Positions 1-64,000 of a DNA stretch of 64,000 bases are shown one piece after another. Origin of the DNA: an uncultured Candidatus Peribacteria bacterium (GTDB lineage: Bacteria; Patescibacteriota; Gracilibacteria; UBA1369; 2-02-FULL-48-14); assembly GCA_964441065.1 (NCBI GenBank), contig CAYTWD010000001.1, forward strand, positions 73,285 to 137,284, given 5' to 3'. Below the pieces are notes generated by a model. That model did no database searches, was not told the DNA's origin, and worked only from the letters and a program-made list of their open reading frames with translations. The number at the start of each line of letters is the position of its first letter. Positions within the stretch are counted from its first letter, which is position 1. The translations under genes and the position numbers were made by a program.

Positions 1-351
1 AATTTGTTCGGGCTTACAACCCATTTCAAACATTTTTTCCAAAGTTTTTGGAATTATATCTTTTGTTAGACTTCTCCATCCGGCATGAACCGCGGCGACA
101 ATGCCGTCTTCGGCGCTACCCAAAACCAGTGGAATACAGTCCGCGGTCTTAACCATAATTGTTATTTCGGGTTTATTACAAATTATCGCGTCGTGGCCGA
201 TTTCATCTTCGTGATATTTATCAAAAATCATAATATTATCTCCGTGGACTTGTTTCATGCCCTGAACCTCAAAAGGGAGTCCGAGCAAAACATCTTCTTT
301 AATAACTGCCGCTTCTATTCCCGACCCCAAATTTAATTTATGAATAATCAT
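1..351 (-). CDS. pgeF: PgeF/YfiH-family (DUF152, laccase-domain) protein, N-terminal part; the gene runs off the window start
   Basis: Hand translation of the minus strand from the ATG at 349-351 gives MIIHKLNLGSGIEAAVIKEDVLLGLPFEVQGMKQVHGDNIMIF..HDAIICNKPEITIMVKTADCIPLVLGSAEDGIVAAVHAGWRSL. The H-x-D, ADC-x-P and HAGWR motifs are the YfiH/PgeF signature. It is absent from the ORF track because it is open at the window edge. Confidence 0.7.
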   Translation of the reverse strand, partial: MIIHKLNLGSGIEAAVIKEDVLLGLPFEVQGMKQVHGDNIMIFDKYHEDEIGHDAIICNKPEITIMVKTADCIPLVLGSAEDGIVAAVHAGWRSLTKDIIPKTLEKMFEMGCKPEQI

Positions 352-407
352 TTTTTTGACAATGTCTCATCTAAAAGTCATACTAATTGTACCAATTTTA
401 AAAAAAT

Positions 408-1364
408 ATGAATAAGAAAAAAAATGTCCTTGCGATTTACTTCTTCGTAGCTATCGCGCTTTTAATTGGAGGCATGCTTTATCTGAGACAAGCAAACCTG
501 ATTGTGAACGCTCACGAGTCGATTGAAAATGCTGATCAGATAGATAAATTGCAAAAAGTGATGTTTTGGGCGGGAATAAATAAAGTTGTGTTAACAGGAA
601 TACCTTATGAAATGCTTCACTTTACGCCTGAGGCGGCTCCAACTTACACAAAATTGGATGAAAATAATGAGCTTATAAAGACAGCATCTGAAAATTACCC
701 GGGACAGTTTGATTATCTCTGCGGAATAAATCCTCAGGATTTTGACGTTCTTGAGAAGATTGAAACTTGCATGAAAGAAGGCGCGGTAGGAATTAAAATT
801 TATGATGGCTACAAGGCCTACCATACCCTAGCGCTAGACAATCCCGATATGCAGAAAATCTTCGCTAAAATTAATGAATTGGGAGGAATTGTTATGATGC
901 CTGTTAGCACGGAAAATTACGCACAGGAATTGGAAAACATGTTAAAGGTAAATACGGAATTGCCGGTTATTTGTTCTCATTACTGTCTTTCTTCAAAGAA
1001 CTTAGACAGGTTAAATTCCTTGATGAGTACGTATAAAAATCTTTATGTGGACACAAGTTTTGGTTTTATTGATTACGCACAAACCGGATTCCAGACAATA
1101 ACGGACAATAATACCGCTTTCAGACAATTCTTTAACGATTATCAAGACAGAATTCTTTTTGCCACTGATAATGTTATTACAGGTTTTGAAAACAAAGATA
1201 AGGATTGGCTTGATAGACTCTATTCGGATTATTTGTCTATTTTGACGAAAGATGACTTTAAATCCTTGTCAAAAAATGAAGCACAATATAAAGGTTTGGA
1301 CTTGTCTTCCGGGATATTAGACAAAGTCTTCTCAGATAATTGGAATAAACTGACCGGAAAATGA
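408..1364 (+). CDS. Membrane-anchored amidohydrolase-family (TIM-barrel metal-dependent hydrolase) protein
   Basis: 318-aa ORF with an N-terminal hydrophobic helix (VLAIYFFVAIALLIGGMLYL). GAVGIKIYDGY and the later ATDN segment resemble the amidohydrolase_2 fold. Family-level call only. Confidence 0.45.
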   Translation: MNKKKNVLAIYFFVAIALLIGGMLYLRQANLIVNAHESIENADQIDKLQKVMFWAGINKVVLTGIPYEMLHFTPEAAPTYTKLDENNELIKTASENYPGQFDYLCGINPQDFDVLEKIETCMKEGAVGIKIYDGYKAYHTLALDNPDMQKIFAKINELGGIVMMPVSTENYAQELENMLKVNTELPVICSHYCLSSKNLDRLNSLMSTYKNLYVDTSFGFIDYAQTGFQTITDNNTAFRQFFNDYQDRILFATDNVITGFENKDKDWLDRLYSDYLSILTKDDFKSLSKNEAQYKGLDLSSGILDKVFSDNWNKLTGK

Positions 1365-2173
1365 AAAAATTTTGGATAGTTGGACATCCGCTTTCTTTCT
1401 GTCTTTGTACACCCGTTTCAAACGGCGTATTTAAAGAATTAAACTTCGCGGGCGAATTCTCAACTCATGATGTGGCACCTGAAGATCTCGCAAATGTTAT
1501 GAAGAAAATTCGTAGTGGAGAATTGGCCGGAGCGGTTACAACAATGCCGCACAAAACACCCTCGCTCGGATTTTTAGACGAATCGACCAGCGACGCAGTC
1601 GCCATTAATGCCGTAAATTTGGTACTTGGAGAAAACGGCAAATTAAAAGGCTACAACACAGACTGGTTGGGCGCAATCGGAGCTGTAAAAACTCAAATTC
1701 CCGATATAAAAGGTAAACACATATTGGTTTTGGGGGCGGGAGGCGCGGCTCGCGCGGCGGCTTACGGTTTTTTAAAAGAAGGTGCAGTCGTTTCAATTTG
1801 GAATCGTACTTCCGAACGCGCAAAAGAATTCGCCGAAAAAATGGGAATCAAACAAATTCCCGACATGAGAAAATGGGATGGTGAGCCCGACATAATCGTG
1901 AACGCGACTTCTGCAAGTTATCAACCAAGCCAATCAACTCTAGTTCCATTTCCTCTCTGGAAAAATGTACAATTGGCAATGGACGCGGTTTATGGAAAAA
2001 CCAGTCTTTTTTTGGAAGAAGCAAATGCCGCAAAAGTAAAACATATTATCTCCGGTGATGTTTGGTTTTTGAATCAAGCCGTGCCACTTCTTGAAATAAT
2101 TACAGGAAAGAAAGCGCCGCTGGCGCTGATGCAAAATCTTACCGATGAGGCGGTAGACATTATAAAATCATAG
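1361..2173 (+). CDS. aroE: Shikimate 5-dehydrogenase
   Basis: 270 aa with AVTTMPHK, GYNTDWLG and the NAD(P) loop VLGAGGAARAAAYG. ATGA overlap with the upstream gene. Confidence 0.8.
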   Translation: MKKFWIVGHPLSFCLCTPVSNGVFKELNFAGEFSTHDVAPEDLANVMKKIRSGELAGAVTTMPHKTPSLGFLDESTSDAVAINAVNLVLGENGKLKGYNTDWLGAIGAVKTQIPDIKGKHILVLGAGGAARAAAYGFLKEGAVVSIWNRTSERAKEFAEKMGIKQIPDMRKWDGEPDIIVNATSASYQPSQSTLVPFPLWKNVQLAMDAVYGKTSLFLEEANAAKVKHIISGDVWFLNQAVPLLEIITGKKAPLALMQNLTDEAVDIIKS

Positions 2174-2656
2174 ATCCTCGAGAGTATTTTCACGAATCAA
2201 AAATTCCCAAGCGAATAAAATAATTCCCGTGACAATAAATACGTCTGATAAATTAAATATTGGCCACCAATATACTTTTATAAAATCCACAACTTGACCG
2301 GTTCTAAACCTATCGATCGAGTTCCCTATTCCTCCTCCTAAAAGCAATGCCAATCCCGTTAAATGCCATTTGTCTCGCCATAGTTTATTTTCAATAACAA
2401 GCCAAAATCCAAGCCCCAAAACCGCTATTGTTAAAAACCAAATTACCCAAGTTGGAGAATTATAACCAAGCCCAAAAACCACGCCTTTATTGTAAGACAA
2501 AACCAAACCAAAATCCTTCTGAGTTCCCTCTGACAAATTTGAAACCGCCCACATCTTTGTGATTTGATCGGCGGCCACCAAAATTACAAAAAAGGGACCG
2601 AAAAATTTCCAAATTCTATCCAACTCCGGCGACCTAGCAATTTTCATAAATTTCAA
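2168..2656 (-). CDS. lspA: Lipoprotein signal peptidase (signal peptidase II)
   Basis: 162 aa with four hydrophobic segments. The GNSIDR and VVDFI..FNLSD motifs are typical of LspA. Confidence 0.85.
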   Translation of the reverse strand: MKFMKIARSPELDRIWKFFGPFFVILVAADQITKMWAVSNLSEGTQKDFGLVLSYNKGVVFGLGYNSPTWVIWFLTIAVLGLGFWLVIENKLWRDKWHLTGLALLLGGGIGNSIDRFRTGQVVDFIKVYWWPIFNLSDVFIVTGIILFAWEFLIRENTLEDL

Positions 2657-2704
2657 TTACAAACCCAACATATAAGACCCATAAAATTTCGCAAACTTTC
2701 AGAG

Positions 2705-2733
2705 TTGACCGCCAGCTCATATTGAGGTATAAT
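2705..2733 (+). promoter_or_regulatory. Sigma70-like promoter for the giant-protein block
   Basis: TTGACC (2705-2710), a 17-nt spacer, then TATAAT (2728-2733), about 23 nt upstream of the ATG at 2756. Confidence 0.5.
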
Positions 2734-2755
2734 TAGACGATGATTTATAATCACT

Positions 2756-5700
2756 ATGGCAACTAGTAGACCAACAACAGGGGCAGATGATCCAAGTGTG
2801 CCTCAACAACCAGATAGAGTTGAATCTAATCCCGATCCCGCTAATGATTTTGCCGGAGATGAGCCCACTTTAGCTGGCGCTCAACCAGTTGTAGATGTAA
2901 AGAAGTCAATTAAAGATAGAGCTGGAGAAGTAATCGGCTTAATTGACGAAACGCTCGGAGCAACGGAATTTAAAAAGAATACAGCAAGAGTAGTAGGGGG
3001 AGCTAAACTGCTAAATGAATACTTGGCAAAGAATAATACTGCAACGGAAGCCGAGCAAAAAGCTTTTCTTGAACAAAAAGAATACAGTGCAGATGAGATC
3101 GCTGAAATTACTTCGGCGATAAAGAATATTGAAACTCACAAACGCGATCAAGAAGAGAAAAGGAAAGCCGAAGCTGAAGCAAGAAAAACGGCCACAGAAA
3201 ATGCTAAGAAAAAATCAAAACCCGAACATTTTCACCCTGAAAAACTTATTCTCGCGACAACTCTCGCAGTTCACGCCGGAACTTCTTTAATTGGAAGCGC
3301 GGCAGACGCGACTGTGTCCGTTGTAAAAGGCGGAGGACGACTAATTGTGGAAGAAGTTGTTGGATTAGGAAACAGTGCTGTTGATTTGGGTAAACAAGTT
3401 GGAAAAACATTGGTTTATCCTTTTGGACGAATCGGATTTGGCGCAAAAAATAGAGCTTCTCGAGCTTTGGATTGGGCGATTAATTTCCCAACTCCACCCG
3501 CAACCGTAAAAAAATCACACGCGCCGGTTCACAAAGACGAGGCAAAGGAAGAAAATGCTACTGAAACATCTACACCGTCTTCATCCACATCAACTTCAGA
3601 AAAGAAAAACATTTTCTCAAGAGGCTTGAGCGCGATTGCAAATGGAGTTTCTTCCGCAGCGAGTTCAGCTTGGGATTTAACAAAACGGGCTTGGTATAGA
3701 ACTAAACAAGGTGCATTGATTTTAGTTGCGACCCCGATTGCTTTAGTTGGAGGCGCGCTTGAAGGTGCGGCGCTTGCAATTCCACACGACATCATTGGTG
3801 TTCATTGGGAAGGCGAAGCATCGGTTAGTGAAACTGGCGCGGCATCTCGAAAAACCACAGACAAAGGCTTCCACATTGATGGCGGCGCGGCCGGCATTGT
3901 ACTTTCCGCGGGTAAAATGTTAAAAGACATTGTTTGGGATGCACCAATCCGAGCCTTTGAAGAACAATTGACTACTATAAAGGAGACGCCGGTTGAAGCG
4001 GATGAAGTGAAACCAGCGAAACCTGCTAAACCTGCTAAACCAGCCGAACCAGCTGCAAAACCTGCGGAGCCGGCGAAACCCGCTGAACCCGCAACAGGTG
4101 GTGGTGATGCAAAACACCCTGAAGAGCATCCTGAAGAACACCACGAAGATGACAAAAAGAAAAGTCTGGAGCCTATATATACAGACCGAAAAAAGAGTGT
4201 AGATGGAGGGAAAAAAGGAACAGGTTTCCTTGGCGCATTAAAAGTTGTGAGCGATGTTATGAGAGAAGATAACGTCTCTACAGCAGATTTTGAAAAAGCA
4301 GTCGACGCAATGGATGAAGCAATGGGTAAAACAGACGGCAGTTTGGCCGGAAGTCTTGCAAAAGGACTTAGATCATTATTCGGTCCCTCGGATATTCTTA
4401 ATTTCGATTACAAAACACTCGGCGCAAGAATGATGAAGTTAAAAACCAAAGAACGCGAACAGTTTTTCAGATCGCTTGATATGGTTGAGTTTAGAAAAGA
4501 GTTTAGGGTTTTGATTGAGACACCGGCAGCAGCGACGAACACTCTTACAAGACTTACCGCCGCAATGAAAACAGATGATGGAAAAGCTGAAGTAAAAAGA
4601 CAAATCGCCAATTTGGTGAATCACACCGGCCCATTGGATCCCGGTGAATTAGGAGCATTACTTGATGCTCTTCAAGAAAAACTTGGGATTAGAGTAGAGC
4701 CTCCCGTATCTACACCAGAAACACCACAAAGGTCACTATGGGTTGCACTCCAACAGGTAAGGGCAAATTTTGCACCTGAGACTATTACTCCACCTCCTGC
4801 GACTCCTCTGCCGGCAAACACCAGACTTCGTGATCTCTTCCATGGCCCTGAAAGCACAACAATAGATATTAATTATAAGGCATTGGGTGAACAGATATTT
4901 AATTTGAAAGAAGGAGATAGAGCTAAATTCATCAATTCGTTTGATGACGCTAAATTTACTACAGAGTTTGCCATGCTATCATCAACACCTCCAGCTAACG
5001 CTGCAGCCAATTTAAGTAATTTGTTGGACAACGATGACGATGGATCAATTAAGAGAACAGCTAAAACTGAGTTTATGAATCTCCTTAAAACAGATCGTAA
5101 ATTAACAGACACAGAAGTTTCATCAAGAATTGATATTTTAGAAAGAAAACTTGGTTTATTGCCTCGTCCCACTCCACCAGCAACATTAACAAGTCAGCAA
5201 GCTCGAGTATTAGAATTGCTTAGCCATGTTCGTGCAGCTTTATCACTTAATACAAATATCGATAAAATTTTTGCACCTGAAACCGCTCAAACTTTTAATT
5301 ATGCAAAATTGGGTGAGAATATTAACAAAATAAAGACCCCACAACAAAGAGATAAATTCTTACAAAATTACGATAAAAATGAATTTGAAACTTACTTTAG
5401 ATCAATACTTAACCCGGCCGCAATAGATCAAAACACAAAAAGTAATCTTAAAACGGTAAAAGAAAGAATTGCTTCACTGATGGGTTATCCTGATGAGGCG
5501 GAAGTTAGTGCAAATGAATTTGCAACTAGAATAAGTAATTTTGTTGCTACTTTAACACCACCCGCCCCAACTGTAAGGCCAGGAATTTGCAAAGATATTG
5601 AAGATATTAGTACTGCCATGGTGGGCCCGGGACCGGTATATAATCCAGACAAGCTCAAAGCAATTTATCATCCTGAGAAATCTGTGCAAAGAATTAAGAT

Positions 5701-6094
5701 TGAAACAGGAAATTTTGGAGATCAATTATCCAATCTTCGTGACGAAGCTGAAGTTCTAGGATTTCTTAGAGGTTTCTCCCCAAGTATGATTAGTAATTCA
5801 TATTCCTATTTACCAAGACTACTGAGTGACAGTGATGTACCGGGTATTGTTGCTACAAATAAGGCTGATTTACAAAGGGACATCAGACAATTTTTAGATG
5901 ATTCAAAAGATAAAACAGGATTAGATTTTATAATAAATGAAATGAAAGGGAAACTAGCATTAGTCAGGACTGGTACACCACATCATTCCGAATTTACACA
6001 GACAGATCAGTCAAAAATTAATACAATCGTTACTTTTTTAAATACACAAGCAAAAGTTGCTGCAGATAATGCACATTTAATATTTGTACCCTAG
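2756..6094 (+). CDS. Giant repetitive protein, function unknown (1112 aa)
   Basis: Uninterrupted 3.3-kb ORF. It has a disordered Pro/Asp-rich N-terminus, a PAKPAKPAKPAEPAAKPAEPAKPAEPA tract, an HPEEHPEEHHEDD tract, and four tandem modules of about 145 aa each ending in a Pro-rich linker. I recognise no family. Confidence 0.8.
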   Translation: MATSRPTTGADDPSVPQQPDRVESNPDPANDFAGDEPTLAGAQPVVDVKKSIKDRAGEVIGLIDETLGATEFKKNTARVVGGAKLLNEYLAKNNTATEAEQKAFLEQKEYSADEIAEITSAIKNIETHKRDQEEKRKAEAEARKTATENAKKKSKPEHFHPEKLILATTLAVHAGTSLIGSAADATVSVVKGGGRLIVEEVVGLGNSAVDLGKQVGKTLVYPFGRIGFGAKNRASRALDWAINFPTPPATVKKSHAPVHKDEAKEENATETSTPSSSTSTSEKKNIFSRGLSAIANGVSSAASSAWDLTKRAWYRTKQGALILVATPIALVGGALEGAALAIPHDIIGVHWEGEASVSETGAASRKTTDKGFHIDGGAAGIVLSAGKMLKDIVWDAPIRAFEEQLTTIKETPVEADEVKPAKPAKPAKPAEPAAKPAEPAKPAEPATGGGDAKHPEEHPEEHHEDDKKKSLEPIYTDRKKSVDGGKKGTGFLGALKVVSDVMREDNVSTADFEKAVDAMDEAMGKTDGSLAGSLAKGLRSLFGPSDILNFDYKTLGARMMKLKTKEREQFFRSLDMVEFRKEFRVLIETPAAATNTLTRLTAAMKTDDGKAEVKRQIANLVNHTGPLDPGELGALLDALQEKLGIRVEPPVSTPETPQRSLWVALQQVRANFAPETITPPPATPLPANTRLRDLFHGPESTTIDINYKALGEQIFNLKEGDRAKFINSFDDAKFTTEFAMLSSTPPANAAANLSNLLDNDDDGSIKRTAKTEFMNLLKTDRKLTDTEVSSRIDILERKLGLLPRPTPPATLTSQQARVLELLSHVRAALSLNTNIDKIFAPETAQTFNYAKLGENINKIKTPQQRDKFLQNYDKNEFETYFRSILNPAAIDQNTKSNLKTVKERIASLMGYPDEAEVSANEFATRISNFVATLTPPAPTVRPGICKDIEDISTAMVGPGPVYNPDKLKAIYHPEKSVQRIKIETGNFGDQLSNLRDEAEVLGFLRGFSPSMISNSYSYLPRLLSDSDVPGIVATNKADLQRDIRQFLDDSKDKTGLDFIINEMKGKLALVRTGTPHHSEFTQTDQSKINTIVTFLNTQAKVAADNAHLIFVP
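4009..4092 (+). repeat. In-frame (P-A/E-K/P) low-complexity tandem repeat inside the 1112-aa protein
   Basis: aaaccagcgaaacctgctaaacctgctaaaccagccgaaccagctgcaaaacctgcggagccggcgaaacccgctgaacccgca encodes KPAKPAKPAKPAEPAAKPAEPAKPAEPA. Confidence 0.85.
4379..5990 (+). repeat. Four divergent tandem protein modules of about 430-460 nt inside the 1112-aa protein
   Basis: Modules start near 4379, 4835, 5267 and 5663. Shared pattern: (F/I)xxPE/S..(F/I)(D/N)YKxLGxxxxxLKxxxxxxFxxxxDxxxFxxxF....P(A/P)....., ending in PPxxTP-type linkers. The fourth module is the most divergent. Confidence 0.6.
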
Positions 6095-6169
6095 GCTGAA
6101 TCAGTACAAACATTTGACAAACCCCTCCTTTTAGTCTAACGTTCAAAGCCTTTCTAGCTTTGTTCAGAT

Positions 6170-9100
6170 ATGGCAAAAGATAGTCCAACCGATGGAAGAT
6201 TACTTGAGAATATTTTCTATGGTACGCCAGTTTATGGAGAAATTAGAACTCCGGATGGACGTATTTTGACGGAAGTTCATAGAGGCAGATTAGATGACGC
6301 AAGAAGACACGAGCAAACCACGGCACTTCAAGGAGAAATTGTTAACGCGCTTAAAGGTATTCACGGTGGACAAACAATGGTTTCGCGAGATGCTTTTTTA
6401 AATAGAGGTGCAGAAGTTGCAGAAGCTTTGGGTCAAGTTTCAGGTGCTTTTCAAGAGATGCGCGGAGGACAAAGAGAAATGATTGAATCCAGCAGATTGC
6501 TGGCTAATATTTCCGGACAAGGTTTTGATGCAGTAAATAATACACTGCGTGGAGTTGAAGCAGGTTTATCCGGAGTAGGTTCAACTCTCACAATAATGGA
6601 AGGAATTGCAAGATCTACCGATACAAAACTCGGCAAAGCAAATGAAACTTTGGGTGACATAGATCATTCTGCGAATAAACTGAGAATGGAAACAAGACGT
6701 GGCTTGGGAGATGTAAATGCAAATCTCGGTGGTGTTAATAGAAATCTTGAAGGTATAAAAGGTCCAAAATTAGACAGCAAAACTTTAAGAGATGCCTTAG
6801 TTGATGAAGAAGTTTTCTTTTTAACACTTAGCGCATATACGAAGGGTTTACTTAATGAAGAGGGTCAGAGGTGTTTAACCGGATTTATTTATTCGAAATT
6901 TGGTGGAAACGAGCGTCGGGAAGATTCAAAATCTGTTACGGGTTTCACTTCAACTCGAGAAGAAGTTGAAAGTTATATGATGAGCAAGATTAAAGAGAAG
7001 CACGAAGCTAGTTTAAGAGGTGCAATAAGTCAACGAAGTAGAGATTTAATAGATGCCCAGTATGATAAAATGATGGCGGAGTCTGAGGAAGTTGTATCTA
7101 TCCTTTCTAACCCATCCGAACTTCTTTCGAGCACAGACGCAATTTATAAATTGCAAATATTGGAGGGAGTTCAACAAGCAACAGGAGATGAAAATCTTCT
7201 CTCTTTCACTCAGTCCGCTCGAGCATTGGTTGCAATGGCTGAACAAGCAAAGAGAAGTCCTATTCCACAAGAATTTCTTGTTGATTTAACAAACTTGAAC
7301 TTGTTGAGTCCTGAGCTTCAACATTCAATAAAAAGAAATGATCGAAGATCTCGTTTAAGTGGAACGATGGTCGATTTAACATTGAATGGTATAGATGCTC
7401 TTCGACAGGGTGATTATGCGATTGCTCAAAGAGAAAGAATTGAAGGTCTTACAGAGCAACTTCTTGGACATTCTGAAATTGGAACAATACAAAGATCCGC
7501 ACAACTTGAACTGATGAAGCACCAGTTGAGGGTTAATATTGGTGTTTCCAGAATTTTGAATACTGTTGCCGCAGTTGAACTTAGAAATGAAAGACACTTG
7601 GACTCAATTTCAAAATCATCGTTAGAAGCTCGTGATCATTTGGCAGGGCTGGTAAGCATCGGGACTGAATCTAAGGAGGAACTTGCAAGAATTGCTATTC
7701 TACAAGAGAAGACGGGAATGAGTCTTGGGGAAATTAGGGATATTATTCAGGTTTCTGAAGGACACTTGGCCAGAGGAGAAGGCCATTTAGAAAATATTGC
7801 CCAATTGGAGGCGAGTTCAGGAATGAGATTGGAAGAAATTAGAGATATAGTTTCAATCTCACAGGATCACTTAGCTAGAAGTGCAGGGCATCTTGGAGAT
7901 ATAGCGAGTATTGGTGCAGAGTCTAGAGACGAGCTTACAAGAATGAGAACATTGCAAGAGAGAAGTGGGATGGATTTGGAACAAATTAGAGGAATAATCG
8001 GAACTTCATCAGATCATTTGGCAAATATAGTGCTAATTGAGGCAAGCTCAGGCATGAGACTATTAGATATTCGTGAGTTACTTGCTAGAGCAGATGCCAG
8101 ATCAGAATCAATGGAAGGCATTCAGTTGAGATCAGAATCACATTTAAGAGGAATGCTTGGGGCGATGGGATTTATCGCAGAAGGGATGGTTAATTTGGAA
8201 GAAATTGGAACTCAAATTGTTGAAGTTATGGGAGTGAGCGCAGTAGCAAATTTCAGAGTTTTAGATGAAGTCTCGCATCAAATTGACCGTGCTCGTCAGG
8301 AAACTTCAGCACAATTGATGACTATCAATGACACAATCCATCAACTTGTTAGGGGTATTTATGCGACAAACACTCAACTCGAAAGAATTGTACATTTAAC
8401 TGAAGAAAGTTTACAAAATACCGCTCTGCAAAGAGTAAGACAAGGATTTTTGTTACTTGAAACAGCTGAAAGTGAAGATGATTATCTTGATGCAATTGCA
8501 GTATTTAAAAAAGGAATTGAGGATGATCCAACTGTGATTGAAAATCACTTGGGAATTGCTCTTGCATCCGAAGGCATTGGAGATAAAAAAGAAGCAAAAA
8601 AAAGATATAGAAGTGCAGCAAGATTGGCACCCGAAGATAAATCACAAGCAACATCAAGTGCTTGGCAAAATTTGGCACGAATTAATTTTGAAGAAGACGA
8701 TTTTCCAAATGCAATTAAACACTGCAAATTAGCTCTAAAATCCAACCCTAAAAGCTTTGAAATGAGACTGATATTATGTAGGGCACTTGCTTTGTCTGGC
8801 ATGGAAGATGAAGCTCTGGATTTGATGTTTACAGTATATAAAGAGGATCCAACTTATTTAACTAAATTTAAAAATGATAAGGCATTTAATTTTTCATTAT
8901 TGGCAGAGCTCTATAAAAAAATTCTTAAAGAAATTCCAGCATTAAAAATGAAGAAAGAGGAGTCAAAATTTATTTTTGACGAACTTTTGAGGATCGGTGA
9001 ATATGAAGCGATATCACCTGTACTTATATCGATTTTAAAGAAAAGCCCAAAGAGTTTTTTGAAAATAATGCAAACTAATTCAGACTTTCCAGATTCAGTA

Positions 9101-9385
9101 AAAAAATCCATCCAAACAATTATTGAAAAAGATTTTGTTGAAGGATCAGAGTCTAATTCTGCTGAAGATTATTATGCATTGTGCATGTTAGCACTAAGAT
9201 TCGGCATTGAGGATGATTTTCTAATTTTCAATTTATTTATTACAGGTGCTAAACATGACATATCTTATCAGGCTAAAGACAAGGAATCTTTTATAGCAAA
9301 TATGAAGGCAGTCGATAATGATTTCTATCTAGGATTGATTAAAAAAATGACTTATTTATATCCTGAACTTCAATGGCTAAAATAA
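6170..9385 (+). CDS. Giant repeat protein with C-terminal TPR-like region, function unknown (1071 aa)
   Basis: Uninterrupted 3.2-kb ORF. The N-terminal third is Gly/Asn-rich and helical. Central imperfect repeats follow the pattern HLA(R/N)..GHL..IA..(G/E)A(E/S)S...L..(I/M)R.LQE.(T/S)GM.L.(E/Q)IR.II. The C-terminal part has TPR-like helices (AIAVFKKGIEDDP.., AWQNLARINFEEDDFPNAIKHCKLALKSNP). Confidence 0.8.
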   Translation: MAKDSPTDGRLLENIFYGTPVYGEIRTPDGRILTEVHRGRLDDARRHEQTTALQGEIVNALKGIHGGQTMVSRDAFLNRGAEVAEALGQVSGAFQEMRGGQREMIESSRLLANISGQGFDAVNNTLRGVEAGLSGVGSTLTIMEGIARSTDTKLGKANETLGDIDHSANKLRMETRRGLGDVNANLGGVNRNLEGIKGPKLDSKTLRDALVDEEVFFLTLSAYTKGLLNEEGQRCLTGFIYSKFGGNERREDSKSVTGFTSTREEVESYMMSKIKEKHEASLRGAISQRSRDLIDAQYDKMMAESEEVVSILSNPSELLSSTDAIYKLQILEGVQQATGDENLLSFTQSARALVAMAEQAKRSPIPQEFLVDLTNLNLLSPELQHSIKRNDRRSRLSGTMVDLTLNGIDALRQGDYAIAQRERIEGLTEQLLGHSEIGTIQRSAQLELMKHQLRVNIGVSRILNTVAAVELRNERHLDSISKSSLEARDHLAGLVSIGTESKEELARIAILQEKTGMSLGEIRDIIQVSEGHLARGEGHLENIAQLEASSGMRLEEIRDIVSISQDHLARSAGHLGDIASIGAESRDELTRMRTLQERSGMDLEQIRGIIGTSSDHLANIVLIEASSGMRLLDIRELLARADARSESMEGIQLRSESHLRGMLGAMGFIAEGMVNLEEIGTQIVEVMGVSAVANFRVLDEVSHQIDRARQETSAQLMTINDTIHQLVRGIYATNTQLERIVHLTEESLQNTALQRVRQGFLLLETAESEDDYLDAIAVFKKGIEDDPTVIENHLGIALASEGIGDKKEAKKRYRSAARLAPEDKSQATSSAWQNLARINFEEDDFPNAIKHCKLALKSNPKSFEMRLILCRALALSGMEDEALDLMFTVYKEDPTYLTKFKNDKAFNFSLLAELYKKILKEIPALKMKKEESKFIFDELLRIGEYEAISPVLISILKKSPKSFLKIMQTNSDFPDSVKKSIQTIIEKDFVEGSESNSAEDYYALCMLALRFGIEDDFLIFNLFITGAKHDISYQAKDKESFIANMKAVDNDFYLGLIKKMTYLYPELQWLK
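7634..8100 (+). repeat. Four imperfect tandem units of 35-49 aa inside the 1071-aa protein
   Basis: HLA-type unit starts at 7634, 7763, 7868 and 8015. GMSLGEIRDII, GMRLEEIRDIV, GMDLEQIRGII and GMRLLDIRELL recur. Confidence 0.6.
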
Positions 9386-9403
9386 CTTTTTAATTTTATT
9401 AAT

Positions 9404-10933
9404 ATGAGTAATAAAAACACACTCACTACCGATCTCAAAGTTTTACGAGAGCAAAGAATTAACGATGATTTATTTGGAGTTAAGTTTGGAGTCGAGGTGA
9501 ATGATGAAGAAGGAAAACCGGTTCAATGGCAACCATTCAAACTAAACGCAGATGGTGAAATTATTATAGACTCCATGACAGATGATGAGGGCAAATTTGA
9601 AGGGCAAAAGGTTTTAAATATCAGAAAAGGGACGCAGAGGAAGGTGGAATTGGTTTTAGAAAGTGGAGAGGTTATCGCAACTGTAAATATTCCTCAAGTG
9701 AAAGACAATGGGTCTTCAGATCTGGCGCAGTCAGATAGGCTGGCTCAGGAAGTACAACATATAGAGCTCAATATTCAGAATGGAGAAGTAAAATTATTAA
9801 AGGAAGGTGTGTACAAGATAGATAGTGATATTCTTATAGATGAGGATAGTCGTTTAATTATCGAACCAGGAACTCGGTTAGAGTTCTCAGAAGGTGCTGG
9901 GATTTTCTCCAGAGGCAAATTAATTGTGGTAGGAACTAAAGAAAAACCAATTATATTTACAAACGATAAAGAGCAAGGGAAATCCTGGAGAAATATATGT
10001 CTTGTTGGAAAGGGATCGGTTGGTAGTTCATTAAAACATTGCATAGTTGAAAATGGCAGGGGAGGACGAGAGATTCAAATGAGATCAGGTACATATAGAC
10101 TATACGACAGCATTAACCATGACGTAGATAAAGGATCTGGATATGGAGCTGGAATTTTTATTGCATACACGGGTTTAGTAGATTTTGAGGGTGGTGATGA
10201 CACGTTAATTTGTATGGACCATGTGGTATTAAGAAATAATGCCTGTACATGGGGTGGTGGGATTCAAATCATTTATGGCTCGTTGAAGATATCAAATTCA
10301 GAAATTATTAATAATCAATCAAGTGGTGATGCTGGAGGTATCGGTATTGATAATTCAAGGGTAAAAATTATTGATTCAGTTGTCAAATGCAATGCTGGTG
10401 AAAATGGTGGCGGTATAAATGTAGGATCCCAGTCAATTATAAAAATGATAAACAGTACTGTAACTGAAAATAGGACAACTGGTAAACAAGGTATGGGCGG
10501 TGGAATTAGAATTGGAGGGGGAAATTCAAGATTTGAAATACGAGATTCAGAAGTAAGCCAAAATGCCTCATATTTTGATGCTGGTATTTCCAGTCACGGT
10601 GCGAGAAGTATTATTATTGCTAAAACAAGAGTCGTTAACAACACTGCAGAAGATGGGCCCAGCTCTATAGGATTTATGGATGACACATTTATAACTTTAG
10701 ATGATGTGGAAATATCTGGAAATCATGCAAATGGAGTAGGAGGCAGCGGTCACACAATTTGCACACATTTCGCATCATATAACCCAAATTTAACAATCAA
10801 AAATCTAAGAGTCATAGACAACATAAATGATGTAAACAAAGGCACGATTCAAGATGCACATGGTATTTTTAAAGAGGCTGTTAGAGACGGGCGTTGTGTA
10901 ATGACAGGCAACACATCAAGAAATTTCAATTAA
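9404..10933 (+). CDS. Right-handed parallel beta-helix (PbH1) repeat protein with a distinct N-terminal domain of about 100 aa
   Basis: 509 aa. Repeated N-x-(S/A/T)..GGGI coils (NNQSSGDAGGIGIDNSRVKIIDSVV, NAGENGGGINVGSQSIIKMINSTV, GMGGGIRIGGGNSRFEIRDSEV) are typical of pectin-lyase-fold proteins. Confidence 0.7.
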   Translation: MSNKNTLTTDLKVLREQRINDDLFGVKFGVEVNDEEGKPVQWQPFKLNADGEIIIDSMTDDEGKFEGQKVLNIRKGTQRKVELVLESGEVIATVNIPQVKDNGSSDLAQSDRLAQEVQHIELNIQNGEVKLLKEGVYKIDSDILIDEDSRLIIEPGTRLEFSEGAGIFSRGKLIVVGTKEKPIIFTNDKEQGKSWRNICLVGKGSVGSSLKHCIVENGRGGREIQMRSGTYRLYDSINHDVDKGSGYGAGIFIAYTGLVDFEGGDDTLICMDHVVLRNNACTWGGGIQIIYGSLKISNSEIINNQSSGDAGGIGIDNSRVKIIDSVVKCNAGENGGGINVGSQSIIKMINSTVTENRTTGKQGMGGGIRIGGGNSRFEIRDSEVSQNASYFDAGISSHGARSIIIAKTRVVNNTAEDGPSSIGFMDDTFITLDDVEISGNHANGVGGSGHTICTHFASYNPNLTIKNLRVIDNINDVNKGTIQDAHGIFKEAVRDGRCVMTGNTSRNFN

Positions 10934-10942
10934 TCATCCAAT

Positions 10943-12506
10943 ATGAAAAATATACCCACGACTGATCTAAAAATCCTACGAGAGCAAAGAATTAACGATG
11001 ATTTGTTTGGTGTTAAGTTTGGTGTTGAAGTGAAAGATGCAGAAGGGAAACTGGTTCAATGGCAACCATTCAAACTCAACACAGATGGTGAAATTATTAT
11101 AGACTCAATGACAGATGATGAGGGCAAATTTGAAGGACAAAAAGTTTTAAATATTAGAAAAGGTACGCAGAGGAAAGTCGAGTTGGTTTTAGAAAGTGGT
11201 GAAGTTGTAGCAATTATAAGTATTCCTATTGAGAATGAAGGTGAAGTTGTCACCGGAGAAAATCTAAGACCTGAAGTAGAGTTAATCGACAATCTTGAAT
11301 TAAGTGTTAAAGCAGGAGAAACTAAAACTTTGAAGGAAGGAATTCATAAGATTGAAAAAGATATTCTTGTAGAAAAAGGAGGTAGGCTAGTAATTGAACC
11401 TGGTGCAAAATTAGAGTTCTCAGAAGAGGCTGGAATAATTTCAATGGGGAAATTAATCGCGGTAGGAACTGCAGAAAAACAGATTATATTTACAAATGAT
11501 CCTGAAAAAGGAAAATCCTGGAGAAATATTTGTATTTTTGGAAGAAGAACAGTTGGTAGTAGGTTAGAACATTGTGTGATTACTAATGGGACGGGGATAT
11601 AGTCTGAATACAGATACCGAAACCTCTATAGAAACCTTTAGTCTAGAAGTGAGAAAAGATTTGCCTATAATGAACTTTGGTGGAGGGTTATTTATTTTAG
11701 CCACAGGTAAAATAAATCTCACCGATTCAGATATTGAAGACGGCGATATTATAAGAGTAGGTAATATTGAAGTTCATAGTAATAGTGCTTACTCTGGAGG
11801 AGGCATCGCTATAATTAATAGTTCAGTGAAAATTGATAATTCTAAGATTGAAGAAAATAAATCAAACCAAGATGGCGGTGGAATTATAATTTTGACTGCC
11901 AACGTAACAATAAAGAATTCATATATCTCAACGAATCAAACCTTAGATGGTGGTGGTGGTATTTGCTGTGAGCAAAATTCAAACTTAAGAATTGATTCAT
12001 CTACAATAAACAAAAACGCAAGCCATAATAATATAAGAAATGATAGCGGTGGTGGTATTGCAGTTAGTGATATATATAAATTGGAGATAGTTGATTCGAA
12101 AATTACTGGGAACAACTCTTTCTGGAGTGCTGGATTATCTATTTCTAAGTCCACGAATGTAGTTATCAAAAGATCCACTATATCACAAAATACTGCTGAT
12201 GATGCAGTAGGTGGAATGAGTATAAATTATGGTGAGTATATAATAATAGATGATGTAGAAATTTCTCAAAATGTAAGTAGAGGTCAACAAGGATTATCTA
12301 AATCTGCAACTGCAATACATATTCATTACCATCCCAATAGTCCTTACTATAATATAAGAAATTTAAGAATTTATGATAACATTAGTAATGTAAATAGATA
12401 TGGTGTGATGAATAGTGTAATTGATGGAGATATTGATGAAATAAAGGAAGCAGTTAACAAAGGCAACTGCATATTGAGAGGAAATATACCAAGAGATTTC
12501 GATTGA
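10943..12506 (+). pseudogene. Tandem paralog of the beta-helix protein, split into two ORFs (10943-11602 and 11586-12506) by a +1 frame change
   Basis: ORF a ends ..HCVITNGTGI* and ORF b starts MGRGYSLNT... The upstream paralog reads HCIVENGRGGRE straight through the same point. One extra base within ggga (11588-11591) explains the shift. It could be a true pseudogene, a sequencing error or a recoding site. Confidence 0.55.
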
Positions 12507-12529
12507 TTGAGTTCTTCCTTAAAACTCAA
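12507..12529 (+). terminator. Hairpin directly after the beta-helix paralog stop codon
   Basis: ttgagtt (12507-12513) pairs with aactcaa (12523-12529), giving a 7-bp stem and 9-nt loop. A T-run (catttttttt) follows about 10 nt later, so this is not a textbook intrinsic terminator. Confidence 0.3.
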
Positions 12530-12580
12530 ATTTCACCAATCATTTTTTTAGGCTATAATCCTCCAGCCTAATCATTTTAT

Positions 12581-13819
12581 ATGTCCCGCCGTCCGAAGTT
12601 TGATCATCTGTTATTGTTTGCGGTTCTTGCGATTGTTGTGATTGGGGTTGTGATGATTACGAGTATTGGAGTGCCGAAGTCGATTTCATTGTCTGCGCCG
12701 GATTTGCAGTATCCGGATTGTTCTGATGACGCGGTGGATTGTTATTTAGTTTTGAAGAAACATTTGATTCGTGTTGTGATTGGATTGGTTTTTATGCTCG
12801 GGGCTTTTAAGATGAATTTTAAACATTGGAAAAAGCTATCGGTAATTATTTATGGAGGAGGTTTGGCTTTGCTACTTGTGCTTTTTGCACTTGGGAAAGC
12901 GAATAATACTTTTGCAACAAGTTGGTTAAATTTTTCTTCAATTCCGCTTATTGACTCTCTTCAGCCGTCGGAGATTGCAAAGTTCGGTTTGGTGATTTAT
13001 TTAAGTATGATTTTTGCAGATAAACTTTCTCAAGAAAAAATTGAGGATTTTAAGGAGGGATTTGGTAAGTTTTGTTTGATTTCGGGCGCCGTGATTTTGC
13101 CGATTCTACTTCAGCCGGACATTGGTTCTGCTATGATTGTGGGATTTATTGCCGTGGCGATTTATTTTTTAGCGGGGGCGAACTGGAAACATCTTGCAAT
13201 CGGCGCCATGTTGGCGCTGATTTTCGCGCTTGCGGCCGGTAGTGTTAGCGAAAGAGTTTCACAAAGATTCACAGCATTTTTTGCTCCGACAGCGGAATGT
13301 GGAGAAGGTTTTTGTTGGCAAGCAAAGCAGGCAAATATTGCGATTGGAAGCGGCGGACCTTGGGGCAAAGGTTTGACTCAAGGAATTCAGAAATCATATT
13401 GGCTTCCGCAAGCAACTGACGATTTTATTTTTGCGGCTTCGGCGGAAGAATTGGGCTTTTTCAGAATTGCAATTTTGGTTTTACTATATGCAACTATCGC
13501 TTATCGAGGTTATAAAATTGCAAATCACGCTCCGAACAAATTCGCCATGTTGATGGCTACCGGATTAACGACGTGGATTTGTGTGCAGGCTTTCGTTAAT
13601 ATAATGGTAAACACATCGCTCTTCCCGATAACGGGAATTACTCTGCCATTTATGAGCTATGGTGGCTCGTCGATGGTGACATCATTGCTGGCGATGGGCG
13701 TGCTACTGAATATTTCAAAATATACAACTGAAAATGCCTATACTTTTGACAGGAGGGGGTACAGCGGGTCACGTTCTGCCCAACCTCGCTATAGCCGAAC
13801 TTATATCACAAGATACTAA
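12581..13819 (+). CDS. ftsW: SEDS-family peptidoglycan glycosyltransferase FtsW/RodA
   Basis: 412 aa and multi-pass. QPSEIAKF, LLQPDIGSA and PFMSYGGSS motifs are present. Confidence 0.85.
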   Translation: MSRRPKFDHLLLFAVLAIVVIGVVMITSIGVPKSISLSAPDLQYPDCSDDAVDCYLVLKKHLIRVVIGLVFMLGAFKMNFKHWKKLSVIIYGGGLALLLVLFALGKANNTFATSWLNFSSIPLIDSLQPSEIAKFGLVIYLSMIFADKLSQEKIEDFKEGFGKFCLISGAVILPILLQPDIGSAMIVGFIAVAIYFLAGANWKHLAIGAMLALIFALAAGSVSERVSQRFTAFFAPTAECGEGFCWQAKQANIAIGSGGPWGKGLTQGIQKSYWLPQATDDFIFAASAEELGFFRIAILVLLYATIAYRGYKIANHAPNKFAMLMATGLTTWICVQAFVNIMVNTSLFPITGITLPFMSYGGSSMVTSLLAMGVLLNISKYTTENAYTFDRRGYSGSRSAQPRYSRTYITRY

Positions 13820-14735
13820 AGTTTTTTATATTGGCTCCAAAGGCGGACTCGAAGGCGATTTGGTGCGGCGAGCCGGAATTCCTTTTGAATCTATTAGCGT
13901 TGGAAAGTTTCGTCGCTACTTTGATTTGCGGAATTTTCTTGATTTGTTTCGAATTCCAATTGGCGTGGCGCAGGCTTGGTGGAAACTCGGTAGACTGCGG
14001 CCGAATTTGGTTTTCAGCAAAGGAGGATTCGTTGCTTTTCCCGTTGTTGTTGCGGCTTGGATTCGTGGCATTCCGGTGCTGACGCACGAATCAGACGCGG
14101 TTTTAGGTTTGGCAACACGTTTGATCGCGCCTTTCGCGGATAAGGTTTTATTGGGCTTCGACATAGACTGTCCCCGGGGACACTTTGTTGGCAATCCGAT
14201 TAGGAAAGAGTTGCTGACCGGCAATGCAAAAAATGCTCAAAAAATTTGCGGATTCGACGGAAAGCGAAAAGTTCTACTTGTGATGGGTGGAAGCACGGGT
14301 TCCGAGCAGTTAAATAAAGTTGTCTCAGACGAGTTAAAAGAATTAATTAAGCACTTTGATGTTGTACACATAACCGGAAAGGGGAAGGGTCAGTCTACAA
14401 AAAGTCCGCATTATTATTCCGTACCATACATCCACGAAATGGCGGACTTCCTCGCGCTCGCTTCGCTCGCGCTCTCCCGTTCCGGGGCGAATGCTCTCGC
14501 GGAATTGGAAACTTTGCAAATCCCCACACTTTTATATCCGCTCGGCCTCGCTGGAAGTCGCGGAGACCAGCAGGCTAACGCCGCCGCAGTCTCAGCAAAT
14601 TCCACACTTTTCAAGATCGCCGACGAATCAAAATCCGCAATTTCTCAACTCTTAAAACTTCCGTCCCGCCCCGCTAAACAGAAATCAAATCTGGCGCTGG
14701 AAAAAATAGTGAAAATAATAAAAACCTATTTATGA
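13734..14735 (+). CDS. murG: UDP-GlcNAc:lipid I N-acetylglucosaminyltransferase MurG
   Basis: 333 aa. N-terminal LLTGGGTAGHVLPNLAIAE. VLLVMGGSTGSEQLN and the C-terminal GANALAEL..P..L.P motifs are present. Confidence 0.9.
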   Translation: MPILLTGGGTAGHVLPNLAIAELISQDTKVFYIGSKGGLEGDLVRRAGIPFESISVGKFRRYFDLRNFLDLFRIPIGVAQAWWKLGRLRPNLVFSKGGFVAFPVVVAAWIRGIPVLTHESDAVLGLATRLIAPFADKVLLGFDIDCPRGHFVGNPIRKELLTGNAKNAQKICGFDGKRKVLLVMGGSTGSEQLNKVVSDELKELIKHFDVVHITGKGKGQSTKSPHYYSVPYIHEMADFLALASLALSRSGANALAELETLQIPTLLYPLGLAGSRGDQQANAAAVSANSTLFKIADESKSAISQLLKLPSRPAKQKSNLALEKIVKIIKTYL

Positions 14736-15745
14736 AAATCGGATTTCAAGGCTGGTTTTTGTCTCAGCCCTTCACGGGAATCGGTCAGCATTCGCTTGGG
14801 CTAATCAAAGAACTCGCGAAAAAAGCTGACATCACCGCGATCAGCCCAAAACCGATAAAAATTCCGGGCGTAAAAGTAATTGTTATCAAGCCAAAACCCG
14901 GTCCATTAGGAAAATGGTATTGGGAAAGAATTCAAGCTCCGGCCGCCATGGCCACGCTCCAACTTGATATGGAATATTATCCTTATCCCAGTCCTCTTCC
15001 AAAAAAATCTCCACATAAGCGTGCTGTAACCGTGCACGATTTAATTTCGTGGAAAGACGCGCGTTATTTTGGCAATTCGCTCAAACAACTTTATCACAAA
15101 AAATCACGTCACAGCCTTCTTTATGTCGACAAAATTTTCTGTGTTTCGGAGTCGGTTCGTCACGAACTTTGCATTCCTTCCGCAAAAATTCTACCAAACG
15201 CGATTCCCGAAATTCCCAAAAAAATCAGATCAAAACCCGATTCAAATCTTCTGGTTTATCTCGGTGGTTACGACATCCGTAAAAATGTTCCCGAGCTTCT
15301 CAAAGCCTTCAAAAAAATCCAAGCCGATTTTCCAAAAATGAAACTAAAACTTATTGGAAAAGCACATCACAAATCCAAATATTATCCCAAACTTGATCTT
15401 CCAAAAAACGCCGCACCCACCGGAAATATTTCAGATGCAAAAGTCTATGAACTTCTTTCTTCCGCATTCGCGTTTTTGCATTTTTCAGATTCCGAAGGTT
15501 TTAATATTCCGCTTCTACAAGCCATGAGTGTGGGTTGTCCGGCCATCGTCACGGATATTCCTGTCAACCGCGAGGTTTCGCAAAATTCGGCTCTATTTAT
15601 TTCGCCAAAATCGACTCCGCTTGCTATAATAAAAAAGCTTCAAGATTCGGCTTTCCGCAAATCGGTTTCAGCCGAAGAAAAAGCAGCATCCAAAAAATAT
15701 TCATGGAAAAAATCAGCGGAAATATTTTTTAAAGAAATAAAATGA
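14732..15745 (+). CDS. GT4-family (GT-B) glycosyltransferase
   Basis: 337 aa. FSDSEGFNIPLLQAMSVGCPAIVTDIPVNREV matches the E-x7-E region of GT1/GT4 enzymes. ATGA overlap with murG. Confidence 0.75.
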   Translation: MKIGFQGWFLSQPFTGIGQHSLGLIKELAKKADITAISPKPIKIPGVKVIVIKPKPGPLGKWYWERIQAPAAMATLQLDMEYYPYPSPLPKKSPHKRAVTVHDLISWKDARYFGNSLKQLYHKKSRHSLLYVDKIFCVSESVRHELCIPSAKILPNAIPEIPKKIRSKPDSNLLVYLGGYDIRKNVPELLKAFKKIQADFPKMKLKLIGKAHHKSKYYPKLDLPKNAAPTGNISDAKVYELLSSAFAFLHFSDSEGFNIPLLQAMSVGCPAIVTDIPVNREVSQNSALFISPKSTPLAIIKKLQDSAFRKSVSAEEKAASKKYSWKKSAEIFFKEIK

Positions 15746-16272
15746 AATTCTGTTTTCCGGGTCAAAGGAAAGGTGAGGAAGTACTTTTGCTCCTAAAAAA
15801 GCATTGGATAAGTGATTTAAAAGTCATTTCAATTTTTATAATTTTTGGATTGATTCCGATAATTGCTTATCTTTTTTTCGTGATAAAATATTTTCCATCT
15901 AACATCGCTAACAACCAATTAATGGTCCTTTTTATTTTTTCATTTTATTTGCTCTGTGTTTTATTGCTGACTTTTATTTTTTGGCTAAATCACGAACTTG
16001 ATATAATTATTGTGACAAATTTAAGAGTTATTAATCATGATCAAATCGGGTTTTTAACGAGGCAAGTTTCCGAAGCAAATCTAGATCAAATTCAAGATAT
16101 TCGAGGAACTGAACGAGGTTTAATTGAGACGATTTTTCACTTTGGTAAAATTGAAATGAGAACCGCCGCGGACGTTGTTATTTTTAGTCTGCATGATGCT
16201 GAAAACCCTTTTGAAAATTCAAGAAAAGTTCTTGATATACGCGATAAATTTATACATAAATTTAAAAAATGA
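15742..16272 (+). CDS. Membrane protein with a bacterial PH-like (YdbT/DUF304-like) domain
   Basis: 176 aa. Two transmembrane helices are followed by a soluble domain (IIVTNLRVINHDQIGFLTRQVSEANLDQIQDI). Family call from topology and weak motif resemblance. Confidence 0.4.
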   Translation: MKFCFPGQRKGEEVLLLLKKHWISDLKVISIFIIFGLIPIIAYLFFVIKYFPSNIANNQLMVLFIFSFYLLCVLLLTFIFWLNHELDIIIVTNLRVINHDQIGFLTRQVSEANLDQIQDIRGTERGLIETIFHFGKIEMRTAADVVIFSLHDAENPFENSRKVLDIRDKFIHKFKK

Positions 16273-16742
16273 TAGAAAATATTTTCCTGATTATTTTTGC
16301 AATTACCGTCATAATTTTTATTTGGATTTTTTGGTTACGAAACGCCCTGGTTAAAGATTTAAGTGCGGCTTTACAGGTTAAATCAATTTTAAATAAAGAC
16401 TTTGAAAAACGCAGAGACACGATCCCTTATCTTTTGGAGTCTTTTAGAAGTTCAAAAGAACCCAACGATCTTTGGAGAAAACTTTTGGATTTAAGAGCCC
16501 AAATAAATCCACAGGAAAATGAAATTGAGCAGACTTTGCAAAGTTTTTTCACTCAATCGGAAGACATAAAAAACCTCAATTTCCTTGAAGCAAAAAAAAA
16601 TATTTCAGATTTAAATAAGCATATAGAAAGTTCAAAAATCGAAATGAAAGAAAAGGTTCAAGTTTACTCAATACTAAGAAAAAGATTCCCTTATTCGCTT
16701 GCTTCAGCTATATTCTCCCTCCCGGAACTTAGCATTTTATGA
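16269..16742 (+). CDS. LemA-like membrane-anchored protein
   Basis: 157 aa with an N-terminal transmembrane helix. LRNALV....FEKRRDTIPYLLESFR resembles the LemA RRxDLIPNLVE core. Confidence 0.45.
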   Translation: MIENIFLIIFAITVIIFIWIFWLRNALVKDLSAALQVKSILNKDFEKRRDTIPYLLESFRSSKEPNDLWRKLLDLRAQINPQENEIEQTLQSFFTQSEDIKNLNFLEAKKNISDLNKHIESSKIEMKEKVQVYSILRKRFPYSLASAIFSLPELSIL

Positions 16743-18097
16743 AGTATCACATCAAAACCTTCGGTTGCGCCATGAATTATTCAGATTCAGAGCGCGTTGC
16801 CAGCGTTCTTGAACGAATTGGATACACTCCAACTTCGAGCGAAAAATCAGCGGATATTCTCATTTACAACACCTGCCAGATCAAACAAAAAGCAGAAGAT
16901 AAACTTTTTGGTCTACGCAAACAAATCGCCGCACTAAAAAAAGACAACAAAAATCTGAAAGTGACCGTGACAGGTTGCATGGTTCGAACTTCTTCAACTC
17001 AAATTGATTCCAAAATTGACGATATTTTAAAACGTATGCCGGAAGTTGATTTTGTTTTTAGAATTGAAGATGTGGCAAAACTTCCGGATCTCTTAAAAAC
17101 AGTCGATCCAACAATGCAATTTGAAGATGATATTGAAGATGGAACTCTTGAAAACTACTTCAAAATTAATCCAAAAAAAACCTCAAACTCAGCAGTTTTT
17201 GTGCCGATTTCCAACGGTTGCGATAAATTCTGCACATATTGCATTGTGCCTTTCACGCGTGGTCGCGAAGCCAGCCGTGATTTCAATGAAATTGTTGAAG
17301 AATGTCGACGCCACGTTGAAGAAGGAGCGATCGAAATTACACTCGTTGGTCAAACCGTAAACTCCTACGGTCTTTCTTTTAACGATAAAAAATCCGGAAA
17401 ATTTGCAGAGTTTGGCAAAAGTCCTTTCGCAACTTTACTCCGAGAAATCGACAAACTTTATGAACTCGGTTTGCGTCGACTTCGTTTCACTTCTCCACAT
17501 CCGCGCGATTTTTTTGATGAGCTAATTCTGGCAATGGCGGAACTTCGCACAATCTGTCCTTATGTTCACATGCCTGTGCAAGCCGGCGACGACAGAGTTC
17601 TTCGTCGCATGAACAGAAATTATAAAACCGCCGAATACAAAGACATTATGAACAAGCTCAAAAAAGCGATTCCAAATATTGCAATCTCCACGGATATAAT
17701 TGTTGGATTTTGCGGCGAAACAGAAGAAGAATTCCAAAATACTTTGAATATGTATCGCGAAATGGAGTGGGATTTTTGTTTTAATAACCGTTATTCACCA
17801 CGAAAGGGAACCTACTCTCACAAAAAGCTGGAAGACACGGTCTCTCCTCAAGAAAAAGCTCGTCGTTGGCATGAATTGAATTCGCTTGTGAAAGAAATTT
17901 CGAATAGAAAACACAAAGCTTTCATCAATAAAAATGTGGAAGTTTTGGTCGAACAGCAAATCGGCCAACATTGCATCGGCCGCTCGCGTGAAAATAAAGA
18001 AGTACACTTTATGTCCGGCAGAAAAATGGTCGGCCAATTGGCAAATGTGCTAGTGAAAAATTCCGGCGACTGGCATTTGGATGCCGAACTTATTTAA
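16739..18097 (+). CDS. miaB: tRNA-i6A37 methylthiotransferase (radical SAM) MiaB
   Basis: 452 aa. IKTFGCAMNYSDSE (UPF0004 domain), the radical SAM motif CDKFCTYCIVPFTRGRE, and a C-terminal TRAM-like region. Confidence 0.9.
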   Translation: MKYHIKTFGCAMNYSDSERVASVLERIGYTPTSSEKSADILIYNTCQIKQKAEDKLFGLRKQIAALKKDNKNLKVTVTGCMVRTSSTQIDSKIDDILKRMPEVDFVFRIEDVAKLPDLLKTVDPTMQFEDDIEDGTLENYFKINPKKTSNSAVFVPISNGCDKFCTYCIVPFTRGREASRDFNEIVEECRRHVEEGAIEITLVGQTVNSYGLSFNDKKSGKFAEFGKSPFATLLREIDKLYELGLRRLRFTSPHPRDFFDELILAMAELRTICPYVHMPVQAGDDRVLRRMNRNYKTAEYKDIMNKLKKAIPNIAISTDIIVGFCGETEEEFQNTLNMYREMEWDFCFNNRYSPRKGTYSHKKLEDTVSPQEKARRWHELNSLVKEISNRKHKAFINKNVEVLVEQQIGQHCIGRSRENKEVHFMSGRKMVGQLANVLVKNSGDWHLDAELI

Positions 18098-18488
18098 CAG
18101 AGTTCATGACTTCGTATCCGGCTTTTATACAATCCTCCTGATTTTCTGTTATGGCAGGCACTATTTCAACAATAGTGAGACCTTCCGCGGGATCTCCAAA
18201 ATCTTTAATTATTCGTCGAACAAAATCTTTGCCGTCGATTTTTTCTTTTGTAACGACTGCTCCATTTTCACCATCTTCATAAGTAAAATCTTTTCCCATT
18301 TCGCCCTTTCCACCCGCATCCAAATACAACCCGCAATATTCATCTGACTTCATAACTAACTCACGAGTTTCTGCGTAATAATCCCAAATCTTAGTGTCGT
18401 AAGTTGCCGAGTACGAAGAAAACTCAACAGTCTTCATGCAACCTGTAAGTAGCAATCCCGCCGCAAAAATTAGGAACATCTTTTTCAT
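18090..18488 (-). CDS. Small lipoprotein, function unknown
   Basis: 132 aa with signal peptide plus lipobox MKKMFLIFAAGLLLTGC. Confidence 0.6.
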   Translation of the reverse strand: MKKMFLIFAAGLLLTGCMKTVEFSSYSATYDTKIWDYYAETRELVMKSDEYCGLYLDAGGKGEMGKDFTYEDGENGAVVTKEKIDGKDFVRRIIKDFGDPAEGLTIVEIVPAITENQEDCIKAGYEVMNSVK

Positions 18489-18560
18489 AAATTTACACTA
18501 AACCTCTTTTCTCTCACTTTCAAATTAATCGCATGTGCAATGCTTGTTCGACATGATTCT

Positions 18561-18585
18561 CTTATTGCAACCGTGTTACAATAAG
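18561..18585. promoter_or_regulatory. Palindromic site 1, cTTATTGcAAC-cgt-GTTACAATAAg
   Basis: 11-bp arms with one mismatch and a 3-nt spacer, about 75-95 nt upstream of the lipoprotein gene start at 18488. Confidence 0.4.
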
Positions 18586-18625
18586 CAGGTTAGCATTGTA
18601 TTGTTGTTGAAAATCTCATCAGGTT

Positions 18626-18650
18626 GATATTGTAACTGAGTTACAATAAG
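18626..18650. promoter_or_regulatory. Palindromic site 2, gaTATTGTAAC-tga-GTTACAATAag
   Basis: Same half-site as site 1 (9-bp perfect arms, 3-nt spacer). Centres are 65 bp apart. Confidence 0.4.
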
Positions 18651-18712
18651 AAAAACTACATGAATCGGGCTATTTTAGGCGAGAGAGATTGACCAACTTT
18701 CACATTGAGGTC

Positions 18713-18736
18713 TAATCCGTGCGCGGGCACAGATTA
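18713..18736 (-). terminator. Hairpin immediately after the stop codon of the TrmB-like gene
   Basis: taatc-c-gtgc-gcgg-gcac-a-gatta forms 9 bp with one internal mismatch. No U-tract follows, so its role as a terminator is uncertain. Confidence 0.3.
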
Positions 18737-19522
18737 CTAATCCATTGGTTTTGCCTGCTCCCAACAAAGAGGAAATATCACGTTTCTATAGAAAAAGGCG
18801 ATGTCAGCGTTTTCTATAAGCGTGCAGGTTATCTTACCCTCGGTAAACGATTTTATCGCAATCCAATTATTCCAAGAAAAAATACCGGCTTTCCATTCCA
18901 ATTTTTCGGGAAGTATGCGAACTTCAATCTTGTATTCTTTAGCCTTTTTATTAACTCTATTTGCAAAAGCACACGGTGGAAATATAAGTTTTGTATAAAT
19001 ATTTTTTGCTGCACGACGTTTGAAGTAATTTTCAAGATAATCCGGGCCAACGAGTTTTGAGAATAGGTCAACATAAGTAAATACGAGCACGCCACTTTTT
19101 GAATCCAGTGTTTCTTCAAGCATTTTCTTGAATCCATCCACATCTTCATAAAATTTTACAACAGGACGATTAGAATCCGGAGATTGAATGCTCGAAAGAA
19201 GCTGGCTTACATAATCAAGATTTGTTTTGATTAGTTTCAGCTCATTTTCTTTTTTTTGAACGAGATGATGAAGTGAATCCGGATTGTCCGCCACGATAAG
19301 GCGTTTTTTCCCTTTCCGAGTTTCATAAAGAAGCCCTTTTTTTATTAACTGCTCAATCGCACTATGAGCGGTTACCCGATTACATTTGAGTTGGCGCGCG
19401 ATTTCCTGAACCGTCGATCGACCAACTTTTAGTGAATGTATGTAAATTTCAGCTTCCCGTTGATTGCACCCAAATTGTTTAAGTAATGACTCAATGCGTA
19501 AAATATCGGATTCATTTAGCAT
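18737..19522 (-). CDS. TrmB-family HTH transcriptional regulator (paralog 1 of 3)
   Basis: 261 aa. The N-terminal winged HTH (REAEIYIHSLKVGRSTVQEIARQLKCNRVTAHSAIEQLIKKGLL) and the shared motif YE(D/G)(V/L)(D/N)G(F/I)K align with the ORFs at 39916 and 48596. Confidence 0.75.
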   Translation of the reverse strand: MLNESDILRIESLLKQFGCNQREAEIYIHSLKVGRSTVQEIARQLKCNRVTAHSAIEQLIKKGLLYETRKGKKRLIVADNPDSLHHLVQKKENELKLIKTNLDYVSQLLSSIQSPDSNRPVVKFYEDVDGFKKMLEETLDSKSGVLVFTYVDLFSKLVGPDYLENYFKRRAAKNIYTKLIFPPCAFANRVNKKAKEYKIEVRILPEKLEWKAGIFSWNNWIAIKSFTEGKITCTLIENADIAFFYRNVIFPLCWEQAKPMD

Positions 19523-19523
19523 A

Positions 19524-19544
19524 ATGTAGAATGATTTTCTACAT
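19524..19544. promoter_or_regulatory. Inverted repeat ATGTAGAA-tgatt-TTCTACAT abutting the TrmB-like start codon
   Basis: Perfect 8-bp arms in the divergent intergenic region between 19522 and 19688. A second inverted repeat, ATTTACATA (19590-19598) / TATGTAAAT (19620-19628), lies in the same region. Confidence 0.35.
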
Positions 19545-19687
19545 ATATTATATAGTCGAAATATATGAATTTCAATCTTAAATATTCAAATTTACATAAA
19601 TATTGTATATCAAATGTCATATGTAAATTGACATCATTTTTTCTAAGCCTAAAATGTTAACTTAAAACAAACTATTTAGACAAAGTT

Positions 19688-20680
19688 ATGAATATGACTC
19701 CAAAATCTCAATTTGTTCAAAAATTTCAAGAGCTGCTTCTAACAAGCCCACGATATAATCTTAAGCATGTAATGGCGGAAAACTGTGATTACGCAGACAC
19801 GGCGGTAAAATCTAAGAATTGTTATTACTCCTTCGGAGTTTTTTATTGCGAAGATGTATATTACAGTCGCTATTCCAGAAAATGCACCGATTGTAACGGT
19901 GTCACGTTTTGCGTTGGATGTGAATTGTGCACGGAATGCCTAGCTTGTTTAAATTGCTACCAATCCGCTTATTGCCAAAATTGCCAAGAATGTAAGGATT
20001 GTAAATTCTTGATTGATTGCTTCGGATGTAGCGAGTGTTTTGCTTGCGTTGGTCTTTATCAGAAAAAATATTGCATATTTAACGAGCAACTTACTAAAGA
20101 AGATTACACACAGCGTTTGTCTCAGATAGACTTAGCTCGTTCGGATCATCGTAAATTTATTCACCAAAGAATTGAAGAGCTTCGCAAAATTTCGCCGCAA
20201 CTCAATTTACATCAATTCCGAACTGAGGATTGTATAGGAGAAAATATAACCGAGAGTAAAAACTGCTACCAATGTTTTGACACTTTTGCTTCTGAAGATT
20301 GTTTGTATACAATCGAAGCAAACGCAAATAAAGATTGTTGTGATTTAACCGTATGCTTTGAAACAGAATTGTCATATAGCTGTGTTCAATCCCCGCTCTG
20401 CTATAACTGTAATTTTTTATTCCAAGTTGATAACTCCAGCAATTCCGAATTTTGCGCATATTCAAGGCGATTAAAAAATTGTTTTGGATGTGTTTACTTG
20501 GAAGATAAAGAATATTACATACTGAACAAGCCATATTCGCCGGAAAATTATGAGTGGGAAGTTGAGCGGATTAAAAATGAGTTAAAACAATCAAGCGAGT
20601 ATAATATGAAAATTTTTCTCGTTTCGGACTATGAAAAATGCAGAATTGAAACCGAAACGGATCCTGTTATTAAAATTTAA
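19688..20680 (+). CDS. Cys-rich repeat core protein, a stand-alone version of the central part of the 44888-54218 family
   Basis: 330 aa, 34 Cys by hand count. There are two Cys-ladder blocks (for example CTDCNGVTFCVGCELCTECLACLNCYQSAYCQNCQECKDCKFLIDCFGCSECFACVGL). They end in YCIFNEQLTKEDY and YYILNKPYSPENY, the same block terminators seen twice in each large paralog. Confidence 0.8.
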   Translation: MNMTPKSQFVQKFQELLLTSPRYNLKHVMAENCDYADTAVKSKNCYYSFGVFYCEDVYYSRYSRKCTDCNGVTFCVGCELCTECLACLNCYQSAYCQNCQECKDCKFLIDCFGCSECFACVGLYQKKYCIFNEQLTKEDYTQRLSQIDLARSDHRKFIHQRIEELRKISPQLNLHQFRTEDCIGENITESKNCYQCFDTFASEDCLYTIEANANKDCCDLTVCFETELSYSCVQSPLCYNCNFLFQVDNSSNSEFCAYSRRLKNCFGCVYLEDKEYYILNKPYSPENYEWEVERIKNELKQSSEYNMKIFLVSDYEKCRIETETDPVIKI

Positions 20681-20691
20681 TTTTGATTTTT

Positions 20692-20973
20692 ATGACTCAA
20701 ACTTTGCCAATCAATAGTGTGTGCCAAGAAGCTCAGTGTGGTAAAAACTTTATAGTTATTCCTCAAGAAATGAAGTTTTATGAGAACAAGAAATTGCCTT
20801 TGCCAGATTACTGTCCCGCTTGTAGGCATAAACAGAGAATGGCACTTAGAACCGAAAGAACTTTATATAAAAGAAGCTGTGACAAATGCCAACAGTCAAT
20901 TTTGTCTGTGTATCCACAAGAATCTCCTTACAAAATTTATTGTCAAAAGTGTTTTTGGGAAAATATAGGCTAA
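20692..20973 (+). CDS. Stand-alone double zinc-ribbon module, the same module that caps the large Cys-rich paralogs
   Basis: MTQTLPINSVCQEAQCGKNFIVIPQEMKFYENKKLPLPDYCPACRHKQRMALRTERTLYKRSCDKCQQSILSVYPQESPYKIYCQKCFWENIG. The ORF track starts at TTG 20683, but ATG 20692 is the more likely start. Confidence 0.75.
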   Translation: MTQTLPINSVCQEAQCGKNFIVIPQEMKFYENKKLPLPDYCPACRHKQRMALRTERTLYKRSCDKCQQSILSVYPQESPYKIYCQKCFWENIG

Positions 20974-23018
20974 CTTACAATAGCCTTAATCCTTCTCACT
21001 CCGCTCGAACTCGCTTCCTCTTTCACGATTTTAAAGGAACCAAGTTCGCCGGTGTGATCAACGTGAGGGCCGCCGCAAATTTCTTTCGAAAAATCTCCCA
21101 TAAAATAAACCTTAACTTTTCCGCCCAGTTCGCCTTCATATTTATCAACGAAAATTCCCGTCGCGTTAATTTTTCTAGCCTCTTCAACAGTCATTTCTTT
21201 GAAGGAAACAGGATAATCGGCCTTAATTGCATCGTTCACGAATTTCTCAACTTTTGCCAACTCCTCGGCGGTCAATTTTCTGTCGAAATTAAAATCAAAT
21301 CGAAGCCTTTCTTGAGTAATATTTGATCCGCGTTGCTCAATGTGATTTCCAAAAAGTCTGCGCAAACTTTCAAGCATCAAATGAGTTGCCGTGTGTAATT
21401 TTCTACTTTCATGACTGTGATCCGCAAGTCCACCGGCGAATTTCTGCTCGGCTCCTGCTCGCGATTTTTCTTGATGTGCTTGATAGGCTTTATCGAAGCC
21501 TTCGCGGTCAACTTCAACTCCGCGTTCTTTCATAATCTCCACAGTCATTTCAAGCGGAAAACCAAAACTTTCGTAATAAAGAAAAGCTCGATCTCCGCGC
21601 AAAGTCCAACCCGATTCCCTCAAAAAATTCGCTTTTTCTCTCACCAGCCGAAGAGAATCTTCGGCCAATTCCTTACCTGCGGCTTCCCCCTTAAATTCAG
21701 CGCGCAATTTTCCCATCAAAGGCCTTAAAGTTTTATTGAAAACTTCCAAACATTCCGCGGAAGAAATCACAGTTGAAACCGCATTCAGTGCTTTTTCAAG
21801 CTGTGAAACCGTATTCTCGCTACTCAAAATTTCAAGCGCTTCTTTCACTCTTTCCACATCTTTTTCAATTTCAATTTCGCCGGCCGTTAAAGCATTTTGA
21901 AACTGTTCTTCTTCTTTTTTCAACTCGTCTAAAATTCTTTTTTCATATTTAATAAGTTCCTTGTAATAATCTCCGTAAATTCCCAAAAACAGTCTTGCGA
22001 TTTGAACCGTAAAACCTTCTGAAATTCCCATTTTTCTGCCGTGCCTTATCGCTCGACGGATAATTTTTCTAAGTACATAGCCCTGATCATTATTCGATGG
22101 AGTGACTCCACGATCGTCGCCCAAAATAAATACAGCGGCGCGCAAATGATCAGCCAAAATTCTTCCACCAACTTCATCATAATTCTTCGCGATTTCTTTG
22201 ATTCTTTTTATTACCGGCTCAAAAAGTTCGGTCTCAAAAGGCGTTTTTTTCTCTTGTAAAAGCGCTGCGACTCGCTCAAGACCCATTCCCGTGTCCACAT
22301 TTTTTTGCTTCAAAGGTGTGAATGTCCCGTCTTCATTTTTGTTGTACTGCATGAAAACGTCGTTCCAAATTTCCACAAATCTTCCGCACTCGCAATTTGG
22401 ATGACACTCTCCACTCGCGATTGGATATTTTGCAATTGCCTCCGCCGAAGCCTCGGGTTTGTGTTCATTCATCGAAAGTCCCGGACATTTATCATAAAAC
22501 ATCTCGGTATCCGGACCGCATGGACCGGTTAAACCTGCAGGTCCCCACCAGTTTTTTTTCTTTTCATAAAAATAAACCGTCATCCCAAGTTCCCGCCAAA
22601 TTTCCGCCGCTTCGTCATCACGAGGCGCGTTTTCATCTCCTTCAAAACATGTCACCAAAATTCGATTTTTATCAATTCCCAACTCGTTCGTCAAAAATTC
22701 GTAAGACATTTTTATAGCCTCTTCTTTGAAATAATCTCCAAGCGACCAATTCCCCAGCATCTCAAAAAAAGTAAGATGTGATTCATCTCCAACTTCGTCA
22801 ATGTCATCCGTTCGCAAACATTTTTGAACATCCACAAGTCGCTTTCCTTCGGGATGTTTTTCTCCCAACAAATAAGGCACAAGCGGATGCATCCCCGCAG
22901 TCGTAAATAAAACAGTCGGATCATTTTCCGGAAGCAAACTTGAGCCTTTTATCTCTCTATGCTCATGTTTTTCAACGAAGAATTTAATGAATTTTTGTCT
23001 GAGTTCATCTGCTTTCAT
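20970..23018 (-). CDS. alaS: Alanine--tRNA ligase, short form ending after the editing domain
   Basis: 682 aa. FTTAGMHPLVPYLLG, NWSLGDYFK, the editing-domain HTATHLM and CGGPHV motifs are present. The protein ends ..GVRRIKAIVS, where canonical enzymes continue into the C-Ala domain. Confidence 0.9.
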   Translation of the reverse strand: MKADELRQKFIKFFVEKHEHREIKGSSLLPENDPTVLFTTAGMHPLVPYLLGEKHPEGKRLVDVQKCLRTDDIDEVGDESHLTFFEMLGNWSLGDYFKEEAIKMSYEFLTNELGIDKNRILVTCFEGDENAPRDDEAAEIWRELGMTVYFYEKKKNWWGPAGLTGPCGPDTEMFYDKCPGLSMNEHKPEASAEAIAKYPIASGECHPNCECGRFVEIWNDVFMQYNKNEDGTFTPLKQKNVDTGMGLERVAALLQEKKTPFETELFEPVIKRIKEIAKNYDEVGGRILADHLRAAVFILGDDRGVTPSNNDQGYVLRKIIRRAIRHGRKMGISEGFTVQIARLFLGIYGDYYKELIKYEKRILDELKKEEEQFQNALTAGEIEIEKDVERVKEALEILSSENTVSQLEKALNAVSTVISSAECLEVFNKTLRPLMGKLRAEFKGEAAGKELAEDSLRLVREKANFLRESGWTLRGDRAFLYYESFGFPLEMTVEIMKERGVEVDREGFDKAYQAHQEKSRAGAEQKFAGGLADHSHESRKLHTATHLMLESLRRLFGNHIEQRGSNITQERLRFDFNFDRKLTAEELAKVEKFVNDAIKADYPVSFKEMTVEEARKINATGIFVDKYEGELGGKVKVYFMGDFSKEICGGPHVDHTGELGSFKIVKEEASSSGVRRIKAIVS

Positions 23019-23030
23019 GTGACGATTTTA

Positions 23031-24092
23031 TCATAAACAATCTTTTTCTCCAGTAATTTCCATATCGTCGCCAACAGATAACTCAGATTGCATAACAGAA
23101 CTAGGATCAATCTCAGCAATCACTCCAAAAGTTGCTTTTGGAGTATCAGGTCTTCTCGGCCTGTTTTTAGTCAACCATTTTCCGGGTTCAGCAGTAACTT
23201 GAGCATTTTCAGGATCAATGTTAGGTACAGGACATCTTACACACATTTCACCAAATTTTAGCCTTAAATCACCAATTTCCGCGCTATCAACTAAATCCTC
23301 AAGATTTGTAAGAATTTGGTCCAGTACAATATTTGGACGGAATGAGCCCTGAAAAACTTCTCTTCGATCATATCCATGCTCTTTAAGTAAACCCTTATTC
23401 AACCAATCAAGTGTTGATTTACTGGTTATTAATAGTTGACCACCATCACTATATAGAATTCTGGAATGATCACCTCTTCTATGTCTTTCTTCAACTTGTC
23501 TTTCAAAGTCTGAATTTCGAACAATAACTTCGACTTCATCCGGATTAAAACTGCCATTACGTGAGGGCCATTTTTTTAAAAAGTCACGTATCCATTCCGT
23601 TACAGATCCATTTTCCACCACACCTGACACTAATTCACCGTCATCAAACATTCTTGTAAGCACGGGCTCACCACTTTTCCCATGTAAATCCTCGGCCTTT
23701 AATGTAAACTTAGTATCATCAGGAGCAATATAATCCATTGTCCCAAATTGTCTTCCGCCCGCCTTTATCAATGAAAGCTGTGGAGCATTTCTTTGGCTAA
23801 ATCTTACAAAGTCAAATTTCACATCATTACATTCACCCGGTTTTCTAAGAGCTAACATCGCCATCCTATCTTTAAATCCATCAATTGTTTCCAATCCATC
23901 TTTGCCAATCTTCAATGATGCTTCTCTTGATCCGGCCAAGGCCTTTAAAGGGTGAATTCTCAAACTCAAAATTCTTGCACGCACACCCTTTATATCTTCG
24001 GGTATTCCAGCCAAGGTTTCTCTATAATCTTTTAATTCGTTTTCCGCACTTTTCCTAGATGCCATCAGTGCCTCTCTGTATTCAAGCGACAT
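23031..24092 (-). CDS. MOSC-domain protein (YcbX-like, MOSC_N plus MOSC)
   Basis: 353 aa. FRPNIVLD and CVRCPVPNIDPE match the MOSC FRPN / C-x-R-C core. Confidence 0.65.
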   Translation of the reverse strand: MSLEYREALMASRKSAENELKDYRETLAGIPEDIKGVRARILSLRIHPLKALAGSREASLKIGKDGLETIDGFKDRMAMLALRKPGECNDVKFDFVRFSQRNAPQLSLIKAGGRQFGTMDYIAPDDTKFTLKAEDLHGKSGEPVLTRMFDDGELVSGVVENGSVTEWIRDFLKKWPSRNGSFNPDEVEVIVRNSDFERQVEERHRRGDHSRILYSDGGQLLITSKSTLDWLNKGLLKEHGYDRREVFQGSFRPNIVLDQILTNLEDLVDSAEIGDLRLKFGEMCVRCPVPNIDPENAQVTAEPGKWLTKNRPRRPDTPKATFGVIAEIDPSSVMQSELSVGDDMEITGEKDCL

Positions 24093-24177
24093 ATCTATAA
24101 ATTATAGTTACCAAACATATCACTCTCGGCTTCCTTTGTCTAGACATTCAGGTATAATTATTCGGCAATAAACGCCC

Positions 24178-25776
24178 ATGGAAGAGAAGAAATCAAATTT
24201 TAAGGAGAAACTCGTAAAAGCGGCTTACAAGACGCAACTTTATGTTTCAGAAAGTTTGTTGATCGCCAGCGTTTTGCTTGCTGTCCTGATTTTTTTCTTT
24301 TTCCTATACATGCGAGGTCAAAAACTTCCGGATTTAGCCTCAATTTTACCGGCAGAGGAAACTTTTGCCTTCGCGACTTTTTCCATGAAAGATTACTTGG
24401 CTTCGGCTGATGCTTTACCATCAGACAGTCCTTTCGCCGTTTCAAAATTGCAAATTCCTTTTGAATATTATCTTGGTTCCACTCCTTCAAAATTGGATTT
24501 TATTGACGACAAACTTGGACTCGCCTTTGTTTCGGAAGAGCCTGTGATTTTTTTCAAAATTAAATCCAAAAACAAAGCTCTCGATTATTTAAAAACCCTT
24601 TTGGTTCCGGGTGAGGAACTCACTGAAGATGAAAATGTTTATTCTTACCCAACTTCGCACCCTTTTTCTTTTGCCTTTACCAAAAATCTTTTGGCATTTT
24701 CTCTAAAGCCGGAAATTCTAAAGGAAATCCTGGATGATAATCAAAAAATCAGTGAGACTGAAAATTATCAAAATCTACGTTCACGTTTGCAATATTTTTC
24801 GTCCTCTTTTTTCTACTCTAATTTGCCAAAAACCAGACTTTACATCACTCAAGCTTTCGCAAAAATCGGTCTTAACGAACCGGGTTTCATGGAATCTCTT
24901 TTTCAGATTTTTTCATCTTTTGGAGGCACAATCACAATGAGCGACACAGGTTGGAATATGGAAACTTTTACGGCGGTCGATAAAAGTAGAATTGGAGGAA
25001 AAGCTTTCTTTAGCTATGACACGAAATACGAACAAAAATTTCTGCCTTATTTGAGCGACAATTTTTTGTTCGAATGGGGCGGACACAACGTTAAAGCCCA
25101 AGTTTTCAGAATAATTGATCTCTTAAATAATTTACATTCAAGCTCAGCACTCATTTTTGAATCGTCAATAAAGGCGATAGCGCTTAAATATTTTGGAGAA
25201 GGAATTGATTTGGAAAAAGAAATTTATCCACTTCTGGATGGTGAATACTTATTTGCTATGGGGCCGGAATCAGACGTTTTAATTCTTGAACTTAATCCTG
25301 ATGAAGCCACCGAAGTTTATAAACTCCGCGATTTATTTTCCAGAACCTTTCTTTACAAATATGAAAGACAAGTTGAAGTGGAAATCGACGGTAATAAAAT
25401 CAATGAAACTCAGGCCACTCTATTGCCTTTAACTCAGATTGAAAAAACTTATGAAAATCACAATTATGTTGAATGGAAAGCCGGAGAAAAATCTGTCGCC
25501 GCGGTTGCAATTTTAGATGACAAAGTGATTGTTTCGACAAGTGAAAAAGATCTTTTTGACATTTTAGACAAAATGGACGGTCGGGCAGAAAAACGCTCAA
25601 TCCGCACTTTCGGCCAGTTATTAGCAGGTTCGGACGAAATTTCGGTTCTTCACACTGATCTTCTCCCCGAAGGAAATATTTTAAAAGAACTCTTTAAGGG
25701 CTTTAAAAATTTTGCAACAACACGTAAAGTGTTCGATGACGGTATATTCACTAGACACTCACTTCTGTTCAAATGA
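24178..25776 (+). CDS. Membrane-anchored hypothetical protein
   Basis: 532 aa with a single N-terminal transmembrane helix (LLIASVLLAVLIFFFFLY). I recognise no family. ATGA overlap with the next gene. Confidence 0.6.
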   Translation: MEEKKSNFKEKLVKAAYKTQLYVSESLLIASVLLAVLIFFFFLYMRGQKLPDLASILPAEETFAFATFSMKDYLASADALPSDSPFAVSKLQIPFEYYLGSTPSKLDFIDDKLGLAFVSEEPVIFFKIKSKNKALDYLKTLLVPGEELTEDENVYSYPTSHPFSFAFTKNLLAFSLKPEILKEILDDNQKISETENYQNLRSRLQYFSSSFFYSNLPKTRLYITQAFAKIGLNEPGFMESLFQIFSSFGGTITMSDTGWNMETFTAVDKSRIGGKAFFSYDTKYEQKFLPYLSDNFLFEWGGHNVKAQVFRIIDLLNNLHSSSALIFESSIKAIALKYFGEGIDLEKEIYPLLDGEYLFAMGPESDVLILELNPDEATEVYKLRDLFSRTFLYKYERQVEVEIDGNKINETQATLLPLTQIEKTYENHNYVEWKAGEKSVAAVAILDDKVIVSTSEKDLFDILDKMDGRAEKRSIRTFGQLLAGSDEISVLHTDLLPEGNILKELFKGFKNFATTRKVFDDGIFTRHSLLFK

Positions 25777-27869
25777 ATCTCAAATTAGACATTGGCCCGG
25801 AGATTTTGGGAGAAGAAGACATGCCTGTTGTCTCCGAACATTTGTTGAATCTTAAATCTGCCGATGGAGAAAAAAAATCACAGGCGCATGAAAATGTGAC
25901 TCTCGATACAAAAGAAGAAATCAGATCGCAAAGAACTGCTTCCGGCCGAATTTGCATTGTTGGAGAAATTTCAGCTGATAAGCAGGGTCTTGGAAGAATT
26001 GGAATGATTGCAGCCGCAGTATTTTTAATCATACTTTTAAATCTCGGTCAGGTTTTATTTCTTGGGAAAACGAAAGGTAACGAAGCCCTTGCCTCAGCCG
26101 CTCAAGCCTTTACCTCCTTGAAAGGCGCGGGTCAGTCTGTAATTTTAGGAGAAAATGGCGCAGACATGATTCTTTTTGACCAAGCGGAAAAACTTTTTGC
26201 GGATGCGGAGGAGAAAAGTAAATTTCTACTCGTTCATGAATCCGAATGGTTGGCTGAACCAAACGAAGTCAAAAGTCTAAGAAATATTCTTTCCGCAGGA
26301 ACCTTAATTGCGGAAGTAGGTCAACATATTTCAGCCTCAAAAACCGCTTTCTCCAGCCTACCAAAAGAAGGCTCCCTAACTGAATATTTAGACCAAATTT
26401 CAATAAATAATCTTGAGCCCGCTTCCGAAAAACTGAATCAAATTAACACACTTCTCGCTGAGGTTGATCTGAGCTCAACAGGTTATGAAACAAAATTTAT
26501 TGATTTCAGAGAAAAAGTTAAGGCACTTTCGGCAATGTTTCAAATGTGGGTTCAAAATAAAGACGCCGTTCTCACTCTACTCGGCAATCGCTATCCACAG
26601 CGCTATCTTGTACTTTTGATGAACAATGACGAAATGCGTCCGGGAGGCGGATTTATTGGAAGTTTTGTTTTGGTTGATATAAATGACGGTCGTCTCACAA
26701 ATTATGAATTCCATGACGTTTACGAATACGACGGTATTTTTCAACAAATTCTCGAAGTTCCAATTCATGAACTGAAATCTCTTACTAGTGCTTGGAAAAT
26801 GCGTGATAGTAATATTTCTCCCGATTTCACTTACTCCGCGCAAAAAGCCGCTTGGTTTCTTGAGCAAGAAGGCGGCCCAGGAGTTGATGGCGTAATCGGA
26901 GTCAATCTTTCCGCAATGCAAGCGATGCTTGAAGAAACCGGTCCGCTTGTTGTGCCCTCTTTAACAAAAGCAATTTCCGCGGAAACCTTGCCAACTCTTT
27001 TGAGTACACTCGTTGAATCAAAATACTACGGAGCTTCTTCCCCAAAACAAATTTTAAATGAACTCGTAAAATCATTCATTGAAAAGGTTAAAGATACTGA
27101 AATTGACCGAAAGCTCGCTGCGCGAGTTATGCTTGAAGCCGGGAAAAAACAAATTCTTGCTTACTCCAAATTTCCTGAAGTTGAAGCGCTAATCACTCAG
27201 TTGCACTTAGACGGAGCAATGCCAAAACTTTCAACTGTGAGTGATGATTATTTCATGCCGATTTTCACAAACATTGGCGCGAACAAAAGCGATCGTTACA
27301 TGCAAACGTCAATCAATCACGACACACAAATTCTAAATGATGGTGGAGTTATTGGCACGGTGTCAATTTCTCGAACTCACAGCTTCAGTGATTCAACACT
27401 TTCTTGGATAAAACAAATCGCTAAAGATTACGGTTTCACAAAATGGAATTCTGATCTCGAAAAAGTGCTTGGGAACTCCCCAAATAAAACAGGAATTCGT
27501 ATTTACCTTCCGGAAGGCTCAAAAATCCTTTCAACTTCCGGCGTTCTCCGTGACGACGTTCAATTCTACTACGATCCACTCGAAGAAGTTTCTTATTTTT
27601 ACACCGAACTGAGCGTAAATCCGGCTGAAACAAAATCATTTTCAATTCAATATTCACTTCCTCAGTCTTTCAAAGGTGATTTCAAAGAATACAATTTCCA
27701 TGTATACAAGCAACCGGGTCTAAAAAGCATAAACTTTACAAAAACTTTTACTTCCGAACGCACCTTGCTTTCAAGCTATCCAATTCCAAGTTCCACAGAT
27801 CCACTTTATAATTACGTACTAAAAAATAACTTCGAGTCGGATACGGACATGAAGTTGCTTTACCATTAG
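25773..27869 (+). CDS. DUF4012-domain membrane-anchored protein
   Basis: 698 aa. A transmembrane helix is followed by LLMNNDEMRPGGGFIGSF, which resembles the DUF4012 core N-x-E-x-R-x-(T/G)GG-x-(I/P)G-(S/A). Confidence 0.65.
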   Translation: MNLKLDIGPEILGEEDMPVVSEHLLNLKSADGEKKSQAHENVTLDTKEEIRSQRTASGRICIVGEISADKQGLGRIGMIAAAVFLIILLNLGQVLFLGKTKGNEALASAAQAFTSLKGAGQSVILGENGADMILFDQAEKLFADAEEKSKFLLVHESEWLAEPNEVKSLRNILSAGTLIAEVGQHISASKTAFSSLPKEGSLTEYLDQISINNLEPASEKLNQINTLLAEVDLSSTGYETKFIDFREKVKALSAMFQMWVQNKDAVLTLLGNRYPQRYLVLLMNNDEMRPGGGFIGSFVLVDINDGRLTNYEFHDVYEYDGIFQQILEVPIHELKSLTSAWKMRDSNISPDFTYSAQKAAWFLEQEGGPGVDGVIGVNLSAMQAMLEETGPLVVPSLTKAISAETLPTLLSTLVESKYYGASSPKQILNELVKSFIEKVKDTEIDRKLAARVMLEAGKKQILAYSKFPEVEALITQLHLDGAMPKLSTVSDDYFMPIFTNIGANKSDRYMQTSINHDTQILNDGGVIGTVSISRTHSFSDSTLSWIKQIAKDYGFTKWNSDLEKVLGNSPNKTGIRIYLPEGSKILSTSGVLRDDVQFYYDPLEEVSYFYTELSVNPAETKSFSIQYSLPQSFKGDFKEYNFHVYKQPGLKSINFTKTFTSERTLLSSYPIPSSTDPLYNYVLKNNFESDTDMKLLYH

Positions 27870-27883
27870 TTTACTCGTTTGGA

Positions 27884-29569
27884 CTAAAAATTCTTCCTCT
27901 TAAACATTGTCTCCAGCCCGTCAAAAGTCAAAGTCACAAATGCGGGACGACCGTGTGGGCAATGACTGCAATGTTTAGTTTTTTCCATGTCGCGAATCAA
28001 AGCCTCCATTTCGCTGATCGTCAAATTATCCCCAAATTTTATTGCACCTCGGCAAGCGGTGTAAGTCAGTAAGGTCTCACGAAAATCTTTGACTGGATTT
28101 GAATTCAAATCACTTATAATTTCATTCAAAAATACATCCGGGTTGCGCACTCCAAACGGTGTTGCCCTCACCAAGAAAGTTCGGCCACCAAATTCTTCCA
28201 ATTCAAAACCCAAAGCTTCAAAATCCTTCAAGTTATCTTTAACAATTCTGTAGCCGTCTTTTCCAAGTTCCAATTCAAGCGGCACCAAAAGCGACTGTTT
28301 CTCAATTTTTTCACTTGCCAAATTTTCCATCAAACGGGCATATCTGACTCTTTCGTGCGCGGCGTGCTGATCAATCAAAATCAATCCCTCTTCACTTTCA
28401 GCAACAATATATGAATTTGCAACTTGTGCAATCGGTCGCATGTAAACTTTTTCAAATTCTATTAGTTTTGGCGTCGGCGATTCAGGTCGAATTGATTGTG
28501 CCTGTCTCTCAAAATTTACAGGAGCTGGAGTAAAAACCTCAACTTTTCTCTCGCCAATTATCGGATTCAACATATTCGCCTCAAGAGCGTGATGAATCGT
28601 AGACATTACGACTCTAAAAACTTCCTGTTGGTTCAAAAACCTGATCTCAAGTTTTCGCGGGTGAACATTCACGTCAATTAAATTCGGATCAATTTCCATA
28701 TTGATTAAATACCAAGGAAATTTCTCGTGCATCAGGAGTGAATGGAAGGCATCTTTAACGGCGTGAGAAACCATTCTGTCTTCGATTGGTCGGCCGTTTA
28801 CAAATAAGAATTGATATTTTTTACTCGATCGAGAAAGTTCCGGTTTACCAACAAAGCCGCTTAGAATTAAATTCGACTGTTGATAATTTATTGGAATTAG
28901 TGAGTCTGCCGCCGTGCCATATAAAGAACGAATCCTTTCTTTTAAAGACTGGCGCGAAGGCAAATCAAAAACTTCTTCATTATTATTTTTGAGTTTAAAA
29001 GAAATTTCCGGGTGAGCCAAAGCCACATTCGCAAGCACATCAAAAATATGACCGTATTCGGTTTTTTCCTGCTTCATATATTTTTTTCTGACAGGCGTGT
29101 GCTGAAAAAGTCCCAAAATCGAAATGTCTGTTCCTTTCAAACAAGCGCTTTCTTCAAAACGCATTTCTTTTCCTCCGTCAATTTCAATCAAGGTGCCAAT
29201 TCTGTCTTCATTAGTTTGTAAACTAACTTGAGCAATACTTGCGATACTAGCGAGCGCCTCGCCTCTGAAACCCAAGCTTTTCACGCAAAACAAGTCTTCA
29301 ATAGATTTAATTTTACTTGTCGCGTGTTTTTTAAAGCAAAGTCGAGCGTCGTCTGAGCTCATTCCCATCCCATTATCAATAACCCGAATTTTTTTTAATC
29401 CGCCTTCCTCAATTTCAACCGAAATTTTATCAGCGCCTGCATCAATGCTATTTTCCAGAAGTTCCTTTAAAGCGGAAGCCGGTCTTTCAATAACTTCACC
29501 GGCGGCAATTTGGCTTATCAATTCTTCGCTTAAGACAGTGATTTTTTGCATACCCTTTAATTTAATCAC
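27884..29569 (-). CDS. mutL: DNA mismatch repair protein MutL
   Basis: 561 aa. IAAGEVIERPASALKELLENSIDAGA (GHKL ATPase), GFRGEAL and the C-terminal CPHGRP motif are present. Confidence 0.9.
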   Translation of the reverse strand: MIKLKGMQKITVLSEELISQIAAGEVIERPASALKELLENSIDAGADKISVEIEEGGLKKIRVIDNGMGMSSDDARLCFKKHATSKIKSIEDLFCVKSLGFRGEALASIASIAQVSLQTNEDRIGTLIEIDGGKEMRFEESACLKGTDISILGLFQHTPVRKKYMKQEKTEYGHIFDVLANVALAHPEISFKLKNNNEEVFDLPSRQSLKERIRSLYGTAADSLIPINYQQSNLILSGFVGKPELSRSSKKYQFLFVNGRPIEDRMVSHAVKDAFHSLLMHEKFPWYLINMEIDPNLIDVNVHPRKLEIRFLNQQEVFRVVMSTIHHALEANMLNPIIGERKVEVFTPAPVNFERQAQSIRPESPTPKLIEFEKVYMRPIAQVANSYIVAESEEGLILIDQHAAHERVRYARLMENLASEKIEKQSLLVPLELELGKDGYRIVKDNLKDFEALGFELEEFGGRTFLVRATPFGVRNPDVFLNEIISDLNSNPVKDFRETLLTYTACRGAIKFGDNLTISEMEALIRDMEKTKHCSHCPHGRPAFVTLTFDGLETMFKRKNF

Positions 29570-29590
29570 AATCTCAGCTAAAATAAAGCC

Positions 29591-30502
29591 ATGAATATAT
29601 TGTCGATCATAATAACAGTGTCTGGTCTCGCGCTATTTGAGACAGTTAGCAGTATCGACAACGCAATAATCAACGCCCAAGTTTTAAGCACAATGTCGGC
29701 AAAAGCAAAAAGATGGTTTTTATTTTGGGGACTTTTGTTCGCGGTTTTTGTTGTTAGAGGAGCCTTGCCATGGTTTATAGTTTGGATGGTTAATCCCGGA
29801 CTTGGCCCGATTGGCGCCTTTACTTCAACCTTCAGTAACGATCCCGCGATTCATGAATCAATAGAGAAATCAGCGCCAATTTTACTAATGGGAGGGGGAG
29901 TATTCCTCTTATTTTTATTTTTCAACTGGCTTTTTTTGGAACAGAAAAATATTGGTTTAAAGGGAGAAAAATTTTTTTTACGCAATGGGGTTTGGTTTTA
30001 CGCCGTCGTTTCAATTCTACTTTCGGTTATAGTTTGGTATTCTCTGAAAATTAATCCTGTGATGGCTTTTTCAGCTGTAATTGGATCAACCGGATTTTTT
30101 ATCACTCACGGTTTTAAACAAAATGCGGAACAGGCCGAGAAAAGATTAATAGGAGGGCACATGTCAGACGTCAGCAAAATTTTATTTCTCGAAATTATTG
30201 ATATTTCATTCTCAATTGATGGAGTTTTGGGAGCATTTGCCTTCACTCTTTCTGTTCCGCTTATTTTACTTGGAAACGGACTTGGAGCATTTGTAGTGAG
30301 AGAATTGACAATCGGCAATATTGAGCGGATTAAAAAATATATTTACCTCGCGAATGGAGCAATGTATTCAGTTTTTTTCCTTTCCCTTGTTATGATTGGC
30401 CACGCTTTCGGTTTACCTGTCCCAGAATGGGCCTCACCAATTCTAACTTTCGGAGCAGTTTGGTACTTTTTTATGAAATCTAAAAAAACTCAATTAACAT
30501 GA
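29591..30502 (+). CDS. DUF475/TerC-like integral membrane protein
   Basis: 303 aa, multi-pass. ETVSSIDNAIINAQVL and a second ..IDISFSIDGVLGAFA half are typical of the two-repeat TerC/DUF475 fold. Confidence 0.5.
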   Translation: MNILSIIITVSGLALFETVSSIDNAIINAQVLSTMSAKAKRWFLFWGLLFAVFVVRGALPWFIVWMVNPGLGPIGAFTSTFSNDPAIHESIEKSAPILLMGGGVFLLFLFFNWLFLEQKNIGLKGEKFFLRNGVWFYAVVSILLSVIVWYSLKINPVMAFSAVIGSTGFFITHGFKQNAEQAEKRLIGGHMSDVSKILFLEIIDISFSIDGVLGAFAFTLSVPLILLGNGLGAFVVRELTIGNIERIKKYIYLANGAMYSVFFLSLVMIGHAFGLPVPEWASPILTFGAVWYFFMKSKKTQLT

Positions 30503-31422
30503 ATAAAAAACTTTTAATCGCTACGGTCTTATCTCTAGGAATAGTTGGAGGAACTTCTCTATATTATTTCAATTCAGCAGATGAAAGCCCGGTCGAAACT
30601 CCAGTAGAAAATACCGGCGAATCCAATTCGCGCCCCGCAGGAAAAGACGCATATTTTGTTCAAAATCCAAGCAACTCGGCAAATCTTTATGTGAAAATTG
30701 TTCATCCGACAACTCGTATTGAAGGAAAACTTCCCACGGTATTTTTAATTCCGGGTTCAAGTGGTGACAGTTCGGAATTTTTAAAGCCGGGGAAAAAATC
30801 AGCGCAAACTTTAGCAGACGAGGGTTTTGCTGTAGTAGTTTTTGATCCTGACGGAAGAGGAAAAAGTGAAGGCGAAGAAGATTATGACGGCTTCGTTCAA
30901 CAAGATGGTTTGAAGGCCATAATCGATTATGTTTCCACACTTCCTGAAATTGACTCCGAGAAAATGGGAATAGCCTCATATTCTTTTGGGGTTACAATGG
31001 CTTCAGGCGCGCTTTCACGTTATCCGGATTTGCCCATTAAGTTTTTGTCTGATTTTGAAGGACCCGCGAATAGGGATGATACCGCGGGTTGTGATGGCTC
31101 CGGTCTGGGTCATTTAAAAGAAGTAGCCGAATGTGACGATGAAAATTTCTGGGCGCAAAGAGAAGCCGTGTCTTTTATATCCAAAATCAAAGTTCCTTAC
31201 TGGAGAATTCAAACACTTAAAGATCACGCGCAGCCAGATTATCACCACACGGTTTTGATGATAAATGCGGCATTGTCAGGCTCCTCAACAAACGTGCTTT
31301 TAAATGAGGAAGAAGTCAAAACCCAATTTAGTGAGAATGATCTTCCGCGAATGGTACCCGACACAGTTGATATAAACTTAATGAAAGTCCTTGCAGATCA
31401 CATTAATAAGATGCTGGAGTAG
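30499..31422 (+). CDS. Secreted or anchored alpha/beta-hydrolase
   Basis: 307 aa with an N-terminal signal-like helix. VFLIPGSSGD and the nucleophile elbow SYSFG are present. Confidence 0.5.
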   Translation: MNKKLLIATVLSLGIVGGTSLYYFNSADESPVETPVENTGESNSRPAGKDAYFVQNPSNSANLYVKIVHPTTRIEGKLPTVFLIPGSSGDSSEFLKPGKKSAQTLADEGFAVVVFDPDGRGKSEGEEDYDGFVQQDGLKAIIDYVSTLPEIDSEKMGIASYSFGVTMASGALSRYPDLPIKFLSDFEGPANRDDTAGCDGSGLGHLKEVAECDDENFWAQREAVSFISKIKVPYWRIQTLKDHAQPDYHHTVLMINAALSGSSTNVLLNEEEVKTQFSENDLPRMVPDTVDINLMKVLADHINKMLE

Positions 31423-31457
31423 GGGGTTGACCACCAAATCTAAAGTAGTAAAATGAC

Positions 31458-32657
31458 TTGGTGAGTAAAATTAATTCAGACGCAAAAAAAGAGCGACATA
31501 AGAAACTCTTTGAGGGGCACTACCAAACCCGTTTGGGTCACGTTTGGTTCCTTGCAATAAGAGCTGTGAAGAAGGTTTGGGATTTCATTACTCCTTCGAG
31601 GAAAATCTTACCTTCGTTTCGTCATCCACTTGACGGAATGCCCGCTCCAAAAAGACTTTACACGACCGTTGCCGCTTGGAGCATGGTAATTTTACTTATG
31701 ACTTCTGTAAATATCAGTAGCGCAAACTATGATGAAGGAGCTTATTTTGCATCTGATGAATTGGGCTTGCAGGAAGGTTTTGATGTGATTACTGATGAAG
31801 AGGGCTACATTATTAAATCATCTCCACTCGAAGGGGAGGCCCTTTTTGCACAAAATAGAGCCGAACAAATTGAGCATGAGGTTCAACCTGGTGACACTCT
31901 ATCTGTAATTGCTTACAGGTACGGTCTCAAAAGTAGCACGATAAAATATGCAAATCCCACAATTGGAAGTGGCGATTATCTTAAAATAGGTCAAAAATTA
32001 AACATTCCTGCAAAAGACGGATACTACGTTAAGGTAAAAGCTGGAGATTCGATAGCAAAACTTGTTGAAAAATATAAGGGTGATCTTAATAAAACCAAAG
32101 AATTCAACAAAATTACTGAGGATTCTGATTTGATTGCAGATACAAGCCTCTTAATTATTGATGGTAAACCTGAAATAACATACATTGCCACCCAATCCTC
32201 AGGTGGCGGAGCTTCGAGCAGACCCTCTGTGTTTCAATACGATATTCCTCCAAATGCTCAAGGCTGGATTTTACCGACCCATGGTCTTGTAACTCAAATT
32301 TTCCACGGTGGGCACTTCGGATATGACGTCGCGGATCGTTCACAACCGCCCATTGTTGCTGCTGCGGACGGGCTTGTTATTAAAGCTAGCTCAGGAAGTT
32401 ATGGAGGCGGTTATGGAAATCACATAATTATTGACCACGGCAACGGCTACACAACTCTTTATGCTCATGCCGAAGCGCTTTATGTGAATCTTGGCGACCA
32501 TGTTAAACAAGGTCAGGTTATTGCAAAAATGGGTCGAACAGGGCGTGTTCGTGGCGCGACAGGGATTCATTTGCATTTTGAAGTCTCATACAAAGGAAAA
32601 AAACTTCCGATAAGTGCACTTGGGTCTGAATTCACAGGTTACGGTACAAAATGGTAA
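31458..32657 (+). CDS. LysM-domain M23 metallopeptidase
   Basis: 399 aa with a GTG start. Two LysM-like segments (VQPGDTLSVIAYRYGL.., VKAGDSIAKLVEKY..) and the M23 motifs GNHIIIDHGNGYTTLYAH and HLHFEV are present. Confidence 0.8.
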   Translation: MVSKINSDAKKERHKKLFEGHYQTRLGHVWFLAIRAVKKVWDFITPSRKILPSFRHPLDGMPAPKRLYTTVAAWSMVILLMTSVNISSANYDEGAYFASDELGLQEGFDVITDEEGYIIKSSPLEGEALFAQNRAEQIEHEVQPGDTLSVIAYRYGLKSSTIKYANPTIGSGDYLKIGQKLNIPAKDGYYVKVKAGDSIAKLVEKYKGDLNKTKEFNKITEDSDLIADTSLLIIDGKPEITYIATQSSGGGASSRPSVFQYDIPPNAQGWILPTHGLVTQIFHGGHFGYDVADRSQPPIVAAADGLVIKASSGSYGGGYGNHIIIDHGNGYTTLYAHAEALYVNLGDHVKQGQVIAKMGRTGRVRGATGIHLHFEVSYKGKKLPISALGSEFTGYGTKW

Positions 32658-32872
32658 AACTTTTAATCCGACTTTATCAGAAAACGATTTCTCCTGATCA
32701 TTCTTGGCTCAGGCATTATTTTCCGGGTGGATTTTGCAGGTTTACCCCAAGTTGCAGCGCCTATACGTATGAAGCGATAAAAAAGCACGGAAATATTAAA
32801 GGCATTTTGATGGGAATTTGGCGTGTTATTCGCTGTAATCCTTGGTCGCGCGGCGGTATTGATTTGCCGTAA
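32651..32872 (+). CDS. yidD: Membrane protein insertion efficiency factor YidD
   Basis: 73 aa. LIRLYQKTISP...CRFTPSCSAYTYEAIKKHG...RVIRCNPW..GG.D. Confidence 0.85.
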   Translation: MVKLLIRLYQKTISPDHSWLRHYFPGGFCRFTPSCSAYTYEAIKKHGNIKGILMGIWRVIRCNPWSRGGIDLP

Positions 32873-32908
32873 AATAAAGTGTAAAGTCACCCGGGTTTCC
32901 TATCAATT

Positions 32909-34471
32909 ATGACTGAAGACATAAGAAAAATCGCCAGAGTTTTGATCAGCGTGTCTGATAAAAGTGAACTAATTTCCTTAGCCGAGGCTTTGAAAAAGCA
33001 CGGCGCGGAAATTTTATCTACAGGAGGAACCGCAAAATTTCTGAAAGAGAATGGTTTTGAAGTAACAGATGTTTCTGATTACACCGAATTTCCTGAAATG
33101 ATGGGGGGAAGACTCAAAACCCTTCACCCAAAAATTCACGGCGGAATTTTGATGAGACGCGGACTAGATGAAGCAGAAGCCGAGAAAAACGGCATCAAAC
33201 CAATAGACATGGTTGTGATAAATCTTTACCCTTTCCGCGAAACAATTTCAAAAGACGGCGTAACTGAAGAAGAAGCTATAGAACAGATAGACATTGGTGG
33301 TCCGGCAATGCTTCGTTCGGCTGCAAAAAATTTCAAATCCGTGACTCCGCTCACCGCGATTAATGATTACAAATTAATAATCGAAGAACTCGAAAAATTT
33401 GGTGGAATTACTTTGGAAACACGAAAAAAACTAGCGATTGAAGTCTTTGATAAAACCTCAAGTTACGATTCTGCGATTGCGGAATATTTAAGATATAAAG
33501 GCGAACCGGTTGAACTTCTGAACTTGCATTATGAAAAAGTCATGAGTCTTCGTTACGGGGAAAATCCACACCAAAAAGCCGCATTTTTCCGTGATCCAAC
33601 AGATCATTTCCCAAATGTAACAAACGCAAAAGTTTTACAGGGGAAACAACTGTCTTACAACAATATTATAGACACCGATGCGGCACTCGAGCTTGTGAAA
33701 GATTTTGATAAGGCCGCGGCGGCCGTGATTAAACACACTAATCCTTGCGGTTGTGCTACTGCTGAAAAAATAACCGACGCATTCACTCTCGCTTTTGAAG
33801 TTGATCCAAAATCAGCTTTCGGCTGTGTAATTGCTTTAAACCGACAATGCACAAAAGAAATCGCAGAATACATTCAAACAAATAAAATTTTCGTTGAAAT
33901 AATTGTCGCAACAAAATTTGAAAAAGCCGCTCTCGAGATTCTCTCCAAAAAAGAAAATTTAAGACTTCTTGAAACCGGCGATTTACGCAAAAATCCAAAC
34001 CAGCGCAATATCAAAACGGTCAGCGGTGGAATTCTTGTTCAAACAGCAGATCAATATATTGTCACAGAAAAAGATCTAAAAACTGTCACAAAAAAAGAGG
34101 CAACAGTAGATCAAATTGAAGCTATGCTTTTCGCGCGTGTTCTTGTTAAGCACGTGAAATCAAACTCTGTGGTCTTCGCAAAAACTCACGACAAAGGCGG
34201 TTGTGTTGCCACCGGAATTGGAGCCGGCCAAATGTCTCGAGTTGATGCGGTTATGCTAGCTCGTATGAAAGGCGGTGACAGAATCCCCGGCTCGGTTATG
34301 TCTTCAGACGCATTCTTCCCATTCGCCGACAGCGTTGAAGAAGCGAAAAATGCCGGCGTGACCGCGATAATCCAACCGGGAGGTTCAATACGTGATGCTG
34401 AAGTGATTGCAAAGGCGGATGAGCTGGGAGTGGCAATGATTGTTACGGGTATCAGGAGTTTTAAGCACTAA
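32909..34471 (+). CDS. purH: Bifunctional AICAR transformylase / IMP cyclohydrolase
   Basis: 520 aa. ALISVSDK-type MGS domain (VLISVSDKSELISLAEAL), GGRLKTLHPKIHGGIL, DIGGPAMLRSAAKN, and a C-terminal ..QPGGSIRD. Confidence 0.95.
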   Translation: MTEDIRKIARVLISVSDKSELISLAEALKKHGAEILSTGGTAKFLKENGFEVTDVSDYTEFPEMMGGRLKTLHPKIHGGILMRRGLDEAEAEKNGIKPIDMVVINLYPFRETISKDGVTEEEAIEQIDIGGPAMLRSAAKNFKSVTPLTAINDYKLIIEELEKFGGITLETRKKLAIEVFDKTSSYDSAIAEYLRYKGEPVELLNLHYEKVMSLRYGENPHQKAAFFRDPTDHFPNVTNAKVLQGKQLSYNNIIDTDAALELVKDFDKAAAAVIKHTNPCGCATAEKITDAFTLAFEVDPKSAFGCVIALNRQCTKEIAEYIQTNKIFVEIIVATKFEKAALEILSKKENLRLLETGDLRKNPNQRNIKTVSGGILVQTADQYIVTEKDLKTVTKKEATVDQIEAMLFARVLVKHVKSNSVVFAKTHDKGGCVATGIGAGQMSRVDAVMLARMKGGDRIPGSVMSSDAFFPFADSVEEAKNAGVTAIIQPGGSIRDAEVIAKADELGVAMIVTGIRSFKH

Positions 34472-34567
34472 ATTACAGGTTTGCACGGGCAGATTTTGAG
34501 CGCAGGCAGAATGCATTTGACACAATTCTTTATTTGGATGTAAGTTAAGATCCTTTTAATAAAAATC

Positions 34568-35281
34568 ATGGCAAAAGTAGATGAATTCAGAGTAGCCTCA
34601 GAAGGTGCAACTGCAACACAACCAAAAGAAGTACCTGCTCTTCTTGATGTCCAACAGGATACAGGCGAACAAGTCGTAGCAGTTTCTAAAGCAACAGAAT
34701 CGATAGAAGTAGATTCTAGACTGACGGAATTCTACGAAATGTACGGGAGATGGAGCGCAGTAAGTAAATCAAGACTAGATTGGCCGAGAGTTCAAGATGC
34801 AATGCTCGCAGATGACGGAGCACTTCTTGAACGAGTGAAGGAAATCCCAAAAGGCTCTGAAGGAGAAGACCCTGTTATGTTCGGAGCTGATAGAGATGGG
34901 AACATTCTTTTCGCAAATGGAGGAAAGCACGCAATCCTCACTGGTATGCCGTTTGCACAAACAGTTCAAAAGGCAAAAGAATTGGGACTTATACTATTTT
35001 CATGTGTATTGCATGGTAATTATAATGATGAAGGGAAAAAGACTTCTGACTATGCTCAAATGAGTGAAGAAATGCACCTGTATCAAGAATTCACGAATTC
35101 AGATATTGTAGAACCTGAATTAGATCAAAATGAGGCATCTATATGGCTTCCAAAGAGCGATCTGTTAGGACTAATTTGGGTTATGTCATATTCAAAATAC
35201 AATTACAGTTTTGGTGTTCAGTCGAAGTATTTATCGATCCGTACTCGTGGAGTACGTTTAATGCTACGTGCAAAGGCTTAG
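34568..35281 (+). CDS. Hypothetical protein, possibly DUF4256-like
   Basis: 237 aa. The arrangement LDWPRVQDAMLADDGALL..., a Gly/Glu-rich loop and a C-terminal RG.R..LR weakly recalls DUF4256. Low certainty. Confidence 0.35.
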   Translation: MAKVDEFRVASEGATATQPKEVPALLDVQQDTGEQVVAVSKATESIEVDSRLTEFYEMYGRWSAVSKSRLDWPRVQDAMLADDGALLERVKEIPKGSEGEDPVMFGADRDGNILFANGGKHAILTGMPFAQTVQKAKELGLILFSCVLHGNYNDEGKKTSDYAQMSEEMHLYQEFTNSDIVEPELDQNEASIWLPKSDLLGLIWVMSYSKYNYSFGVQSKYLSIRTRGVRLMLRAKA

Positions 35282-35346
35282 TCCTCAAAGCAAAAACTTC
35301 CCCTCGACAAAATCCGAAAAGTTGATAGTATAGCTAAAATAAAGCT

Positions 35347-36375
35347 ATGAGCAACGATATTAAAGATTTTGCAATCGCCACACTGGGGAGCCATACAGCT
35401 CTTCAAATACTCAAGGGTGCCAAAGAAGAGGGAATGAAAGCTATAGCAATTTGCACGAAGGAAACAAGAAAGCCATACGACAGTTACGGAGTCGCGGATG
35501 AAATTATAGAAATTGATTCCTTCGATAATTTTTTTGAAATCGAAAAGATTTTGATGGAGAAAAATGCAATTGTGATTCCACACGGGAGCTTTGTTAGCTA
35601 TCTTGGTCCTGAAAAAATCAAAAATAACTTGAAGGCGATGCATTATGGCTCAAAGGGAATTTTGATTTGGGAATCCGATCGTTCAATGGAAAGAGTGTGG
35701 CTTAAAGACGCGGGTTTAGATCTCCCTAAAATTTATAAAACACCTGAGGAAATCGACGGTCCGGCTATTGTTAAATTTCACGGAGCAAAGGGCGGATTCG
35801 GTTATTTTATAGCGCATTCACCTGAAGAATTCCACGAACGCATAAAAAAATTTAAAGATCCCGAAGATTACGTAATTCAAGAATATGTGGTTGGTGTTCC
35901 AATGTATGTTCATTATTTTCAATCAGCGCTCACAGGAGAACTCGAAATTATGAGCTTCGACAAACGTTATGAATCCAATGCCGATTCAATCGGACGAATC
36001 GCCGCAAAAGATCAAATTGCTGCAGATATTCAAACGAGTTACACAATTACCGGAAACATGCCGATTGTTGTGCGTGAATCAATGCTTCCAATGTTTTTTC
36101 AAATTGGCGAAGATGTTGTTAAAGCTTCGAGAAAACTCGAGGGCGTGCCAAAAGGTCTTTACGGACCGTTCTGTCTTGAAGGAATTATTGATCCAAATTT
36201 GAACTTCCGTGTTTTTGAAATTTCTGCAAGAATTGTTGCCGGAACGAATCCTTACACAAACGGTTCGCCTTACACTTGGTTGAAATACAACGAACCAATG
36301 TCCACGGGTCGCCGCATAGCTCGCGAAATTAAAACTGCAATCCAAACCGGTCGTTTACAAGATATTTTAGGATGA
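35347..36375 (+). CDS. purP: Archaeal-type FAICAR synthetase (formate- and ATP-dependent AICAR formyltransferase) PurP
   Basis: 342 aa. It aligns end to end, from memory, with Methanocaldococcus PurP: IATLGSHTALQILKGAKEEG, IPHGSF, WESDRS, IVKFHGAKGGFGYF, DKRYESNADS, ITGNMPIVVRESMLP, GPFCLEG, RIAREIK. Confidence 0.85.
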   Translation: MSNDIKDFAIATLGSHTALQILKGAKEEGMKAIAICTKETRKPYDSYGVADEIIEIDSFDNFFEIEKILMEKNAIVIPHGSFVSYLGPEKIKNNLKAMHYGSKGILIWESDRSMERVWLKDAGLDLPKIYKTPEEIDGPAIVKFHGAKGGFGYFIAHSPEEFHERIKKFKDPEDYVIQEYVVGVPMYVHYFQSALTGELEIMSFDKRYESNADSIGRIAAKDQIAADIQTSYTITGNMPIVVRESMLPMFFQIGEDVVKASRKLEGVPKGLYGPFCLEGIIDPNLNFRVFEISARIVAGTNPYTNGSPYTWLKYNEPMSTGRRIAREIKTAIQTGRLQDILG

Positions 36376-37517
36376 AATACACAATAGCCGTTCTCGGAGG
36401 TCACAGCGCATTAGACGTTTGCGCCGGAGCAAAAAAACACGGCTTCAAAACGCTCGCGGTTTGCCAAAAAGGTAGAGAAAAAACTTACGCCGAATATTAT
36501 AAAACTCGTGGAAAACTCGGCTGCATTGATGAGGTTCTTACTGTGGAAAAATTTTCCGACATCACAAAACCCGAAATCCAAAAAGAACTCAAAAAAAGAA
36601 ATGTAATTTTCATTCACAATCGTTATTTCTGGGTTTATTGCAATTTTGATGAAGTTGAGGACATAAAGAAATTTACTGCACCAATCTATGGTAATCGTAA
36701 ATTTGTTAAATTTGAGGAGAGAAATATAGGGAGAAATCAATATTGGTTGCTTCAACAAGCAAAAATAAGGACTCCAAAAGTAATAAGAGATGGACTTGTA
36801 GGTTTTGCTAACGAAAAAGATCTGAGAAAAGTATTAGACGACCACTTTGTTGTAAAAAAAGGTGGTCCTTTGATAGTAAAGGTTAATGAAGCACAACGAA
36901 AATACGAAAGAGCCTTCTTTATTATCAACTCGGAACACGATTACTTTGAAATAAGTGAAAGAATGATAAAAAATGGAGTAATAAATAGAGATATACTAAA
37001 TTCTGCATTAATTGAAGAGTTTGTAATTGGGGCACAGGTCAATTTCAACTTTTTTTACTCAACAATTAGTCAGAGATTAGAGTTGATGGGAACCGATGCT
37101 CGAAGACAAACAAGTTTAGATGGTTTCTTGAGACTTGATGCTGAAAGACAGTTAGAGTTATTAAAAAAAGGTTATAGACCATCAATGATTGAAACTGGGC
37201 ATTATTCAGTTACTATTAAAGAATCTCTAATAGAAAAAGCCTATGAAATCGGTGAGAAATTTGTGAAAGCAACAAAGGAGCATTATGGCCAATCCATAAT
37301 CGGTCCATTCGCACTTCAGGGTGCTGTTGCCTCTGAAAATGGCCGTGAAGAACTAGTAATTTTCGATGTCTCAATGCGAATTCCGGGCTCACCGGGAACA
37401 AAATTCACTCCATACACAAGTTATCTTTGGGGCGAACCCATGAGCTACGGCGAAAGAATCGCGATCGAAATTAAAGAGGCGATTAAGGCTAAGAAGCTGG
37501 ATCTAGTTTTGACATAA
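36372..37517 (+). CDS. Second, more divergent PurP-family ATP-grasp paralog
   Basis: 381 aa. IAVLGGHSALDVCAGAKKHGF, IGPFALQG, VFDVSMRIPGSPG and ERIAIEIKEAI parallel the PurP motifs. ATGA overlap with purP. Confidence 0.7.
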   Translation: MKYTIAVLGGHSALDVCAGAKKHGFKTLAVCQKGREKTYAEYYKTRGKLGCIDEVLTVEKFSDITKPEIQKELKKRNVIFIHNRYFWVYCNFDEVEDIKKFTAPIYGNRKFVKFEERNIGRNQYWLLQQAKIRTPKVIRDGLVGFANEKDLRKVLDDHFVVKKGGPLIVKVNEAQRKYERAFFIINSEHDYFEISERMIKNGVINRDILNSALIEEFVIGAQVNFNFFYSTISQRLELMGTDARRQTSLDGFLRLDAERQLELLKKGYRPSMIETGHYSVTIKESLIEKAYEIGEKFVKATKEHYGQSIIGPFALQGAVASENGREELVIFDVSMRIPGSPGTKFTPYTSYLWGEPMSYGERIAIEIKEAIKAKKLDLVLT

Positions 37518-37662
37518 AATTTAGGAATTTTACTTTTTCAGCTTTCTCCCTTGCCGCATCAGCGATCCATTTATTAAAAGTAGTTCCTTCTTCTTTTGCT
37601 AGTTTTCCGATTCTAGTTTTTTCCTCCTTTGTAAATGGAACTAAAACTTTTTTAAGCTTCAT
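37489..37662 (-). CDS. Small ribbon-helix-helix-like protein (57 aa, below the ORF-track cutoff)
   Basis: Hand translation gives MKLKKVLVPFTKEEKTRIGKLAKEEGTTFNKWIADAAREKAEKVKFLNFMSKLDPAS. The pattern beta-strand (VLVPFT), helix (EEKTRIGKLAKEEG), helix (FNKWIADAAREKA) is CopG/RHH-like. It overlaps the 3' end of the purP paralog by 29 nt. Confidence 0.3.
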   Translation of the reverse strand: MKLKKVLVPFTKEEKTRIGKLAKEEGTTFNKWIADAAREKAEKVKFLNFMSKLDPAS

Positions 37663-37760
37663 AAAAATAGGTGAGTATGTATTTACTTTATAGTATATCT
37701 GCTTAATTAAAACAAATAATCCACCTGTAAAATTATTGTATAATTCTACAGATAAGACTT

Positions 37761-37774
37761 TACCGCCGGCGGTA
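37761..37774. promoter_or_regulatory. GC-rich perfect 14-bp palindrome TACCGCCGGCGGTA nested in a larger inverted repeat
   Basis: The palindrome lies at 37761-37774. The outer arms CACCTGTAA (37722-37730) and TTACAGGTG (37778-37786) bracket it. It sits in the AT-rich spacer between the RHH-like ORF and hicB. Confidence 0.3.
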
Positions 37775-37941
37775 ATATTACAGGTGATGTTTTGCCAAAT
37801 ATGTTTTATATAAATCGTATGTCAATGCAATTCTTTGCCTTCCTGAAAAATTCAGGAATCTTTCAGGACTTTGTAAGTTCTGAACGCTATCCTTATTACT
37901 TAATCCATAATATAATCTATATGAAAACATATATTGATTTC

Positions 37942-38169
37942 ATGAAAAAGAAACAACTTTTCACAGTTATAATTGAAGAAGACAACAATGGCTTCTTTGC
38001 TTATTGCCCACAGTTACAAGGTTGTTATACTCAAGGTGAAACTTACGAAGAGGCACTCTTGAATATTAAAGATGTGATAAAACTACATACGGAAGACAGG
38101 ATTGAGGAGGGGCAAACTTGGAGAAGCCCAAAGTCCATAAATGTCACTTCATTAGAGGTAAGCATTTAA
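37942..38169 (+). CDS. hicB: HicB-family antitoxin (UPF0150 fold)
   Basis: MKKKQLFTVIIEEDNNGFFAYCPQLQGCYTQGETYEEALLNIKDVIKLH matches the HicB N-terminal domain. The ORF-track start at 37792 adds an implausible leader. Confidence 0.7.
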   Translation: MKKKQLFTVIIEEDNNGFFAYCPQLQGCYTQGETYEEALLNIKDVIKLHTEDRIEEGQTWRSPKSINVTSLEVSI

Positions 38170-38171
38170 TT

Positions 38172-38216
38172 ATGGTCAAATTACCCAGATTAAATGCCAA
38201 AGATTTTACATCCTAA
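38172..38216 (+). pseudogene. hicA: Truncated hicA toxin remnant
   Basis: Two nt after the hicB stop, ATG GTC AAA TTA CCC AGA TTA AAT GCC AAA GAT TTT.. encodes MVKLPRLNAKDFTS*. This is the conserved HicA start (M.KLPR.SGKE) followed by a premature TAA. Confidence 0.4.
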
Positions 38217-38259
38217 AATCATTAAACAGATATTTAGAGATGCTGAGTTAAATTAACTC

Positions 38260-39780
38260 CTACTCCAATCCTTTCCCAAGCTTCCTAACCAGCTTCCACG
38301 TTTTTTCACGTATCGATTCAACGGTTTTCCAGCCCGCTCTGTAACACAAAACGTGTTGCTCCAAATCATTTCCAATTTTTCCACGAGCATTGTCTGAAAT
38401 CCCCAAGGTTTTACCTGTTGGCAAACCTGGATAAACGTCTAACATTGCATTAATTGATCCGTCAGCAAGTCTCATATTAAATGAGTCTTGATCAACAGCA
38501 TTTCCATCACTTGTGTTCAAAAAGTAAGCACCATTTTTCATTTTTCCAATCAACTCTTTGTTAACAAGTCCGTGAGCTTTGTGTGGTGCGACGCAAAGAC
38601 TAATGACATCCGAATCTTCAAATAATTCATCCAAATTCGCATATTCAAATCTTGGATCCAAAGTGTTTGGCGAATAGTATTTCACTTTCATTCCAAGCGT
38701 TTCTGCAATTTCCGCGGTTCGAGTTCCAATTCTTCCCAAACCAACAATCCCAAAAGTTTTATCTGCCAAATTCTCTTCAATATGAGCAAGCTCACTCACA
38801 TCAATTATTCGGTCATTCGGCAATAGATCCAGCCAAATCGGAGCTTTTTTTGTGTCGCAAATAAAGAATCCATCTTCCGTACAATCAGACATATTTTCAG
38901 TCGGAACCATCTCCATTTGAAATCCATCTCTCAAGATTTTTTCCAATCTCGCTTTTCCGGGCATTTTTGCATCCAAAATAGTAATTTTCTTGCCTTTCAA
39001 TAATTGCTCCGGAATTACTTCCTCAGGTTTTTTATTACCATTTATAAGCTCGCCATAAGTATCGGCGCTTCTTCCGAGTTTGTGAAAATGATGACTGAAC
39101 CGACCTCGTCTTGTGGCTTTTTCATTCTGCAAAAATTTTCTAAATTTTTTGAAAAGTTCACCAATAGTTCCAATCACAAAGTCATCTTCCGTATAAGCTT
39201 TCTCATTCGTGGATTTATTTCTTATCATTAACTCAATCATTCCTCCAACATTTAATTCGGAAACCGAATCGGTCCCGTAATCAGGAATGGAATCAACATA
39301 AATCCCTGCATTTTTTGCCATCGCCACATTCATTCTGTGTTCAAATTCATGAGTCCAACAAATAATACTTTTCATGTCGCCTTTTTTAATCCACTCTTTT
39401 AAAACGGAATCGGGAATTTCAGTCCAACAAGTGACAACACCATCCGCATCTTTAGTTTGATTCAACATAAATTGAGCAGTTCGGTTTTCTCTAATATCCG
39501 CCTCGGTCCAACATTGAATATTTCCCATTTTTGCCAAATGTTCATCTGAAATTCTGTCTATATTTTCAGGCAAACTACTTGGCCACATTCTCACGTTCGC
39601 AGTCGAATCGGATTGAAAATTCTCAGGCAGAGTCCAAGCTTTTCCATTTTCTTGCCATTTCAAAGGCACGCAGTCAATTTCAGCCTTGCCGCTTTTCATT
39701 AATTCACCCAATCCCTCAACGTGCTCAGGGTAGAAAATAACCGTATCCAGAACCTCTAAATGTTTGTAACCTTCTTTCAT
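38260..39780 (-). CDS. Atypical D-isomer-specific 2-hydroxyacid dehydrogenase-fold protein with a large insertion and substituted catalytic residues
   Basis: 506 aa. The NAD loop FGIVGLGRIGTRTAEIA is present. Signature 3 reads MKNGAYFLNTSDGNAVD, with Asp where the invariant Arg sits. DVYPGLP replaces DV..EP. About 150 extra residues lie between the substrate-binding lobe and the NAD lobe. Confidence 0.6.
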   Translation of the reverse strand: MKEGYKHLEVLDTVIFYPEHVEGLGELMKSGKAEIDCVPLKWQENGKAWTLPENFQSDSTANVRMWPSSLPENIDRISDEHLAKMGNIQCWTEADIRENRTAQFMLNQTKDADGVVTCWTEIPDSVLKEWIKKGDMKSIICWTHEFEHRMNVAMAKNAGIYVDSIPDYGTDSVSELNVGGMIELMIRNKSTNEKAYTEDDFVIGTIGELFKKFRKFLQNEKATRRGRFSHHFHKLGRSADTYGELINGNKKPEEVIPEQLLKGKKITILDAKMPGKARLEKILRDGFQMEMVPTENMSDCTEDGFFICDTKKAPIWLDLLPNDRIIDVSELAHIEENLADKTFGIVGLGRIGTRTAEIAETLGMKVKYYSPNTLDPRFEYANLDELFEDSDVISLCVAPHKAHGLVNKELIGKMKNGAYFLNTSDGNAVDQDSFNMRLADGSINAMLDVYPGLPTGKTLGISDNARGKIGNDLEQHVLCYRAGWKTVESIREKTWKLVRKLGKGLE

Positions 39781-39915
39781 AAATTGTTGTTATTGAACAA
39801 TGCAATAATATGCCAAGATGTCAAATATGTATAGTATAATAAGTCAACTAGTAAGTCTACTATTGCAATTACAGATTAAAAATGCTAAAATAAAGTGTCG
39901 ATTAATTAAGTCAAC

Positions 39916-40659
39916 ATGAATCAAAAACTGCTCGAAAAATTGGGAATGACCGCTCGTGAAGTTAAACTTTATCTAAAACTTTTGGAATTGGGTTCAAGCC
40001 CGGCAAACAACTTATCAAGACGTTTGGAAGAGAACAGGACTTCAACATACAGTCTACTTCAATCACTTCAAAAGAAGGGTTTTGTGACATACTCGCTCAA
40101 GCGAAACGTGAAATATTTTTACCCGATTGATCCGGGAATTCTTGTTGATCAATACGTCCACACTGCGAATAATCTTCAGTCCGCCCTTCCTGAACTGCTC
40201 GCTGTTTTTAATAAGTCCACCAACAAACCAAGAATTGCATTTTATGAAGGAGTGAACGGGATAAAACAACTTTGCGAGACGCTTCTTGAAGTACCCGGTT
40301 CCACCCGCTTTAGTTTTATGGGAGTTGATGAATCCACAATTCATCCGGAAATTAAAGAGTATTTTGAGACCGATTTTCTAAATAGACGAGTCGCCGCAGA
40401 TATTAAATATAAAGCGATTGTAACAGGTTTAATTCCCTTTGCTTCCGGCTACAAAAAAACTCATGAAGCTCAACTTCGCGAGCTGAAATGGGTCGATCCC
40501 AAAAAATTTCCAATGAATATTCAAATCGACATTTATCCTCACAATAAAGTTGCAATTTATTCTTACAATAAAGACGAAATGATGGGCATTGTTATTGAAC
40601 ACGAATCTTTCTACTCAACAATGAGATCGGTTTTTCAGATTGCGTGGAGTGGCCTTTAA
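39916..40659 (+). CDS. TrmB-family HTH transcriptional regulator (paralog 2 of 3)
   Basis: 247 aa. REVKLYLKLLELGSSPANNLSRRLEENRTSTYSLLQSLQKKGFV and FYEGVNGIKQL are present. Confidence 0.75.
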   Translation: MNQKLLEKLGMTAREVKLYLKLLELGSSPANNLSRRLEENRTSTYSLLQSLQKKGFVTYSLKRNVKYFYPIDPGILVDQYVHTANNLQSALPELLAVFNKSTNKPRIAFYEGVNGIKQLCETLLEVPGSTRFSFMGVDESTIHPEIKEYFETDFLNRRVAADIKYKAIVTGLIPFASGYKKTHEAQLRELKWVDPKKFPMNIQIDIYPHNKVAIYSYNKDEMMGIVIEHESFYSTMRSVFQIAWSGL

Positions 40660-41828
40660 ATCACTCCCACTTTTCTTAAACTAATTAAACTTAAACCGCA
40701 AAAAATAAATAGCAATCCTGCGGATGCGAGTAAAGCATTTTGAATTCCCCATAAATCGCAAATCGTTCCCAAAAGTGGCGAGAAAATAAAGAAAATTCCG
40801 CGCGAAAAAAAGCTACGAATTGAAAGCACCGTCGCTCGTCTGTCATTGCTGATTATTTGCTGAACATAATCATAAAATAATGGCATGGTTAAACCCCAAA
40901 GTGAACTTGTGATTACCAATAAAGGAATCGCCCAAAGTGTTTTAATATTTGCCAATAATATCCAATCCAAAATAGCAAAAAGTGGAAGTAATATAATGCA
41001 AAGTTTTTGACCAAGAAAATCCTCAATTTCCTTTCCATACTTAGACCCCAAAGCAGATCCGACATTCATCGCGCCAATAACAAATCCAAAATAAAAAATC
41101 GGCAGTTCAATAAATTCCATATATTTTTGATAAAGCCAAAAAGTTATGAAGAAAAATCCGAATGGAATTGACGAGTAAATGATAAATAATCCCAATTTTT
41201 TATTTTCAAGAAAAGTTTCTCTAAATATTTTTTTGAAGTGCGACCACTTTTCGGCTTCCATCTCATGTTCTTTTGGCTCAATCAAAGTCAGATTAAGCAA
41301 AAACCAGATTATCCAAGTGATTATTGTTAAATGAAATGGAAACCTCATAGAAACCACGGCCATCATTGCACCAAGCACATTGCCCACCAATGATCCAAAT
41401 CGACCATAGAAGAATATATTACCCTGAACCTTCTTATATTTTTCGCTTTTTTCGCCCTCCACAAGGCTTTCAAAGGCCATTGCTTCGGTTGTGCCGGAAG
41501 TTAAACTGCTACCAATACCAATAATTATTTCGCCAACCAAAAACCAAAAATATAAATTCGAGTACACGAATATTAAAAGACCCAAAAGTTGGATCAAAGA
41601 GCCAACTATTAAAGTCTTTTTTCTACCGATTCTATCGGAAAAATAACCTGATGGAATTTCAAAGATCACAAGCATTGCCGCGAAAGCACCTTCAAGCATC
41701 AAAATTTCTCTCATTGAAAATCCAAGCCCGCTAAAGAAAGGAATCATTATCGGAATGAAGAAAACCAGCTCTGAAAAGAACTGCATCAAATATAATTTCG
41801 GTATATTTTGAAGGATTTTTGAGTTCAT
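40656..41828 (-). CDS. MFS transporter
   Basis: 390 aa with about 12 hydrophobic segments. The loop 2-3 motif GYFSDRIGRKKTL is present. Confidence 0.75.
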   Translation of the reverse strand: MNSKILQNIPKLYLMQFFSELVFFIPIMIPFFSGLGFSMREILMLEGAFAAMLVIFEIPSGYFSDRIGRKKTLIVGSLIQLLGLLIFVYSNLYFWFLVGEIIIGIGSSLTSGTTEAMAFESLVEGEKSEKYKKVQGNIFFYGRFGSLVGNVLGAMMAVVSMRFPFHLTIITWIIWFLLNLTLIEPKEHEMEAEKWSHFKKIFRETFLENKKLGLFIIYSSIPFGFFFITFWLYQKYMEFIELPIFYFGFVIGAMNVGSALGSKYGKEIEDFLGQKLCIILLPLFAILDWILLANIKTLWAIPLLVITSSLWGLTMPLFYDYVQQIISNDRRATVLSIRSFFSRGIFFIFSPLLGTICDLWGIQNALLASAGLLFIFCGLSLISLRKVGVI

Positions 41829-41837
41829 TTTTTGAGA

Positions 41838-42593
41838 TTATTCTCCCTCACCATAAAAGTACTTACCGTAAGTATTTGCAAGTGCTTCATATGCCCTATC
41901 AAACCCATCGTTTAAATCAACTTTACCACCTAAAATAATGCTTTCACCGTCTGTAACAAGCATAGGTATCCCACGTAAACCATGACCATATTGTGAAAAT
42001 CTTTTTTTAGATCCAACAAATCTACCTGATACATTCTCAGCATATTCAATTTCATCTTTAGCGATTGGTTTGCAAAGAAGAGCGCCTATATCAAGCGAAA
42101 TTTGTTTTGCGATTTTATCAGCCATATTTTTTGAGCCCACAAAAATTGTGAATATTTTCCCATCTTCAATATCTCCACCATTCATACATTTATGGCAGAT
42201 GTTATTATCAGTTAGATAATCAGAAACTTTCTGCACATCCTTAATTGCGACATTTAAATGTAATTTGTGGCCTACAGCTATATTTTTTTCATCTAAAAAT
42301 TCAGTAGTTTCACCTTTTTTCCCAAGATCAAACCTTCCATATGATTTAAGTTTTTCAGTCCATATTTTATCTTTAATCTTCCACTCCGACTTATTTTTTG
42401 GCAAGTCTGGATTTTCTTTACCATTAGAGTTTGGATATTGATCCTCAAGGTTTTGCAGTGTAGCCAATTTTGCTTTATATCTTGTTCTCCCAACAATGTT
42501 CTGAGTATTTTTTGGTACATCTAACCACCATCTCTTTTTTTCCGTTACAGGTTTCGGGCTTACTCTCTCCCACCATTTATCAACATTAGTCAT
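41838..42593 (-). CDS. Hypothetical protein with a KLHLNV...GKIFTIF motif pair
   Basis: 251 aa and soluble, 5 nt downstream of the ATPase gene. VGHKLHLNVAIKD ...(32 aa)... DGKIFTIFVGS recalls the GWK(L/I)H(V/I)S ... GKF(I/V)T(I/V)YP pattern I associate with HopA1 / LanKC-N lyase-like domains. This is from memory and unverified. Confidence 0.55.
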   Translation of the reverse strand: MTNVDKWWERVSPKPVTEKKRWWLDVPKNTQNIVGRTRYKAKLATLQNLEDQYPNSNGKENPDLPKNKSEWKIKDKIWTEKLKSYGRFDLGKKGETTEFLDEKNIAVGHKLHLNVAIKDVQKVSDYLTDNNICHKCMNGGDIEDGKIFTIFVGSKNMADKIAKQISLDIGALLCKPIAKDEIEYAENVSGRFVGSKKRFSQYGHGLRGIPMLVTDGESIILGGKVDLNDGFDRAYEALANTYGKYFYGEGE

Positions 42594-42598
42594 ATTTT

Positions 42599-44842
42599 CT
42601 AAATCAAAGGCATTTCAAACTCTGCGGCTTCTTCAATAACTTCATTCTTCGCCACAATCTCACCGGGTTCTTCAATTTTTCCTTCGTCCCATTTCTTCAA
42701 CATTTCTTCAACTTCTTCACGAGGATGGCAGTAGGCCGCGCGCGAAATTTCAATAATCTCACGAGTTTTATCTTCGGGATTATATTTGATGTCTAAAGTG
42801 CGACCGGAAAAGGCCTCGGAAAGTTCACCTTGCACAGACATTTTTGTATAAAATTCTCGAACCCCCAAGTTAATAATATCTCGAACATTGAAAATCGGAG
42901 TGTATTCTTCGGCAAGAATAACAGCATCTTCGGCACCCACACGGAAGTTCACAATTGTACCAACGTTACCAAAAACCGTTTTTCTAACAAGATCGGAAAG
43001 CTGACCAACATATTGGTGGGCAATCGTCATGTTCAATCTGTATTTTCTGGCTTCAGACAAAATCTCCGAAAAAGTATTTGTGGCAAAATTCTGGAACTCA
43101 TCCACGTAGAAATAAAAATCGCTACGTTCGTCTTCGCGCATGTCCGCACGAGCCATCGCCGCCTGATAAATTTTCGTGATAATCATGGCACCCACCAATT
43201 GAGCGTTTTCCTCACCAAGAAGCCCTTTTGAGACTTTCATGAGAAGAATTTTTTTGTTGTCCATTATGTCGCGAATATTGAAAGTATTCACCGGCTGACC
43301 GATAATATTTCGAATCATATTTGTTGAAACCAACTGTCCGACTTTATTCAAAAGCGGTGTGATCGCCTCGCTATCAAATTTTTCACTCCATCCGGCAAAT
43401 TCATTAACCCAGAAATTTTTAACAACGGAATCCTGAATCCTCGCCACAATTTTTTGACGGTAATTTTTATCGGAAAGCATTTTCAAAATCGAAAGCACAG
43501 TCGTGTTTGGTGAGTCTAGAAGCGCCAAAGTCGTGTATCGTAAAACGTGCTCCAATCGATCAGACCAGTTTCCACCGAAGAGTTTTTTGAAAATATCAAT
43601 GAAACCAATTGTGATCTGCATTTTGAATTTTTCATCAACTTTTTCGAGCGGATTAAAGGCTATAGGGAACTCAGTATCAGAAGGATCAAACAAAATCACG
43701 TCCTTCATTCGTTCCTCCGGAATCATTCTCAAAATGTTATCAACAAGATCTCCGTGCGGATCCAAAACACCAATTCCTTTTCCCGCTTTAATATCGGACT
43801 GAATCAAAAGTTCAAGCATTTTTGATTTACCGGTACCGCTCTTCCCCACAACATATAAATGTCTTCTTCTGTCTTCGCGCTTGATACCAAAGTGCTGAAA
43901 ATTGTTGTGATAATTCGTCATACCAAACATACAAACGTCTTGTCCGCCGGTCGGTAAATCCTTCGGTGGCTCATGTTTTTTCGCCATAACATGCACAACG
44001 TGTGGAACGTGATCCGCATTTGGAATATGAAAGAATGTCGCCAATTCGTGATCACTAACAATCGCGCCGTTATCAATATGTCGGCTTTGATATTCTCGCA
44101 AAAAAGCAGCTCCTTTTTTGACTTTTTCCAATTCAAAATTATTCGCGTCGGTTTTATTAAATTGAAAAAATGCTTTTGAAAGCGCTAGCAAATTCTTTCT
44201 TGCCTCATCTTCTTTATCTGAAACAGCGCCAAATCTAATTTGAACTTTAAAAGGTTCATGCTCCGATTTATGAATGAAAAGCGATTCCTCTTCTTTGTAA
44301 TATTCCGCTTTTTCTTTCATTCGCACGTAATTCTTCAATCGGAATCTTCTCAAAAATCTATTAAGTCTCATCCTGAATTTTCGCAAGAAATGATATTTCC
44401 AATCTTCATCAATCGGTACGGTTAAAATCTGCACCCAAGCATGATCATTTCTTCCCAATTTTGAAATCACAGAGAAAATTGAAGAAAGCGAATCCACTTC
44501 AAATTCATCGTATGCTTTGAAGGGATAAATATCGCTCATCGCGAATCTTGCGGTTGTTCCCAACAGGATATGTTTTTTGGGATCGTAAACTGTCGTGTAG
44601 TCTTTTACAGGTCTAATTTCCGCGTCAGGGTAGCTTGAATAAATCAAACCCTCCACAAGTTTTGTGATGTCCGGCTCGCAACCGATAAAGAAATATGTGT
44701 ACTGATTGTAACCAAAAAGTTCAAAAGATAAATGCTTGTGATGCGCAGTTTTATGCAAATTCTGCAAAAACTGTAGAAACAGACTTTCTTTTTTCGGATT
44801 TTCGGCCGTTCCCTGTGGGACTATTACATGTAAAAAATCCAT
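42599..44842 (-). CDS. Soluble VirD4/TraD-like (type IV coupling-protein-like, HerA/FtsK superfamily) P-loop ATPase
   Basis: 747 aa. Walker A is VVGKSGTGKSKML and Walker B is FYFYVDEFQNFAT. The arginine-finger-like region is TIAHQYVGQL. The N-terminal 300-aa domain has no transmembrane helices. Confidence 0.7.
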   Translation of the reverse strand: MDFLHVIVPQGTAENPKKESLFLQFLQNLHKTAHHKHLSFELFGYNQYTYFFIGCEPDITKLVEGLIYSSYPDAEIRPVKDYTTVYDPKKHILLGTTARFAMSDIYPFKAYDEFEVDSLSSIFSVISKLGRNDHAWVQILTVPIDEDWKYHFLRKFRMRLNRFLRRFRLKNYVRMKEKAEYYKEEESLFIHKSEHEPFKVQIRFGAVSDKEDEARKNLLALSKAFFQFNKTDANNFELEKVKKGAAFLREYQSRHIDNGAIVSDHELATFFHIPNADHVPHVVHVMAKKHEPPKDLPTGGQDVCMFGMTNYHNNFQHFGIKREDRRRHLYVVGKSGTGKSKMLELLIQSDIKAGKGIGVLDPHGDLVDNILRMIPEERMKDVILFDPSDTEFPIAFNPLEKVDEKFKMQITIGFIDIFKKLFGGNWSDRLEHVLRYTTLALLDSPNTTVLSILKMLSDKNYRQKIVARIQDSVVKNFWVNEFAGWSEKFDSEAITPLLNKVGQLVSTNMIRNIIGQPVNTFNIRDIMDNKKILLMKVSKGLLGEENAQLVGAMIITKIYQAAMARADMREDERSDFYFYVDEFQNFATNTFSEILSEARKYRLNMTIAHQYVGQLSDLVRKTVFGNVGTIVNFRVGAEDAVILAEEYTPIFNVRDIINLGVREFYTKMSVQGELSEAFSGRTLDIKYNPEDKTREIIEISRAAYCHPREEVEEMLKKWDEGKIEEPGEIVAKNEVIEEAAEFEMPLI

Positions 44843-44887
44843 AGAGTAATTATACCTTATTATAGCATCCGCGTCAACCTGCTAATA

Positions 44888-46501
44888 TCAGTAAATTTCA
44901 TTCAAATAACATGCTTCACAATACACTTTTTCAGGTCTATCCCAAAGTTGCCTTGGTCTTCTTCTCGCCATTCTATCCAAATGCCTTTCATCAGGACATT
45001 TTCTTGGAATTGGCAAATTCATCTTCCTGTAAAATGCCAATTCTTGAGGAATAATTTTATATAATTTGCCGCTACTTTCACACTTTAAAATCTGCTTTGT
45101 GATTTCATCACCAACTTCAGTTATATTATCTTGCATATTCAAATAAGCTCCTTGGTAATTATTTACTTTATCATCTTCATGCCATTTATAACTGCGCGCC
45201 AAAGCCTCCTCTTTACTAAGTGGAAACCATTCATTCGCCAAACTTTCATTATATGCGAATGCGCTTAGACTTATTGGAAAAAACTCACCCCATTCGCCCG
45301 TTTTTTTAAGATGCTCAATAATTTGAGGCAACAGTTTTTCATATTCTTCTTTGCTGTATTGCTTATTCAAAATGCAATATTGCTTCTGTTTTAAACCCAC
45401 ACATCCGAAGCAGTTCTTTGTTGAAAAACAATGATCACAATAACTAAGATCCGCACAATTACTCCAACATAAATTACAAAATTTTAAGTTATAAATATCA
45501 TATCCACAGGCCTGACATTCATAAGTTTCACTTGCATTCGATCCCCAATAACTGTGATCCATCGAATTCTTAACCTTAACCTCCAAATTATTTGAATATT
45601 TCACGTCTTCGCAATCAAAACACTCAAAAATTTCCACACAATTTCTGGAATTATTTATATAATCACCGCTAACATTTTCATTCATTGTCCCATAGAAATT
45701 TTTCACAATCATCGATTTTTTCATTTCCATAAATTTTTCAACGGCATCTTTATAAGATTCATATGAACCCAAATTCAATTCTCTTTTAAATTTTTCATAT
45801 TCTTCTTTTGTAACTTGTTTATTAAAAATATGATATTCAACATTTTTTAAACCCCAAGAAAAAATACAATTTTTCACACCTATACAATTTTTTAAAAACA
45901 TTGAATCCGAGCAATTTCTACATTCTTCAGAGTAAATTAAGTTATAACAATACTGGCAATCCACTGTTTCGTAGCAGAGTTCATCATGCAGAGCATTCTC
46001 ATTATCTATACAATCTTTGCAAAAATTTATCCAAGAACCGTAATAACAATCTTCGCAATGATTTGTTGAAAAAACTAAATAACAATTTTTATTTCTACTC
46101 GCGCAATTACAATATTGTGAATTTTCCATTGGCTGTTGTTGTTGCAATGCCAACCTCGGAACCTTGTTTCTAAGCTCCTCATATTGTTCAAAAAAACTGC
46201 GAGAAAAATCAAAATCCATTCCGTGGCTTAGTGGATCCCACTTATCGCTCCACCACTCTTCAATATCGTAAACAGGATATGGTTTATCGGTAGACGCTGA
46301 AGAAATAATTTGCTTCCCGCTCAAATCACATTTTCTATGATAAAGATGTCTTTCATTTCTAAACGCCAATCTTCTCCGCATTCTTTCTTCCGGACACAAA
46401 GTTGGCAAAGGAACTCCCATTTTTTCATAAAAAGCCTGATCTTCCTCAGAAATAACGAACTCTTTTCCCGAAACGGCACATGTTTTTTTAATTGAAGGCA
46501 T
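44888..46501 (-). CDS. Cys-rich double-zinc-ribbon-capped family protein, paralog P1
   Basis: 537 aa with the family architecture. The N-terminal ribbon ligands are degenerate (CAVSGK, CPEER). The last zinc knuckle is deleted at the C-terminus (..LWDRPEKVYCEACY). Confidence 0.8.
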   Translation of the reverse strand: MPSIKKTCAVSGKEFVISEEDQAFYEKMGVPLPTLCPEERMRRRLAFRNERHLYHRKCDLSGKQIISSASTDKPYPVYDIEEWWSDKWDPLSHGMDFDFSRSFFEQYEELRNKVPRLALQQQQPMENSQYCNCASRNKNCYLVFSTNHCEDCYYGSWINFCKDCIDNENALHDELCYETVDCQYCYNLIYSEECRNCSDSMFLKNCIGVKNCIFSWGLKNVEYHIFNKQVTKEEYEKFKRELNLGSYESYKDAVEKFMEMKKSMIVKNFYGTMNENVSGDYINNSRNCVEIFECFDCEDVKYSNNLEVKVKNSMDHSYWGSNASETYECQACGYDIYNLKFCNLCWSNCADLSYCDHCFSTKNCFGCVGLKQKQYCILNKQYSKEEYEKLLPQIIEHLKKTGEWGEFFPISLSAFAYNESLANEWFPLSKEEALARSYKWHEDDKVNNYQGAYLNMQDNITEVGDEITKQILKCESSGKLYKIIPQELAFYRKMNLPIPRKCPDERHLDRMARRRPRQLWDRPEKVYCEACYLNEIY

Positions 46502-48144
46502 TAGTAAACCAATTTTAAATAACAGTCGTCACAATATACTTTTTCTTGGCGTTCAGGTTCAAAAGTGCTTTCTATTTCAATCTGACAACCATAACATTTT
46601 CGTTTCCAAAGGCTTTGAGGGTTTCTCATTGAAAGTCTGTCTTTGTGCCTTTGATTTGGACATCGCAGAGGTATTGGCAACTTCATTTTTCTATAAAACT
46701 CCAACTCTTGTGGAATTAATTTATAAAGTTTCCCGCTTACTTCACATTTTAAAATTTGCTTTAAAATTTCGTCGCTAACTTCATTAATATTTTTTGGAAT
46801 TTCAGCATGTGGGCCTTGATATGAACTAATTTCATCCTCATCTTTCCAATGATAACCCAACTTTAAGGCCTCCTCTTTTTCCAGTGGAAAATATTCATTT
46901 GCAACAGTCTCGTTATATCCAAATGCAGATTTATTAATTGGAAAAAACTCACCCCATTCGCCGGTCTTCTTCATATGATCAATAATTCGTGCCACAAGTT
47001 TTTCGTATTCTTCTTTTGAATATTGTTTATTTAAAATGCAATACTCTGAATTTTTCATTCCACTGCATCCAAATAAGTTTTTTGAATTATGACAATTATG
47101 AGAGTAGAAACTATCAGATAGTTTATTGCAAAACATTGAGAAAAGCAGATTTCTATTTTGATATGCCGCCAAATATTCATAACAAAGTTCATTCTCCTCA
47201 GTGAAATTATTGTCGTAACAATCCTTCAAATCAACCACTTGCATACAATAGGCAACGTCTTCACATTTATCTGTAAAATACGAATTTTTAGCATTTTTTG
47301 ACTGAAAAATATAATTTCCGCTTACATTTTCCACATTTCTACTCTGCATAAATCTGTGAGGGATTTCCAATTTTAATTTCTGCAACTCAGTTTTTAATTT
47401 TTGAGTGACTTCGGGATCGCACAAATTCAATTTTCTTTTAAACTCCTCGTAATCTTCTTTACTTAATTGCTTGTTAAAAACGCAATATTGCTTTTTTCTA
47501 AGACCCGCGCATCCAATGCAGTCACTGCATCCTTGCAAATCATAACAATAAATCAGATGATCTGAAGTGTGACAGTCTTGGCAGTAAAAACACTCGTAAA
47601 GTTTTCTTGAATCTACACATTCATAAGAATACTGACATTCTCGAACGACTAATGTATCAAGGCATTCAAGTGAGTAATAAGGGGAACCATAATAACATTT
47701 GTCAGAATATACGGATCCAAAAATCAAATAAGAATCTTTCACATTACCAACGTAATTACAAAAACTGCTATTTTCCGAATTCCATACTGACAGTGCAAGT
47801 TGCGGCACGTCTTGATAAAGTTCCTTAAATTGTTCAAAAAAAGGTCGATTAAAATCAAAATCACGCCCGTAATCGAGAGGATCCCACTTGTCACTCCACC
47901 ATTCATCAACATCATAAACGGTAATCTCACCGTCTTCCGAATAATTTGAAATTAAACTTTTTCCACTTAGGCCGGATTTTCTGTGATAAAGACTGCGTTC
48001 GTTTCTATGTGCGTATCTTCTCCGTCTTCTCTCCTCCGGACACAAAGTTGGCAATGGAACTCTTACTTTTTCATAAAAAGCTTGATCCGCATCTGTGATC
48101 ACGAACTCTTTTCCTGAAACGGTACATGTTTTTTTAATTTCCAT
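46501..48144 (-). CDS. Cys-rich double-zinc-ribbon-capped family protein, paralog P2
   Basis: 547 aa, 30 Cys by hand count. A TAATG junction joins it to P1, and it starts 3 nt after the csaA stop. Confidence 0.8.
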   Translation of the reverse strand: MEIKKTCTVSGKEFVITDADQAFYEKVRVPLPTLCPEERRRRRYAHRNERSLYHRKSGLSGKSLISNYSEDGEITVYDVDEWWSDKWDPLDYGRDFDFNRPFFEQFKELYQDVPQLALSVWNSENSSFCNYVGNVKDSYLIFGSVYSDKCYYGSPYYSLECLDTLVVRECQYSYECVDSRKLYECFYCQDCHTSDHLIYCYDLQGCSDCIGCAGLRKKQYCVFNKQLSKEDYEEFKRKLNLCDPEVTQKLKTELQKLKLEIPHRFMQSRNVENVSGNYIFQSKNAKNSYFTDKCEDVAYCMQVVDLKDCYDNNFTEENELCYEYLAAYQNRNLLFSMFCNKLSDSFYSHNCHNSKNLFGCSGMKNSEYCILNKQYSKEEYEKLVARIIDHMKKTGEWGEFFPINKSAFGYNETVANEYFPLEKEEALKLGYHWKDEDEISSYQGPHAEIPKNINEVSDEILKQILKCEVSGKLYKLIPQELEFYRKMKLPIPLRCPNQRHKDRLSMRNPQSLWKRKCYGCQIEIESTFEPERQEKVYCDDCYLKLVY

Positions 48145-48147
48145 AAT

Positions 48148-48480
48148 TTAAAATAATTTTGAACCCAAAGGCACTTCTTTATCCGGTTGCGCCAAAATAA
48201 CATCACCATTTTCATCAGGAAATCCAAGGGTCAGAACTTCGGAAATGAATGGACCGATTTGACGAGGTGGAAAGTTGGTGACGCCCATAACCATTCTCCC
48301 AATTAAATTCTCTTTTGAATAATGTTTTGTTATTTGAGCGGATGATTTTTTCAAACCAATTTCAGCCCCAAAATCGATCGTAAGTTTATAAGCCGGCTTT
48401 CTGGCCTCGGGGAAGCTTTCAACTTCCACAATTCGCCCCGCATGTATGTCTAATTTATTGAAATCTTCAATCGTCGTCAT
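48148..48480 (-). CDS. csaA: CsaA-type tRNA-binding domain protein (Trbp111/EMAPII-like OB fold)
   Basis: 110 aa. FNKLDIHAGRIVEVESFPEARKPAYKLTIDFG.EIG.KKSSAQIT......LIGRMVMGVTNFPPRQIG.F.SEVL.LG aligns along its whole length with B. subtilis CsaA as I remember it. Confidence 0.8.
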   Translation of the reverse strand: MTTIEDFNKLDIHAGRIVEVESFPEARKPAYKLTIDFGAEIGLKKSSAQITKHYSKENLIGRMVMGVTNFPPRQIGPFISEVLTLGFPDENGDVILAQPDKEVPLGSKLF

Positions 48481-48551
48481 AATTATTTTTTAATAGAGCC
48501 AAATTATAGCATTTCTTGTAAAATTGTACATAATTGGAGCTTGTAATTTGT

Positions 48552-48569
48552 ATTATAACAGGTTATAAT
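48552..48569. promoter_or_regulatory. Inverted repeat ATTATAAC-ag-GTTATAAT in the divergent csaA / TrmB-like intergenic region
   Basis: Perfect 8-bp arms, 27 nt upstream of the TrmB-like ATG at 48596. The right arm also reads as a -10-like TATAAT. Confidence 0.35.
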
Positions 48570-48595
48570 AACTGTAGAAACTTTTTTACAACAAT

Positions 48596-49354
48596 ATGCT
48601 TTCTGAAGAATTAATTAGGCTCGGACTGTCAAAAGAAGAGGCGAAAGTCTATTTAACTGTCTTGGAATTGGGAGGCTCTTTTGCAAGCGCGATTGCCAGA
48701 AAATCGAATACGCCGCGTGTAAATTGTTATTATATTTTGGAAAGCCTGAGAGAGAAGGGACTGATAACTTCAAATTTAAAAGGAAATGTAAAATTCTTTG
48801 TTGCTGAACCGCCTCAAGTTTTTGTGAATCAAGTTGAAGAAAAATTTATTCGAGCGCAGAAAATTCTTCCCGAATTGCTATCAGTAACTAACGCTCTCGC
48901 CTTCAAGCCAATTATCCGTTCTTATGAAGGCCTTGACGGTATTAAACAAATTTTTGAGCAGACTCTTGAGGCAAAATCAGAAGTGCTGGGCTACACAAAT
49001 CTTGAAGCGCTGGCTAATCTTTTGCCTGATTACTTACCCGGATATATTAAAAAAATGGTGAAAAAAAGAATAAAGATTCGTCTACTTTCACCTTCAACCG
49101 ATGCCGCAAGAAAATTTATTAAAAAATTCTATCCGAAAAATTTCCCCGAAGAATTAGTCGAAATTTTATTTGTAAACCCAAATGAATTCGCCTTCGAAAA
49201 TCAAATCTCAATTTACGATAACTTCGTCGCAATCATGTCTCTTAATCCGCAGGAATTGATGGGTGTCCATATGCAATCAGGTGTATACGCGCGTACTCAA
49301 AAGGCGATTTTTGACCTTTCTTGGCTAGGCGCGACTTCATTCGTGGCTCAGTAA
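48596..49354 (+). CDS. TrmB-family HTH transcriptional regulator (paralog 3 of 3)
   Basis: 252 aa. EEAKVYLTVLELGGSFASAIARKSNTPRVNCYYILESLREKGLI and SYEGLDGIKQIF are present. Confidence 0.75.
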   Translation: MLSEELIRLGLSKEEAKVYLTVLELGGSFASAIARKSNTPRVNCYYILESLREKGLITSNLKGNVKFFVAEPPQVFVNQVEEKFIRAQKILPELLSVTNALAFKPIIRSYEGLDGIKQIFEQTLEAKSEVLGYTNLEALANLLPDYLPGYIKKMVKKRIKIRLLSPSTDAARKFIKKFYPKNFPEELVEILFVNPNEFAFENQISIYDNFVAIMSLNPQELMGVHMQSGVYARTQKAIFDLSWLGATSFVAQ

Positions 49355-51000
49355 ACCTCCGCCAAATAACAAGATTCACAGTACACTTTTTCAGGTCTAT
49401 CCGGCGAATAACTGGTCTCAATTTCCTTCGAGCATTTCGCACAATTTCTTGTCCAAGTTCTATTTGGATTTCTGGAATGAATTCGCATTTCATTTCTAGT
49501 TTCAGGAGCAAAATGAGGGATTGGAATACCAATTTGTCTATATAATTTCAACTCTTGTGGAGTAATTCTGTAAGGTCTTCCGGTTTTTTCACATGTAAAA
49601 GTTTGAGACAAAATTTCATCGCTTACATCGTGAATTGAATCAGGAATATTCTGTGTTTTTATGTCACGAATTTCTTCATCATGCCATTTTAAACCCTCAG
49701 CTAAAATCTCTTCTTTTGTTCTAGGAACAAAATCTTGAGCAACAGTTTCATTATAGGCAAAATAAGAATATTTCATTGGCAAAAATTCTCCCCATTCACC
49801 GGTTTTTCGCATATGTTCAATTATTCTTGCTTTCAAAATTTCATATTCCTCTTTTGAATATTGTTTATTAAAAATACAGTAATTTAAATGATGCATATTT
49901 GAGCATCCAAAAACATTATTACAGTATGCGACGGTGTCTGAATAAAGAACATTGCTTCCGTACCAAATGAATGAAGAGAACGCGCCATTTGTAACTCCCG
50001 GAACTCCAATCACCTCATATTCCAACTCTGATTTATGACCAATATGACTACAACTCATAGCGTCTTTCAAAACCCATCCGCCCAAAAATACATCCTTTAA
50101 ATCTTCAGCAGGACCATAAATATCGAAACAATTTTCACAATTTTTATCATCTTTAAGTTTATCGCCAACGCAATTTTCACAATTTAAAATATCCGCGTAT
50201 AAAACGGGTACGCTTAGTTTAAATTTATTAAATTCCTCTCGCATTTTTTCAACACCGCTCCAAGAATCAAGTCGCATTTCTTTTAATTTTGAAGAGTATT
50301 CTTCCGGTGAATATTGCTTATTGAAAATTTGATATTTTTCCCCACGAAGCCCAACGCATCCAATACAATTTTCACAACTTCTACAATCAAATAAAAATGC
50401 AGAATCGCGGCAATTATGGCTATTTTGAGCGTATTTTAAGTTGTAACAATGCGAACAATCTATACAATCGTAACTTAATTCAGCATGATTAACCCAGTAC
50501 AAATCGGAAACGTCTCTACACCAAAAACAAAAAACTGAATTTAATGCGTCTTCATTAAAATCTCCACCGAAAACCAAGTAAGAATTTTTATTGTCTGTTG
50601 TTAAATTGCAATATTCACTATTCTCACCGTTAGAATTCAAAAGTGAGAGATGAGGAACGGCTTTTCGCAACTCATCAAATTGTTCAAAAAAAGGCCTGTT
50701 AAAATCAAAATCTCGCCCGTAATCCAGTGGATTCCACTTATCGCTCCACCAAACATCTTGCGCGAGAACTTTGATTTTTTTATCGGGTGAATAAATCGAA
50801 ATTATTTCTTTACCTGTTAAATCGCATTTATCTTTGTAAATTTTCCTCTCATTTCTGTGTGTAAATCGACGTTGATGTCTGTGCTCAATACACAAATTCG
50901 GCAGAGGAAATCCGCCCATTTTCTTCAAATGTTCCTGCTCCCATTCATTCACAATGAATTCTTTTGAGCAAATTCGGCAGTTTTGTTTGATTTCTTTCAT
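49348..51000 (-). CDS. Cys-rich double-zinc-ribbon-capped family protein, paralog P3
   Basis: 550 aa with the family architecture. The N-terminal ribbon is CRIC...CIEH, and the first C-terminal ribbon is degenerate (CEKTG ... FAPETR). Confidence 0.8.
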   Translation of the reverse strand: MKEIKQNCRICSKEFIVNEWEQEHLKKMGGFPLPNLCIEHRHQRRFTHRNERKIYKDKCDLTGKEIISIYSPDKKIKVLAQDVWWSDKWNPLDYGRDFDFNRPFFEQFDELRKAVPHLSLLNSNGENSEYCNLTTDNKNSYLVFGGDFNEDALNSVFCFWCRDVSDLYWVNHAELSYDCIDCSHCYNLKYAQNSHNCRDSAFLFDCRSCENCIGCVGLRGEKYQIFNKQYSPEEYSSKLKEMRLDSWSGVEKMREEFNKFKLSVPVLYADILNCENCVGDKLKDDKNCENCFDIYGPAEDLKDVFLGGWVLKDAMSCSHIGHKSELEYEVIGVPGVTNGAFSSFIWYGSNVLYSDTVAYCNNVFGCSNMHHLNYCIFNKQYSKEEYEILKARIIEHMRKTGEWGEFLPMKYSYFAYNETVAQDFVPRTKEEILAEGLKWHDEEIRDIKTQNIPDSIHDVSDEILSQTFTCEKTGRPYRITPQELKLYRQIGIPIPHFAPETRNEMRIHSRNPNRTWTRNCAKCSKEIETSYSPDRPEKVYCESCYLAEVY

Positions 51001-52634
51001 TGTATTTCAGCCAGATAACATTTTTCACAATACACTTTCTCTTTTCGTTCTGGAGCATATGTTGTTTTAATTTCTACTCCACATTTCAAGCAATTTCGAT
51101 CCCAAAGTTTTCGTGGGTTTTCAAGAGAAAGTCTTTCTTTGTGTCTGCATTCAAAGCATTTTTTTGGTATTGGTAAGCCCATTTTTCGGTAGAATTTTAA
51201 TTCTTGCGGAATAATTTTGTAATTTTTATGACACACAATACAGGCCAAAATTTCGTTTAAAATATTGTCACCAACTAAACCAATATCATTTGGAATTGAA
51301 TAAGTTTGCGCTAAATAAGATTTTTTATCTTCATCACGCCATTGCATATTTCTGCTCAAAGCTTCATCCTTGCTCAGCGGATAAAAATCGTTAGCTTTTG
51401 ATTCGTTGTATCCAAAAACACTTAATTCGAAAGGAAAAAATTCACCGTATTCATTTTTGCTAAGCATTTTCTCTTTTATTTTCACCAACATTTTTTTGTA
51501 CTCATTTTCACTATATTGTTTGTTTAATATGCAGAATTTATTTCCTTTCAAACTCATGCAACCAAAGGAATCGTGTGAGCTTTGGCAATTATCACAATAT
51601 TCAAGATTACTCGACTGGTAACAAAGATTGCAGAATTTACTAAAAGTTAGATCGATTGCCGCCTGCGCTTCATATAAACATTCACCGTTAGCAATTCTTG
51701 TATTGTCCATTGAGTCTTTCATTTCCATACAGTCCAAAAGATACCTGCCGTCTTCCACGTTCCATACATTATAGCAGTGACTCGCATTCTTTGAATTCAC
51801 AATGTAATTACCGGTACAATTTTCGCTGTTTTTATCCCAAAAATATTTCACAGGTATTTCAAGCCGCAGTTGTTTATATTTTTCTAAAAACTCATTTCTA
51901 AAATCTGGATTAGAATTTAATTTTTTTAGAGTTTTTTCATATTCTTCTTTTGAAACCTCTGCATTTAAAATCATAAATTCTTTTCTTCTCAAGCCAGCGC
52001 AACCGATCAAATTATTTGAAGCACGACAGTCAAAGCAAAGATATGAAAAAGTTAAATTCAGGCAGTTTTCCAGATAAGAGGAGTTATAACAATTATCGGA
52101 ATCGTTACAAAAGTAACAATTTTCAACATTTGAACACATGTAAAGATCCATACTGTCCTTACATATTTGGGCGAAGTCGACATAATAAACATCCTCACAT
52201 ATTCTTAATGAATTCCCCATATAACAATTTCTATTTTTCCCACTATGAACCGTGTAATCCGAATTTTCGCTCATGGTTTGATACATCGCAATTCTAGGTA
52301 CTTTCGACCGCATTTCAGCAAATTGTTCAAAAAATGGTCTGTCGAAATCAAAATCAATTCCGTATTTAATCGGGTCAAATTTATCACTCAAAAAACAATC
52401 TTTGCAGTACACCGGAAAGGGCTTATCACTCGAATAAATTGAAATAATAGTATTTTGGCACATGTCACAAGAACGTTTGTAAAAAATTCTGTCATTTCTA
52501 AAAACCAATCGTCTTTGATTTCTACAATCCGGGCAAAGTGACGGAGTGGGAACTTCAAATTTCTTAAAAAATTCAAAATCCCCAGATTCAAGATTGAAGT
52601 TTTGCCTGCACACTTTACAGCTTTTTGTTTCCAT
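50997..52634 (-). CDS. Cys-rich double-zinc-ribbon-capped family protein, paralog P4
   Basis: 545 aa, 37 Cys by hand count. All four terminal CxxC...CxxC ribbons are intact. ATGA junction with P3. Confidence 0.8.
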   Translation of the reverse strand: METKSCKVCRQNFNLESGDFEFFKKFEVPTPSLCPDCRNQRRLVFRNDRIFYKRSCDMCQNTIISIYSSDKPFPVYCKDCFLSDKFDPIKYGIDFDFDRPFFEQFAEMRSKVPRIAMYQTMSENSDYTVHSGKNRNCYMGNSLRICEDVYYVDFAQICKDSMDLYMCSNVENCYFCNDSDNCYNSSYLENCLNLTFSYLCFDCRASNNLIGCAGLRRKEFMILNAEVSKEEYEKTLKKLNSNPDFRNEFLEKYKQLRLEIPVKYFWDKNSENCTGNYIVNSKNASHCYNVWNVEDGRYLLDCMEMKDSMDNTRIANGECLYEAQAAIDLTFSKFCNLCYQSSNLEYCDNCQSSHDSFGCMSLKGNKFCILNKQYSENEYKKMLVKIKEKMLSKNEYGEFFPFELSVFGYNESKANDFYPLSKDEALSRNMQWRDEDKKSYLAQTYSIPNDIGLVGDNILNEILACIVCHKNYKIIPQELKFYRKMGLPIPKKCFECRHKERLSLENPRKLWDRNCLKCGVEIKTTYAPERKEKVYCEKCYLAEIQ

Positions 52635-54218
52635 TTAGTATACAGAAGCCAAATAACACGTCTCGCAGTATACAATCTCGGGTCTGTCTGGGGAATAGCT
52701 GGTTTTTATTTCTGTTCCGCATTTTGCGCATGCGCGGGACCAAAGTTTTCTGGGATTTTTCCAACGTAATAATTCTTTTTCTCTGCATTCGTGACAGCAA
52801 GTCGGATTTTGTTGGCCTAATTTATCGTAAAGTGCTTTTTCCTGCTTGATTATTTGGAATTTTTTACCGCATTCAACACAATTTAATGCGCTGATTTCAT
52901 TTGGAATTATATTTACATCTTTCCACGCATAATTTTTTGCCAAACATTCTTCTTTTGATAAAGTAAAATAATCTTGAGCGATACTTTCGTTATATGCGTG
53001 AGGTGAAATAAAAGCCGGGAAGAACTCGCCATATTCTCCGGTTTTTCGCATGTGTTCAATTATTTGCAAACGCAATTTTTCATATTCTTCTTTTGAATAT
53101 TTTTTGTTCAAAATGCAGTATTCGTTTTTTGTATGGAAACCGTCACAGCCAAACGAATTGGATAGATAAAAACATGAATATAAATACTCTGAAAAAGGTG
53201 AGGCGCAAGTACAATACGAGAATTTTGTCATATAATTTTTTTCACCGCCGCTACACATTTCGTAACAAAGTTCTATTTCTTTATCGTGCATGCACATATC
53301 CATGCAATCTTTAACACCCGCGCATTCCACCAAATATTTTGAATCCTGAACCTCAAAGCTATCAAAAGACTCATAAGTATTTTTACAATTATATAAGTAA
53401 TCTCCGGTTGAATTTTCACAATTGAACTGAACCACGGCGCGTTTTGGAAGTATTGAAGAAAATGCCATAAATTCCTTAAGAATTTCATCGGGATTTTTTG
53501 ATTTGTATTCATTCATAATTTTCTCAAATTCTTCCTTGCCAACTTCTTTATTTTTAAAACAGTAATTTTTATTTCTGAGCCCGAAACACATAAAAGAATT
53601 TTGCATGTTTGAACAATCCTCCAAGTATGATGAAAATGAACAAGATTTGCAATTTAATAAAAAGCCGGAAAAATAACAGGAATCACAATTTGTTGAATTA
53701 AAAACCAGCTCGCATTTGTTAAGAATATTACTGTTAATACAATCTTTGCAGTTCTGACTTTTTCTTGTGTAAATACAGCCTTCCGATAAATATGTGCCTG
53801 GACTCATGTATGTATTTTTTGAGAAAGCCAAAAATGAATTATAGTCTGAATTTTCATTATTTAATTGAAGCAAATTGGCTTTTGGGAGAGCATTCATTAA
53901 CTCTTTAAATTGTTCAAAAAAAGATCGATTAAAATCAAAATCTCGGCCGTAACTTTCAGGATTCCATTTTTCACTCCACCAACAATTTGTGCAGTAAACG
54001 GGAAAAACCGTATCAGCATCAAAAAAAGAAATCATGTTTTTTTTGCAAAAATCACATTCTCTTTTGTACAGATTTTTCTCGTTTCTCATCATCAACCTTC
54101 TTTGAAGTCGGCATTCTCCGCAAAATTTTGGCTCAGGAACGTTAATTTTTTCATAAAAAGAAGAATCTCCTTCTGTAATTTCAAATTCTCTCGAGCAATT
54201 TTTACAATTTTTAATCAT
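52635..54218 (-). CDS. Cys-rich double-zinc-ribbon-capped family protein, paralog P5
   Basis: 527 aa. All four terminal ribbons are intact. Its stop codon directly abuts the P4 start (TAAATG). Confidence 0.8.
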   Translation of the reverse strand: MIKNCKNCSREFEITEGDSSFYEKINVPEPKFCGECRLQRRLMMRNEKNLYKRECDFCKKNMISFFDADTVFPVYCTNCWWSEKWNPESYGRDFDFNRSFFEQFKELMNALPKANLLQLNNENSDYNSFLAFSKNTYMSPGTYLSEGCIYTRKSQNCKDCINSNILNKCELVFNSTNCDSCYFSGFLLNCKSCSFSSYLEDCSNMQNSFMCFGLRNKNYCFKNKEVGKEEFEKIMNEYKSKNPDEILKEFMAFSSILPKRAVVQFNCENSTGDYLYNCKNTYESFDSFEVQDSKYLVECAGVKDCMDMCMHDKEIELCYEMCSGGEKNYMTKFSYCTCASPFSEYLYSCFYLSNSFGCDGFHTKNEYCILNKKYSKEEYEKLRLQIIEHMRKTGEYGEFFPAFISPHAYNESIAQDYFTLSKEECLAKNYAWKDVNIIPNEISALNCVECGKKFQIIKQEKALYDKLGQQNPTCCHECREKELLRWKNPRKLWSRACAKCGTEIKTSYSPDRPEIVYCETCYLASVY

Positions 54219-54389
54219 ACATTCAGAATGTAAAAAAATACTTAATAATCCAGTTATAGCGGCTTCTAAGAAGATTGATTATTAAGACGACAATAAAAAT
54301 ATGAATGATTTGCATGCAAGCATCTTAGCATTCCATGGGTTGCCACAAAAGTCCTTTATCTGTAAAATGAGCGGGATTTACCGATTTAT

Positions 54390-55658
54390 ATGAAAGTTTT
54401 ACTACTTGCGGCAGGCAGAAGCAAAAGAGCAAAACCGATAGAAGACAAAAATTTTCTTCGATTCTGCGGGAAATATTTAATTAAACATCAACTTGAAGCT
54501 TTAAAATCAGCCGGTTTTGAAGACATAATTGTGATTGGAGGCGCGCACAATTTGGAAAAACTTTCAAAAGTGGCTGAGAAATATAATACAAAAGTTGTTG
54601 AACAGAAAAATTTGGAGGAAGGTATGGCTGGCGCGATTTTGTCTGTTGAGGATTTGGTTGATAATGAAGATTTGTTTATTGTAAGCGGAAATGACGTGGT
54701 TGATGACAGCGCTTACGAAGCAATGAAAAATGTTTCCGGTGCCGATTCTTATTTGTTGGCTTATCAAGTTTCTGAATATTTTCCTGGCGGTTATTTAAAA
54801 ATCGATTCAGAAATAATTACCGGAATTATTGAGAAGCCCGGAGCAGGAAACGAGCCCTCGAATTTAGTGAACTTGGTTCTGCATTTACACAAAAACCCCA
54901 AAAGATTATTTGAAGTTTTGAAAGAAGTATCTTCTGAAAAAGACGATAGGTATGAACTTGCTTTGGATGCCTTGATGGGAGAAAGAAAATTTGTAGCTGT
55001 TCCATATAATGGGTTCTGGCAGGCTTTAAAATTCCCACAACATGTTTTGAACTTGAATAAATTTTTCTTATCTAAATTGGAATACTCCGTTGCAAGCGAT
55101 GCGGAAATTTCCAAAACCGCGGTAATTAATGGCAATGTTGTAATTGAAAGTGGCGTCAAGATTTTTGATCACGCGGTAATTCAAGGCCCAGCGTACATTG
55201 GAAAAGATTCCATTGTTGGAAATAACGCCTTGCTTAGGGAATCTTCCATTGGAAAACGCTGCGTTATCGGTTTTAACACCGAAGTCGCTCGTTCCTATGT
55301 TGGCGATGATACTTGGTTTCACTCAAATTACATTGGAGACAGCGTGATTGGAAATAATTGTGGATTTGGCGCGGGAGCGATTTGTGCGAATTTGCGCTTG
55401 GATGAAAAAGAAATAGGTGAAACTAAAATGAATAAATTAGGTGCGGTTTTAGGCGATAATATTAGAATCGGCGTTAATACAAGTTTGATGCCGGGAATTA
55501 AAATCGGATCGAATACAATGATTACTTCAGGTTTGGTTATTACCCAGGATATTGAAACCGACAAATACGTTAGTGGTAAAACGGAACTAAAAATTGACGA
55601 TAATAAAGCCACTATTGACCCAGAGGCCAGAAACGCTATGATGCGTAAGCTTAAATAA
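54390..55658 (+). CDS. Sugar-phosphate nucleotidyltransferase fused to a left-handed beta-helix (hexapeptide) domain (GlmU / G1P-nucleotidyltransferase-like)
   Basis: 422 aa. N-terminal VLLLAAGRSKRAKP (G-x-G-x-R). The C-terminal half has hexapeptide repeats (IGKDSIVGNNALLRESSIGKRCVIGFNTEV...). Confidence 0.7.
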   Translation: MKVLLLAAGRSKRAKPIEDKNFLRFCGKYLIKHQLEALKSAGFEDIIVIGGAHNLEKLSKVAEKYNTKVVEQKNLEEGMAGAILSVEDLVDNEDLFIVSGNDVVDDSAYEAMKNVSGADSYLLAYQVSEYFPGGYLKIDSEIITGIIEKPGAGNEPSNLVNLVLHLHKNPKRLFEVLKEVSSEKDDRYELALDALMGERKFVAVPYNGFWQALKFPQHVLNLNKFFLSKLEYSVASDAEISKTAVINGNVVIESGVKIFDHAVIQGPAYIGKDSIVGNNALLRESSIGKRCVIGFNTEVARSYVGDDTWFHSNYIGDSVIGNNCGFGAGAICANLRLDEKEIGETKMNKLGAVLGDNIRIGVNTSLMPGIKIGSNTMITSGLVITQDIETDKYVSGKTELKIDDNKATIDPEARNAMMRKLK

Positions 55659-55664
55659 GAAAAT

Positions 55665-56342
55665 ATGAAAAAATCAATTGCAGCAATAGGGCTTTTATCA
55701 CTACTTTTGACATCTTGCGGCGGTCAAAAATATGAAGCTAGCGCGCAAGCTTACGAAATCCTTCCGGCGGACGATGCAACAGGTTGGCCTGTTGTTAAAA
55801 TGAATTCCGTTTTGAGCGAAAATTTGTACTTTAAAATGCGTTATGATCCAAAAGGTTGGGAGATTAAAGATTCAAATGGGAAATACATCACAAATTTATA
55901 TTTTAGAGACGTTAATTATAAAGGTGATGCCTGTGTGGTTTTACCGGGAACAAAAGGTTACAAACTTGAAAAAGAATATTCGGTTTCTCAATGGGCTTAT
56001 AAGAGCGATCGAACTTCAGGAATTGATTATGAATTCAAAAATCCCGTAACAGGAATTATTGAAATGCGAGTTTTTGAAACTGCAAGTAACGGGGAAGCGC
56101 TTCCATCTGCATTATTTGAATTACACTTGCCAACAGACGGCCAAGATCAAGCAAAATGTTATGACGATTATCAACAGTTAATTGGTACTTACTCTTTTGA
56201 TCATTACGACGGAACGCCGGAAGAACTAAAGGCGATTTTGCAAAATCTCGAAGAAATAAAAAAGCAAAATGAGGAAGCTGAAAAAGCAAAGGAACTTGAA
56301 CAATTCATTCCAAAAACCGATACTGGATCTACTGCGAACTAG
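55665..56342 (+). CDS. Lipoprotein, function unknown
   Basis: 225 aa. Lipobox: MKKSIAAIGLLSLLLTSCGG. Confidence 0.6.
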   Translation: MKKSIAAIGLLSLLLTSCGGQKYEASAQAYEILPADDATGWPVVKMNSVLSENLYFKMRYDPKGWEIKDSNGKYITNLYFRDVNYKGDACVVLPGTKGYKLEKEYSVSQWAYKSDRTSGIDYEFKNPVTGIIEMRVFETASNGEALPSALFELHLPTDGQDQAKCYDDYQQLIGTYSFDHYDGTPEELKAILQNLEEIKKQNEEAEKAKELEQFIPKTDTGSTAN

Positions 56343-56614
56343 AACTCAAACTCAACATCTCCGTTGACTTTGCACTGGCAACCCAGTCTTTGTTCAGGGC
56401 TCGCGCTTCTAATTGAAAGTGTAGCCTCTTCTTGCTCAGTTCTCGGGCTTAAGTTTTCCATTCCGGAGTTGATTTGAATCAAACAAGTAGAACAAATTCC
56501 ATCTTCACAACCAAAAGGAATTCCAAGATTATTTTGAGTCGCTACATCTTTTAATTTTGCTCCGGCCTCACATTCCACTGATATTGAAAGACTTTTATTT
56601 GTTACTTTTGGCAT
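56339..56614 (-). CDS. 2Fe-2S ferredoxin
   Basis: 91 aa. CEDGICSTC followed by ...LGCQC gives the spacing C-x4-C-x2-C...C. Confidence 0.7.
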   Translation of the reverse strand: MPKVTNKSLSISVECEAGAKLKDVATQNNLGIPFGCEDGICSTCLIQINSGMENLSPRTEQEEATLSIRSASPEQRLGCQCKVNGDVEFEF

Positions 56615-56615
56615 A

Positions 56616-57485
56616 TTATAAATATGAATTAATGATTGGATCTATGTCTATATTTTCAATTAAATGGTCTACCAGCGGCTTATCTTTTAACATTAAAAGT
56701 TCTTCTTCATAAAGCCAACGATCTTCTTTGTAATAAACTCCAACCGGAATTTTTTCACCCCATTCTTCGGTTAATTTGAAGGCAGCCATTCTATCTGTCG
56801 GATCGTGATTTTCAGCATCCAGCTTATGAATTCTCTGTTGATACCATTGATAAGTATTTACTTTATTGAAAGTCACACAAGGTTGCAAAACATCGATTAG
56901 TGAAAATCCTTTATGTTGGATTCCTTCGATTATTAATTTTTTGAGATACATAATATCTCCGGCATAACCGCGCGCGATAAATGTCGCACCTGCGGAAAGA
57001 GCCAAGGAAAGTGGACGAATCGGTACTTCAATAACTCCTTCCGGTGTCGATTTTGTTTTAAAACCGTGATCGCTGGTAGGTGAAGTTTGCCCCTTAGTTA
57101 AGCCGTAAACTTGGTTATTTTGCACAATATAAGTCACATTGTAATTTCTTCGCGAAGAGTGAATTAAATGCGCGACTCCAATTCCGTAACCGTCGCCGTC
57201 TCCACCAATAATTATCACATTCATTTTGTGATTTGCCATTTTCATTGCGGTTGCGACGGGCAGCGCTCGGCCGTGCAATGAGTGAAATCCATAAACTTTC
57301 ACGAGGTGAGGAGTTTGAGATCCGCATCCGATTCCGGAAACAATCATTGTTTCTTCGGGATTTATTTTCAGTTCAAACAGTGCTTGTTTTAAAGCCACAA
57401 GAATTCCAAAATCACCACAACCGGGGCACCAATTACATTTGGAACCCGTGTCTAAATCCGTTAATAATTTTAAATTGTTTGACAT
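56616..57485 (-). CDS. 2-oxoacid:ferredoxin oxidoreductase, beta (TPP-binding) subunit
   Basis: 289 aa. NWCPGCGDFGIL and GGDGDGYGIG are present. Confidence 0.85.
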   Translation of the reverse strand: MSNNLKLLTDLDTGSKCNWCPGCGDFGILVALKQALFELKINPEETMIVSGIGCGSQTPHLVKVYGFHSLHGRALPVATAMKMANHKMNVIIIGGDGDGYGIGVAHLIHSSRRNYNVTYIVQNNQVYGLTKGQTSPTSDHGFKTKSTPEGVIEVPIRPLSLALSAGATFIARGYAGDIMYLKKLIIEGIQHKGFSLIDVLQPCVTFNKVNTYQWYQQRIHKLDAENHDPTDRMAAFKLTEEWGEKIPVGVYYKEDRWLYEEELLMLKDKPLVDHLIENIDIDPIINSYL

Positions 57486-59233
57486 ATTTTTTCTAAAATT
57501 TGTGCAGGATGAATTGGACGACCGTCGTAACGTAATAATTTATCCTGAATTAAAATACCAGTGTTTTGAGCAATTACACCGCCCATTTGCGAATCGAAAT
57601 TTGTTTCTAACATTAAAACTTTCTTAGCTCCATTCAAAATCTTTTTAACTTCCTCGGTTGGGAATGGCAAGACGCATTTTATCTGCAAGAAATTAACTTT
57701 TTTACCATGTTCTTCAGCCAAATCCAGAGCCTCCAAAATTGGTCCTTTTGTTGAGCCCCAACTCACGATTGTTAAATCGGCATCAACTGCACCGTGCAAC
57801 TGGATCATATCAATTTCTTTCAAAGATTCTCGCCTAAGAGTCTGCAATTTCCTGTCTCTTTTTTCCACCATTTTATTTCGATTTTCCGCGCCTTCATCCA
57901 AGTCACCCGTTTCATTGTGTTCGTCTGTTGAAACTGCATAAACACAATTTGGAGTTCCGGGAACCGCTCGTTTTGAAACACCACTTTCCGTGAATTCAAA
58001 GCGCTTATATGAACCATCCGGGATTTTCTCAGCCTCCGCTCGACTAATTAAAAGCCCACGATCCGGTTTGTAATTTTTATGATCAAAAGGAACTGTTGTC
58101 ATCACGGATTCCCCCAAATATTTATCGGTAATTATCATGCAAAGCATCTGATATTTCTCAGCCAAATCGAAAGCTTTTATTGTCATGTTGTAGCACTCAT
58201 CAACGTCACCTGGCGCAAACAAAACGCGTGGGAATTCGCCTTGTGAAGCGTGCATAACAAAGCGTAAATCCGCTTGGTCCGTCCATGTTGGCAAACCTGT
58301 TGAGGGGCCGGGTCGCATTCCTTCAACAACAACCAAAGGAGTCTCGGTAATTCCCGCCATTCCCAAAGCCTCAGTCATCAAAGCAAAACCTCCACCTGAG
58401 GTAGCGGTCATACTTCGCACTCCCATGTGAGCCGCGCCAATCGCCATATTCACGGCCGCGATTTCATCTTCGCTATGTTTCATCACAATTCCGTATTTCA
58501 CTCCGTATTTCGCAATCATCAACATTACCGAAGTTACCGGCGTCATTGGATAAGCCGCCATAAATTTCACACCCGCTTTAATCGCTCCAATCGCGATCGC
58601 CTCATTTCCGGAAAGCACAATTTTGGTTGTCGCGCCCGCAATCGGCTTAATATTTTCACCAATTTTCACTTTGTCTCCAAAGTTCGCAATCGCATAATCA
58701 TAACCTGTTCGCGCAACTTTCACGTTGTAATCCACAACCTCCTGCCCCTTCCTTCCAAAAGTATCAGCCAAAACTTTTTCCAAATATTTAAAGTCATATT
58801 TCATCATTCCAAAAGATGCGCCAAGAGCAACAGTATTTCTCATCAAAGCCTGCGCTCCTAACTCCTTAGTAATTTTCCCAAGCGGCACTGAGGCGTACAA
58901 AACATCCTCACGCTTTTCGCTCAAAATCACATTTTCTCCGTCGTAAATAATCACTCCACCCGGATTCATTTCATTCACATGCAAATCAACAGTCTCTTTA
59001 TTCAAAGCCAAAAGCATATCAACTTTATCACTGTGAGAATGCACAGGATTGCTACCAACTCGCACCATCGCGGTGTTGTGTCCGCCACGAATCAAAGACG
59101 GATATTCAACGTAACCAAAGGCATACAAACCGCTTTGAGTGCAGGCGCGCGAGAACATTTGACCCATCGTGGTGATTCCGTATCCGGCCTCGCCACCCAC
59201 CATCCAAGTGAAATGATTATGTTTTGTTGTCAT
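57470..59233 (-). CDS. 2-oxoacid:ferredoxin oxidoreductase, fused gamma-alpha subunit
   Basis: The protein reads MTTKHNHFTWMVGGEAGYGI... AYPMTPVTS. I chose the start at 59233 because it forms an ATGA junction with the upstream ferredoxin stop. The ORF track extends to 59287. Confidence 0.85.
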   Translation of the reverse strand: MTTKHNHFTWMVGGEAGYGITTMGQMFSRACTQSGLYAFGYVEYPSLIRGGHNTAMVRVGSNPVHSHSDKVDMLLALNKETVDLHVNEMNPGGVIIYDGENVILSEKREDVLYASVPLGKITKELGAQALMRNTVALGASFGMMKYDFKYLEKVLADTFGRKGQEVVDYNVKVARTGYDYAIANFGDKVKIGENIKPIAGATTKIVLSGNEAIAIGAIKAGVKFMAAYPMTPVTSVMLMIAKYGVKYGIVMKHSEDEIAAVNMAIGAAHMGVRSMTATSGGGFALMTEALGMAGITETPLVVVEGMRPGPSTGLPTWTDQADLRFVMHASQGEFPRVLFAPGDVDECYNMTIKAFDLAEKYQMLCMIITDKYLGESVMTTVPFDHKNYKPDRGLLISRAEAEKIPDGSYKRFEFTESGVSKRAVPGTPNCVYAVSTDEHNETGDLDEGAENRNKMVEKRDRKLQTLRRESLKEIDMIQLHGAVDADLTIVSWGSTKGPILEALDLAEEHGKKVNFLQIKCVLPFPTEEVKKILNGAKKVLMLETNFDSQMGGVIAQNTGILIQDKLLRYDGRPIHPAQILEKICQTI

Positions 59234-59481
59234 ATTAGTTGCTTCCCAGATCCAATTTGAATCAAATGTATTACGTTTACGGGGCAAGATTCAGCCGCCG
59301 CCATGTTGAGATCGAAGTCAGAATCGGAAATATCCAGTTCCTCCCAGCCGTCAGCTCCCATTTGAGAACCTATTATATCAGATTTTCCGTCCATTGCACT
59401 CATTGTCCAAAAATTCGGCGCGATATTCGCGCAGGCGTTACAACCAATACAGTCCGGCCTGTTATGTCTGATTTTATACAT
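59230..59481 (-). CDS. Small single-cluster (4Fe-4S / 3Fe-4S type) ferredoxin
   Basis: 83 aa. CIGCNACANIAP is followed by a distal ..AAESCPV. Confidence 0.65.
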   Translation of the reverse strand: MYKIRHNRPDCIGCNACANIAPNFWTMSAMDGKSDIIGSQMGADGWEELDISDSDFDLNMAAAESCPVNVIHLIQIGSGKQLI

Positions 59482-59489
59482 CCCGCATA

Positions 59490-60077
59490 TTATAAATGCC
59501 TTTTCCTCGATAGCAACCTTATCGCCTCAGGATAATATTTTTTCTCAAGAGCCTGAACTTTCTCTTTCAAACTTTCGCCAGTTTCACCTTCTTCAATCGC
59601 GACTTTCTTTTGGATTAAAATCTCTCCTCCATCAACTTCTGCAGTCACAAAATGAATCGTCATTCCACTTTCTTTTTCACCCGCGGCAATCACCGCAGAA
59701 TGCACATTTTGCCCATAAAAACCTTTCCCACCATATTTTGGAAGAAGCGCCGGATGCACATTTATAATTTTTCCTTCATATTTTTTCACAAATCCCGGAG
59801 TCAAAATCTTCATGTAACCAATTAAACAAACTAAATCTACTTCGCCCACAGCCGCCGCCAACTCCTCATCATATTCTTCTTTACTTTTACCGTTTGGATC
59901 AACAAAAACCGCCTTCACGCCATGCGTTCTCGCCTTCTCAAGCGCTCCGCAATTTTCCACATTACTAACAACCACCGCAACTTCCACATCCGGTAAAAGC
60001 CCCGCCTCCATTTCATCAAAAATAGCCTGTAAATCCGTGCCGCGAGTTGATGCTAATATTGCAATTTTATAAGTCAT
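59490..60077 (-). CDS. purN: Phosphoribosylglycinamide formyltransferase
   Basis: 195 aa. IAILASTRGTDLQAI, NVHPALLPKYGG and the HFVTAEVDGGEI motifs are present. Confidence 0.9.
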   Translation of the reverse strand: MTYKIAILASTRGTDLQAIFDEMEAGLLPDVEVAVVVSNVENCGALEKARTHGVKAVFVDPNGKSKEEYDEELAAAVGEVDLVCLIGYMKILTPGFVKKYEGKIINVHPALLPKYGGKGFYGQNVHSAVIAAGEKESGMTIHFVTAEVDGGEILIQKKVAIEEGETGESLKEKVQALEKKYYPEAIRLLSRKRHL

Positions 60078-60333
60078 AAATATCTTTTCTATGTTTAATT
60101 CTTAAAATCATTAGGATTTGAATATTACCAGAATTATCTATTTGAAAAATAGCCCGATAGTCACCAATGCGAAATCGGAACTTACTACCCAAACCCGTCA
60201 ATGATTTACAGAAAGGTTTTATATCCTTTTGTAGCGCAAAAAAATCTATTTTCTTTGCTATTCTCTGAGCAACGATGCGGTCAAGTTTCAGTAAGTCTTC
60301 TGCAGCCGTCTTGGTGTATGAAATTTTATACAT
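60067..60333 (-). CDS. RelE/ParE-family type II toxin
   Basis: 88 aa. FRFRIGDYRAIFQIDNSGNIQILMILRIKHRKDIY is the classic RelE/ParE C-terminal pattern. Confidence 0.8.
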   Translation of the reverse strand: MYKISYTKTAAEDLLKLDRIVAQRIAKKIDFFALQKDIKPFCKSLTGLGSKFRFRIGDYRAIFQIDNSGNIQILMILRIKHRKDIYDL

Positions 60334-60334
60334 A

Positions 60335-60583
60335 CTATTTTAAGCCCAACATTTCCATCATTTCTTCTTGAGTGTATACCCTGCCAGCTCTAACATCTGC
60401 CTCCGCCACCTCAAGTTCGGCAGATAGTCTTTCCATGGCAAACTTTTTTTCATCAATAGGGGTAAGCTCAAAAACAGGTATGTTTTTTCGTAAAACAATA
60501 TATTTCACGCCTTTCTTAGACTTCTTGGCGTAGCTTGCCATGTTGTCTCTGAAATCTTTCATTCCTACGAATTTAGTTACCAT
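60335..60583 (-). CDS. Cognate antitoxin (Phd/YefM-like N-terminus)
   Basis: 82 aa, ending 1 nt upstream of the toxin start. FRDNMASY.......YIVLRKNIPVFELTPI resembles Phd/YefM. Confidence 0.6.
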   Translation of the reverse strand: MVTKFVGMKDFRDNMASYAKKSKKGVKYIVLRKNIPVFELTPIDEKKFAMERLSAELEVAEADVRAGRVYTQEEMMEMLGLK

Positions 60584-60693
60584 ATTAAGTTTTTAGAGTA
60601 CTTTAAGTGTACATCATAAAACCAAAAAAACAATAGTTGCTGACCCAAGACAAAATAATTGACAGATATATAATAAAATGTTATAAAATAACT

Positions 60694-62172
60694 ATGTTTG
60701 AAGCGGTTTACAAAAAGGATGAAAAGCGCCCAAAAATATTTCCAATAGTTTACTCTGGTTTGGCTACAGGTCTCGCCGCGTATGGATTATATCATTTTAG
60801 TGGTGATCAAATCCTTAAGCGAGAAGTAGAATCCGACATGGAAAGTGGCAAAGTTGAACAACTTTCTGCAGATTTGACAGATTTAAGAGGAAGAATAAGA
60901 AAACAATTGGATGATGGTTTGTTACCTACCGACATTATGGAAGGAGTTGTTAAGATTAATGGTTTAAAAGATAATAAAACGATCAGTGCTTATAAATTAG
61001 ATCAGGATGGTAGTTATGGATATATGAGCGATGGTCATATAATAATTGCAAAACAAAAAGGTGATTATTATTCTGTAATAGAGCGAGATTTAGCTTTAAG
61101 CAATCCCCCATCTTCAACAGAAGTAACTTTTTATTCAATACCTGATGCCAAAAAGGAACCAGATTCAAATGTGTATTCTACAATCGCAGAGCGTATTGAT
61201 GTGGATGCAGTTGAAGTAATAAATCATCAACTGGACGATGAAATACAACAAATTGCAGATGAAATAAAAGAAATTGATACATCTACTCTTCGCAGACAAA
61301 AGTATCAGTATAAAAGACACTCCATGCCGAAAGCACCTGATTCATATGTAAAAACATTTGAAAATTCTTTTGAAAAGTTAAATGGCAAAAGGCACTTCAG
61401 ATATGAAATTTTAGATCCTTCTATGCCAAAGTATCATCGCGATTGGATACAAGATAAATCCGTTTCTTTATCAAAAGCCTTTGCGAATTTGAGTTACGCC
61501 ACCTCAACACAAAGTCCATATCGTTTGGCAGGAAAATTATCCAACATCCAATCCTCTACACTTTTTACTCTAGTTGTAGGTGGTAAAGAGCGTTATTCTT
61601 CAGGCCTTACTTTGGAAAATGAAATTGTGGTTTACAACGGTGAAGCTGTTGAGGCAACGACCTTTCATGAAATTATACACAGTCTTACTTGGCAGAATTA
61701 CAAAGGTGTACGCTGGTCAGTTTATGACGAAGGAAGTACTGAGATATTAAGTAAAATTGGCTATCCTGCAGTTTGTGGTAATTCTTATCCTGAAGATACA
61801 ATCCTTGTCGCCGCATTAGGATCCGAAATGTACATGGCCGCAATCACGGATCTGGATTATTACAAAAAAGTAACTGCGTTAGGATCGAAAAACTCTTCAA
61901 TTAGAGATCTAACCAGAAAATTTGCCAAAAGATGGAATATAAAATCAAATCTTGAAGAATTATATGACGTATTTGAGCCTACTCGTGGACGGCAGTCTAA
62001 TTTCCAAAAAGAGAAGAGGGATAAAGTATATAAACTTCGCGAAGTTATGAAAAGCAATGGAGTAAATTGGGGCGTTTTTTTGGAGGAAATATCTCCAGAA
62101 ACCGGGGAATTTTTATCATCTTGGCTTACACTAAACCCTGACGACTACTGTGGATACAGGTGGAAGCGGTAA
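60694..62172 (+). CDS. Membrane-anchored hypothetical protein with an HExxH motif
   Basis: The ATG at 60694 (MFEAVYKK...) is preferred over the TTG at 60637. It has one transmembrane helix (IFPIVYSGLATGLAAYGLY). TFHEIIHSLTW supplies a possible zinc-metalloprotease HExxH, with no third ligand identified. Confidence 0.5.
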   Translation: MFEAVYKKDEKRPKIFPIVYSGLATGLAAYGLYHFSGDQILKREVESDMESGKVEQLSADLTDLRGRIRKQLDDGLLPTDIMEGVVKINGLKDNKTISAYKLDQDGSYGYMSDGHIIIAKQKGDYYSVIERDLALSNPPSSTEVTFYSIPDAKKEPDSNVYSTIAERIDVDAVEVINHQLDDEIQQIADEIKEIDTSTLRRQKYQYKRHSMPKAPDSYVKTFENSFEKLNGKRHFRYEILDPSMPKYHRDWIQDKSVSLSKAFANLSYATSTQSPYRLAGKLSNIQSSTLFTLVVGGKERYSSGLTLENEIVVYNGEAVEATTFHEIIHSLTWQNYKGVRWSVYDEGSTEILSKIGYPAVCGNSYPEDTILVAALGSEMYMAAITDLDYYKKVTALGSKNSSIRDLTRKFAKRWNIKSNLEELYDVFEPTRGRQSNFQKEKRDKVYKLREVMKSNGVNWGVFLEEISPETGEFLSSWLTLNPDDYCGYRWKR

Positions 62173-62175
62173 GTC

Positions 62176-63105
62176 CTACTTAGAACAAGGATTACTTCCC
62201 AACTGAATCAGACCCATCTTTTTCGCAACTTTTTGACCTGTCGGAGTGACTGCCAAGCCGCCCAAAGCGGTTTCACGGATTTTGGGACTCATCATGTCGC
62301 CAATTGCGCGCATTGCGGAAACAATTTCGTCAAAAGGAACGAAACTTTCAATTCCCATGCAGGCCATATCTGAAGCCGCCATGCTGAAAACCGCGCCAAT
62401 TCCGTTTCGCTTAATACAGGGAACTTCCACAAGTCCGCCAATCGGATCACAGGCGAGTCCAAGCATATTTTTCAAAGCCAATGAAGCGCCGTGAAGCGAA
62501 GTTTCAGGTGATTTGCCGCGAATTTCTGTTAAAGCTGCCGCCGCCATCGCAGTCGCGCTACCAACTTCAGCCTGACATCCGCCCGCCGCTCCGGAAAGCG
62601 TCGCCGTATTCGCAATAATAATTCCAACTCCGGAAGCGGTTAACATCATTTGCACCAATTGTTCTTCGTTTAATTTGAATTTTTCCATCGCGCCGTAAAT
62701 CACACCCGGTATAACTCCCGCCGCGCCAGCCGTGGGGAAGGCCAAAATCACACCCATTCTTGCATTATTTTCTCCTGTTGCAATAGCTCCAAGCATTCCG
62801 CGAACCGCAGTTTCATTTAAAAGTAAACCGTCCTCAACTTTTTTCCAATTTTTAACCGCGCTTGCAAGTAAAGGCGTTGATTTCCCAACCATTCCGCTCG
62901 GGGAAATTTCAGGATTTTTAATTGCCGCGTCGATTCCTTTAAAAATTACTTTCAATCTATCGGAAAGTTTCTTGTAAATTTCTTCTTTTGTACTGCCTGA
63001 CATCTGTATTTCGTAGTTCAAAACCACCTCCCAAATTGGCATTTTGTGTTCCGCGCATCTCGCCAATAATTCCTGACCGTTTCTGAAAACGTATGATGCT
63101 GTCAT
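62176..63105 (-). CDS. sdaAA: L-serine ammonia-lyase (Fe-S dependent), alpha subunit
   Basis: 309 aa. GGCQAEVGSATAMAAA and ACDPIGGLVEVPCIKRN are present. Confidence 0.9.
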   Translation of the reverse strand: MTASYVFRNGQELLARCAEHKMPIWEVVLNYEIQMSGSTKEEIYKKLSDRLKVIFKGIDAAIKNPEISPSGMVGKSTPLLASAVKNWKKVEDGLLLNETAVRGMLGAIATGENNARMGVILAFPTAGAAGVIPGVIYGAMEKFKLNEEQLVQMMLTASGVGIIIANTATLSGAAGGCQAEVGSATAMAAAALTEIRGKSPETSLHGASLALKNMLGLACDPIGGLVEVPCIKRNGIGAVFSMAASDMACMGIESFVPFDEIVSAMRAIGDMMSPKIRETALGGLAVTPTGQKVAKKMGLIQLGSNPCSK

Positions 63106-63788
63106 TGTTCGATTTTGTTAAGAGATCTAACGAAAAGAATTCCCGGCTCCATTTCAAGAGTGAGAATTTCTTCAAGGGATAAACTTTGATCTATACTTAA
63201 AACGCTCAAAACTTTATTTTCTCCGGCCAAATAAGAACTCTGCATATTCACGATCCTAATGCCTTTTTCCCCGAGGAAAGTTGTTGTTTTTGCAAGCATT
63301 CCGGGCATATTTTCATTTTCAACGACAAGCGTGAAATATTGTTCAGCGCTACTTCCGGTCAGATAAATATCAAATCCGTCGATTTGCGAAATTTCAATAT
63401 TCCCGCCGCCGATTGAAGAGCCAATCAAAGTCATCTTTCTTTCCTCATTTTCAAGAGTAATTTTAACGGTATTTGGATGATAACCGCCTCCCAAATCTCC
63501 GGGTTCGAATTCGTATTCAAGATTTTTTTCTTTTGCTACTTCAAATGCGGTTTTAATTCTTTCATCGTTTGGAGGAAATTTCATAATTCCGCCAAGCAGT
63601 GCCTTATCTGTTGAATGACCTTTGTAGACCTCTCCAAAAGAACCGTGCAGTAAAAAGTGCACTTTTGTGGGGGTCGCGTCAAAAATCGCCCTCGCAAACT
63701 GACCAATCCTCGCGGCACCCGCTGTATGGGAACTCGATGGTCCCACCATTACCGGACCCGCAATGTCGAAGACTGAAAAGCTAGTCAT
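63102..63788 (-). CDS. sdaAB: L-serine ammonia-lyase (Fe-S dependent), beta subunit with C-terminal ACT domain
   Basis: 228 aa. FDIAGPVMVGPSSSHTAGAARIG is present. ATGA overlap with the alpha subunit. Confidence 0.9.
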   Translation of the reverse strand: MTSFSVFDIAGPVMVGPSSSHTAGAARIGQFARAIFDATPTKVHFLLHGSFGEVYKGHSTDKALLGGIMKFPPNDERIKTAFEVAKEKNLEYEFEPGDLGGGYHPNTVKITLENEERKMTLIGSSIGGGNIEISQIDGFDIYLTGSSAEQYFTLVVENENMPGMLAKTTTFLGEKGIRIVNMQSSYLAGENKVLSVLSIDQSLSLEEILTLEMEPGILFVRSLNKIEQ

Positions 63789-63910
63789 TTAGGGTTTTAA
63801 TCGCTCAAAGTATAGTTTAAATAAAGAAAAAGTCCATAGTAAGTGCTTTTTGGTCTACCTGTAAAAATATCATTCCAAAATATATTTAACGACTAGTCCA
63901 GTAATATTAG

Positions 63911-63938
63911 TTGCAAAGAAATTAAAGCCGGCTATAAT
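63911..63938 (+). promoter_or_regulatory. Sigma70-like promoter with no ORF behind it inside the window
   Basis: TTGCAA (63911-63916), a 16-nt spacer, then TATAAT (63933-63938). The downstream 60 nt contain the hairpin GATTTC-actaagac-GAAATC but no open frame. Confidence 0.3.
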
Positions 63939-64000
63939 GACATGATTTCACTAAGACGAAATCAGCCAGCACATTGACAACACAAAAACAAAAATAAAAA

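Follow-up and report, generated by a model that had tools for sequence, protein, structure and literature searches.

The locus lies in a 64,000-nt stretch of DNA from an uncultured Candidatus Peribacteria bacterium (the window) and carries five tandem paralogs, P1 to P5, of a cysteine-rich protein (Table 1). As the original prediction described, the five co-directional genes (all minus strand, 527-550 aa) are joined by TAATG (1-nt overlap), ATGA (4-nt overlap) and TAAATG (abutting), and its hand counts of 30 cysteines in P2 and 37 in P4 are exact (34, 30, 28, 37 and 41 for P1 to P5). Pairwise identity of the paralogs is 37-49%, and each protein has the order ribbon module, solenoid block, solenoid block, ribbon module. 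The architecture is internally duplicated: hhalign pairs the N-terminal with the C-terminal ribbon module (probability 99.8%, E 4.5e-29) and block 1 with block 2 (99.8%, E 1.5e-28), a statistically solid result. Interspersed genes of ~250 aa appear to be TrmB-family regulators that punctuate the arrays; the three TrmB-like genes (PF01978) score 50.8, 53.5 and 34.1 bits against a cut-off of 25.6. Gene order down to the MFS transporter is the same in the closest relative (L009), where a P3 ortholog (75% identical) occupies the same position. The 251-aa protein of the operon has no match in Pfam, NCBIfam, PADLOC or PDB, and jackhmmer finds its relatives only in L009.

Table 1. Genes and protein sub-parts of the locus and of the split family member (window coordinates).
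Feature	Position	Strand	Description
TrmB-like regulator #3	18737..19522	minus	261 aa; divergent from split sixth member; PF01978; phmmer match to other two TrmB genes
Core-only sixth member	19688..20680	plus	330 aa, 10.3% Cys; two solenoid blocks, no ribbons; family HMM E 7.7e-73
Stand-alone double zinc-ribbon module	20692..20973	plus	93 aa, pI 8.9; 4 CxxC-type knuckles; family HMM E 1.5e-27
TrmB-like regulator #2	39916..40659	plus	247 aa; distal end of operon; PF01978 E 1.5e-13
MFS transporter	40656..41828	minus	last gene of tightly packed minus-strand run; PF07690
251-aa protein without assigned function	41838..42593	minus	5 nt downstream of ATPase, co-operonic
VirD4/TrwB-type (T4CP-like) P-loop ATPase	42599..44842	minus	747 aa, soluble; N-terminal DUF8128 instead of membrane anchor
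P1	44888..46501	minus	537 aa, 34 Cys; ribbon ligands essentially lost; 17-aa deletion in last ribbon
P2	46501..48144	minus	547 aa, 30 Cys; four Cys retained in last ribbon only
CsaA/Trbp111-type tRNA-binding-domain protein	48148..48480	minus	110 aa; 3 nt upstream of P2, same operon; PF01588
TrmB-like wHTH regulator	48596..49354	plus	252 aa; inside array, divergent from CsaA-P2-P1-ATPase operon; PF01978 E 2.2e-14
P3	49348..51000	minus	550 aa, 28 Cys; ribbons partly degenerate
P4	50997..52634	minus	545 aa, 37 Cys; 8/8 CxxC knuckles; AlphaFold2 reference
P4 N-ribbon module	52350-52634		
P4 solenoid block 1	51990-52298		
P4 solenoid block 2	51555-51830		
P4 C-ribbon module	51000-51248		
P5	52635..54218	minus	527 aa, 41 Cys; 8/8 CxxC ribbon knuckles; family HMM E 8e-189

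The count of five holds for the tandem run, but the family HMM recovers a sixth, naturally split copy elsewhere in the window, and the candidate system reaches beyond the 44888-54218 first assigned to it. Its stand-alone ribbon gene starts 11 nt past the core-only gene. The core-only form is a conserved subfamily of ~330 aa, and an 85-aa gene similar to the stand-alone ribbon adjoins the ATPase in another locus (L086). These split forms show the modules to be separable, although they are kept together.

The end modules appear to be of the zf_Tbcl (PF13451) and zf_Tbcl_2 (PF23477)/TIGR04272 'CxxC-x17-CxxC' types, probable treble-clef zinc fingers that span only ~170 of the ~545 residues of the paralogs and belong to families themselves without assigned function. 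As foreseen, zf_Tbcl-type matches are confined to the ends and are sub-threshold in the window proteins: 13.4-22.6 bits for zf_Tbcl (gathering threshold 24; no match in P1) and 21-23 bits for zf_Tbcl_2/TIGR04272 (cut-offs 27/36). Among 61 family members, PF13451 matches 22 (best E 3e-9) and PF23477 matches 43 (best E 2e-9) at E ≤ 0.01. Family-wide, the zf_Tbcl-type ligands are 92-100% conserved in the N-terminal module and 54-93% in the C-terminal copy, and the zf_Tbcl_2-type ligands 98-100%. The ribbon motif ascribed to all five paralogs has its full set of cysteines in P4 and P5 (4 + 4 CxxC) but not in P1-P3, where most zinc ligands are gone: P1 lacks any N-terminal CxxC in addition to its deletion, P2 keeps ligands in the last ribbon alone, and P3 keeps about two sites. 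Two CxxC knuckles (four zinc ligands) are found at both ends of P4 and P5 and only in part in P3, and the zf_Tbcl-type knuckles of P1 and P2 are degraded, reading C-x2-S and C-x2-E. The CxxC-x17-CxxC spacing is exact in P2-P5 (C515/C518 and C536/C539 in P4). The C-terminal ending EKVYC, also claimed for all five, is replaced by EIVYC in P5.

The core between these modules carries a cysteine ladder that is far above chance. Across 261 members of the family, two cysteines lie a multiple of 3 residues apart more often than expected (z = 35-90), and every other spacing is under-represented (z = -10 to -27). By phase analysis, one phase consists of 71-78% small residues and 28-40% Cys, and the other two hold ≤1% Cys. 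The lattice residue is usually Cys, otherwise Ser, Ala, Thr or Val, and is predicted to point inwards. In the AlphaFold2 model of the core-only protein, strands recur with a 12-residue period (DSSP), and the core blocks are predicted to be narrow beta-solenoids with coils of roughly 12 residues. Of the two structures first suggested for the ladder, model and lattice support the beta-solenoid and not the metal-cluster scaffold. The pLDDT of the solenoid blocks is moderate (60-70 in P4, up to ~90 in the core-only model); both terminal zinc-ribbon folds of P4 are modelled with high confidence.

The core (residues ~100-440) has no match in Pfam-A, NCBIfam or PADLOC in the five window proteins or in 61 full-length and 69 core-only members, and precomputed annotations from a newer Pfam release contain only PF13451 and PF23477. 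A PDB sequence-profile search gave no core match at E ≤ 0.001, the best matches of the full-length profile being LIM domains on the last ribbon (E 0.025), and Foldseek against the PDB gave none at E ≤ 0.001 for the P4 or core-only model. The original prediction of no match for the core holds for Pfam, NCBIfam, PADLOC and PDB, by sequence or fold, with no confident profile or structural match of the central blocks. Mean charges across the family are +2 and +7 for the ribbons (N- and C-terminal module) and -7 and -7 for the blocks, which are only moderately more variable in sequence than the ribbons (entropy 1.84-1.96 vs ~1.6 bits). No signal peptide, transmembrane segment or hydrophobic N-terminus is found in the family proteins. 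By sequence they are soluble, cytoplasmic proteins with a basic double treble-clef ribbon module at each end and two acidic, predicted solenoid blocks between.

The ultra-small Patescibacteria (CPR) account for a large part of bacterial diversity; most are uncultured, and their genomes are ~1 Mb in size. The family, which falls into at least 2,411 clusters when grouped at 50% identity, is almost wholly restricted to these bacteria; one copy occurs in Bdellovibrionota, with neither TrmB regulator nor ATPase nearby. Loci of ~20 kb hold 1-12 copies (a single one in 24 loci), the window holds six family genes in 64 kb, and two contigs of one Peribacteria MAG carry ~19 ORFs that match the family. 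The locus is syntenic and chromosomal, set among housekeeping genes rather than in a variable island. Within loci, paralogs have a median identity of 41%, none reaching 80%, and the arrays are long chromosomal runs of old, strongly diverged paralogs. Of the 'dosage- or diversity-dependent' function first proposed, dosage is improbable given copies that are old, ~40% identical and never ≥80% identical; diversity fits better. No curated profile or solved structure covers it and no mention of it was found in the searchable literature; this is a very large, previously undescribed family.

Unbiased clustering of neighbours in 81 family-anchored loci (10-kb flank) yields only two recurrent families: the TrmB regulator in 34 loci and the ATPase in 19, a count to be read with many of the loci truncated by contig ends or the 10-kb flank; the next cluster is found in 7. 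Rather than being ubiquitous in unrelated genomes without a conserved neighbourhood, the family is thus centred on Patescibacteria and recurs with TrmB and a VirD4-like ATPase. The linkage also holds in reverse: each of the 4 independently chosen ATPase homologues has between 2 and 6 family genes in its vicinity. In three loci (L016, L065, L070), paralogs of the ATPase are interspersed among members of the family. The window ATPase scores 39 bits with PF02534 (cut-off 20.1), 27.9 with PF10412 (20.5) and 23.1 with PF12696 (22), falls far below the cut-offs of NCBIfam equivalog models, and has Walker A/B motifs GKSGTGKS and YFYVDE. DUF8128 (PF26449) is also found in its homologues. Hydropathy reveals no transmembrane anchor (maximum 19-residue Kyte-Doolittle window 1.0, none above 1.6). 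The listed homologues are 61-85% identical, against ~40-45% for family members. By gene neighbourhood, the arrays are genetically tied to a single VirD4/TrwB-type ring ATPase that is conserved far better and has no membrane anchor. No VirB4, VirB6 or relaxase family was matched by Pfam in 30 neighbouring window ORFs, and neither these families nor any T4SS channel family is recurrent in the neighbourhoods of the 81 loci. This lack of virB4, T4SS and relaxase matches around the ATPase agrees with a 2025 survey, in which VirD4-like T4CPs away from any T4SS are reported, unexplained, in thousands of Patescibacteria genomes and may, according to its authors, have been exapted for other functions (PMC12102498).

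The best explanation, offered tentatively from the gene neighbourhood, is that the paralogs are alternative clients (adaptors or cargo) of the ATPase. The balance leans towards a cytoplasmic role, as specificity adaptors or partners of an exapted coupling-protein ATPase, over exported cargo. In this scheme the conserved ends (ribbon and linker) would be the invariant handles that dock to the motor and/or bind nucleic acid, and the solenoid surfaces would vary and do the recognising, so that a single motor gains many specificities; the local TrmB regulators might choose which sub-array is expressed. A bolder version, which is doubtful, would combine an unseen cytoplasmic fold (a 'tripeptide-lattice' beta-helix, its lumen lined by up to four Cys per 12-residue coil as a stacked metal-thiolate chain) with arrays acting as interchangeable specificity subunits that re-programme the exapted, membrane-free ATPase.

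Exported cargo would mean diversified effectors, recruited by the VirD4-like ATPase and handed to the Patescibacteria T4SS, which would carry them into host cells, where they might act as acidic DNA-mimic solenoids. Many VirB/D4 substrates have positively charged C-terminal signals, and the strongly basic C-terminal module would fit this pattern, as would fast-diverging, multi-copy paralogs in episymbiotic lineages. T4CP genes also typically adjoin genes of their substrates, e.g. relaxases (PMC12102498), and the operon here includes an MFS gene and a homologue of the 'export-related chaperone' CsaA (above the cut-offs of NF007495 and TIGR02222). However, CsaA recurs in only 2 loci, including inside the L019 array, and is not generally conserved; the ATPase has no anchor and no T4SS channel family was found among the scanned window ORFs or recurs in the neighbourhoods; and two compact zinc-ribbon termini, if folded as modelled, would make poor substrates for an unfolding-dependent channel. 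Furthermore, only 148 of 5,713 VirD4-like T4CPs in Patescibacteria lie near virB4, and the t4cp gene of Ca. S. epibionticum is non-essential whereas its T4SS genes are essential (PMC12102498). The effector role is thus possible but rather unlikely.

Less likely still, the proteins could be self-standing DNA/RNA-binding or DNA-mimicking regulators or nucleoid factors that act through their basic ribbons, with the ATPase linkage incidental. The ribbon modules have conserved Arg clusters (R38, R41, R42, R46, R497, R501), the acidic solenoids would follow a logic like that of pentapeptide repeats, and a tRNA-binding-domain gene lies in the operon. The core-only profile weakly resembles the MLL CXXC domain, a zinc CXXC DNA-binding domain and its best PDB core match (E 0.004), and the PriA Cys-rich region, but these similarities are marginal and probably compositional. 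Against this reading, the P1-P3 genes have stayed intact despite the loss of most ribbon ligands, and the ATPase linkage holds both ways across distant lineages.

A metal or redox reservoir buffering zinc, iron or thiols, with many copies for capacity, is very unlikely. Cys makes up 5-10% of residues (mean 38 per protein), the CxxC-rich rungs of the core-only subfamily bring as many as four lattice Cys to a coil, and Peribacteria proteomes are unusually Cys-rich in general (PMC4736985). Individual core Cys are nevertheless present in only 20-90% of sequences and freely substituted by Ser, Ala, Thr or Val, which fits packing positions rather than ligands. Copies that are ~40% identical with many conserved non-Cys motifs point to a specific rather than a bulk function, and the specific regulators and ATPase partner are conserved. 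Least probable of all is anti-phage or anti-MGE defence by diversified solenoid sensors with a HerA/FtsK-superfamily ATPase, for which weak PADLOC matches of the ATPase (mad8, E 1e-10; HerA), sensor-like array diversity and wHTH regulators faintly similar to Csa3 are outweighed by Cys-rich proteins with no PADLOC match, no nuclease or effector domain in them or recurring nearby, a syntenic locus amid housekeeping genes and an ATPase as highly conserved as a core gene.

The reading as clients of the ATPase offers a concrete, testable genomic partner for the 'orphan' VirD4-like ATPases of the survey (PMC12102498); if arrays do re-programme an exapted ATPase, the role of thousands of orphan Patescibacteria T4CP genes would be explained. 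The family can occupy a striking fraction of a ~1 Mb Patescibacteria genome. For a cytoplasmic protein, the predicted architecture, a Cys-lined solenoid built on a 3-residue lattice, would belong to an unusual structural class, and the family clearly invites structural and metallo-biochemical study.

In comparison with known folds, all 47 weak Foldseek matches of the core-only model are right-handed parallel beta-helix proteins (AlgE4, AlgG, phage tailspikes, pectate-lyase-like, NosD), with a best E of 0.024, a query-normalised TM of ~0.1 and no Pfam Beta_helix match; the coils of the family are far narrower, and there is no obvious carbohydrate-active site. The nearest analogue is the Tenebrio molitor antifreeze protein (TmAFP; 1ezg/1l1i), a Cys-braced right-handed beta-helix of 12-residue coils. 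Like the predicted family core, it is narrow, with coils of ~12 residues and a small inward residue at every third position, and it appears among the weak sequence and fold matches, which are not significant (E 3-9, TM 0.26). In contrast to TmAFP, which is secreted, disulfide-braced and carries a T-x-T ice-binding ladder, the family rungs show no T-C-T ladder and expose acidic, Asn-rich and aromatic faces, and the missing signal peptide points to a cytoplasmic protein rather than a secreted, disulfide-bonded one. The resemblance looks like convergence, not homology. Pentapeptide-repeat DNA mimics (MfpA/Qnr) differ in having 5 residues per side instead of 3 and share no sequence or profile similarity; as a conceptual analogy only, they are also acidic, quadrilateral-type cytoplasmic solenoids with a small/hydrophobic inward lattice. 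For the ATPase, the comparison is with T4CPs that have zinc-binding or adaptor partners (VirD4/TrwB/TraD; Legionella DotL, a coupling protein with the partners DotN, IcmS and IcmW). The family-linked ATPase differs from these in lacking a membrane anchor and, among the ORFs scanned, nearby T4SS or relaxase genes, and the family proteins share no sequence relationship with known adaptors or effectors. By analogy, it would likewise be an ATPase tied genetically to small potential clients that could set its specificity.

All five open reading frames proposed for the Cys-rich paralogs P1 to P5 are real and lie on the minus strand throughout (see table). The TAATG, ATGA and TAAATG junctions read between them are confirmed, and the proteins share 37-49% pairwise identity. 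The internal duplication claimed for them is borne out by hhalign: the N-terminal ribbon module aligns with the C-terminal one (probability 99.8%, E 4.5e-29), central block 1 aligns with block 2 (99.8%, E 1.5e-28), and a control alignment of ribbon versus block yields a probability of 1%. Each protein thus runs, from N- to C-terminus, ribbon module, block, block, ribbon module. Double-ribbon caps had been assigned to all five proteins. This holds for P4 and P5, which alone keep the 8 CxxC knuckles (8/8 each) and hence four predicted zinc sites, but not for P1-P3, where ligands have been lost: P1 has no N-terminal CxxC and a last ribbon 17 residues shorter, P2 retains the last ribbon alone, and P3 retains about two sites. 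The deposited NCBI protein for P4 (P0001) has 488 aa versus 545 aa for the ORF, its start being placed at Met58, so that the first zinc ribbon is missing. Because the longer N-terminus is conserved among homologues, this annotation appears to be truncated.

The original prediction counted five family genes and overlooked a sixth, naturally split member (19688-20973, +). It consists of a core-only gene, which carries the two solenoid blocks, and a stand-alone double-ribbon gene that starts 11 nt further on. The pair is transcribed away from its own TrmB paralog and towards alaS. Core-only proteins make up a conserved subfamily, with dozens of clusters at ~330 aa; some relatives of ~425 aa represent a fusion to one ribbon module, and another locus (L086) also has a stand-alone ribbon gene (85 aa). 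The modules are thus separable yet kept together. A fragment of the core-only subfamily from Peregrinibacteria GW2011_GWA2_47_7 (P0354) bears the GenBank label 'Epidermal growth factor receptor', which looks like a misannotation from Cys-rich repeat composition.

Features of the window, by position
Feature	Position	Strand	Length (aa)	Cys	Remarks
ORF	2756-6094	+	1112		no Pfam match
TPR protein	6170-9385		1071		
ORF	9404-10933	+	509		no Pfam match
ORF	10943-11602	+	219		no Pfam match
Beta_helix-domain protein	11586-12506				
TrmB gene	18737-19522	-			
Core-only gene	19688-20680	+	330	10.3%	two blocks, ribbons absent
Stand-alone double-ribbon gene	20692-20973	+	93		one basic module
alaS	20970-23018				
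TrmB gene	39916-40659				
p251	41838-42593	-	251		pI 8.9
ATPase	42599-44842	-			VirD4/TrwB-type
P1	44888-46501	-	537	34	
P2	46501-48144	-	547	30	
CsaA/Trbp111-type gene	48148-48480	-			tRNA-binding domain ('export-related chaperone')
TrmB gene	48596-49354				
P3	49348-51000	-	550	28	
P4	50997-52634	-	545	37	
P5	52635-54218	-	527	41	
ORF	60637-62172	+	511		no Pfam match

Scans of Pfam and NCBIfam agree with the expectation of zf-trcl-like matches at most at the ends and none in the core. In the window proteins, the first ribbon matches only zf_Tbcl (PF13451) and the second zf_Tbcl_2 (PF23477) and TIGR04272, all below threshold. At the family level, PF13451 is matched by 22 and PF23477 by 43 of 61 members (E <= 0.01; best E ~1e-9 for ribbon profiles), which places the ends in these treble-clef types, themselves functionally uncharacterised. 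For the ~340-residue core, no family was found in Pfam, NCBIfam or PADLOC with the 5 window proteins, 61 full-length and 69 core-only members, nor in precomputed matches from a newer Pfam release. Profile searches of the PDB brought up the MLL CXXC domain (E 0.004), LIM domains that align to the last ribbon (E 0.025), a Cys-rich region of PriA and the Tenebrio antifreeze protein (TmAFP, E 3-9); these matches are marginal and probably compositional, and were set aside as evidence of kinship. Among long members (583-808 aa), no domain fusion was informative.

The Cys ladder of the core keeps to a strict three-residue lattice. Across 261 members, Cys-Cys separations within the core are 2- to 4-fold enriched at multiples of 3 (z = 35-90), and all other spacings are under-represented (z = -10 to -27), a pattern that extends to 36 residues or more. 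In the alignment, one lattice phase holds 71-78% small residues (C/S/A/T/V/G), 28-40% Cys and ~5% D/E/N. In the other two phases Cys makes up at most 1%; D/E/N account for 38-40% of one, and aromatic or aliphatic residues abound in the other. Any single core Cys is conserved in 20-97% of sequences, with Ser, Ala, Thr and Val as the main substitutes. Because of this free replacement, inward-pointing packing fits the core Cys better than obligatory metal ligation. Read most simply, the core would be a narrow solenoid whose sides span 3 residues and whose coils take up ~12, a geometry that matches the Tenebrio antifreeze protein. Unlike that protein, the family protein has neither signal peptide nor TM segment, and is therefore cytoplasmic. 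Averaged over the family, the net charge of the blocks is acidic, at -7.0 and -6.7, and that of the ribbon modules basic, at +2.2 and +7.2.

For P4, AlphaFold2 gives a model of good overall confidence (pLDDT 83, pTM 0.84), with pLDDT above 90 in ribbons and helical linkers and 60-70 in the Cys blocks. Foldseek with this full model finds nothing in the PDB at E <= 0.001 and, in BFVD, only phage proteins annotated 'putative zinc-ribbon', which match the ribbons. A ribbon-free, core-only AlphaFold2 model (pLDDT 75; ~90 over much of block 1) shows strands of the E--E--E-- type that recur strictly every 12 residues. Its 47 weak Foldseek matches are without exception right-handed beta-helices (AlgE4, AlgG, tailspikes, TmAFP, TBCC); with a non-significant best E of 0.024 and TM-scores of ~0.1 query-normalised, or up to 0.26 when the 84-residue TmAFP target sets the normalisation, they support the modelled fold class only, not homology.

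The family is real, very widespread and structurally unusual. One search recovered 5,148 proteins at E <= 1e-3, and an exhaustive profile search 6,085 clusters (50% identity) at the same threshold and 2,411 at E <= 1e-30; among the top 150 clusters listed, lengths are mostly 540-600 aa. GTDB species genomes contribute no fewer than 562 relatives, and the top 78 loci come nearly all from Patescibacteria (Peribacteria, Peregrinibacteria, Gracilibacteria, Abawacabacteria), some belonging to Paceibacteria, Nomurabacteria, Staskawiczbacteria and Minisyncoccia. A lone full-length member (L028 10052-11695, E 9e-201) lies on a 3.26-Mb Bdellovibrionota MAG contig, with neither TrmB nor ATPase nearby and uninformative neighbours; the genome is non-CPR and high in GC (~58%), the gene itself has ~52% GC, and the copy may be a horizontal acquisition by a predatory lineage. 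Another member, 52% identical to P1 (L008 9995-11656), belongs to a bin that carries the label of a DPANN archaeon (Candidatus Micrarchaeota UBA10214) and could reflect mis-binning or real transfer between episymbionts.

A mobile-element origin was rejected, as the plasmid search gave no family match and the phage search a single weak one, confined to the ribbon region. The contig from which the window is taken measures 141 kb and belongs to a Patescibacteria MAG, and the window's context is ordinary chromosome (FtsW/RodA, AlaRS, MutL, PurH, POR). Array position is syntenic across Peribacteria (L001, L085 and window 54390-63105), with a serine dehydratase, a 2Fe-2S ferredoxin and an NTP-transferase/hexapeptide gene as common neighbours; L001 and the window also have POR/2-oxoacid:ferredoxin oxidoreductase genes. 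Such synteny favours vertical inheritance over a mobile island. Elsewhere in the window, the large ORFs without a Pfam match, adjoined by the TPR and Beta_helix-domain proteins, may form a cell-surface gene cluster.

Loci of ~20 kb carry 1-12 copies, with at least 4 in 36/84, and one MAG has ~19 matching ORFs over two contigs (L020 and L041). Median identity within loci is 41% (95th percentile 49%), hardly higher than the 38% between them; one within-locus pair reaches 60% and none 80%. Arrays are therefore old and diverged, with slow birth-and-death. Given the lack of within-locus pairs at 80% or above, recent amplification, gene conversion and dosage were rejected; of the 'dosage- or diversity-dependent function' originally proposed, diversity is thus favoured and dosage unlikely. 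Gene order in L009, the closest genome, parallels that of the window: P5 (75%), P4 (72%), an extra copy, P3 (75%), TrmB, two copies (~50%), ATPase, p251 and MFS. Genomes farther away have copies that are all about equally distant, and a fixed multi-subunit set with universal one-to-one orthologs was discarded, clear orthology being limited to L009.

When the 1,140 genes that neighbour the family in 81 loci are clustered with no prior assumptions, only two families recur, which extends the original interpretation, supported overall, to a three-part conserved gene neighbourhood. TrmB-like regulators (~250 aa) occur in 34/81 loci (51 genes), usually divergent from a sub-array, and the ATPase (~745 aa) in 19/81 (24 genes); the third-ranked cluster reaches 7/81. 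TrmB-proximal intergenic regions share no common inverted repeat as an operator motif, and their promoter-like matches are at background (51 found, 50 expected). In the window, a minus-strand operon comprises the CsaA-like gene, P2, P1, ATPase, p251 and MFS, with successive gaps of 3, -1, 45, 5 and 9 nt. The CsaA/Trbp111-type insertion recurs in one Gracilibacteria locus (L019) and in no other. The basic p251 has no match in any library scanned or in the PDB and was dismissed as a conserved third component, being present only in L009; L003 and L085 have unrelated 228-273-aa proteins at its position. At L086, toxin-antitoxin-like genes (Gp49/HTH, ParE-like; 4905-5535 and 11907-12415) stand between family members and ATPase.

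The ATPase matches T4SS-DNA_transf, TrwB_AAD_bind and TraG-D_C above Pfam thresholds, carries GKSGTGKS as its Walker A and YFYVDE as its Walker B motif, and lacks a TM segment; DUF8128 occupies the N-terminus of its homologues. The 120 homologues listed are 61-97% identical (mostly 61-85%), whereas listed family homologues drop to ~40-45%. The linkage also holds in reverse: four of four ATPase homologues, chosen by ATPase similarity alone, lie close to 2-6 family genes, as confirmed by the family HMM, and ATPase paralogs alternate with family genes at L016, L065 and L070.

Tentatively, the paralogs would be alternative clients of the ATPase, probably cytoplasmic adaptors, in which the conserved ribbon and linker ends serve as handles and the solenoid surfaces as the variable part, with local TrmB regulators switching sub-arrays; this is the leading account, held at somewhat under even odds. 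That they are T4SS cargo or effectors draws on the same T4CP-like partner, here soluble, and is unlikely. Autonomous nucleic-acid binders or mimics, to which the basic ribbons and acidic blocks might point, are slightly less probable, given the linkage to an ATPase. A metal or thiol reservoir, suggested by Cys abundance, is improbable in view of the free replacement of core Cys. A defence system, to which clustered and diversified genes could belong, is more doubtful still, PADLOC being silent on the core. The small remainder falls to some explanation not yet imagined.

As far as these tools can see, the family is undescribed. No paper mentioning DUF8128, PF13451, PF23477, zf_Tbcl or TIGR04272 was found in the literature search, and a CPR protein-family survey and a Gracilibacteria metaproteome paper leave the family unmentioned. 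The Cys-rich proteins reported from Ca. Peribacter have 580-3,860 aa and are mostly predicted to be secreted with a signal peptide (PMC4736985); size and predicted signal peptides rule out identity with them. In Ca. S. epibionticum, t4cp is not essential, and exaptation of VirD4-like T4CPs for other functions has been raised (PMC12102498). The linkage described here offers a concrete candidate partner for at least the DUF8128 subset of these T4CPs.
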